35,727 nt of DNA from Clostridia bacterium. GTDB lineage: Bacteria > Bacillota > Clostridia > Oscillospirales > Acutalibacteraceae. Below, piece by piece: positions 1 through 35,727 of this stretch (position 1 is its first letter; every line of letters begins with the position of its first letter). The position numbers and the translations under genes are program-made. The notes below the pieces were generated by a model. That model did not search any database, was not told the DNA's origin, and saw only the letters and a list, made by a program, of their open reading frames with translations. The DNA lies in NCBI GenBank assembly GCA_017504645.1, contig JAFVQV010000009.1:1-35727 (forward strand), written 5' to 3'.

Positions 1-628
1 CGTTGCCGATGCCGGCGGCGTTGGCGTCGTCGGTGTCGATGTGCATTTCCAGGCGGAACGCCTTATTGACACGCACCTGCACGTCGTAGAAGGTGGTGCG
101 GCGCTCACCGTTTACCTCGACGGTGACATACTCCCCATCTTTCAGGCCGAAAGCGGCGCCCTCCTCCTCACTCATGTGAATGTGGCGGTTGGCGATGATA
201 CAGCCTTCCTTCAAGGTGACTACGCCTTTGGGACCCACAATGGTGATGGGGGCCGAGCCGGCGATATCCCCCGATTCGCGCACCGGAGACTTCACTTTCA
301 GCACAAAGGAGTCGGTGCGGGAGATCTCTACCTGGGAATTTTTACGGACAGGACCCAGCACACGCACGCCCTCAATGGGACGCAGAGAGGGGCCGATAAT
401 GGTGAGCTGCTCCTTACAGGCGTACTGACCAGGCTGGGACAGATCCTTTAAGGGGGTCAGCTGATAGCCCTTACCGAACAGCGTTTCCACGTGCTCGGCG
501 GTCAGGTGGATGTGACGATTGGACACGCCCACGGGCACCGTATTATCGGCGGCGGCAGCGGTGACCCCGCCGCACTGCGCCATGACGCGGCTGACGATTT
601 CAGAAACCAATGCGGCATCGTATGCCAT
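1..628 (-). CDS. pduL: Phosphate propanoyltransferase PduL (partial; C-terminus lies beyond the window start)
   Basis: Absent from the ORF track because it runs off the edge. Minus-strand ATG at 628-626 is preceded by AAGGAG (637-642). Translation MAYDAALVSEIVSRVMAQCGGVTAAAADNTVPVGVSNRHIHL...IIANRHIHM shows the two NRHIH repeats typical of PduL, plus an N-terminal amphipathic helix. Confidence 0.9.
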   Translation of the reverse strand, partial: MAYDAALVSEIVSRVMAQCGGVTAAAADNTVPVGVSNRHIHLTAEHVETLFGKGYQLTPLKDLSQPGQYACKEQLTIIGPSLRPIEGVRVLGPVRKNSQVEISRTDSFVLKVKSPVRESGDIAGSAPITIVGPKGVVTLKEGCIIANRHIHMSEEEGAAFGLKDGEYVTVEVNGERRTTFYDVQVRVNKAFRLEMHIDTDDANAAGIGN

Positions 629-642
629 GGTAAACACTCCTT

Positions 643-2085
643 TTAAATAATGCGGAAGCTGTCCGCCATCACGCAGCGGCGCTGACGGGTAAAGCTGCGG
701 GCAGAGGTGATACCCTCACCCGTGGGACCCGCAATGGTAAAGGTGGCGTGACCCTCGCCGCCAAAGCCGATGCCCGCGTAGGACGGGGCGTTTTTGACAA
801 AAATGGTGGTCTCCACCGCACGGGCAAAGCGGGACAGGTGGTCGATGTTCTTGGAATGCATGTGAGCGGTGTGGCGGTTACCGTGCTCCGCTTTCACCGC
901 CAAGTCAATGGCCTGATCGATGTTATCCACCCGCACGATGGGCAAAATGGGCATCATCAGCTCCTCCTGCACAAAGGGATGGTTGAAATCGGTCTCGCAG
1001 ATGATGCAGCGAATGTCCTTGCTGACCTTGACGCCGATCTTAGCCAACAGCACGTCAGCATCGCGGCCCACGCAATCGCGGTTGACGATCTTGCGGACGT
1101 TGCCTTTTTTATCGGTCTTTTCCACCAGCACAATCTGTGCCAGTTTATCGGCCTGCTGTGCGTCAATGAGGTAAGCGCCGTTTTTCAGCATGACGGAGAT
1201 CAGCTCGTCCGCGATGTTGCGGAATGCAAACACCTCTTTTTCCGCGATACAGGGCAGGTTATTATCAAAGGTGCAGCCGTCGATGATATCTTTACCCGCT
1301 TTGGCGATGTCGGCGGTATCGTCCACGATGACAGGGGGGTTGCCCGCGCCTGCACCGATGGCCTTCTTACCGGAGGACAGCACCGCCCGTACCACGCCGG
1401 GGCCGCCGGTGCATACCAGCAAACGGATCAGCGGATGAGATTGCATAATGGCGGCAGAATCCAAGGTGGGCTTTACCATGGAGCACACCAGCACGTCGGG
1501 GCCGCCCGCGGCTTTACAGGCGCGGTTGACCAGATCCACCGCGTAGTTGGAGGTGGCGATGGCGTTGGGATGGGGGTTAAACACCACACCGTTGCCCGCA
1601 GCGATCATGCCGATGCTGTTGCAGATAACGGTCTCGCTGGGGTTGGTGCTGGGGGTGATGGCACCCACCACGCCGAACGGAGCCATTTCCACCAAGGTCA
1701 GGCCGTTATCGCCCGTGCGGGCGTTGGATACGATATCCTCGGTGCCGGGAGTCTTATCCGCCACCAAAATGTGCTTCAGCCGCTTATGCTCCACGCGACC
1801 CATACCCGTTTCCGCGACGCCCAGTTGCGCCATGGTGGGCGCCTCTGCGCGGGTGAGACGGCGGATCTCGGTGATAATGGCTTCCCGCTGCTCCACCGAC
1901 ATGGCGCGTACCGCGCGATAGCCCGCATCGGCAGCCTTAATGGCCTCGTTCATATCGTCGTAAATACCGACGAATTTACGGGAGCCGTAATGGGTGCTAT
2001 CCCAATCAGCGGCGGCAGGTGCCTGCATTTTACCCAAAACCTGACTGACGACCTCGCGGATCTCAGCCTCGGACAGATTTGCCAT
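643..2085 (-). CDS. pduP: CoA-acylating (propion)aldehyde dehydrogenase, PduP/EutE family, with N-terminal encapsulation peptide
   Basis: 480 aa. Has the FDNNLPCIAEKE catalytic-Cys motif and an aldehyde dehydrogenase fold. N-terminus LSEAEIREVVSQVLGKM is followed by an Ala/Pro linker. RBS AAGGAGTG lies 6 nt upstream. Confidence 0.92.
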   Translation of the reverse strand: MANLSEAEIREVVSQVLGKMQAPAAADWDSTHYGSRKFVGIYDDMNEAIKAADAGYRAVRAMSVEQREAIITEIRRLTRAEAPTMAQLGVAETGMGRVEHKRLKHILVADKTPGTEDIVSNARTGDNGLTLVEMAPFGVVGAITPSTNPSETVICNSIGMIAAGNGVVFNPHPNAIATSNYAVDLVNRACKAAGGPDVLVCSMVKPTLDSAAIMQSHPLIRLLVCTGGPGVVRAVLSSGKKAIGAGAGNPPVIVDDTADIAKAGKDIIDGCTFDNNLPCIAEKEVFAFRNIADELISVMLKNGAYLIDAQQADKLAQIVLVEKTDKKGNVRKIVNRDCVGRDADVLLAKIGVKVSKDIRCIICETDFNHPFVQEELMMPILPIVRVDNIDQAIDLAVKAEHGNRHTAHMHSKNIDHLSRFARAVETTIFVKNAPSYAGIGFGGEGHATFTIAGPTGEGITSARSFTRQRRCVMADSFRII

Positions 2086-2104
2086 GGTAAGTCACTCCTT
2101 GTAC

Positions 2105-2863
2105 TTAGTAAACAAGCTCTACATTCTTATCTTTAAGATACTCCATCCAGCGTTCGGAAGGCGGGGCATCGGTGACGACGGTATCCATCTCGCCGATATC
2201 ACATACGCGGACGAAAGCAATGCGATCAAACTTCGTGCTGTCCACCGCCAACACCTTGCGCTGGGCGGCGGCAAAGATCGCCTGCTTGATCTCCGCTTCC
2301 TTTTCGTCGGAATCGGTGATGCCGGTGGTCATGTCGATGCCCTTGGAGGAGCACACCGCCAGATCCACGTGGAAATCGCGGATCATGCGTTCGGCGGAGG
2401 AGCCGATCAGCGACAGGGCGCCCTTTTTCAGCGAACCGCCGGTGGAAAGCACCCGCCAATCATCCTTATCTGCCAGTTCCAGTAAAATTTCCACGGAATT
2501 GGTGATGAGAGTGATATTTTTGAGATGTTTAATATATTTGGTTACGAAAATGGCGGTGGAGCTGGCATCCAGCATGATGTAATCCCCGTCGTGGATCATA
2601 TCCGCGATCTTTTCGGCGATATGCTGTTTCAGTTCCACATTGACGCGCTTACGCACGTGATAGGGCAGGTCGGTGTTCAAGCTTTTGTTGACGACCGCGC
2701 CGCCGTAGGTTTTTTTCGCCAAGCCCTCTTGATCCAGCTTTTCCAAGTCACGACGGATGGTCTCTTCCGTGACGTCAAATTCACGGCTAAGGTCCGAGAC
2801 AATGACCTTTCCCTCGGCAGACAGCCGAGCCAGGATCGCGTTGCGCCGTTCAATGGCGAGCAT
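2105..2863 (-). CDS. DeoR/GlpR-family transcriptional regulator
   Basis: 252 aa. N-terminal HTH ERRNAILARLSAEGKVIVSDLSREFDVTEETIRRDLEKL plus a C-terminal DeoR sugar-phosphate sensor domain. Co-directional, with gaps of only 14 and 19 nt to its neighbours. Confidence 0.9.
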   Translation of the reverse strand: MLAIERRNAILARLSAEGKVIVSDLSREFDVTEETIRRDLEKLDQEGLAKKTYGGAVVNKSLNTDLPYHVRKRVNVELKQHIAEKIADMIHDGDYIMLDASSTAIFVTKYIKHLKNITLITNSVEILLELADKDDWRVLSTGGSLKKGALSLIGSSAERMIRDFHVDLAVCSSKGIDMTTGITDSDEKEAEIKQAIFAAAQRKVLAVDSTKFDRIAFVRVCDIGEMDTVVTDAPPSERWMEYLKDKNVELVY

Positions 2864-2877
2864 ACAGTCACAACCTT

Positions 2878-3429
2878 TTACAGAATATTCTGCCAGAGTT
2901 TTTGGTCGGGGTGAGGAATGACCGCGCTGTCGAGGAACATGCCGTATTCGCCCGCACCTGTTTTGGCCTTATCAATGGCCGCCTGCACCGCGGCGATCTC
3001 GCCGGTGAGCAACAGGTAGGATTTTCCGCACATGCCGCGAGCCAAGCGCAGCTCAATGAGGTCTACCAGCGCGGTCTTAGCAGCGGTATCCGCCGCGACG
3101 ATGGCGGCAGAGGCGGAAAAGGTCTCCAGCACGCCCAAGGCGTTGGGAGAACCGATCTCTGAGGAACCGTACAACGCGCTGAAAATAGAATCGTGGGGGT
3201 TGCCCAGCACAAAGCTGTCGATCAGTTGTTCGGGATCTGCTACCGCAGCGGCTTCCACCGAAGCCTTGACAGCACTCAGGTCACCGCTGATCAGCACCAA
3301 AAATTTGCCGGGGCAAACGGTATCGGCCTGCAGTAGGTCTACCTCGGCGGTCTTGACCATGCGGTCAGCCGCCCGCATACCGGAGGAAACCGTTTTATAT
3401 TCCACCATACCGATGGCTTTTTTCATCAT
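2878..3429 (-). CDS. pduT: Tandem-BMC-domain shell protein (BMC-T), PduT-like
   Basis: 183 aa, alignable by eye over its full length to Salmonella PduT. The conserved TVCPGKF motif is present (Cys39 codon 3313-3315), matching the PduT 4Fe-4S pore ligand. RBS AGGAGG. Confidence 0.9.
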   Translation of the reverse strand: MMKKAIGMVEYKTVSSGMRAADRMVKTAEVDLLQADTVCPGKFLVLISGDLSAVKASVEAAAVADPEQLIDSFVLGNPHDSIFSALYGSSEIGSPNALGVLETFSASAAIVAADTAAKTALVDLIELRLARGMCGKSYLLLTGEIAAVQAAIDKAKTGAGEYGMFLDSAVIPHPDQKLWQNIL

Positions 3430-3441
3430 TCAGTTCCTCCT

Positions 3442-4767
3442 TTACTTCGTAATGGTGATGACACGGTCGGTCACATCGGATACCGTGCCGCTCATGGGAG
3501 CGTGGATGGCAACGCTCAGGGCGTTCTCCGCCGCGTGAGCAATAAGCTGACCCGCTTCTACCCGATCGCCCTTAGCCACGGCGGGGACCGCCGGTGCACC
3601 GATGTGCTGAGAAAGCAACACACGCAGGCGCTGAGGTTCGGGGATGGTATCACTGACGGGGGCCGATTTGTTATAGACGTCCAATCCCAGTCGGGAACGC
3701 AGACGGGACAGGGGGATCATGCGATAATCGCGGGCCCCATCCACGCCGCGCATAGGCGGATTGGCGGGGGGCTTGAGTCCGTGCTGACGCAGGCCGTTTT
3801 TGCAGTCGGTCAACAGCGAACGGGGTGACAAGCCTTGGCCGCAGGAATACAGCTCGCACAACCCGCAGGATGAACAGAACATGGCATTCACATACGGGGT
3901 GGCGTCGTTGGTGATACCGTTGGATGCCGCATACATAAAGGCGCTGGGGTCAATGGGATGTCCCAACAAATGACGGGGACACAGCGAGGTGCAGTAGCTG
4001 CACTGGCAGCAAGCCGCCATGGCGCGCTTCATATCCACCGTGGTTTTGCTGAGCTTTTTCTGCACCAACGGCAGGTTCTTGGGAAGGACCAGCACGGCGT
4101 TGGTGGTTTTGGTCACTACCTCGGCGGTAGAGCCGATGCGTCCCATCATGGGGCCGCCCAACACATAGGCGGGATCATCGATGGTGACACCGCCCGCCTG
4201 TTCCAGCAGCTGCGCCACGGTCATGCCCAACGGCGCATACACGGTGACGGGAGAAGCAACCTCGCCCGTGACGGTCACGTACTTATGGGTGACCGGCAAG
4301 CCCTGCATGGCACGGTAAATGTTATACACCGTTTCCACGTTAAGGACGGTGACTCCCACCGACAGCGGGATGGCACCGGCAGGAACCACGCGGCCGGTGG
4401 CCTGATAGGTCAGCACCACTTCGTCGCCGGCGGGGTATACCTCGGGCAGTTTACACAATTTCATATTTTCAAAGGAGTCCAGCTCCGCGGTGACGGCTTC
4501 CACGGTTCGTTTATACGAACCCTTGACGCCGATGTACACGGTCTTGGCTTCCACTGCTTTCGCAAGTAAATCCAGCGTGCTGAGGATCTCATGGGTATAC
4601 ATTTTCAGCACCTGGCGATGCAGACGGAGCAACGGCTCACATTCCGCACAGTTTAAAATCAGGGTATCGGCGCGTTTGTCCAGCTTGGCGTAGGTGGGAA
4701 ATCCCGCTCCGCCCGCGCCGACGATCCCGTAGTCGCGCAATAACGCTTTGAATTCTTCGATGTTCAT
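3442..4767 (-). CDS. pduS: PduS-like RnfC/NuoF-type flavin and Fe-S oxidoreductase
   Basis: 441 aa. N-terminus GIVGAGGAGFPTYAKL (RnfC/PduS nucleotide site). Two ferredoxin motifs, CCQCSYCTSLCP and CSSCGLCELYSC. ATGA overlap with the upstream BMC-P stop. Confidence 0.88.
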   Translation of the reverse strand: MNIEEFKALLRDYGIVGAGGAGFPTYAKLDKRADTLILNCAECEPLLRLHRQVLKMYTHEILSTLDLLAKAVEAKTVYIGVKGSYKRTVEAVTAELDSFENMKLCKLPEVYPAGDEVVLTYQATGRVVPAGAIPLSVGVTVLNVETVYNIYRAMQGLPVTHKYVTVTGEVASPVTVYAPLGMTVAQLLEQAGGVTIDDPAYVLGGPMMGRIGSTAEVVTKTTNAVLVLPKNLPLVQKKLSKTTVDMKRAMAACCQCSYCTSLCPRHLLGHPIDPSAFMYAASNGITNDATPYVNAMFCSSCGLCELYSCGQGLSPRSLLTDCKNGLRQHGLKPPANPPMRGVDGARDYRMIPLSRLRSRLGLDVYNKSAPVSDTIPEPQRLRVLLSQHIGAPAVPAVAKGDRVEAGQLIAHAAENALSVAIHAPMSGTVSDVTDRVITITK

Positions 4768-5045
4768 GAATGGATCACTCCGGCAAGTCCGGTACCGCTG
4801 TCAACAATGCCGACGATGGCCGCATCCACAGGGGAATCCGCCATACCGCAGCCGATACGGGCGGCACTTCCGGTGGCTACCAGTACGATCTCGCCGATAC
4901 CGGCACCCACATTGTCTACGGCGACGATCTTCGCGGAAGGATCGCCCAAATCGGCAATGGGCTCCACTACCATGAATTTACTGCCGATCAGATTTTCGTT
5001 TTTTCTTGTGGAAACAACGCTTCCCACAACTTTTCCGACGATCAT
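4764..5045 (-). CDS. pduN: BMC vertex pentamer protein (BMC-P; EutN/PduN/CcmL family)
   Basis: MIVGKVVGSVVSTRKNENLIGSKFMVVEP matches the EutN/CcmL N-terminus. The ORF track starts at GTG 5054. I prefer ATG 5045, which has AGGTGA 5 nt upstream and matches family N-termini. Confidence 0.88.
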   Translation of the reverse strand: MIVGKVVGSVVSTRKNENLIGSKFMVVEPIADLGDPSAKIVAVDNVGAGIGEIVLVATGSAARIGCGMADSPVDAAIVGIVDSGTGLAGVIHS

Positions 5046-5090
5046 CGTCTTCACCTGTTCTTTCGTGAGTTTTTTAAAGGGGCGTCAACT

Positions 5091-5117
5091 GCGGGGAGGC
5101 AGGGATTGCCTCCCCGC
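5091..5117 (-). other. Intercistronic GC-rich stem-loop between the last BMC-H gene and the BMC-P gene
   Basis: Perfect 10-bp stem, gcggggaggc (5091-5100) with gcctccccgc (5108-5117), and a 7-nt loop. No U-tract follows on the coding (minus) strand, so it is not a canonical intrinsic terminator. Confidence 0.6.
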
Positions 5118-5135
5118 TACGCTGACTTCATGCTC

Positions 5136-5414
5136 TTACTTCAACGTGGGAAGGATCTTCTCCACATCGTCGTGAGGACGCGGGATCACATGAGTAGCGA
5201 TCACTTCGCCCAGACGAGAAGCGGACGTAGAACCGGCTTCCACAGCGGATTTCACCGCGCCGACGTCACCGCGCACCATGACGGACACCAAACCGGAACC
5301 GATCTTCTCGGTGCCGATGAGCTGTACGTTGGCGGCTTTGACCATCGCGTCAGCGGCTTCGATGGCGGCGACCAGACCTCTGGTCTCGACCATGCCCAAT
5401 GCTTCCAATGCCAT
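5136..5414 (-). CDS. BMC-H hexamer shell protein (PduA/PduJ/EutM-like)
   Basis: 92 aa. [55 protein letters not shown] is a canonical Pfam00936-type sequence with a KIGSGL pore loop. RBS AGGAGGA. Confidence 0.93.
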
Positions 5415-5451
5415 TGTTGTTTCCTCCTTAGATTTTACTTAATTGATGAAC

Positions 5452-5730
5452 TTATTTCAGAGTGGGAAGGATCTTCTCCACATCGCCGTGGGGACGCGGG
5501 ATCACGTGAGTAGCGATCAGCTCGCCCAGACGGGACGCGGACGTAGAGCCGGCTTCCACAGCGGATTTCACCGCGCCGACGTCACCGCGCACCATGACGG
5601 ACACCAAACCGGAACCGATCTTCTCGGTGCCGATGAGCTGCACGTTGGCGGCTTTGACCATCGCGTCAGCGGCTTCGATGGCGGCGACCAGACCTCTGGT
5701 CTCAACCATGCCCAATGCTTCCAATGCCAT
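5452..5730 (-). CDS. BMC-H hexamer shell protein, near-identical paralog of 5136-5414 (alternative upstream start at 5805)
   Basis: The core differs from the neighbouring paralog at 2 residues. A strong AAGGAGGT sits 7 nt upstream of ATG 5730. The ORF track start at 5805 would add the 25 aa [25 protein letters not shown] and makes an ATGA overlap with the upstream gene. Confidence 0.85.
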
Positions 5731-5801
5731 TTTTCTTACCTCCTTTTCAGGTGCGGGTTTGACGGCCTCGGGGGCCGGAGTAACGGGAGTTTTTTCGTCT
5801 G

Positions 5802-6104
5802 TCATGACGGATTACCTGCCTTTTTCAGTATACGGGAGGCGCTGAGCTGAGCCATACGCACCGTTTCCTCGTGGGGACTGGCAATGACGGCGTGGGCGCA
5901 GGGTTTCACGATGCCACCCGCTACCGCGTTTTCTACGGCGGCGGTGACGGCGGAAATGTCACCCTGCACGATTACCGTGACCAAACGGCCACCCAGCTTT
6001 CGCTCCCATGTGACAAATTCCACGTCCGCGGATTTGCACATGATATCCAGACAATCGACGGCGCCGGTCACGCCGGACACCTCTATCAGTCCTAATGACT
6101 TCAT
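5802..6104 (-). CDS. Divergent BMC-H shell protein
   Basis: 100 aa. [30 protein letters not shown]...[18 protein letters not shown] has the BMC domain pattern, but the pore loop is KLGGRL instead of KIGSGL. A C-terminal tail is present. RBS AGGAG. Confidence 0.8.
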
Positions 6105-6120
6105 CCTCAGTAGCTCCTAC

Positions 6121-6396
6121 TTAGAATTTGGGAAGGATCTTCTCCACATCGTCGTGGGGACGGGGGATCACATGAACGGCGATCAGCTCGCCCAGACGAG
6201 AGGCGGTGTTGGAGCCGGCTTCCACAGCGGCTTTCACGGCGCCTACATCGCCGCGAACCATGACGGATACCAAGCCGGAGCCGATCTTTTCGGTGCCGAT
6301 CAGGGTGACCTCGGCGGCTTTGACCATGGAATCAGCGGCTTCGATGGCGGCGGTCAGGCCGCGGGTTTCGATCATACCGAGAGCTTCTTTTGACAT
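6121..6396 (-). CDS. BMC-H hexamer shell protein (PduA/PduJ-like)
   Basis: 91 aa. [64 protein letters not shown]. Confidence 0.93.
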
Positions 6397-6420
6397 TGGG
6401 GATTCCTCCTAAATATGTTT

Positions 6421-6735
6421 TTAATTTTTATCAAACGCGTTCAGCTTCAGCATGGGCTCCGTATCGGGCTCCGTGCTGGTAAGGATATGCGAGGTGACAA
6501 CGCCGGAGACCTGCTCCGCGGCCAGTTTTGCCGCTTCCACAGCGGCTTCCACATCCGCCACATTGCCGCGGAATTTTACCGCGACGATCAGCGGAACGGT
6601 GAGCTGGTCGGGGTTGCCGGGCTTGTTCTTGTCGAAGTTCTCCACGGTGACGTTGGCAGCCTTACAGCCCGCGTCACACGCGACGAACGCCGCAACCAAT
6701 CCGTATACCTCTACAATACCGGTGGCTTTTCCCAT
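6421..6735 (-). CDS. Atypical BMC-domain shell protein with enlarged pore loop
   Basis: 104 aa. GIVEVYGLVAAFVACDAGCKAANV...RGNVADVEAAVEAA keeps the BMC-H anchors, but the segment between ANV and RGNV is 26 aa, against 17 aa in the canonical paralogs. RBS GGGGAGAG. Confidence 0.75.
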   Translation of the reverse strand: MGKATGIVEVYGLVAAFVACDAGCKAANVTVENFDKNKPGNPDQLTVPLIVAVKFRGNVADVEAAVEAAKLAAEQVSGVVTSHILTSTEPDTEPMLKLNAFDKN

Positions 6736-6752
6736 GTATGTTCTCTCCCCGC

Positions 6753-7955
6753 TTATTTATTGACGATGGCGATCTTGAGGCCTTCCATCTTCAGGTTGAC
6801 CTGCAGCGCCTCGTTGATCTGTTCCAGCGGGAACTTATGGGTGATGAGTTTTTCCAGAGGCAAGCCGATGCCCTTGGCACGCTTGAGGAAATCAAAGGTG
6901 GTGGCGTAATCACGCAGGGTGTATACCCACGAGCCCACGGTGGTGATCTCCTTGGAGCAGATGTCGAAGTGGGGGTTGATGGTGGCATCGCCGCCGTTGA
7001 TGAAGAAGCCCAGCTCGCACAAGCCGCCACCGTTGCGGATGAATTTGTAAATGTTGCTGTGGGCCACAGGGGAGCCGGTGCACTGGAACGCGAAGTCCGC
7101 CAAATAGCCGCCGAAGGCGTTCTCTACGGCACCCGTCAGTGCTTCGATGCCCTTGTGATCCTTGAAGTTGACCACCTGAGTAGCACCCATCTGACGTGCG
7201 AATTCCAGGCGCTTGGCCTCGCCGTCCACGGCAACGATATTCTCGATGCCCATGGTGCGCAGGATGGCGATGCAGATCAGACCGATGGGGCCGCAGCCCT
7301 GTACCACCACGCGGCTGTTAAACCGCAGGATACCGGTGGTCTTGGCACGCTCGACCGCGTGAATGAGCACCGCGCAGGGCTCGATCAGGATGCGGGAATC
7401 CAGATCCAGATCGCTGACGTTGAACACCGTGGAGCCGCCGCGTACCAAAATGTAATCGCTGAACCAGCCGTTCAGGTGCACATCGTCGTCCGGCAGCAGA
7501 CCGTATACGTCCGCGCCACCCACGTTCTGCTTATTCAAGTCGAACATGGTGATGTCGGGGTTATCCTTGAAGATCATGCAGGTAACCACCTTATCGCCGA
7601 TGGCGAGGGGCTTGCCTGCGCTGTCTTTTTTCACATTTTTACCCATTTTGACGATCTCGCCCGTGCCCTCGTGACCCAGTGCCACGGGGATCAGGCCGAA
7701 GGGATCGCGCTTAAACTCATGCGCGTCGGTACCGCACACGCCGCAGCCCTCCACCTTGACCAGGATATCGTCATCGCCCACTGTCGGCATGGGATATTCT
7801 TTAATTTCGAATTTCTCCAGTGCCGTCAGCATGGCTACATGGGCGGTAGAAGGAACATTGCGGCTGCCACCGGAGGCCGCCGGAGCAGCGGTGCCCTTCA
7901 TGCCGTCCAGTACTTGCCGGACGATCTCTTCAATGTTGGAAGAGTTGATTTCCAT
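6753..7955 (-). CDS. Zinc-dependent medium-chain alcohol dehydrogenase with N-terminal encapsulation peptide
   Basis: 400 aa. Has GCGVCGTD and GHEGTGEIV Zn-ligand motifs and a GCGPIG Rossmann motif. An N-terminal extension SSNIEEIVRQVLDGM plus Ala/Pro/Gly linker precedes the catalytic domain. TAATG overlap with the upstream gene. Confidence 0.9.
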   Translation of the reverse strand: MEINSSNIEEIVRQVLDGMKGTAAPAASGGSRNVPSTAHVAMLTALEKFEIKEYPMPTVGDDDILVKVEGCGVCGTDAHEFKRDPFGLIPVALGHEGTGEIVKMGKNVKKDSAGKPLAIGDKVVTCMIFKDNPDITMFDLNKQNVGGADVYGLLPDDDVHLNGWFSDYILVRGGSTVFNVSDLDLDSRILIEPCAVLIHAVERAKTTGILRFNSRVVVQGCGPIGLICIAILRTMGIENIVAVDGEAKRLEFARQMGATQVVNFKDHKGIEALTGAVENAFGGYLADFAFQCTGSPVAHSNIYKFIRNGGGLCELGFFINGGDATINPHFDICSKEITTVGSWVYTLRDYATTFDFLKRAKGIGLPLEKLITHKFPLEQINEALQVNLKMEGLKIAIVNK

Positions 7956-8437
7956 TACTGTATTCCGCCTTTCTCAAAGAGTTGTTTGCCATATGCCGCC
8001 AGAGCCGTGTCCTGCTCCTCACTGCCGCCGCTGACGCCCAGTCCGCCGACGATGTTGCCGGCTGCGTCGCACAGGGGCTCTCCCCCGCCGAAGATCACGA
8101 TGTGACCCTCGTTGGTGAACTGGATCCCGTACAAGGATCCGCCCGGCTGTGCCAACGGTTTCAGCTGTGAGGTAGACATTTTTAAGGATACGACGGTGAA
8201 CGCCTTTTGCAGTGCCACATCGTAGCTGGCGATGTAGGAATCGTCCATGCATTCTACCAGCACGGGGCGTGCCGCCCGATTGGAGACCGCTACCACTGCG
8301 TTGACGCCCATCTGCGCGGCTTTTTGCCGCACCTGCTCACTCAGTGCGCGAGCCTGCTCCAGCGTGATGTCACGAGGCGCAGCGGTCACTTGGCGGGCAA
8401 TGGTGTCTACCAAAGAACGCAAGGTGTGTTCGTCCAT
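7955..8437 (-). CDS. GlcG/DUF336 (PduO C-terminal-domain-like, putative haem-binding) protein with N-terminal amphipathic helix
   Basis: 160 aa. MGVNAVVAVSN...ALQKAFTVVSL...GGGEPL...GGLGVSGGSEEQD follows the DUF336 pattern. N-terminus is EHTLRSLVDTIARQV. RBS AGGTGA. Confidence 0.78.
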   Translation of the reverse strand: MDEHTLRSLVDTIARQVTAAPRDITLEQARALSEQVRQKAAQMGVNAVVAVSNRAARPVLVECMDDSYIASYDVALQKAFTVVSLKMSTSQLKPLAQPGGSLYGIQFTNEGHIVIFGGGEPLCDAAGNIVGGLGVSGGSEEQDTALAAYGKQLFEKGGIQ

Positions 8438-8449
8438 GCCGTCACCTGC

Positions 8450-9244
8450 TTATTTGTTCAACTGTTCCAGCACGCGGCGGGTGATCTCACCCACGAGATC
8501 GCTGTCATTGCTGTTGCAGGTGCAGTTGCCGCCGCAGCCGTGGCAGCTGGGTTTGCCCTCTTTGGCGTTGGGGCACAGGTCGGCGGGATGCTTACCCTTC
8601 ATGCCGAACTGACGGCGAATCTCATACAGGCGCTTGACCTGAGCGTCGGACAGCTCCTTGGGACCGCCCAGCTGCTTGGAGATGTACAGCAGGCGAGCGT
8701 AGAATTCCACCGATTCCATCTTGTGGTAGGCGCTCAGCAGGCTGTCAGAGAAGGACAGAGCACCGTGGTTTTCCAGCAGCACTGCGTCAAAGGACTGCAG
8801 ATACTTGGAAACGGCGTCCGGAATTTCCTCGGTAGAGGGGGTGCCGTATTCGGCGATCGGCACACAGCCCAGGGCGATGACCGCTTCGGGCATGATGGGC
8901 TGGGTCAGCGGAATGCCGGCGATGGCAAAACCGGTGGCGTACAGCGGGTGAGCGTGCACCACGGCGTTGACGTCGGGGCGCTCCTTATACACGCGCATGT
9001 GCATCTTGATTTCGGAGGAGGGCTTGAAGCCGGGGTTGGCCTGAATGACCTTGCCGTCGCGGTCCACCTTGCAGATAAACTCGGGCGTCATGAAGCCCTT
9101 GCTGACACCGGTGGGGGTGCAGAGGAATTCATTGTCGCTGATCTTGACGGAAATGTTGCCGTCGTTGGAGGCGACCATGCCCTTGTCATAAATGCGCTTG
9201 CCGATGTCGCATATTTGCTTTTTAATTTCGTACTCGTTTGCCAT
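8450..9244 (-). CDS. Class II aldolase (L-fuculose-/L-rhamnulose-1-phosphate aldolase family) with Cys-rich linker and C-terminal encapsulation peptide
   Basis: 264 aa. FucA-like core: GNISV, KPSSE (catalytic Glu), VVHAHP and ENHG (Zn His ligands). The C-terminus carries CPNAKEGKPSCHGCGGNCTC followed by DLVGEITRRVLEQLNK. RBS AAGGAG. Confidence 0.9.
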   Translation of the reverse strand: MANEYEIKKQICDIGKRIYDKGMVASNDGNISVKISDNEFLCTPTGVSKGFMTPEFICKVDRDGKVIQANPGFKPSSEIKMHMRVYKERPDVNAVVHAHPLYATGFAIAGIPLTQPIMPEAVIALGCVPIAEYGTPSTEEIPDAVSKYLQSFDAVLLENHGALSFSDSLLSAYHKMESVEFYARLLYISKQLGGPKELSDAQVKRLYEIRRQFGMKGKHPADLCPNAKEGKPSCHGCGGNCTCNSNDSDLVGEITRRVLEQLNK

Positions 9245-9306
9245 AGTGCTTACTCCTTTTTTGATTTACTTTGGATTTTCTTTGATTTTGAGAACCTCAC
9301 AGGCTC

Positions 9307-9335
9307 ATAGTACCACATAAATTCGCAAAAGTCAA
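9307..9335 (-). promoter_or_regulatory. Candidate internal sigma-70-type promoter upstream of the aldolase gene
   Basis: Minus strand reads TTGACT (9335-9330), a 17-nt spacer, then TGgTACTAT (extended -10; hexamer 9312-9307). It lies in the 102-nt gap after the pduV-like stop. Confidence 0.5.
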
Positions 9336-9346
9336 CATAAAAACCT

Positions 9347-9805
9347 TTATTTTTCTTTGTTTTGTACGATTTTTGTTGGTTTTTTGTTGTTTTGCAGGTG
9401 CTCCAGCACCGCGGGGACGCCTTCGCCGGTCAGTGAGTTGACGGCGAACACCCTTTGGCAGCCGGACAGCCGCAGCCATCGCTCGGCGCGGCGAGGGTCA
9501 GCTTTGTCGATCTTTGTCACGATACCGATGACCTCACGGTTCACCATGCAGGTGATGCAGGGCGGAAACAGGGAGTAATCGTCGTCGGCAGCGATGAGCA
9601 ATGCCACCACGTCCGCCTCGTAGGAATACAGGCACAGCGCCGCTCCCAGATCGTGATTTTCGGCGTATTCGCCGGGGGAGTCGATGAGGAAATCCTCGAA
9701 TACCATGCCTTGGGTCTTTTGATAGTGGACTGTGTCTCCGCGCAGCGCCTGCTTCAGTGAAGTTTTACCGGCGCCGCTGCGACCGATGAGTAACAGCTTT
9801 TTCAT
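9347..9805 (-). CDS. pduV: EutP/PduV-family small GTPase
   Basis: 152 aa. P-loop GRSGAGKTSL, with size and pattern typical of EutP/PduV. ATGA overlap with the upstream pduU-like stop. Confidence 0.88.
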   Translation of the reverse strand: MKKLLLIGRSGAGKTSLKQALRGDTVHYQKTQGMVFEDFLIDSPGEYAENHDLGAALCLYSYEADVVALLIAADDDYSLFPPCITCMVNREVIGIVTKIDKADPRRAERWLRLSGCQRVFAVNSLTGEGVPAVLEHLQNNKKPTKIVQNKEK

Positions 9806-10176
9806 GTGCGGGTCAGCTCGCAGACGTCGAAGCCCAGCTTCTTAACGGCGTATTCTGTGACCGCCGCCAGTGCCGCTTCCACCTGAGAGACCGATCCGGT
9901 GACGATCACCGTGCCGCTGAAGCGATCCACAAAGCCCAAGGTGACGCCGGAGGCTTTTAGTGCGATATCGCCGGCGATGATCGCCGTTTCGCTGGGGCTT
10001 AGGGTGAGAATACCGATGGCACCCGAATGAGCCTCGGCAGGGTCTAACCCTAACTTGTAGTACAGCACGTCGTCCGGATTGGCGATGATGTGCGCCAAGG
10101 TGATCTGCTTACCGGGAACGATCTCCTGTATGATGCGGGCTTTCTCGCCGTTTACGGGGAATCCGTCAAATGCCAT
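9802..10176 (-). CDS. pduU: Circularly permuted BMC shell protein, PduU/EutS-like
   Basis: 124 aa. ARIIQEIVPGKQITLAHIIANP closely matches the PduU/EutS N-terminal signature. RBS AGGAGG. Confidence 0.88.
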   Translation of the reverse strand: MAFDGFPVNGEKARIIQEIVPGKQITLAHIIANPDDVLYYKLGLDPAEAHSGAIGILTLSPSETAIIAGDIALKASGVTLGFVDRFSGTVIVTGSVSQVEAALAAVTEYAVKKLGFDVCELTRT

Positions 10177-10180
10177 CCTG

Positions 10181-10972
10181 TCAACCTCCTATCTGTACGG
10201 TCAGACCGTACCGCTGTGCCGTAAGCATCAGGCGGTTCATGTGCTCCGCGGTAGGCGGCGGCACATCGCCCATGGGATAGGGACGATCCAGGCCTTCGTA
10301 TTTATCCCGCCCCATGCGATGATAGGGCAGTAGGTGTATCTCGTTTACGTTGGGAAGCGACGCGGTGAAGGCGGCGATGGCGCCGATCTCCTCCTCCGTG
10401 TCGTTAAAGCCGGGGATCACCGGCACCCGAACGATCAGCTTGTTGGCTTTTTCCGCGATGAGGCGGGCGTTTTGCAAGATCTTCTCGTTGGGCTTGGTGG
10501 TGAACTCGGCGTGTTTGCGGCTGTCCATGTGCTTGATGTCCATCAGCACCGTGTCCAGATGGGGCAAAAACCGTTCGACCACAGCGGCATCCGCGAAACC
10601 GGTAGTCTCGATGGCAGTGTTGACACCGTTTTCGTGACAGGCGGTGAGCAGTGCCACCGCGAAGTCCGGCTGCAGCAGCGATTCGCCGCCGGATAAGGTC
10701 ACCCCGCCGCCGGAACGGCGGTAGTAGGGTCGGTCACGCAGGATCTCCTGCAGCACCTCCCCCACCGTCACATCCCGACCGACGGTCTTGACTGTACCCG
10801 CCTGCTTCATCTGTTGGATGTCGTAGGACTGAGATTCGGGATTACAGCACCAGCGGCACCGCAGGGCACAGCCTTTGAGAAACACAATGGTGCGGATGCC
10901 GGGGCCGTCGTGGGTGGAGAACCGCTGGATGTCAAAGATGCGTCCCGTGACCGAGAGCAATGCGTTATCCAT
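10181..10972 (-). CDS. Glycyl-radical enzyme activating enzyme (radical SAM)
   Basis: 263 aa. DGPGIRTIVFLKGCALRCRWCCNPES carries the CX3CX2C motif, and a GGE SAM motif (LSGGESLLQ) is present. No further Cys cluster motifs are visible. TGATG overlap with the GRE stop. Confidence 0.93.
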   Translation of the reverse strand: MDNALLSVTGRIFDIQRFSTHDGPGIRTIVFLKGCALRCRWCCNPESQSYDIQQMKQAGTVKTVGRDVTVGEVLQEILRDRPYYRRSGGGVTLSGGESLLQPDFAVALLTACHENGVNTAIETTGFADAAVVERFLPHLDTVLMDIKHMDSRKHAEFTTKPNEKILQNARLIAEKANKLIVRVPVIPGFNDTEEEIGAIAAFTASLPNVNEIHLLPYHRMGRDKYEGLDRPYPMGDVPPPTAEHMNRLMLTAQRYGLTVQIGG

Positions 10973-13500
10973 CAGAATCCTCCCTGCTCCGTGCGGTTGA
11001 TAATGTCATCCTGCAAGGAACGGGACAGGGTGGTGAACAGAGCACTGTAGCCTGCCACACGCACTACCAGCGAGCGGTATTTGTCAGGATTCTTCTGGGC
11101 GTCTCGCAGCGTTTCACGACTGACCACGTTGAATTGCATGTGACTGCCCTTCTGGTCAAAGTAGCCGCGCACCAGTGCTACGAAGCTTTCCAGACCGCCG
11201 GCACCTGCCAGCGCACTGGGATGGAATTTCATGTTGAACAGCGTACCGTTGGACGCAATGTAGTGGTCCAGACGGGAAACGGAGTTGGCCGCCGCCGTAG
11301 GGCCCTTGATGTCACGGCCTGCCGCCGGCGACACGCCGTCCGCCACGGGGGTGTTGGCCAGTCGCCCGTCGGGGGTGGCACCCGTCTGGGCGCCCAACGG
11401 AACATTGGCGGAAACGGGGTACAGTCCCGCTTGGAACTGTCCGCCGCGGGGATTGCGGTAGTGTAAGAGAGGACGGGTATAGGTATACGCCACGTCGCGG
11501 GCAAACTCGTCCACCTCGGGCAGATCGTTGCCGAACTTGGGCAGGGCAGCGATGCGATCCAGCAGTTGCTGGTACTGCGCCTTTTGTGCGTCACTGCAGG
11601 GATTTTTCGCTACCGTTTCGTAGATGGTCTTGACATCGGCGGCGGTCAGGGTCTTGCCGTTTTCCACCAGCTGACGTGCCACCTGTGCGGTAAGCGCTTC
11701 CGCCTGCTTGGCATCCATATCCTTGCCGTAGTTATGTTCCAGCGCTTCTTTCCACTCGCCCAGCGACACGCTGTGTTGCTCGAACACCAGCGTCTTGATC
11801 GCGTACAGCGCGTCCGCCATGTTGGCGATACCAAAGCCCTGAGGACCGGTGAAGTTGTAGACGGCGCCGCCCTCTTGTAGGCTCTTGCCTCTGCCGATGC
11901 AATCCTCCACCATGCAGGACAGGAACGGAAGGGGGCAACGATCGGCATGGGCCTGGTCGATGGCGTTGTCGGCGTTGACCATCAGCTCGATAAAGTAGTT
12001 CATCTGCGCCTTGTAGGCGTCGTAGAATTCGTCAAAGGTGGTCATCTTGGCCACGTCGCCCGTTTGGGGACCGACCTGCACGCCGTTATCCACACCGTTT
12101 GAGAATACCAGCTCCAGCGGACGGCACATGTTGAAGAACGCCGCATCGTGCCAGCCGTCGGTCTTACCGCTCTTTTGCGGCTCCACGCAACCGATGATGT
12201 TGTAGTCGCGAGCATCCTCCAGCGTCAGGCCGCGGCTTTGCAGGGCGGGGATAATAACCTCGTCGTTGTAGTAGGCAGGCAAGCCGATGCCGGTGCGGGT
12301 GATTTCCGCCGCCCGCAGCATGAACTCGTGGGGCGTGCCGTTCCACACACGAACCGAGAAGGACGGCTGGGGCAACAACACATGGAGGGTAGCGTTCATG
12401 CACATATAGGACATGTCGTTGGTGACGTCACAGCCACCCGCATCCTGTCCGCCCACGATGAGGTTCTGAAACAGGCTGTAGCCGGCAAAGCCCTCGGCAG
12501 AGGCGGCGTCGCGCACCTTGTTCAGGCTGTTGAGCTTGACCCAGATGCAATCCACCAGCTCCTGAGCAAATTCGCGGGTGATGGCACCCTTATCCAAGTC
12601 CGCCTTATAATAAGGATACATATATTGGTCGAAACGGCCGGGAGAAATGGAGTGACCGCTGGATTCGGTTTGAATGAGCAGTTGCACGAACCAGAAGGAT
12701 TGGCACGCTTCGTAGAATGAGGTGGCACCCTGCGCAGGCACGCGGTCGCAGTTGGCGGCAATGCGCAACAGTTCGGCTTTGCGAGTGTCGTCGCCGCAGG
12801 CGGCAGCTTCCTCCCGCGCCAGTGCAGCATAGCGGGCGGCAAAGCGGCAAGCAGCCTCACAGCTGATGAGCACCGCTTCCAGGAATTGGTGGCGGCGGGC
12901 GTAATCCTCGTCGGATACCCGCAGCTTTGCCAGAGCGGCTTTTGCCTCGGCGGCGATACCCTTGAAGCCCACACGCAGCACCTTGCCGTAGTCCACGGTC
13001 ACGTGACCGATGCCGTTGTAGAAGTAGTTACCGGGGGTGAAAATATTATGCTCCATGGCGGTCAGAGTCTCGGGTGCCATGTAAGCCGTTGCCAGTTCGC
13101 TGGTGGTCTTGCCCTTCCAGTAGGGATACACCTTGCGCAGCGCGTCCTTGGTCTCCTCCGATATGTAGAACGGGTCGGCACTGCGGGTGGCCACCGTATC
13201 GAATTCGTCCTCCAGCCAGCTGTAGGAATATTCGGGGAAGGTCTGACAGCTGCGGGGGCTCTTGGTATTGCCGCCTACGATCAGCTCCAGCGGACGGATG
13301 CTGATGGGCAGCTTCTCCAAAATGTGCGCGAACGCCTTGGCGCGGCGCAGCACAATAGGCTGACCCTCCGTTTCGCGGTAGGATTCCGTCAGCAGGACGG
13401 CACGGTCCGCCTCGATCTCCGGCTTGTTCTCGAACAGCTGGTCAATGAGCGCGGGAATGCGTGCGCTTTTTTCAATGTTAGCAGTGTATGCAGTAGCCAT
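10972..13500 (-). CDS. Glycyl radical enzyme, B12-independent diol (1,2-propanediol) dehydratase-like
   Basis: 842 aa from ATG 13500, with GGAGGG 7 nt upstream; the ORF track start at 13530 adds 10 aa with no RBS. Glycyl radical motif VVRVAGYSALF (Gly codon 11050-11052). Thiyl loop IIGCVEP (Cys 12187-12189, Glu 12181-12183) is typical of the dehydratase/lyase GRE class. The substrate is assigned from the aldolase and rha gene context, not from active-site analysis. Confidence 0.9.
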   Translation of the reverse strand: MATAYTANIEKSARIPALIDQLFENKPEIEADRAVLLTESYRETEGQPIVLRRAKAFAHILEKLPISIRPLELIVGGNTKSPRSCQTFPEYSYSWLEDEFDTVATRSADPFYISEETKDALRKVYPYWKGKTTSELATAYMAPETLTAMEHNIFTPGNYFYNGIGHVTVDYGKVLRVGFKGIAAEAKAALAKLRVSDEDYARRHQFLEAVLISCEAACRFAARYAALAREEAAACGDDTRKAELLRIAANCDRVPAQGATSFYEACQSFWFVQLLIQTESSGHSISPGRFDQYMYPYYKADLDKGAITREFAQELVDCIWVKLNSLNKVRDAASAEGFAGYSLFQNLIVGGQDAGGCDVTNDMSYMCMNATLHVLLPQPSFSVRVWNGTPHEFMLRAAEITRTGIGLPAYYNDEVIIPALQSRGLTLEDARDYNIIGCVEPQKSGKTDGWHDAAFFNMCRPLELVFSNGVDNGVQVGPQTGDVAKMTTFDEFYDAYKAQMNYFIELMVNADNAIDQAHADRCPLPFLSCMVEDCIGRGKSLQEGGAVYNFTGPQGFGIANMADALYAIKTLVFEQHSVSLGEWKEALEHNYGKDMDAKQAEALTAQVARQLVENGKTLTAADVKTIYETVAKNPCSDAQKAQYQQLLDRIAALPKFGNDLPEVDEFARDVAYTYTRPLLHYRNPRGGQFQAGLYPVSANVPLGAQTGATPDGRLANTPVADGVSPAAGRDIKGPTAAANSVSRLDHYIASNGTLFNMKFHPSALAGAGGLESFVALVRGYFDQKGSHMQFNVVSRETLRDAQKNPDKYRSLVVRVAGYSALFTTLSRSLQDDIINRTEQGGF

Positions 13501-13551
13501 ATAAGATCCCTCCGAGGGTAATATGATCATAGGGGATAGGTTTCTATGCTC

Positions 13552-13580
13552 ATTCTATCTTAAAACCACATCTTTGTCAA
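13552..13580 (-). promoter_or_regulatory. Candidate sigma-70-type promoter of the microcompartment operon
   Basis: Minus strand reads TTGACA (13580-13575), a 17-nt spacer, then TAGAAT (13557-13552). This leaves a leader of about 45 nt to ATG 13500. An A/T-rich tract lies upstream. Confidence 0.6.
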
Positions 13581-13643
13581 GTTAAATCCAAAAGAAAAAC
13601 AGAAAAAATAACACAAATCCAAAAAATCAAAAAACAAAACCAC

Positions 13644-13676
13644 AAAAAACGCCCACCGCACAGAATGCGGTGGGCG
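13644..13676 (-). terminator. Intrinsic terminator of rpsT
   Basis: 10-bp stem cgcccaccgc/gcggtgggcg (13650-13659 with 13667-13676) and a 7-nt loop. On the minus strand it is followed by a TTTTTT run (13649-13644). Confidence 0.75.
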
Positions 13677-13691
13677 TTTGGGGAAAGCTAT

Positions 13692-13946
13692 TTATGCATT
13701 TGCTTTTTTGGCGAGGGCGGACTTTCTCCGTGCAGCCGTGTTCTTATGCAGGAGTCCCTTCGCAACGGCCTGATCGATCTTCTTCACAGCGGCCTTAACA
13801 AGCAGTTCCTTGTTTTCTGCGCCGGATTCGATGGCGGCGTTGGCCTTTTTGATGTCCGTTTTCAGAGCGGAGCGATTGGCCTTGTTCTTCGCGGTTTTGG
13901 CAGCGATGACCTTCACGCGTTTTTTGGCGGATTTAATGTTGGGCAT
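13692..13946 (-). CDS. rpsT: 30S ribosomal protein S20
   Basis: MPNIKSAKKRVKVIAAKTAKNKANRSALKT is the classic S20 N-terminus. ATG 13946 has GGAGGTG 7 nt upstream; the track start at 13952 is a GTG inside the RBS region. Confidence 0.93.
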   Translation of the reverse strand: MPNIKSAKKRVKVIAAKTAKNKANRSALKTDIKKANAAIESGAENKELLVKAAVKKIDQAVAKGLLHKNTAARRKSALAKKANA

Positions 13947-13992
13947 GGTCACACCTCCTCAAAAAAGAATACTTCTAAATCACGCACGAACC

Positions 13993-14021
13993 ATAATACC
14001 ATGAAAGTTTGGGAAAATCAA
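13993..14021 (-). promoter_or_regulatory. Candidate sigma-70-type promoter of rpsT
   Basis: Minus strand reads TTGATT (14021-14016), a 17-nt spacer, then TGgTATTAT (hexamer 13998-13993). Confidence 0.55.
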
Positions 14022-14033
14022 TACTTTTTTTCA

Positions 14034-14062
14034 GAATATTGAGAATTTTTCTTTTTATACTA
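14034..14062 (+). promoter_or_regulatory. Possible forespore (sigma-F/G-like) promoter of gpr
   Basis: GAATA (14034-14038), a 17-nt spacer, then TATACTA (14056-14062). This resembles the Bacillus sigma-G consensus GHATR-N17/18-CATXHTA with one mismatch. gpr is forespore-expressed in Bacillus. Confidence 0.3.
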
Positions 14063-14086
14063 TTTTATATAGAACGGAGGAACGCT

Positions 14087-14953
14087 ATGCAGTATCGTAC
14101 GGATCTGGCGCTGGAGGCGGCGCAGCAATGGGCGGGTTCTTTGCCTCCCGATGCCCGACAGCGAGAGGAGACCGTTGGCGCGGTGACCTTGCACTGCCTG
14201 ACACTGGGCGAGCAGTCCGCTGCACAATTGGGGCGGGCGGCTGGCGAGTACGTCACCGCGCAGCTGCCACCGCTGACCGACAACGAGCAACAGCTGGAGG
14301 AGATGGCGCGTACCGTGGCACAGGAGCTGACGCGACTGCTGCCGCCGTCGGGGACGGTACTGGTGGTAGGACTGGGCAACGAGGCCATCACTCCCGATGC
14401 CCTGGGGCCCCGCGCCGCTCGCATGGTGCTGGCCACTCGTCACATTCGCGGAGAGCTTGCCCGCAGCGCGGGGTTGGATGATCTGCGGCCCGTAGCGGTG
14501 CTCTCCCCCGGTGTGTTGGGACATACCGGCATGGAAAGCGGCGAGCTGACCGCCGGTGCCTGCGCCTGCGTGCAGCCGTCAGCGGTGATCGCCGTGGATG
14601 CCTTGGCGGCAGGCAGTCTGTCCCGCCTGGGCTGCACGGTACAGCTGAGCAATACCGGCATCGCTCCCGGCTCGGGCGTGGGTAACAACCGCCGCCCGTT
14701 GGACGAAAAGCTGTTGGGAGTGCCGGTCATCGGCATCGGCGTGCCTACGGTGGTGGACGCCTCCACCCTCGCCCGCGAGCTGACGGGACAGGACGGGGGC
14801 GAAACGGTCTCCCCTCGCGGTGCCGCCATGATGGTGACGCCCCGCGAGGTGGACCTGATGATCGCGCGGGCGTCCCGCTTGGTCGCTATGATCGTCAACG
14901 CCGCCTTACAGCCCGAGTATTCCCCCTTGGAGTTGTGTGCCGCCGCGGTATAA
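14087..14953 (+). CDS. gpr: Germination protease GPR (spore endopeptidase)
   Basis: MQYRTDLALEA..., VVGLGNEAITPDALGP, SPGVLGHTGMES, IAVDALAA, GIAPGSGVGNNR and GVPVIGIGVPTVVDA are GPR family signatures. ATG 14087 has GGAGGA upstream; the track start at 14009 is a TTG with no RBS. Confidence 0.9.
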   Translation: MQYRTDLALEAAQQWAGSLPPDARQREETVGAVTLHCLTLGEQSAAQLGRAAGEYVTAQLPPLTDNEQQLEEMARTVAQELTRLLPPSGTVLVVGLGNEAITPDALGPRAARMVLATRHIRGELARSAGLDDLRPVAVLSPGVLGHTGMESGELTAGACACVQPSAVIAVDALAAGSLSRLGCTVQLSNTGIAPGSGVGNNRRPLDEKLLGVPVIGIGVPTVVDASTLARELTGQDGGETVSPRGAAMMVTPREVDLMIARASRLVAMIVNAALQPEYSPLELCAAAV

Positions 14954-14976
14954 ACGTGCCTGTCCCCTCATACAAT
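14948..14976 (+). promoter_or_regulatory. Candidate sigma-E-type promoter of spoIIP
   Basis: GTATAAA (14948-14954), a 14-nt spacer, then CATACAAT (14969-14976). As I recall the Bacillus sigma-E consensus (ZHATAXX-14-CATACAHT), every position matches. Caveat: the predicted transcription start falls inside the RBS of spoIIP. Confidence 0.4.
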
Positions 14977-14992
14977 GTAGGGGTGAGTAGCC

Positions 14993-16084
14993 ATGAACAA
15001 AGCAAAGCGGGGAATCGCCCGCTATTTCGTAACAGCCGCCATTGCCATGGGCAGTGCGGCGGTAATCGTCGCCGCCATTCCCGACGGGCAGTGGCTGGCA
15101 TGGGGACAGCAGACAGCACTGCTGTCCATCGGACTGCGGCAGCCGGAGGGCAGCGCACAATTGTTGGAGGAATGGGTACAGGGCGAGCCCGCAGGGGCGC
15201 TGAGTACCACCGATTCCACCTCAATGTCGGTACAGTTTTCTCCCGTGGAAAGCAAGGCGACCGCCGTCACCACCACGACCGGCACCGTGGCCGTGCCGAC
15301 GGGCGGCGGACGGGTGTTGACACAGCAGCTGAGCAGCGGGTCGTCTTTCATACAGGGTGTGGCTATCAACAACAAAAGCGGGAAAACAGCGGATATCGCC
15401 GCCGCGCTTAGGCGGGTGCCTGCTCTATCCTTTGACAAAGCCTCCTCTCAGCCTCAGGTGTTGATCACCCACACCCATACCACAGAGTGTTATTTACAGC
15501 AGGACAACGGGGTGTACCGCGCCGACGATGCCACCCGCACCCACGACACCACCAAAAACGTGGTGGCGGTAGGCAACGCCGTTGCCGCGCAGCTACGGCA
15601 GGCGGGGATCGGCGTTATTCACGATACCGTCATCCACGACGAGCCGTATAACGGTGCGTACAACCATTCCAAAGCAGAGGTGGAGCGGCTGCTGAAGCAG
15701 TATCCCACCATTCGGGTGGTGCTGGACATTCACCGCGATGCCATCTACCCCTCGGATACTACCCGCGTGAAACCCACCGCCGTCATCGACGGCAAAAAAG
15801 CCGCCCAGGTCATGATCATCGTGGGTATGAAAAACACCACCGCCGTGCCCAACAAGCACGTGCAGGAAAATTTGGCCTTTGGCGTTCGCTTACAGCAGTA
15901 TCTGCACACCACCTATACGGGGCTGATGCGCCCGCTGTTGTTGGCGGATGCCCGTTATAACCAGCATCTGACAAACGGTTCCCTGCTCATTGAGATGGGC
16001 AGCGATGCCAACACCACGGCGGAAGCGATGTATTCCGGTGAGTTGGTGGGCAAGGGGCTGGCACAGGTGCTGCGCAATTTGTGA
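14993..16084 (+). CDS. spoIIP: Stage II sporulation protein P (SpoIIP amidase/endopeptidase)
   Basis: 363 aa. N-terminal membrane anchor, ITHTHTTECY and VLDIHRDA motifs of the SpoIIP family. The rpsT/gpr/spoIIP neighbourhood is conserved. Confidence 0.88.
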   Translation: MNKAKRGIARYFVTAAIAMGSAAVIVAAIPDGQWLAWGQQTALLSIGLRQPEGSAQLLEEWVQGEPAGALSTTDSTSMSVQFSPVESKATAVTTTTGTVAVPTGGGRVLTQQLSSGSSFIQGVAINNKSGKTADIAAALRRVPALSFDKASSQPQVLITHTHTTECYLQQDNGVYRADDATRTHDTTKNVVAVGNAVAAQLRQAGIGVIHDTVIHDEPYNGAYNHSKAEVERLLKQYPTIRVVLDIHRDAIYPSDTTRVKPTAVIDGKKAAQVMIIVGMKNTTAVPNKHVQENLAFGVRLQQYLHTTYTGLMRPLLLADARYNQHLTNGSLLIEMGSDANTTAEAMYSGELVGKGLAQVLRNL

Positions 16085-16102
16085 CAAGAAAAGGAGTCGC
16101 TT

Positions 16103-16375
16103 ATGCGATACCGCAATGAGCAAAAACGGCGCACCCGAAAGGCGTGCGGCTATGCGTTCGTTCTGACCCTCTGCGTGCTGCTGACAGGCATCGGACTGTT
16201 GATGGCAGATCGTACCACCGGGCGCGCTCTCCACGGCAGCGGCTACACCACCGCCCTCCCCACCATAGACGACAGGTGGGTGGAGTATCTGCCCGCCCGC
16301 GTACAAGTGCTGCTGCGTCTCCCTCAGTGGGAACAGCAGGCGGTGCAGTGGGTGTGGGAGCAGATAGACAAATAA
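16103..16375 (+). CDS. Hypothetical small membrane protein
   Basis: 90 aa. AAGGAG lies 6 nt upstream. One predicted TM segment (YAFVLTLCVLLTGIGLLMA). It sits 18 nt after spoIIP and before a terminator. No family recognised. Confidence 0.5.
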   Translation: MRYRNEQKRRTRKACGYAFVLTLCVLLTGIGLLMADRTTGRALHGSGYTTALPTIDDRWVEYLPARVQVLLRLPQWEQQAVQWVWEQIDK

Positions 16376-16380
16376 CAAAC

Positions 16381-16409
16381 AGCGCCCCTGCGCATAACGC
16401 AGGGGCGCT
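16381..16409. terminator. Bidirectional intrinsic terminator between the spoIIP operon and rhaA
   Basis: 12-bp stem agcgcccctgcg/cgcaggggcgct with loop cataa. T-rich runs follow on both strands. Confidence 0.8.
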
Positions 16410-16430
16410 GTTTGTATTATAATACCTATT

Positions 16431-17681
16431 TTATACGCGGGTAGCAAGGACATCCTTTTCGTAGGCGCGGATCTCGTCAAACCAGGCGGTGCCGGTGGCG
16501 ACGCCGCATTCCTCGCAATATTTGTCCCAAATATCGCCGAAGGGCAGGGTCTTGATCTCCTCCTGCAGCATCATCAGTTCGGTAAGCTGATTGCTGTCCT
16601 GCAAAGCGCGCAGGGTGTTATGGGGCGTGCACAGGGCAGACAGCAACGCTTTCTGCCAGCTGCGGATACCCACCGCCCACGCGGAGATACGGTTGATGCT
16701 GGCATCGAAGTAGTCCAGCGCCATGTATACCCGATCCAGCGCGTCGCAGCGAACGATCTCTTTCGCCATTTCCTTGGTCTCGTCGTCAAACAGCAGCACG
16801 TGGTCGGAGTCCCAACGGACACCGCGGGTGATGTGCAACGCGATCTCGGGGAAGAAGCACAACAGCGCAGGGATCTTATCCGACACCACCTCGGTGGGAT
16901 GATAGTGACCGTTATCCATCAGCGGCAGGCAGCCGTCGTGGGTAGCGGCAAAGGTCAGCGAGAATTCGGCGGAGCCGGCGGTGAAGGATTCCACGCCGAT
17001 ACCGAACACCTTGGATTCCACGCAGGGCTTCACCAGCGCCTTGTCAAAGGGCTCGGATAGGATCTCTTCGATGGATTCTTTATACCGCATACGGGGCCCC
17101 ATGCGGTCGGCGGGGATGTCTTTAAAGCCGTCACCCGTCCAGATGTTCATAACGCAGGGGACGCCGGTCTGCTCGGCGAAATATTGAGAAATGCGCACGC
17201 AGGCCTTGCCGTGCTCGATCCAGAAACGGCGGGTCTCCTCGTCGGGGCTGGACAGGGTCAGGCCATCCTTTACCTTGGGATGGGAGAAGAAGGTGGGGTT
17301 AAAGTCGATGCCCATGCCCTTTTCCTTGGCAAAATCGACCCATTTTTGGAAGTGCTTGGGCTCCAGCTTATCACGATCCACGAATTCGCCGGGGGCGAAC
17401 ACCGCGTAGCAGGCGTGCACATTCAGCTTTTTCTTGCCGGGGCACAGGGACATGGCTTTGTCCATATCGGCGATGAGTTCGTCGGGCGTGCGGGCCTTGC
17501 CGGGGTAGTTACCGGTGGTCTGAATGCCGCCGGTGAGAGGGCCGTCGTGGTCGAAGCCGATCACGTCGTCACCCTGCCAGCAATGGACAGATACGGGAAT
17601 GTCTTTCAGCTTGCGGATGGCGGCATCGGTGTCGATGCCCAGGGCGGCATACTGCGCCTTGGCGCTTTCATAACGGTTCAT
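16431..17681 (-). CDS. rhaA: L-rhamnose isomerase
   Basis: MNRYESAKAQYAALGIDTDAAIRKLKDIPVSVHCWQGDDV matches the E. coli-type RhaA N-terminus. ATG 17681 has AAGGAG 9 nt upstream; the track start at 17720 lacks an RBS. Confidence 0.92.
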   Translation of the reverse strand: MNRYESAKAQYAALGIDTDAAIRKLKDIPVSVHCWQGDDVIGFDHDGPLTGGIQTTGNYPGKARTPDELIADMDKAMSLCPGKKKLNVHACYAVFAPGEFVDRDKLEPKHFQKWVDFAKEKGMGIDFNPTFFSHPKVKDGLTLSSPDEETRRFWIEHGKACVRISQYFAEQTGVPCVMNIWTGDGFKDIPADRMGPRMRYKESIEEILSEPFDKALVKPCVESKVFGIGVESFTAGSAEFSLTFAATHDGCLPLMDNGHYHPTEVVSDKIPALLCFFPEIALHITRGVRWDSDHVLLFDDETKEMAKEIVRCDALDRVYMALDYFDASINRISAWAVGIRSWQKALLSALCTPHNTLRALQDSNQLTELMMLQEEIKTLPFGDIWDKYCEECGVATGTAWFDEIRAYEKDVLATRV

Positions 17682-17703
17682 ACGGTACAACTCCTTAATA
17701 TAT

Positions 17704-19101
17704 TTAGACTTTTTTAACATCGAAAGAACGGGCGATGGCAGTGCGGCCCTCGGCCAACGAGGTAAATTCCCCTGCCGCCAGCATCTGCACCAGCAGATTG
17801 CCCAGCGCGGTGGCCTCCACGGGGCCCGCGTACACTTCCATGCCGGTGGCCTGTGCGGTCAGTTCATTGAGGTAACCGTCCTGACAGCCGCCGCCTACAA
17901 TGTGCAGGCGGGTGTAGGTTCTGCCGGTGACCTGCTCCATTTCGCGGACCGCCTGACCGTAGCGTTTCGCCAAGCTGAGATATACCACCTTGACGATCTC
18001 GCCGATGGTCTCGGGCACCTTACCGCCAGTTTCGGCACTGACGGTCTTGACCGTTTCGATCATGCTCTTGGGGGCTAAGAATCGCTGATCGTCCACGTCC
18101 ACCACGGTATCGATATCCGCCGCCCGCGCCATGTCGCACAGGGCGCCGAAGCCGTATTCGTTGTTCAGTTCCCGCTTAATAGACTGAATGAGCCACAGGC
18201 CCATGATATTTTTCAAATAACGGAACCGATATTCCACGCCGCCCTCGTTGGTGAAGTTGAGCTTGTGACTTTCTTTACTGCAATCGGGAGCCATGCGCTC
18301 CGCGCCGATCAGCGACCAGGTGCCGGAGCTGATGTACAGGAAATCGTCATCGTTGGCGGGAACCGCAGCCACTGCGGAGCCGGTGTCGTGAGTGGCGGGC
18401 AGGACCACCTGACAGGTGAAGCCCACCTGCTCGGCTACCTCGTCGGTAAACATGCCCACGGTCTCGCCCGGCATCTTCAGTTCGCCGAACAGGCGGCGGG
18501 GATAGCCCAGCTTATCCAGCACTTTGCCGTCCCACTGCTTGGTCTCGGCATTTACCAAATTGCCGGTGGTGGCATTGGTGTATTCGTTCATCGCCACGCC
18601 GGTCAGCAGATAATTGAAATATTCGGGGATCATGAGCAGGCGGTGTGCCGCCTCCAGCTGTTCGGGATGGTTCAGCTTGACACTCATGAGCTGATACACC
18701 GTGTTGAACACCTGCTTTTGAATACCCGTGCGGGCGTACAGCTCTTCGGCGGAAATGCAACCGTATACGGGCTCATCCATGCCGTTATTACGACTGTCAC
18801 GATAGGCCACAGTATCACCGATCAGGCGGCCCTTCTCATCCAACAGAACGAAGTCCACGCCCCAGGTATCGATGCCCATGGACACGGGAATCTTACCCGC
18901 CTCTTTGCATTTCTTAAGGCCGCCCAGGATCTCGCTGAACAGGCGCTCGGTATCCCAGCACAGGTGACCGCCGCGGCTGACCAGTTTGTTTTCGAAACGG
19001 TGGATCTCCTCCAGCACGATCTTACCGCCCTCCAGATGCGCCAACATGTGGCGACCACTGGACGCGCCGATATCCACGGCCAAGTAGTATGTAACCGACA
19101 T
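17704..19101 (-). CDS. rhaB: Rhamnulokinase (FGGY carbohydrate kinase family)
   Basis: 465 aa. YLAVDIGASSGRHML and GIDTWGVDFVLLD are FGGY/RhaB motifs. It lies directly upstream of rhaA. RBS AGGAGA. Confidence 0.88.
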   Translation of the reverse strand: MSVTYYLAVDIGASSGRHMLAHLEGGKIVLEEIHRFENKLVSRGGHLCWDTERLFSEILGGLKKCKEAGKIPVSMGIDTWGVDFVLLDEKGRLIGDTVAYRDSRNNGMDEPVYGCISAEELYARTGIQKQVFNTVYQLMSVKLNHPEQLEAAHRLLMIPEYFNYLLTGVAMNEYTNATTGNLVNAETKQWDGKVLDKLGYPRRLFGELKMPGETVGMFTDEVAEQVGFTCQVVLPATHDTGSAVAAVPANDDDFLYISSGTWSLIGAERMAPDCSKESHKLNFTNEGGVEYRFRYLKNIMGLWLIQSIKRELNNEYGFGALCDMARAADIDTVVDVDDQRFLAPKSMIETVKTVSAETGGKVPETIGEIVKVVYLSLAKRYGQAVREMEQVTGRTYTRLHIVGGGCQDGYLNELTAQATGMEVYAGPVEATALGNLLVQMLAAGEFTSLAEGRTAIARSFDVKKV

Positions 19102-19140
19102 TTGCTTTCTCCTTTCGCACAGGAAGTCTAGTTCCTACCA

Positions 19141-19169
19141 ATTATACCAAATTCTTATAAAAATAGCAA
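19141..19169 (-). promoter_or_regulatory. Candidate sigma-70-type promoter of rhaB-rhaA
   Basis: Minus strand reads TTGCTA (19169-19164), a 17-nt spacer, then TGgTATAAT (hexamer 19146-19141). A short inverted repeat AGGAA-N6-TTCCT lies between the -10 and the RBS. Confidence 0.6.
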
Positions 19170-19174
19170 GTATC

Positions 19175-20578
19175 TCATCCCACAAGCCGCAGGCCTTTGG
19201 GATAATGATTTTTTAGTTTTCCGCCGGACACCTTACCGAAGCCGGTGACGATGCCCGCTACCGCCACGGCGGTATAGCCGTTTGCCGCCTCGACGGTCAG
19301 CTCCTCACCCCGCAAAAACGCGGTCAGCCGTGGATCGTCGGCGGCAAAGGACAGCAGGCGGCGGCAATCCGCCGCCTGTGCACTTTGAAACAGGGCGTGG
19401 GCCGGCTCGGCACGCAGGGTGCGACCTGTGTGCAGCTGGGCGGCGGCAATGCCCGCGCCCAACACCGTCAGCCCTCGCGTGTCGGGCAGGTCGGCGGGCA
19501 GCAGACGTACCGTGTCGCCGAACGCCGCAAACGTGCCCGTCGGCGTATCAGCAAAGCAATCGGCATACAGGTCGCGGCAACGCTTGACCCCCTCCCCCTC
19601 TTTGGGCGCGCGAAACGGGGGCGGTGTATTCGCGCCGCCCGCCATGCGGCGGAACAGGGCGATGAAATGTCCCTCTCCCCCGTCCATGGGTAGGATGCGG
19701 CGGCAATAGGTCAGCGGGACGGTGGCCGCAAACGCCCGCTCCTCGGCGGTGCCGAAGGGAACGATGCGCTCCGCATCAAAGGCAGGTCTGCCAAAGGGCA
19801 CCTGGATGGGTAACAATTCAAACTCGGGATGGGCGCGCAAAAACCGCACCACCGCCCACTCGTTTTCCTCAGGGGCAAAGGTGCAGGTGGACAGCACCAG
19901 TCGGCCGCCCTCGCGGACGCAGGCGGCGGCGTTCTGCAGGATATCCTGTCCCCGTGCGGCGCACAGGGCGATGTTTTCCTCGCTCCAGTGAGTAAGGGCG
20001 TCGGGCTCTTTACGGAACATGCCCTCCCCCGAGCAAGGCACGTCGGCCAGCACGGCATCAAAAAAGGCGGGCAGCTGCCCCGCAAGCAGGGCGGTATCCC
20101 CACAAGAGACCGCGGCGTTGCGCACGCCGCACCGCTCGATATTTTGCGCCAGTATGCGGGCGCGGGCGGGGACGTATTCGTTGCACCACAGCAGCCCTTG
20201 CCCTTGAAGGGCGGCGGCGATCTGCGTGGATTTGCCGCCGGGGGCGGCGCACAGGTCCAGTACCTGTTCTCCCACCTTGGGAGAAAGCACCGTTACCGCC
20301 GACATGGCGGAGGGCTCCTGCATATAATACGCACCGGCGTGGTGCAGGGGGTCGCTGCCCGCCTTAAACACCCCATCGATCACAAACCCATCCGCCGCAA
20401 AGGGCGTGGGGCGCAGCGGCTGCCCGAACAGTTCCCGCAGGCGAGCAACCGAGCATTTCAGCGTATTGGCGCGCAGTCCTCGTGCGGTCAGCGGGGCATG
20501 AAAGGCCGCTTCAAAGTCCCGCCAGTCGTCGGTCAGCAAACGGCGCATACGCGATTCAAACAAAGCGGGAAACTCCAC
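19175..20578 (-). CDS. rsmF: RsmF/RsmB-family 16S rRNA m5C methyltransferase (NOL1/NOP2/Sun)
   Basis: 467 aa. DLCAAPGGKSTQIAA is the SAM motif and DVPCSGEGMFRKEP the catalytic Cys motif. GTG start with GGAGGTG upstream. Confidence 0.82.
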   Translation of the reverse strand: MEFPALFESRMRRLLTDDWRDFEAAFHAPLTARGLRANTLKCSVARLRELFGQPLRPTPFAADGFVIDGVFKAGSDPLHHAGAYYMQEPSAMSAVTVLSPKVGEQVLDLCAAPGGKSTQIAAALQGQGLLWCNEYVPARARILAQNIERCGVRNAAVSCGDTALLAGQLPAFFDAVLADVPCSGEGMFRKEPDALTHWSEENIALCAARGQDILQNAAACVREGGRLVLSTCTFAPEENEWAVVRFLRAHPEFELLPIQVPFGRPAFDAERIVPFGTAEERAFAATVPLTYCRRILPMDGGEGHFIALFRRMAGGANTPPPFRAPKEGEGVKRCRDLYADCFADTPTGTFAAFGDTVRLLPADLPDTRGLTVLGAGIAAAQLHTGRTLRAEPAHALFQSAQAADCRRLLSFAADDPRLTAFLRGEELTVEAANGYTAVAVAGIVTGFGKVSGGKLKNHYPKGLRLVG

Positions 20579-20599
20579 GTCCCCACCTCCTTTTTACGA

Positions 20600-20625
20600 A
20601 AAAACGCGCCGCAGGTGCGGCGCGG
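20600..20625 (-). terminator. Intrinsic terminator after the membrane-protein gene
   Basis: 8-bp GC stem cgcgccgc/gcggcgcg (20606-20613 with 20618-20625) and loop aggt. On the minus strand it is followed by TTTTTT (20605-20600). Confidence 0.65.
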
Positions 20626-20631
20626 CAAACG

Positions 20632-21168
20632 TCAGCGGGATTTACGCAGGCGGTCGCGCACCGAACGTTTGGCAGGGGCGGGCTCCTCCTGTTCCTCCAG
20701 ACGGCTCAGCTGGAAATCTCCCAAATCCAGATAACTGTCGGGTTGTTCTTTTTTGGCGTATTCCTTTTCCACCTTGCGATCTACGCGGTATACCACCCAC
20801 GGAGCCAGCAAAAACACCGGCACCAAAACAGGCGACAAATGACGGTACACCATGCGCCACGAGGTGATGCCCATATCGGTGCCGTCGGCGCCCATATGGA
20901 CGGTAAATTCATTCTTGATCATGACGGCGACGACGATAAACAGCACCGCCGCACCCACTGCCATGAGAAAGGGCACGGTCTTACCCTGACGCAAAGCAAA
21001 AAATAAAATCACGGATACCGCCATCAGCACCGTGGCTACCGCCATGGGGAAAATGCTGAACTCGCTGTTTCCGGTATAAATTCCATACATGGCGAGGCAC
21101 TGAAACGCCGTGGTGATGACCAGCGTGACCCATGCCAACACACGGGAAATCGAGGCGATCGTATCCAT
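20632..21168 (-). CDS. Hypothetical integral membrane protein
   Basis: 178 aa from ATG 21168, with AAGGAG 9 nt upstream. About 4-5 hydrophobic segments and a charged C-terminal tail. The longer track ORF (to 21405) crosses the rimP promoter region and has no RBS. Confidence 0.6.
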   Translation of the reverse strand: MDTIASISRVLAWVTLVITTAFQCLAMYGIYTGNSEFSIFPMAVATVLMAVSVILFFALRQGKTVPFLMAVGAAVLFIVVAVMIKNEFTVHMGADGTDMGITSWRMVYRHLSPVLVPVFLLAPWVVYRVDRKVEKEYAKKEQPDSYLDLGDFQLSRLEEQEEPAPAKRSVRDRLRKSR

Positions 21169-21249
21169 AAAAACAAACTCCTTTTTTGTGTTGTCCCTAT
21201 TGTAGCACATCCAAAAGGGTTTGTACAGCCCGCTTTTTTTAAAAAAACC

Positions 21250-21277
21250 TTGCATTTTTAAAAAACGGTGGTATACT
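21250..21277 (+). promoter_or_regulatory. Candidate sigma-70-type promoter of the rimP-nusA-infB operon
   Basis: TTGCAT (21250-21255), a 16-nt spacer, then TGgTATACT (hexamer 21272-21277). Confidence 0.55.
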
Positions 21278-21301
21278 GTAGGTGTATGATATGTTGACAG
21301 T

Positions 21302-21333
21302 AAAGGAGTGGGGTGACCCGCTCCTTTGTGTTT
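21302..21333 (+). promoter_or_regulatory. Leader stem-loop with U-rich tail upstream of rimP (possible attenuator)
   Basis: 11-bp stem, aaaggagtggg (21302-21312) with cccgctccttt (21317-21327), including one G-U pair. GTGA tetraloop, then gtgttt. The 5' arm contains an SD-like AAAGGAG. Confidence 0.4.
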
Positions 21334-21345
21334 AGGAGGTGCTGT

Positions 21346-21858
21346 ATGGCCAAAGGAAACCGACCCGAGGGCGGCGTGGCGGCGGTTTGCCGCGAATTGG
21401 CGCAACCCTTTGCCGATCAGTTGGGGTTATCCATCTGGGATGTGCGGTTTGTAAAAGAGGGCGCGGATTGGTATCTGCGTGTCATCATCGACAAGCCTGA
21501 GGGTGTGGATATCAACGATTGCGTGGATATGACCCATCTGCTCAGTCCCGCACTGGACAAGGCCGATCCCATCGCCCAGTCCTATTGTCTGGAGGTCATG
21601 TCTCCCGGCATTGAACGGGAGCTGACCCGCCCCGAGCATTTTGAGGCCTTTGAGGGCGAGCCCGTCACCGTGCGACTCATCCGCCCCGACGAAAACGGCG
21701 AGCGGGAGATCGTGGGAATTTTACTGGGAACCCCCGACGGCAATGTGGCACTGCAGACCGAGGACGATCAAACACGCGTATTTTCCCGCAAGGATATCGC
21801 GGCGGTACACGCCGTGGATCTTTGGGACGATAGCGAAGAAACAATAACGGAGGAATGA
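21346..21858 (+). CDS. rimP: Ribosome maturation factor RimP
   Basis: 170 aa from ATG 21346 (AGGAGG 6 nt upstream). LGLSIWDVRFVKEGADWYLRVIIDKPEGVDINDC is RimP-like. Its position upstream of nusA is conserved. Confidence 0.9.
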   Translation: MAKGNRPEGGVAAVCRELAQPFADQLGLSIWDVRFVKEGADWYLRVIIDKPEGVDINDCVDMTHLLSPALDKADPIAQSYCLEVMSPGIERELTRPEHFEAFEGEPVTVRLIRPDENGEREIVGILLGTPDGNVALQTEDDQTRVFSRKDIAAVHAVDLWDDSEETITEE

Positions 21859-21864
21859 CACGAC

Positions 21865-22932
21865 ATGACTAACAACGCAGAATTCTTTGAGGCTTTACAG
21901 CTTCTCGTAAAGGAAAAAGGCATCGACGGTGAGTATCTGCTGGAAAAGATCCGCGCCGCCATCGTGCTCGCCGTGAAAAAAGATTACGGCGGAAAGGAAA
22001 ATATCTTCGTGGTGATGGAGCCCTCTACCGGTGAGTTCTCCGTGTCCCTGCGCAAGACCGTGGTGGACGAAGTGGAGGATCCCGATGAGCAGCTGCTCCC
22101 CGAGGAAGCGGTGAAGTACAAAAAGTCCGCCAAGGTGGGCGATGTCATCGACATCAAGCTGGAGACCAAGCAGTTTGGCCGTATCGCCGCACAGACCGCC
22201 AAGCACGTCATCCGTCAGGGTATCCGTGAGGCAGAGCGCGGACAGAAGCTGATCGAGTTCCAGCGTCACAATCAGGAGCTCATCACCGTGCGTGTGACCC
22301 GTGTGGATCCTCAGACCGGTGCCGCCACCGTGGAGATCGGCAAGTCCGAGGCGGTCCTGCCCCGCAGCGAACAGGTGGCAGACGAGACTCTGCGCGAGGG
22401 TATGCACATCAAGGTGTTTGTCGCCGATGTGAAGGACGGCGAAAAGGGTCCCCGCGTTATCCTGTCCCGTACCCATCCGGGTCTGGTAAAGCGGTTGTTT
22501 GAAATGGAAGTGCCCGAGATCTTCGACGGCACCGTGGAGATCAAAGCCGTGTCCCGCGAAGCCGGTTCCCGCACCAAGATGGCGGTGCTGGCACACGACG
22601 AGAACGTAGACGCCGTAGGCGCCTGCATCGGTAACAAGGGTACCCGCGTCGCCCGTATCGTTGACGAGCTGGGCGGCGAAAAGATCGACATCATCGAGTA
22701 CAGCGAAGATCCGCAGGCGTTTATCGCTGCCGCACTTGCCCCTGCCAAGGTGGTCGGCGTGGAAGTGGATCCCGACGGCGCCAAGGCATGCCGCGCTACC
22801 GTGCCGGATGCTCAGCTGTCGCTGGCGATCGGCAACAAGGGCCAAAATGCTCGCTTGGCCGCCAAACTGACCGGTTGGAAGATCGATATCCGCCCTGAAA
22901 GCGGTTTCTACGGCGAGGAAGAAGAAGCGTAA
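21865..22932 (+). CDS. nusA: Transcription termination/antitermination factor NusA
   Basis: 355 aa, with S1 and KH domains. N-terminus NAEFFEALQLLVKEKGI; KH motif IGNKGQNARLAAKLTGWKIDI. Confidence 0.95.
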   Translation: MTNNAEFFEALQLLVKEKGIDGEYLLEKIRAAIVLAVKKDYGGKENIFVVMEPSTGEFSVSLRKTVVDEVEDPDEQLLPEEAVKYKKSAKVGDVIDIKLETKQFGRIAAQTAKHVIRQGIREAERGQKLIEFQRHNQELITVRVTRVDPQTGAATVEIGKSEAVLPRSEQVADETLREGMHIKVFVADVKDGEKGPRVILSRTHPGLVKRLFEMEVPEIFDGTVEIKAVSREAGSRTKMAVLAHDENVDAVGACIGNKGTRVARIVDELGGEKIDIIEYSEDPQAFIAAALAPAKVVGVEVDPDGAKACRATVPDAQLSLAIGNKGQNARLAAKLTGWKIDIRPESGFYGEEEEA

Positions 22933-22962
22933 TTCAGTATTTGACAGAGAGCGTGAGGAAGT

Positions 22963-23235
22963 ATGCAGACAAAACGGATCCCCCTTCGGAAATGTACCGG
23001 CTGTGGGGAAATGAAACCGAAGCGAGAACTGGTGCGGGTCGTGAAAAGCCCTGATGGGGATATTTCCCTCGATCTGACCGGCAAAAAGGCAGGCCGCGGC
23101 GCCTATGTGTGCCCCGATGTGCTGTGCCTGCAGACCGCGCGCAAAGCACGGCGGTTTGAAAAAGCGTTTTCCTGCCGCATCCCTGAGCATGTGTATACGC
23201 AGATGGAGGAGGAATTGCGCGCCCATGAATCCTGA
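22963..23235 (+). CDS. ylxR: YlxR/RnpM (DUF448) RNA-binding protein
   Basis: 90 aa. PLRKCTGCGEMKPKRELVRVV and GRGAYVC motifs. Conserved position after nusA. Confidence 0.88.
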   Translation: MQTKRIPLRKCTGCGEMKPKRELVRVVKSPDGDISLDLTGKKAGRGAYVCPDVLCLQTARKARRFEKAFSCRIPEHVYTQMEEELRAHES

Positions 23236-23557
23236 CAAACTCTGCGGGCTGCTGGGTATGTGCCGCCGCTGCGGCCGGTTGGTGACCGGCTTTGACGCGG
23301 CAATCGCCGTGTGCGGCGAGACCGGCACCTTACTGATGACAGCGGCGGATGCGTCCCGTCGAACCGTCAAAGAATTACGGTTTTGTGCCGCTGCCCTGCC
23401 GATCTATCAGCTGCCCCTGACCAAGGAGGAGGTCGCCCGTGCCATTGGCAGTCAAAAGCCGGTGGCGGTGTTGGCGGTGTCCGACGAGGGATTTGCCACT
23501 GCGCTGCGACCCCTGTGCCTGCCCTATCACGATTTAGAGGAGGAATCCCACTTATGA
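23225..23557 (+). CDS. ylxQ: L7Ae-family ribosome-associated protein YlxQ
   Basis: 110 aa from ATG 23225, overlapping the ylxR stop. [16 protein letters not shown] is L7Ae-like. Conserved position before infB. The longer track ORF (from 23105) overlaps ylxR. Confidence 0.8.
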
Positions 23558-25908
23558 TGATTAAATACCGCGTCAGCGATGTTGCCAAAGATTTCGGTGT
23601 TCCCGGAAAGGAAATCATCGAGCTGTTGGCCAAGTATGTTGACACGCCCAAAAAGAGCGCTACTGCTCTGCAGGAGGACGAACTGGATCTGGTGTTCGAA
23701 TACTTTACTCAGAAGCATCAGATGGACAGTCTGGACGCCTATTTCGCCGCCGCCGATAAGCAGCGGGAGGAAAAGGCTGCCGCGAAAAAGGTCGAGGAGG
23801 CTCCTGCGGCGGTGACGGTGACCACCGATACGCCCGCAGAGGAGAAACCGCAGACCATTGCCGGCGCTCCCGCACCCGCTCCCAAGCCCAAAAAGGATAA
23901 GGACAAACAGCCCGCACCCCGTCGCGCTCCCGTGGAGCGTCGTACGGTGGATACTCGCGCCATTCAGACCAACGTGGGCGACAAATACGACGAGAAGTTT
24001 GATGTCATGGCACAGACCTCCAACCGCGTGCGCGGTGACGGCGGCGGCGTCAAAAAGCAGAAGATCAATCAGAAATCTCAGCAATACAAGAAGCCTCAGC
24101 GCCGTCGCGAGACAGAGGCGGAGCGCCTGAAGCGTATTCAGATGGAGCGCCAGAAGAAGCAGATGACCATCACCGTGGGTGAGACCATCACCGTTTCCGA
24201 GCTGGCTTTGCGCCTGAAGGCTACCGTCGCCGAGGTCATCAAGAAGCTGATGATGCTGGGCATGATGGTCACCGCCAATCAGGAGATCGACTTCGACACC
24301 GCTTTCCTGGTGGCAGAGGAATTCCACGCCAAGGTGGAGCGCGAGGTGGTCGTCACCATCGAGGAGCGCATCATTGACGACAGCGAGGACGCTGACGACA
24401 ACCTGCTGCCCCGCGATCCCGTGGTGGTGGTCATGGGTCACGTCGACCACGGTAAGACCTCCATTCTGGATGCCATTCGCAAAACCAAGGTCACCGACGG
24501 CGAGGCCGGCGGTATCACTCAGCACATCGGTGCGTATCGCGTAAACATCGACGGTCAGTCCATGACCTTCTTAGACACCCCCGGTCACGCGGCGTTTACC
24601 GCCATGCGTGCCCGCGGTGCGCAGGTCACCGATATCGCCATTCTGGTGGTGGCGGCGGATGACGGTATCATGCCCCAGACCATTGAAGCCATTAACCATG
24701 CCAAGGCGGCAGGGGTCTCCATCATCGTGGCCATCAACAAGATGGATAAACCTACCGCCAACCCCGATCGCGTGAAGCAGCAGCTGACCGAGTATGAGCT
24801 GGTTCCCGAGGAGTGGGGAGGCGACGTGATCTGTGTGCCGGTATCGGCGCTGACAGGTGACGGCATTGATTCTCTGCTGGAGACCGTTCTGTTGGTGGCG
24901 GAGGTCAAGGAACTGAAAGCCAATCCCGACCGCGCCGCCAAGGGTACGGTCATTGAAGCGCGACTGGATAAGGGTCGCGGCCCCATCGCCACCCTGCTGG
25001 TACAGAACGGCACCCTGCATGCGGGTGACGTGGTGGTGGCTGGTACGTCCGTGGGACGTGTCCGTGCCATGACCGACGATCGCGGTCGCAAGGTCAATGC
25101 CGCCGGTCCCTCTGTGCCCGTGGAGATCATGGGTCTGTCCGAGGTGCCCACCGCCGGCGATATCTTCAACGCGGTCAGCGACGAAAAGCTGGCCCGTGAG
25201 CTGGTGGAACAGCGCAAACAGGAAGCCAAGGAAGAGATCTTCCGTCAATATCAGAAGGTCACCCTGGATAACCTGTTCGATCAGATGCAGGTCAACGATA
25301 TGAAGGAACTGAGCATCATCGTCAAGGCAGACGTACAAGGCTCGGTGGAAGCGCTCAAACAGTCGCTGGAGAAGCTCAGCAACGACGAGGTGCGGGTGCG
25401 CGTCATCCACGGTGCCGTGGGCGCCGTCAGCGAAAGCGACGTCATGCTGGCACAGGCCTCCAAGGCCATCATTGTGGGCTTTAACGTCCGTCCCGATCCG
25501 TTGGCTCAGGTCGCGGCCGAAAACGCCGAGGTGGATATGCGGATGTACCGCATCATCTACGATTGCTTAGACGAGATCGAGGCGGCCATGAAGGGCATGC
25601 TGGCGCCCAAGACCCGCGAGGTACTCCACGGCCGTGCCGAGGTGCGTCAGGTGTACAAGATCACCGGTGTGGGCCTCGTTGCCGGCTGCTACGTGCTGGA
25701 CGGCAAGGTGTACCGCAACGATCTGCTCCGCATCGTCCGTGACGGCATCATCATCGGCGACGACAAGATGATCTCGCTGAAGCGCTTTAAGGACGACCAG
25801 AAAGAGGTCGCTCAGGGCTACGAATGCGGTATCGGTCTGGAGAAATTCACCGATATTCAAGAGGGCGACATTTACGAAACCTATATCATCGAGGAATACC
25901 GCGATTGA
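23554..25908 (+). CDS. infB: Translation initiation factor IF-2
   Basis: 784 aa from ATG 23554 (GAGGAGGA upstream, ATGA overlap with ylxQ). G-domain motifs [16 protein letters not shown] and NKMD. The track start at 23311 is an unsupported upstream extension. Confidence 0.95.
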
Positions 25909-25926
25909 TCCGAAAGGAGATTCACT

Positions 25927-26295
25927 ATGTCCAGCTATCGTATGGACCGTACCGGTGAGGATATCATGCGGGAATTGACCGCTATCCTGCGCACCGTCAA
26001 GGATCCCCGCGTGACCGGACTTATCAGTATCGTTCGCGTGGATGTGACCCGCGACCTGTCCTATGCCACCGTGCACATCAGTGCTATGGACGGATTGGAT
26101 GCCGCCAAGGCGGCGGTCAAGGGTCTCACCTCCGCCGCAGGGTATATGCGGCGAGAATTAGGCAACGCGTTGAAATTGCGCCACGTACCGCAACTGCAAT
26201 TCGTGGCGGACGATTCCATCGCCTACAGCGCCCGCATCGCCCAAACACTGGAGGAGCTTTCCAAGGATACGAAAAAGGACGGGGACAGCCTATGA
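25927..26295 (+). CDS. rbfA: Ribosome-binding factor A
   Basis: 122 aa. RTGEDIMRELTAILRTVKDPRV...VTRDLSYATV is RbfA-like. RBS AAAGGAG. Confidence 0.92.
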   Translation: MSSYRMDRTGEDIMRELTAILRTVKDPRVTGLISIVRVDVTRDLSYATVHISAMDGLDAAKAAVKGLTSAAGYMRRELGNALKLRHVPQLQFVADDSIAYSARIAQTLEELSKDTKKDGDSL

Positions 26296-27257
26296 GCAAG
26301 CCCGTAACCGTTACACAGGCGGCGGCCATGCTATCTGCCGCCGATCGGGTGCTGATCCTGACCCACCAATTTCCCGACGGGGATACCCTCGGCTCGGGTT
26401 TTGCCCTCTGCCGCGCACTGCGGGCACTGGGCAAGCAGGCACAGGTGGTGTGCAGTGATCCCATTCCCGAAAAATACGACTATATGTTTGAGGAGCTGCC
26501 CGTGCAGGATTTTGAACCTGCCTTTATCTGTGCCGTGGACGTGGCAGACGCCGCGTTGTTGGGCGAGGGTCTGCTGCCCTACGCCGATCAGGTGGAGCTG
26601 TGCATCGACCATCACGCCTCCCATCGGGAATACGAACGGCAGCTGCTGTTGGATGCCACGATGGGCGCCACCGCCATGCTGATTCTACAGGTCATGGAAC
26701 AGATGGGCGTCACCGTGGACAGTGCCATGGCGGATTGTCTGTATACGGGCATTGCCACCGACACCGGTTGCTTTAAGTACAGCAACGTGACGCCCCTGGC
26801 CCACCGCATGGCGGCACAGCTCATCGAGGCGGGCGCTCACAGTGAGAGCATCAACCGCGCTATGTTTGATATCAAATCACGGGCGCGCTTGGCGCTGGAG
26901 CAGTTGGCGCTCAGCTCCATCACCTATTACTATCGCGATCGCTGTGCGGTCATGGTGATCACCGAGGATATGATGGAAACCACCGGCGCTACGGAAAACG
27001 ACATGGAGGGGTTATCCCCTCTGCCCCGTCAGATCGAGGGCGTGTGGGTGGGTCTCACCCTGCGCCGCAAGGATGACGGCAATTACAAAGTAAGCGTGCG
27101 CACCGGCAACCACGCCGATGCCGCACAGATCTGCGGACTGCTGGGCGGCGGCGGACATGCCCGCGCGGCAGGCTGTACTCTGTCGGGTACGGTAGAGGAG
27201 GTCACCGAACAGCTGCTGAAGGCTGTGGCCACTGCCGTTCCCCGCATTACCACGTAA
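26292..27257 (+). CDS. nrnA: DHH/DHHA1 phosphoesterase (NrnA-like oligoribonuclease / pAp phosphatase)
   Basis: 321 aa. DGDTLGS, DHHASH and GGGGHARAAG motifs. ATGA overlap with rbfA. Confidence 0.85.
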   Translation: MSKPVTVTQAAAMLSAADRVLILTHQFPDGDTLGSGFALCRALRALGKQAQVVCSDPIPEKYDYMFEELPVQDFEPAFICAVDVADAALLGEGLLPYADQVELCIDHHASHREYERQLLLDATMGATAMLILQVMEQMGVTVDSAMADCLYTGIATDTGCFKYSNVTPLAHRMAAQLIEAGAHSESINRAMFDIKSRARLALEQLALSSITYYYRDRCAVMVITEDMMETTGATENDMEGLSPLPRQIEGVWVGLTLRRKDDGNYKVSVRTGNHADAAQICGLLGGGGHARAAGCTLSGTVEEVTEQLLKAVATAVPRITT

Positions 27258-27267
27258 GGGGACGCGT

Positions 27268-28146
27268 ATGGACGGCATTTTATGCTTGGACAAGCCCCAG
27301 GAGATGACCTCCTTTGCCGCTTGCGCCCTACTACGGCGACTGATCGGCGAAAAAAAGGTGGGGCACGCGGGAACACTGGATCCCATGGCCACCGGTGTGC
27401 TGCCTCTGTTTTTCGGAAAAGCCACCCGCGCCATTCCCTTGCTCCCCTGTCACGACAAGACCTATACTGCCACGCTACAGTTTGGCAAGCGCAGTGACAC
27501 CCTGGACATTTGGGGGACGGTCACCGCTACGGGCGGTACCATCCCCACCCTATCTGCCATTGAGGCGGCGCTCTCTGCCTTTCGGGGTGAGATCCTACAG
27601 ATCCCGCCCATGACCTCGGCACTGAAAAAGGACGGCGTACGGCTATATGAGCTGGCACGTCAAGGCATCGAGGTGGAACGCGAGGCACGCCCCGTCACCA
27701 TCTATTCATTAGAGATCGACGGGTACGACGAGGGCAGCGGTTGTTTGCAGCTGACCTGCTCCTGCTCCGCGGGAACGTATATTCGCACGTTGTGCGATGA
27801 TCTGGGGCGGGCGTTAGGCTGCGGCGCGGTCATGACGGCTCTGCGACGCACGGCCGCGGCGGGATATACCTTGGCACAATGCTTTACACCCGACGACTGT
27901 CGGCGGATGGCGGAAAACGGCGAGCTTCCCTCTCACCTACAGCCGGTGGACACGGCGTTTGTCACCTATCCTACCTTGACCGTAACTGCGCCGCAGGCCA
28001 ATCGCTTTCGCAACGGCGGGGCGCTGGCACTTACACGGCTGAACCGTCCGGTAGACAGCACCGTGCGCGTGTATGCGCCGGACAATACCTTTTTGGGGCT
28101 GGGAGTCCCTGAACACGACGAATTGCAGATACTTCGCCTTTTCTAA
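27268..28146 (+). CDS. truB: tRNA pseudouridine-55 synthase TruB
   Basis: 292 aa. GHAGTLDPMATGVLPL is the catalytic Asp motif. Conserved operon position. Confidence 0.93.
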   Translation: MDGILCLDKPQEMTSFAACALLRRLIGEKKVGHAGTLDPMATGVLPLFFGKATRAIPLLPCHDKTYTATLQFGKRSDTLDIWGTVTATGGTIPTLSAIEAALSAFRGEILQIPPMTSALKKDGVRLYELARQGIEVEREARPVTIYSLEIDGYDEGSGCLQLTCSCSAGTYIRTLCDDLGRALGCGAVMTALRRTAAAGYTLAQCFTPDDCRRMAENGELPSHLQPVDTAFVTYPTLTVTAPQANRFRNGGALALTRLNRPVDSTVRVYAPDNTFLGLGVPEHDELQILRLF

Positions 28147-28160
28147 AGGAGGAATACACC

Positions 28161-28874
28161 ATGCAAGAACATAACGAGTTAGTACAGGAGCCTGTCAAAA
28201 AGCGCCGCGGACGAGTGCGTTACGCCGCACCGCTGGGATTTTTGGTGCTGCTGTTTGCCTTGATCGGCGTGATCTCCGTCATCGTAGGCGGGATCGGGCT
28301 GATACAAAAATGGACCGACGATACCCCCTTGCGAGAGGAAATGTACACCTTTTTGGATCCGGTGATGCAGTTCTTCCCCTCGGATTTTGAGGATGCCGGT
28401 GAGGACGGGCAGGATTCTCTGCTATTGGCGGCCGTATACCGCGTGAGCGAGGCGGAGCGCATCCGCCAGCTGCGGGAAAAGGACGACACCTGTGCCTACG
28501 AGCTGGACGAGACCCAGTGGCGCATGAAGATCCCCGAAACGGTGATCAGCGACTCCTTTGCCCACCTATTCGGCGACGCAGCACTGACCCACCGCACCGT
28601 AGGTGAGGTGGAATACAAGGCCGACGAAAAGTTGTATTACGTCCCCTTGTCCATCAACACCTCCGGTTACACGCCGGTGATCGGCTCCATCAAGCGCAGC
28701 GGTGAACAGTACGCGGTGGAGGTCACCTATGTGGCGAACACGGACATTGAGGTAAACGACAAAGGCGAATCCGTTCCGCCCACCTTTGATATGGGCAAAT
28801 ACACCCAGCGATACACCGTACGGCGCGGCGAGGATAAATCCCTCACCCTGCTTTCGGTGGCGGCAGTGGGATAA
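28161..28874 (+). CDS. Hypothetical N-terminally membrane-anchored protein
   Basis: 237 aa. AAGGAGGA RBS, 14 nt after truB. One TM segment (LGFLVLLFALIGVISVIVGGIGLI). No family recognised. Confidence 0.6.
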   Translation: MQEHNELVQEPVKKRRGRVRYAAPLGFLVLLFALIGVISVIVGGIGLIQKWTDDTPLREEMYTFLDPVMQFFPSDFEDAGEDGQDSLLLAAVYRVSEAERIRQLREKDDTCAYELDETQWRMKIPETVISDSFAHLFGDAALTHRTVGEVEYKADEKLYYVPLSINTSGYTPVIGSIKRSGEQYAVEVTYVANTDIEVNDKGESVPPTFDMGKYTQRYTVRRGEDKSLTLLSVAAVG

Positions 28875-28880
28875 ATACAC

Positions 28881-28917
28881 AAAAAAAGAAGACCCCCGAC
28901 GGGGTCTTCTTTTTTTG
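28881..28917. terminator. Bidirectional intrinsic terminator (truB operon / capD-like gene)
   Basis: Stem agaagacccc/ggggtcttct (28887-28896 with 28901-28910) and loop cgac. An A-run lies 5' and a T-run 3'. Confidence 0.8.
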
Positions 28918-28922
28918 TACAA

Positions 28923-30869
28923 TCACACGGTGGTGGTTTCACCGCGGGAGATATGGGAGTAGTTGAGATCTGCCATTTTAGCGGCGTTGACCTCCTCGGG
29001 ACTCTTATAGGTGGGGATCAGCCGTTTCATGGTCGCTATCAGCTGAGAGGGAGAATCGGCGCTGAGCACATCGTCCAGTATTTTCAGTTTCTCCTCCAAC
29101 AGTTGGGGTGTAATCGGCTCCCGCTGGCGTTCGATAAAGATCTTATGATTGGGGGTCGCCACCAGATTCTCGTTGCGCATCAGCAGCTCCTCATACAGCT
29201 TCTCGCCGGGGCGCAGGCCCGTTTCCACAATGGGCATGTCCACATACGGCGTGTAGCCCGAAAGGCGGATGAGGTTTTCTGCCAGCTCCAGAATGCTGAC
29301 CGGACTGCCCATATCCAGCACAAAGATCTCCGAATCGTTTGCCATGGCACCCGCCTGCAGTACCAGCTGGGCCGCCTCGGGAATGGTCATGAAATAGCGG
29401 ATGATGCGCTTATCGGTCACGGTAACGGGACCGCCGTGGCGGATCTGCCGCTGGAACAGCGGGATCACCGAACCGTTGGAGCCCAGCACATTGCCGAACC
29501 GCACCGCCGCATAACGGGTGCTGCCCGACGACGCCATGCTCTGCACGATCATTTCACACAGGCGTTTGGTGGCGCCCATCACGTTGGTGGGGTTTACCGC
29601 CTTGTCGGTGGAGATCAGGATAAAGCGCTCCGCGTGGTACTTCTGCGCCGCCTTTGCCACATGATAGGTGCCGAACACATTGTTGCGCACCGCTTCCTCG
29701 GGGCAATCCTCCATCAGCGGCACGTGCTTATGCGCCGCCGCGTGGAATACGATCTGGGGACGATACCGTTCGAACAAGCGGTCGATCTTACGTTCATCCC
29801 GCACCGAGGCGATCTCCACGCTCAGGTTCAGGGACGGATGATCGAACTTCAGCTCCTGCTGAATGTCGTAGGCGTTGTTCTCGTAAATGTCCAACACGAT
29901 GAGCTGACGGGGGTTCTGGCGGGCGATCTGACGGCACAGCTCCGAGCCGATGGAACCGCCGCCGCCCGTAACCATAACCACCTTATCCGACAGAAAATGA
30001 TAGATCTCTTGGTTTTCAAAGTCTACCGGCTCTCTGCCCAGTAGGTCTTCGATGCTCACCTCGCGGATCTTTTTGATCATGCTGTCCGCGGGACCGCTCA
30101 TCAGGGTAAGCACATCCGGCAGCAGGCGCACCCGACATTTCAGCGGCATGCACAGTTCCAGTATCTCACGGCTGCGTTCCTTGCTTGCCGACGGGATGGC
30201 CACCAGAATCTCGCGGGCGCCGTATTTTTTCATATATGTTTCCAGGTTGCTGATGGGGCCCTCAATGGGGATGCCGCGAATACGGCGACCCATCTTATTG
30301 GGGTCGTCATCCAACAAGCAGACGGGACGGTATCCGCTGCCGATGTTGCGCAGCATCTCATCCAGCAGCATGACACCCGCATCGCCCGCGCCGATAATGA
30401 GCAGGGGGATTCCCTCCCGCAAGTGACTTTGGATGAGATATTCACGGTAGCGGCGGTAGGCAAAGCGTACCGCCAGCATCACCAGCAACGGAAACACCGC
30501 CGCCAACAGCGTCAGCGTAAAGGGCGGACGGGGCGGCAGCCAGTAGGCCACCAGCAAATATACCGCATACCCCGCAAAAGCCGCACCGATGAGTGACAAA
30601 TATTCTCGACTTTCTGCGTACGCCCACAGGCTTTTATAGGTTCTGAATACAATGAGAAACGCGGAAATACAGATGCCCAGCAGTATCAAATGGTTCCCCA
30701 GACTGTCAGTGGGCAAGCGGTGCTCTCCGTATAGATTGAGAACCAGCAGCGCCGCGTAAGAGGCTGTCAGAATGAACAAATCCAAGCCCATCATCAACAG
30801 CTCGCGCATCCCTTTTCGGTTGGACAGATTCTTTAAGAACTGCATGTCCTCGGCGTAGCCGTCAGCCAC
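28923..30869 (-). CDS. Membrane-bound polysaccharide biosynthesis NDP-sugar 4,6-dehydratase/epimerase (CapD/PglF/WbpM-like)
   Basis: 648 aa. N-terminal TM segments, LIIGAGDAG and VTGGGGSIGSEL Rossmann motifs. GTG start with GGAGGGG upstream. Confidence 0.88.
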   Translation of the reverse strand: MADGYAEDMQFLKNLSNRKGMRELLMMGLDLFILTASYAALLVLNLYGEHRLPTDSLGNHLILLGICISAFLIVFRTYKSLWAYAESREYLSLIGAAFAGYAVYLLVAYWLPPRPPFTLTLLAAVFPLLVMLAVRFAYRRYREYLIQSHLREGIPLLIIGAGDAGVMLLDEMLRNIGSGYRPVCLLDDDPNKMGRRIRGIPIEGPISNLETYMKKYGAREILVAIPSASKERSREILELCMPLKCRVRLLPDVLTLMSGPADSMIKKIREVSIEDLLGREPVDFENQEIYHFLSDKVVMVTGGGGSIGSELCRQIARQNPRQLIVLDIYENNAYDIQQELKFDHPSLNLSVEIASVRDERKIDRLFERYRPQIVFHAAAHKHVPLMEDCPEEAVRNNVFGTYHVAKAAQKYHAERFILISTDKAVNPTNVMGATKRLCEMIVQSMASSGSTRYAAVRFGNVLGSNGSVIPLFQRQIRHGGPVTVTDKRIIRYFMTIPEAAQLVLQAGAMANDSEIFVLDMGSPVSILELAENLIRLSGYTPYVDMPIVETGLRPGEKLYEELLMRNENLVATPNHKIFIERQREPITPQLLEEKLKILDDVLSADSPSQLIATMKRLIPTYKSPEEVNAAKMADLNYSHISRGETTTV

Positions 30870-30956
30870 GCCGCCCCTCCTTTACAGAAAAAGAAAGACC
30901 TTCTACAACGATCGGCTCCCACGGGGATGATCTTTCAAAGGTCTGCTCTTTGTTAT

Positions 30957-31685
30957 TTATTTGCCGTCTACCGTGGCAGAGGTATAGGAATAATCGTAGG
31001 ATTTATAATACTTGTACCGATCGTACTTGCCGTAGGTGCGGCCGTTTTCTTTCATATCGGTGATGACCGCGCCCAGCAGGTTGCCCTGCACATCCTTGAC
31101 GTTGTCCACGGCGTGCTGCAATTCCTCATAGGTGGTCTGGCGCTGACGACATACCAGTACGATGCCGGCGGCTTTATCGCTGAGGACCAGCGCATCCGAA
31201 ACCACGCACAGAGGCGGCGTGTCTACAAAAATATAGTCGTAATGCTCCTGCATTTCGCTCAAGAAATTACCCATAGCCTCGGAGCCCAGCAGCTCGCTGG
31301 GGTTGGGCGGCAGGGTGCCGCAGGTGATCAGGTCGAGGCCCTTTGCCACCTCACGGCAAACGCATTCTTCATACGTCATCAATCCCGACAGGATCATGGA
31401 CAGACCGTTGGCCTTTTTGAGACGAAACACCTTGTGCTGCGACGGCTTGCGCATGTCCGCATCGATCAGCAACACCCGCGCGCCGGTCTGCGCCATGGTG
31501 ATGGCCAGGTTGGAGGCGGCGGTGGATTTGCCCGCGTTGGGCTCGGCACTGGAAATGATAACCACCTTGCTGTTGGCGGTCGCCAGTGCAAACAGCAGAT
31601 TGGTGCGGATCGCCTTGTACGCCTCTACGATCTGGAAGGTGCTGGCGATGGGACGGGTGGGAAGGTTCGATTTTTGCTTAGCCAC
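30957..31685 (-). CDS. cpsD: Capsular polysaccharide tyrosine autokinase (BY-kinase, CpsD/YwqD-like)
   Basis: 242 aa. Walker A SAEPNAGKST and Walker A' LLIDADMRKP. C-terminal Tyr cluster YGKYDRYKYYKSYDYSY. GTG start overlaps the upstream gene by 8 nt. Confidence 0.9.
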   Translation of the reverse strand: MAKQKSNLPTRPIASTFQIVEAYKAIRTNLLFALATANSKVVIISSAEPNAGKSTAASNLAITMAQTGARVLLIDADMRKPSQHKVFRLKKANGLSMILSGLMTYEECVCREVAKGLDLITCGTLPPNPSELLGSEAMGNFLSEMQEHYDYIFVDTPPLCVVSDALVLSDKAAGIVLVCRQRQTTYEELQHAVDNVKDVQGNLLGAVITDMKENGRTYGKYDRYKYYKSYDYSYTSATVDGK

Positions 31686-32376
31686 GCTTTGCCCCTCCTT
31701 TTACCGCCAAATCAAAACTGGGGATCTCACCCAGAACCGGAATATCCAAACGCATGCGAAGATCATCCTTATCGCGAACGGTGTTGTCAAACAGCGTGCG
31801 CAGCAGAACGATCGCCACCGCAAGCACCAGGCCGATCAAGCCGCCGATAACCGCGGTTTTCATGGTGTTAGGGCCGGTCTTGACAGCAACCTGCGCATCC
31901 TCGTATACGGTTGCCACGCCGGTCTCGCCGGTCTTTTCAAACGCTTTTGCAGAAGCGTTTGCCATCAAGCGGCAAGCATCCTGCGCCAGATCGGGATCGG
32001 CGTGCGTCACCATGATCTGCAAGAACGAGGTCTCCTCCGTTTGGGAGAAGGACACCGCCGATCTCAGCTCACCGGCGGTCATTTTTCCGCCCAACTGCGT
32101 GGATACCTCCCGCAGCGTGGTGTTGGTAGTGGCCGCCACTCGGATGGTCTTTGCCAACCGTTCGGACGCCGTCAGGTTGCTGGAAGTCGCCGCGTTGGCA
32201 TTATAGTCCTGCGACACGTTTTTAACGTAAAGCTTTGCCGACGAGGTATACTGATCCTCCACAAACAAAGCCGTATACCCACCGAACAGCACGGCGCCGA
32301 TCACAACAGCAGCCACAATCCATTTGATGCGTGCCAGCAACAAATAGAAAATTGACCGCAAATCCAATTCCTGCAT
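31678..32376 (-). CDS. cpsC: Wzz/CpsC/YwqC-like chain-length determinant (BY-kinase transmembrane modulator)
   Basis: 232 aa from ATG 32376. Two TM segments flank an extracellular domain. It lies immediately upstream of, and overlaps, the kinase gene. The longer track ORF begins at a TTG with no RBS. Confidence 0.8.
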   Translation of the reverse strand: MQELDLRSIFYLLLARIKWIVAAVVIGAVLFGGYTALFVEDQYTSSAKLYVKNVSQDYNANAATSSNLTASERLAKTIRVAATTNTTLREVSTQLGGKMTAGELRSAVSFSQTEETSFLQIMVTHADPDLAQDACRLMANASAKAFEKTGETGVATVYEDAQVAVKTGPNTMKTAVIGGLIGLVLAVAIVLLRTLFDNTVRDKDDLRMRLDIPVLGEIPSFDLAVKGGAKRG

Positions 32377-32477
32377 GAGAGCAATCCTTTCTTTCGACAA
32401 GGGGGTTACCTTGCCGCTTTTTTGGTGCGGAGAACGCCGCACCCGCGAATAAAACAAATTTTATCCATACGGTACTC

Positions 32478-32506
32478 ATTATACGAAACTTTCCCAAGTT
32501 CGTCAA
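32478..32506 (-). promoter_or_regulatory. Candidate sigma-70-type promoter of the capsule module
   Basis: Minus strand reads TTGACG (32506-32501), a 17-nt spacer, then TATAAT (32483-32478). The leader of about 95 nt contains the hairpin ggtgcgg/ccgcacc (32424-32443). Confidence 0.55.
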
Positions 32507-32550
32507 CCCTTTATTTTTTTGTATTTTCAGGAAAAAGTGGCGTTTTGCGG

Positions 32551-32579
32551 TTGAAAATGAAAACGGAATTTTATATAAT
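32551..32579 (+). promoter_or_regulatory. Candidate sigma-70-type promoter of oadB-oadG-proS
   Basis: TTGAAA (32551-32556), a 17-nt spacer, then TATAAT (32574-32579). Confidence 0.6.
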
Positions 32580-32612
32580 GGGTGTATATGTCATTTGGAA
32601 AGGAAGTTGGGC

Positions 32613-33782
32613 GTGGACATTCTGCAACATTTCAGTTTCTTATGGGACAGCCTGCTGTTTTTCGTAACGGGCGACGGTTGGAAAAATTTAGTGATGCTGG
32701 CAGTGGGCGGCCTGCTCATCTATCTGGCGCTGGCAAAGGATTTTGAACCTTCCCTGCTGATGCCTATGGGCTTGGGCGCGATCATTGTCAACCTGCCCTT
32801 CTCCGGCGCGATCGGTGAAGCGGCTGACGGCTCCCAAGGTATTATCGAATGGTTATTTAAGGTAGGTATTGAGGCCTCCGAGGCGTTGCCGCTCTTACTG
32901 TTCATCGGTATCGGCGCCATGATCGACTTCGGCCCCCTGCTGTCCAACCCGAAGATGTTTTTGTTCGGCGGTGCGGCGCAGTTCGGTATTTTCCTTACCG
33001 TGGCCGCCGCTACCCTGTTTGGCTTTGACTTTAAAGACGCCGCCGCCATCGGCGTGATCGGTGCGGCGGACGGTCCTACCGCTATCTTGGTGGCCAACGT
33101 GCTGGAAACCCCGTTGCTGCCTGCCATCATGGTGGCGGCGTACTCGTACATGGCACTGGTGCCCATCATTCAGCCCTTCGCCATCAAGCTGGTCACCACC
33201 AAAAAAGAGCGGATGATCCGCATGACCTACAATCCGAAATCCGTATCACGCCGTACTCGCATCCTGTTCCCCATTGTGGTAACGGTGATTGCCGGCTTGA
33301 TCGCTCCCAAATCCGTATCGCTGGTGGGCTTCCTGATGTTCGGTAACCTGCTGCGTGAATGCCTAAAGCTGGACAATCTGTCCCAGACCGCGCAAACCGC
33401 ACTGGCCAACCTCATCACCATCGTGTTGGGTCTGTCCATTTCGGCCAGCATGAAGGCGGAAAAATTTGTGGATCTCAACACGGTCATCGTCATGGGTCTG
33501 GGCTTGGCGGCCTTTGTGTTTGACACCATCGCCGGTGTGCTGTTTGCTAAGTTCCTCAACCTGTTCCTGCCCGCGGGCAAGAAATTCAATCCCATGGTGG
33601 GCGGTGCCGGTATTTCGGCCTTCCCCATGTCCGCCCGTGTCATTCAGAAAATGGCACTCAAAGAAGACAACCAAAACCACCTGCTCATGCACGCCGTGGG
33701 TGCCAACGTGGCCGGTCAGATCGGCTCCGTAGTGGCCGGCGGTATCATCCTGACGGTGGTGCCGAAATTGCTCGGCGCGTAA
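32613..33782 (+). CDS. oadB: Sodium-translocating decarboxylase beta subunit (OadB/GcdB/MmdB family)
   Basis: About 389 aa, polytopic. LLIYLALAKDFEPSLLMPMGLGAIIVNLP and GAADGPTAI are OadB-family signatures. GTG 32613 has AAGGAAG 6 nt upstream; the track uses TTG 32595. Confidence 0.87.
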   Translation: MDILQHFSFLWDSLLFFVTGDGWKNLVMLAVGGLLIYLALAKDFEPSLLMPMGLGAIIVNLPFSGAIGEAADGSQGIIEWLFKVGIEASEALPLLLFIGIGAMIDFGPLLSNPKMFLFGGAAQFGIFLTVAAATLFGFDFKDAAAIGVIGAADGPTAILVANVLETPLLPAIMVAAYSYMALVPIIQPFAIKLVTTKKERMIRMTYNPKSVSRRTRILFPIVVTVIAGLIAPKSVSLVGFLMFGNLLRECLKLDNLSQTAQTALANLITIVLGLSISASMKAEKFVDLNTVIVMGLGLAAFVFDTIAGVLFAKFLNLFLPAGKKFNPMVGGAGISAFPMSARVIQKMALKEDNQNHLLMHAVGANVAGQIGSVVAGGIILTVVPKLLGA

Positions 33783-33802
33783 TGTGGTAAGGAGGAAAAA
33801 CA

Positions 33803-33934
33803 ATGTCGATTGCTACTCAAAATGCGTTGCTGCTGATGCTGCTCGGTATGGTGGGTATCTTTGCGGTGATGCTGCTCATCATGGTTACGGTCAACCTGTT
33901 AAACAAATTTGCCAAGGATAAGGAAGAGAAATAA
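33803..33934 (+). CDS. oadG: OadG-like small membrane subunit (43 aa; not in the ORF track)
   Basis: ATG 33803 has AAGGAGGA 6 nt upstream. Translation [43 protein letters not shown] is a single TM helix plus a basic tail, as in OadG/GcdD/MmdD. The stop TAA 33932-33934 overlaps the proS ATG. Confidence 0.6.
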
Positions 33935-35370
33935 TGGCTGATAATAAGAAGATGGTGGAAGCCATCACCTCCATGGAGGACGATTTTGCTCAATGGTATA
34001 CGGACGTGGTGAAAAAGGCGGAGCTCGCCAGCTATTCCGGTGTGCGGGGCTGCATGATCGTGCGCCCTTACGGCACCGCCCTGTGGGAAAACATCCGCAA
34101 CGATCTGGACAGCCGCTTTAAGGCGCTGGGCCACGAAAACATCATGATGCCCATGTTCATCCCCGAAAGCCTGCTTCAGCGAGAAAAGGATCACGTGGAG
34201 GGCTTTGCCCCCGAGGTGGCCTGGGTCACCCACGGCGGCGACGAAAAGTTGCAGGAGCGTCTGTGCGTGCGTCCCACCTCCGAGACGGTGTTCTGTGAGC
34301 ACTACGCCGATATCATTCACTCTTACCGTGACCTGCCCAAGCTGTACAACCAGTGGTGCTCGGTGGTGCGGTGGGAGAAGACCACCCGCCCCTTCCTGCG
34401 CACCATGGAGTTCTATTTGCAGGAGGGTCACACCATGCACGAGACCCCCGAGGAGGCCCTGGAAGAGACTGAGCGGATGCTGAACGTATACGCCGATTTC
34501 TGTGAGCAATCGCTGGCCATCCCCGTGGTAAAGGGTCGCAAGACCGACAAGGAAAAGTTCGCCGGTGCGGAGGCCACCTACACCATCGAAGCCATGATGC
34601 ACGACGGTAAGGCGCTGCAAAGCGGTACCAGTCACTATTTCGGTGACGGCTTCGCCCGCGCTTTTGACATTCAGTTTACCGATCGCAACAACCAGCTACA
34701 ATACCCCCATCAGACCTCCTGGGGTATGTCCACCCGCATCATCGGTGCCATCATCATGACCCACGGCGACGACAACGGCTTGGTACTGCCTCCCGCCGTG
34801 GCCCCCATTCAGCTGGTGATCCTGCCCATCGCTCAGCACAAGCCGGGCGTACTGGACAAGGCTCGTGAGTTGGCGGATCGCCTGAAGGCCGTCGCCCGTG
34901 TGAAGGTGGACGATTCGGACAATTCCGCCGGCTGGAAATTTGCGGAATATGAGATGAAGGGGGTGCCGCTCCGTCTGGAGATCGGTCCCCGCGATATTGA
35001 AAACAACCAGTGCGTGCTGGTGCGCCGCGACAACCGCGAAAAGACCGTGGTGTCGCTGGACGAGCTGGAGACCAAAATTCCCGAGCTGCTGCAGGCTGTT
35101 CACGACGGCTTGTACGAGAAAGCACTGGCTCGCCGCGAGGGTATGACCTTCACCGCCACCAACATGGAGGAAATGAAGGATGTCGCCGACAACAAGCCCG
35201 GTCTGATCAAGGCCATGTGGTGCGGCGATCTTGAGTGCGAGATGAAGCTCAAAGAGGATGCCGGCGTGACCAGCCGCTGTATGCCCTTTGAGCAGGAGCA
35301 CATCGCCGATACCTGCGTGTGCTGCGGCAAGCCTGCCAAGACCATGGTGGTCTGGGGCAAGGCCTATTAA
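33934..35370 (+). CDS. proS: Prolyl-tRNA synthetase (archaeal/eukaryote-like short class IIa form)
   Basis: 478 aa. [14 protein letters not shown]...[11 protein letters not shown], class II motifs, and a C-terminal Zn-like CGDLECE...CVCCGKPA. Confidence 0.95.
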
Positions 35371-35382
35371 GGAGGTTTCGTT

Positions 35383-35727
<345 letters not shown>

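Follow-up and report, generated by a model that had tools for sequence, protein, structure and literature searches.

A predicted GRM5-class microcompartment locus for conversion of rhamnose or fucose to propionate in an uncultured Acutalibacteraceae-like gut Clostridium

Gene content of the locus

The window, i.e., the whole analysed stretch of 35,727 nt, carries 18 co-directional genes on the minus strand, running from position 13530 to position 1; all features given below lie on this strand. The gene families named in the initial annotation were recovered by Pfam, and the maximum gap between genes was 102 nt, as stated there. Of the six start/stop overlaps it had counted, four are solid, namely those between the glycyl radical enzyme (GRE) and its activating enzyme (AE), PduU and PduV, DUF336 and ADH, and BMC-P and PduS. 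Seven genes with PF00936 and one with PF03319 are clustered with enzyme genes, which identifies a bacterial microcompartment (BMC) locus. In GC content, the cluster (0.54-0.61) agrees with its flanks and, therefore, there is no sign of recent horizontal transfer, which was rejected. A search of the whole window with Rfam at the gathering threshold revealed no riboswitch or other RNA family.

The shell gene set consists of five single-domain BMC-H genes, one gene of the PduU/EutS type, one tandem-BMC gene of the PduT type and one BMC-P gene. The circularly permuted PduU/EutS-type protein (9802..10176, 124 aa) matched EutS (4AXI, 122 bits) and PduU (3CGI, 111 bits), and the Cys-Pro-Gln motif of GrpU was looked for in it and not found. 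Two of the BMC-H proteins are divergent, one with a pore loop insertion of ~9 residues (6421..6735, 104 aa) and the other with the pore motif KLGGRL (5802..6104, 100 aa). The remaining three are PduA/PduJ-like (6121..6396, 91 aa; 5452..5730, probably 92 aa; 5136..5414, 92 aa), the last being a near-duplicate of the one preceding it. The open reading frame of the 5452..5730 gene extends to 5805, corresponding to 117 aa; since its internal ATG at 5730 is preceded at 7 nt by the strong ribosome binding site (RBS) AAGGAGG, and 92 aa are called elsewhere, the ATGA overlap of the longer frame is probably spurious. The set is completed by a BMC-P pentamer protein of the EutN/CcmL family (4764..5045; Pfam) and a PduT-type tandem-domain BMC-T protein (2878..3429, 139 bits) with a conserved VCPGK cysteine. 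Of the hexamers in the shell, three would be PduA-like, two divergent and one of the PduU/EutS type; a PduT-type FeS trimer and a pentamer would complete it.

Among the cargo and accessory genes, the class II aldolase of the fuculose/rhamnulose-1-phosphate type (8450..9244; PF00596, 171 bits) has a conserved C-terminal Cys/His-rich linker, CPN-x7-SCHGC-x3-C-x-C, followed by an equally conserved terminal amphipathic helix resembling an encapsulation peptide (EP). EP-like helices are located at the N-terminus of the DUF336/HbpS-like protein of the PduO C-terminal domain family (7955..8437), of the CoA-acylating aldehyde dehydrogenase (AldDH) of the PduP/EutE type (643..2085; PF00171; NF011927, 677 bits against a cut-off of 403), of the PduL phosphotransacylase (1..628; PF06130) and of the Zn-dependent ADH (6753..7955; ADH_N and ADH_zinc_N, PF08240 and PF00107), where the helix MEINSSNIEEIVRQVLDGM precedes an Ala/Ser/Pro linker. 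In all five proteins, the amphipathic terminus is conserved and the linker variable. PduL, starting at 628, is the final cluster gene in related contigs and is cut by the window edge ~6 codons ahead of its stop. An exact-sequence look-up of the ADH returned no identical record, and two near-identical proteins exist (P0003 and P0004). The cluster further encodes a PduV/EutP-family small GTPase (9347..9805; PF10662, 150 bits), a PduS-type flavin/FeS oxidoreductase (3442..4767; Complex1_51K, SLBB, 2x[4Fe-4S] and RnfC_N) and a DeoR-family regulator (2105..2863), which is embedded with gaps of 14 nt and 19 nt to its neighbours.

Outside the cluster, rhaA (L-rhamnose isomerase, 16431-17720) and rhaB (rhamnulokinase, 17704-19101), both scoring above the equivalog cut-off, are located 3 kb upstream with their own promoter (16431..19101). 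In a related locus (L002), rhaA is adjacent as well, in an independent arrangement. No fucose isomerase or fuculokinase was found in the window.

Class assignment and comparison with known systems

The GRE, a predicted 1,2-propanediol dehydratase (10972..13500; PFL-like, PF02901, 830.7 bits; Gly_radical, PF01228, 121.2 bits), is encoded next to its activating radical-SAM enzyme (10181..10972, 263 aa; PF04055, 71.9 bits), and a GRE with its cognate radical-SAM activase in the locus defines a glycyl radical enzyme microcompartment (GRM) (PMC6325248). The GRE frame is open to 13530; the start is most likely the ATG at 13500 with the RBS GGAGGG, giving 842 aa, the length that related contigs also show. 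Both motifs reported previously were found, RVAGY containing G817 and GCVEP containing C438 and E440. The top PDB match was the characterised Roseburia inulinivorans diol dehydratase (RiDD, 5I2A), aligned over the full length with 1251 bits and 64.9% identity across 833 aligned residues; glycerol dehydratase reached 1054 bits and the CutC entries ~505 bits. Pairwise matches, pocket residues and equivalog cut-offs place the enzyme in the 1,2-propanediol dehydratase group of GRM5, which is marked by an internal insertion of ~60 aa and by the lack of an N-terminal extension. The activase carries the CX3CX2C motif and no ferredoxin-like insertion, as evident from the absence of Cys between that motif and residue 100 and from Pfam giving only Radical_SAM and Fer4_12; the ~70-aa insertion is missing only from GRM5 activases (PMC6325248).

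The other constituents point to the same class. Besides the class II aldolase, the locus encodes a Zn-type ADH, which is the GRM5 "lactaldehyde reductase" (PMC6325248), and the metabolosome core of acylating AldDH and PduL. DeoR and DUF336, both assigned by Pfam, are among the GRM5 ancillary genes (PMC4207490) and, with PduS and PduT, form the standard set (PMC4207490; PMC6325248). The locus encodes homologues of PduS and PduT and none of GrpU, a pattern seen in 57/57 GRM5 loci (PMC6325248). Judged from sequence, the locus is very likely a GRM5-class microcompartment locus, predicted to convert rhamnose or fucose to propionate, of an uncultured gut Acutalibacteraceae-like Clostridium. The initial annotation had proposed a fucose/rhamnose-type organelle of this kind and a probably known locus class; every test that was run agrees, including the match of the GRE to RiDD and the adjacent rhaA and rhaB, and the gene content matches catalogued GRM5.

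A comparison was made with the GRM5 loci of C. (Lachnoclostridium) phytofermentans and R. inulinivorans, for which published descriptions were used, and with a genome collection, which was scanned with the aldolase as query. The C. phytofermentans locus Cphy_1174-1187 likewise contains the GRE, activase, PduU-like protein, class II aldolase, AldDH, Zn-ADH, PduL, BMC-P, PduS, PduT and DeoR, a PduA-like and two divergent BMC-H, and a 5' block GRE-AE-PduU...aldolase as well as a P-S-T-DeoR block (PMC3557285). It differs in that AldDH and PduL flank the ADH and BMC-H genes, whereas they are located 3' of DeoR here; in that DeoR is a separate transcription unit, whereas it is co-oriented and tightly embedded here; and in its three single-domain BMC-H genes as opposed to five, with PduV and DUF336 being extra here (PMC3557285). 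The hosts also differ, being a high-GC member of the Oscillospirales here and a low-GC member of the Lachnospiraceae there. From R. inulinivorans, the locus differs in gene order, the Roseburia accession order suggesting that GRE and AE come after DeoR (PMC3557285).

Gene order, regulator, DUF336 protein and odd shell paralogs had been put forward as possible marks of an uncharacterised variant. The latter three are all canonical GRM5 accessories (PMC4207490, PMC6325248, PMC3557285), the BMC-H set of C. phytofermentans itself comprising two divergent proteins and one that is PduA-like (PMC3557285). The gene order does differ from the two characterised loci, but is common in public genomes: uncultured Acutalibacteraceae and related Clostridia have the same 18-gene order, with AldDH-PduL behind DeoR, in at least 22 species-representative genomes, implying that the locus is under selection. 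We conclude that it is an intact representative of the GRM5 cluster type, which had been catalogued before, that it is ordinary except for the gene order and some regulatory details, and that it leaves the understanding of the GRM5 system unchanged.

Among other microcompartments, GRM3 of Rhodopseudomonas palustris BisB18 shares a GRE diol dehydratase with internal EP and the AldDH and PduL core chemistry (PMC5311937). In contrast to the present locus, with its aldolase, Zn-ADH and insertion-free activase, GRM3 lacks an aldolase and a Zn-ADH lactaldehyde reductase, its activase has a ferredoxin-like insertion, and its GRE is only ~52% identical to RiDD (PMC6325248; PMC5311937). The B12-dependent PDU system of Salmonella shares the sequence propionaldehyde to propionyl-CoA to propionyl-phosphate, homologues of PduA/J, U, T, N, S, V, L and P, and similar EP sequences; its dehydratase, however, is the B12-dependent PduCDE, whereas a glycyl radical enzyme and no B12 recycling genes are encoded here, and the upstream sugar-phosphate steps are predicted to be encapsulated here, unlike in PDU. 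GRM5 organelles convert deoxy-sugars of plant cell wall and host mucus to propionate without vitamin B12. Beyond the Lachnospiraceae, the pathway is widely distributed among uncultured Oscillospirales of high GC content from human and ruminant guts, and knowing this helps to predict propionate producers from metagenomes.

Promoters, intra-cluster hairpin and a modular reading

The cluster has two conserved promoters and, thus, is not a single-promoter operon. P1 (TTGACA-17-TAGAAT, 13552..13580), matching the consensus at 11/12 positions, precedes the GRE start by 51 nt, lies downstream of the rpsT terminator, and has a counterpart in 53/54 related loci. The internal promoter P2 (TTGACT-17-TACTAT with a TG extension, 9307..9335) lies in the AT-rich 102-nt gap ahead of the aldolase and was found in 66/70 related loci; it also heads aldolase loci devoid of a GRE. 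No significant RNA structure was detected in this PduV-aldolase gap (z = 0.38), so that a structured RNA element was rejected and the gap is regarded as promoter region. An element of the TGTGGTTTT type is common to both promoter regions, TGTGGTTTT itself being located in the P1 spacer at 13562-13570. Over the whole window, it had 11 matches against 6.5 expected, which is no significant enrichment; its significance derives only from position and cross-species enrichment. The embedded DeoR protein presumably regulates the cluster via P1 and P2.

A GC-rich RNA hairpin (5084..5126) with an 11-bp perfect core stem (5091-5117), folding at -36.2 kcal/mol (z = -4.8), was identified in the gap that separates the last BMC-H gene from BMC-P. 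A hairpin of unrelated sequence is present at the same position in about 50/53 related loci. As with gene families, catalytic motifs and synteny, the conservation of promoters and hairpin can be read directly from the DNA.

A speculative reading of these features, doubtful when all its parts are taken jointly, is that two modules were grafted together in the Acutalibacteraceae-type GRM5 and that its expression is controlled in layers. One module, a GRE-activase-PduU-PduV cassette led by P1, would have been joined to an autonomous, "PVM-like" organelle led by P2 and composed of aldolase, DUF336, shell, PduS and PduT; the P2-led module occurs alone in sister genomes. The embedded DeoR would control both promoters through a common operator array of the TGTGGTTTT / AAAACAAAGAAAAA type, the position-conserved hairpin that follows the final BMC-H gene would fix the stoichiometry of hexamers to pentamers and of the cargo, and the Cys/His cluster of the aldolase linker may bind a metal or FeS centre, linking the entry enzyme with the redox relay of PduS and PduT. 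The second promoter, the shared promoter motif, the hairpin and the Cys-rich linker are small testable leads on microcompartment stoichiometry and regulation.

Proposed pathway and alternative readings

In the proposed pathway, cytosolic RhaA and RhaB would yield L-rhamnulose-1-phosphate, with L-fuculose-1-phosphate as an alternative substrate, and the class II aldolase within the shell would cleave the sugar-1-phosphate to DHAP and L-lactaldehyde. The latter would be reduced with NADH to (S)-1,2-propanediol by the Zn-ADH, predicted to be a lactaldehyde reductase and/or propanol dehydrogenase; as the one ADH in the cluster, it would have to act in the former role and possibly in the latter, too. 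Petit et al. allotted these two roles differently (PMC3557285). The GRE, switched on by its radical-SAM partner, would convert (S)-1,2-propanediol to propionaldehyde, from which the acylating AldDH would form propionyl-CoA, regenerating NADH. PduL would then recycle CoA by forming propionyl-phosphate, which would exit the shell for ATP formation; no propionate or acetate kinase was found in the cluster. PduS and PduT are likely to provide electrons or pass them on; like those of DUF336 and PduV, their roles are predictions. The earlier proposal had placed all steps inside the shell. The pathway as such is supported, with its substrate being predicted, and the shell location is suggested by the EP-like termini.

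Alternatively, exogenous 1,2-propanediol obtained by cross-feeding, as in GRM3 or PDU, could be the main substrate, and the aldolase could be cytosolic or accessory. GRM3 has the same core of GRE, AldDH and PduL (PMC5311937), and P1 drives GRE-AE-PduU-PduV apart from the aldolase-led unit, so that either module could be used without the other. This is rather unlikely as the principal use, given that the aldolase retains its conserved C-terminal EP-like helix and is syntenic in all related loci, that rhaAB is adjacent, and that the aldolase-signature GRM5 model is backed by the induction of the C. phytofermentans locus by fucose/rhamnose (PMC3557285). Use of exogenous 1,2-propanediol and use of rhamnose or fucose by the organelle are compatible and not mutually exclusive.

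PVM and PVM-like organelles also have DeoR, and fuculose/rhamnulose-1-phosphate enters them through a class II aldolase bearing an encapsulation peptide at its C-terminus (PMC4207490), but they lack GRE and activase, their core enzymes taking lactaldehyde directly. By analogy, ADH and AldDH could disproportionate lactaldehyde to 1,2-propanediol and lactyl-CoA, the GRE being a dispensable add-on; indeed, aldolases 89-93% identical to the present one (L005, L017, L019) are found at the head of loci that lack a GRE and share P2, DUF336, shell, PduS, PduT and PduL with it. Here, however, an intact GRE and activase are encoded behind a conserved promoter of their own, with synteny maintained in most relatives, and the GRE route closes the redox balance neatly, making this reading improbable.

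Even less probable is a glycerol dehydratase function of the GRE, with 3-hydroxypropionaldehyde as the aldehyde processed in the compartment. The GRE is 60.9% identical to the C. butyricum enzyme, only ~4 identity points less than to RiDD, with every catalytic residue in common, and the C. butyricum enzyme turns over 1,2-propanediol as well (PMC3557285). At positions where the two references differ, however, it agrees with RiDD at 138 and with glycerol dehydratase at 78. The GRE shares with RiDD (5I2A/5I2G), in identical numbering, G817, C438, E440, H166, F344 and V696, and further pocket residues in common are H283, S284, D452, A453 and Y694. At three discriminating sites, F344, A453 and V696 agree with RiDD, whereas glycerol dehydratase has Y339, S448 and S642; on the basis of our own alignment, we take these sites to be the probable determinants of diol versus glycerol use. 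The GRE also shares with RiDD an internal, BMC-type insertion of ~55 aa (residues 594-650), a predicted intramolecular encapsulation peptide, which is absent from glycerol dehydratase, and its context is aldolase and rhaAB with zero glycerol genes.

A choline-TMA lyase (GRM1/GRM2) or other non-diol GRE compartment, which the initial annotation had named among the cases that would overturn it and to which only the generic GCVEP and RVAGY common to all eliminase GREs would point, is effectively refuted by the sequence, as the GRE exceeds only the generic TIGR01774 cut-off, falls below the equivalog cut-offs for CutC (TIGR04394, 581 bits against 1050), HypD and the sulfonate lyases HpfG and HpsG, has no N-terminal CutC-type extension and has RiDD as best match.

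Gene content and the signature enzyme

ORF listing and translation placed the cluster on the minus strand, with transcription running from about position 13580 to 1 in the order GRE, radical-SAM activase, a 124-aa BMC protein, PduV/EutP, class II aldolase, a DUF336/HbpS-like protein and Zn-ADH, followed by five single-domain BMC-H proteins, BMC-P, PduS, a tandem-domain BMC protein, DeoR, aldehyde dehydrogenase (AldDH) and PduL. Each family named in the initial annotation was matched by Pfam scans, the GRE scoring 830.7 bits for the PFL-like domain and 121.2 bits for Gly_radical. Sequence searches of the PDB revealed the 124-aa BMC protein to be of the EutS/PduU type and the tandem-domain BMC protein, which keeps the VCPGK cysteine, to be of the PduT type. 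The GRE probably starts at 13500, which gives 842 aa and agrees with the gene calls on related contigs. The 117-aa BMC-H ORF contains an internal ATG preceded by a strong AAGGAGG ribosome-binding site; its product is most likely 92 aa long and a near-copy of that of the neighbouring gene. Instead of the six start/stop overlaps described initially, four solid ones were found. The pduL gene is truncated at the window edge; in a related genome, PduL is the final cluster gene and is followed by a convergent rhaA. Window position 1 and the end of an ENA metagenome contig (L001) both fall within the last codons of pduL, suggesting that assemblies are halted just downstream by a repeat or a strain-variable junction.

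The top PDB match of the GRE was the biochemically characterised Roseburia inulinivorans diol dehydratase (RiDD; 1251 bits, full length), followed by C. butyricum glycerol dehydratase (1054 bits), with CutC entries at ~505 bits. Global alignment gave identities of 64.9% to RiDD and 60.9% to glycerol dehydratase, and G817, C438, E440, H166, H283, S284, D452 and Y694 were common to all three enzymes. At the three pocket positions discriminating RiDD from glycerol dehydratase, the window GRE carries the RiDD-like residues F344, A453 and V696 (Y339, S448 and S642 in glycerol dehydratase). A ~55-residue insertion, absent from glycerol dehydratase, is also present; published work on BMC-associated diol dehydratases reads it as an intramolecular encapsulation peptide (PMC6325248; PMC5311937). 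Among the NCBIfam models, the GRE passed solely the generic PFL2/glycerol-dehydratase subfamily cut-off, scoring below the CutC, HypD, HpfG and HpsG equivalog cut-offs. From the RiDD-like pocket and insertion and the four failed cut-offs, we conclude that the enzyme does not cluster with CutC or another non-diol clade; the diol-type assignment made at the outset therefore stands.

Assignment to GRM5 and distribution of the arrangement

GRM5, the catalogued fucose/rhamnose type, is defined by a GRE with its activase, a class II aldolase and a PF00107/PF08240 alcohol dehydrogenase; PduS and PduT occur in 57 of 57 surveyed loci, GrpU is absent, the activase is the only one among the types without a ferredoxin-like insertion, and DeoR and DUF336 are ancillary genes (PMC6325248; PMC4207490). 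The window shows every one of these features. The fucose/rhamnose-type GRM locus recognised initially is thus real and belongs to a catalogued class. The one PduA-like and two divergent BMC-H genes of the C. phytofermentans locus (PMC3557285) are matched by the PduA-like trio and the 104-aa and 100-aa divergent paralogues of the window. Since the regulator and DUF336 are listed for GRM5 and the odd shell paralogues are matched in C. phytofermentans, all of them are canonical and not, as had been proposed, marks of an uncharacterised variant.

Compared with the two characterised loci, AldDH and PduL are shifted behind DeoR to the 3' end, and a PduV gene and extra BMC-H copies are present. The gene order, also put forward as a mark of a variant, is indeed unlike that of these two loci, but a tblastn synteny map revealed the exact 18-gene order in 22 fully covered representative genomes. 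Both contigs fetched by protein identity also carry it, and many more loci, cut by contig ends, fit it. A few loci (L071, L083) retain a C. phytofermentans-like order and thereby link the two arrangements. The window arrangement is common in public genomes. For the ADH, more than 7,000 database homologues were found at E ≤ 1e-30, the best 120 all being at least 89% identical, and querying species-representative genomes with the aldolase gave at least 575 relatives, the best 80 of which all derived from uncultured Acutalibacteraceae, Oscillospiraceae or Clostridia MAGs of human or ruminant guts. The window was 98.4% identical to L001; because the nearest species representative was only ~80% identical, its species is probably absent from the representative genomes. 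As a clean, complete example of a catalogued microcompartment, the locus represents an uncultured gut lineage and offers a few regulatory details that can be tested.

Compact loci without a GRE were observed in L005 (10001-16695), L017 and L019, with aldolases 89-93% identical to that of the window. They comprise aldolase, DUF336, BMC-H, BMC-P, PduS, PduT, acetate kinase, PduL and an AraC regulator, and suggest that the GRE cassette was recently gained or lost within this bacterial family. In the loci compared, DUF336 always accompanied the aldolase rather than the GRE.

Promoters, shared motif and intergenic hairpin

Upstream of the cluster and co-oriented with it is rpsT, whose strong terminator is followed by a near-consensus promoter, P1 (TTGACA-17-TAGAAT; 13580-13552, minus strand), ahead of the GRE gene. 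A sigma-A-type promoter, P2 (TTGACT-17-TGgTACTAT; 9335-9307, minus strand), is situated in the AT-rich 102-nt gap directly upstream of the aldolase gene. P1 was kept in 53 of 54 loci and P2 in 66 of 70, where the PduV-aldolase gaps of the related loci (L001-L083) have 20-33% GC and the consensus TTGACT-17-TG-n-TAYTAT. Because each is conserved, the cluster has at least two promoters. P2 marks the boundary between the GRE module and the aldolase-shell module, and in sister genomes the aldolase loci that lack a GRE are headed by a promoter of the P2 type.

The motif TGT[GT]G[GT]TTT occurred 52 times in 54 P1 regions (background 0.014 copies per 200 nt), a ~70-fold enrichment upstream of the GRE, and its reverse complement 91 times in 70 P2 regions (background 0.033 copies per 200 nt), a ~40-fold enrichment upstream of the aldolase, where it co-occurs with AAAACAAAGAAAAA-like repeats. 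The motif is thus oppositely oriented at P1 and P2, and the P2 array extends partly into the 3' end of pduV. Only two exact copies are present in the window, both at P1 (13562-13570 and 13636-13644, minus strand); a further site lies at 9385-9393 (plus strand). The motif is a candidate shared operator, through which the embedded DeoR protein possibly acts.

A very stable GC-rich hairpin was predicted in the gap that separates the final BMC-H gene from the BMC-P gene (5084-5126, minus strand; -36.2 kcal/mol, z = -4.8). In about 50 of 53 related loci this intergenic position is likewise occupied by a strong hairpin, unrelated in sequence and with no consistent U tract. An Rfam search over the window gave no match. 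The hairpin may serve as an attenuator within the cluster or stabilise an mRNA 3' end; by attenuating or stabilising transcripts, it could set shell stoichiometry, with which the C. phytofermentans expression gradient is compatible (PMC3557285).

Predicted pathway and cargo

L-rhamnose isomerase and rhamnulokinase genes, both passing their NCBIfam equivalog cut-offs, are found 3 kb further upstream under their own extended -10 promoter, past the sporulation genes gpr and spoIIP; neither fucI nor fucK was found within the window. The sporulation genes and the GC content of ~58% suggest a high-GC Clostridia lineage. The published GRM5 pathway is the best-supported model. Accordingly modelled, RhaA and RhaB would form L-rhamnulose-1-phosphate in the cytosol, which the aldolase would cleave to L-lactaldehyde and DHAP. 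The ADH would reduce lactaldehyde with NADH, the GRE would dehydrate 1,2-propanediol, AldDH would oxidise propionaldehyde with NAD+ and CoA, and PduL would recycle CoA. By inference, NADH would be balanced in the lumen by the ADH and AldDH steps.

Cargo encapsulation is predicted from sequence features. Amphipathic helices, each leading into a variable Ala/Ser/Pro-rich linker, are conserved at the N-termini of ADH, AldDH, PduL and DUF336. The ADH peptide MEINSSNIEEIVRQVLDGM is very similar to the Salmonella PduD peptide. The aldolase has a comparable helix at its C-terminus, as is known for BMC aldolases (PMC4594438). Since a 2015 survey limited encapsulation peptides to signature and core enzymes, the DUF336 helix (residues 1-20; gene at 7955-8437, minus strand), with its variable linker like those of ADH, AldDH and PduL, would be a small addition to the known carriers.

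The linker that joins the aldolase core to the C-terminal encapsulation helix carries the Cys/His motif CPN-x7-SCHGC-x3-C-x-C (8450-8590, minus strand; residues ~219-264), no description of which was found in the literature searched. All 80 related loci keep CPN-x7-SCHxC-x2-4-C, and Cx2Cx2C-like Cys clusters recur in linkers of distant BMC-type aldolases; the motif may form a metal or FeS site.

Elsewhere in the window, a gene for the beta subunit of a Na+-translocating oxaloacetate/methylmalonyl-CoA decarboxylase (32595-33782, plus strand) adjoins polysaccharide biosynthesis genes and could be relevant to an additional propionate route, of the succinate type, in the organism.
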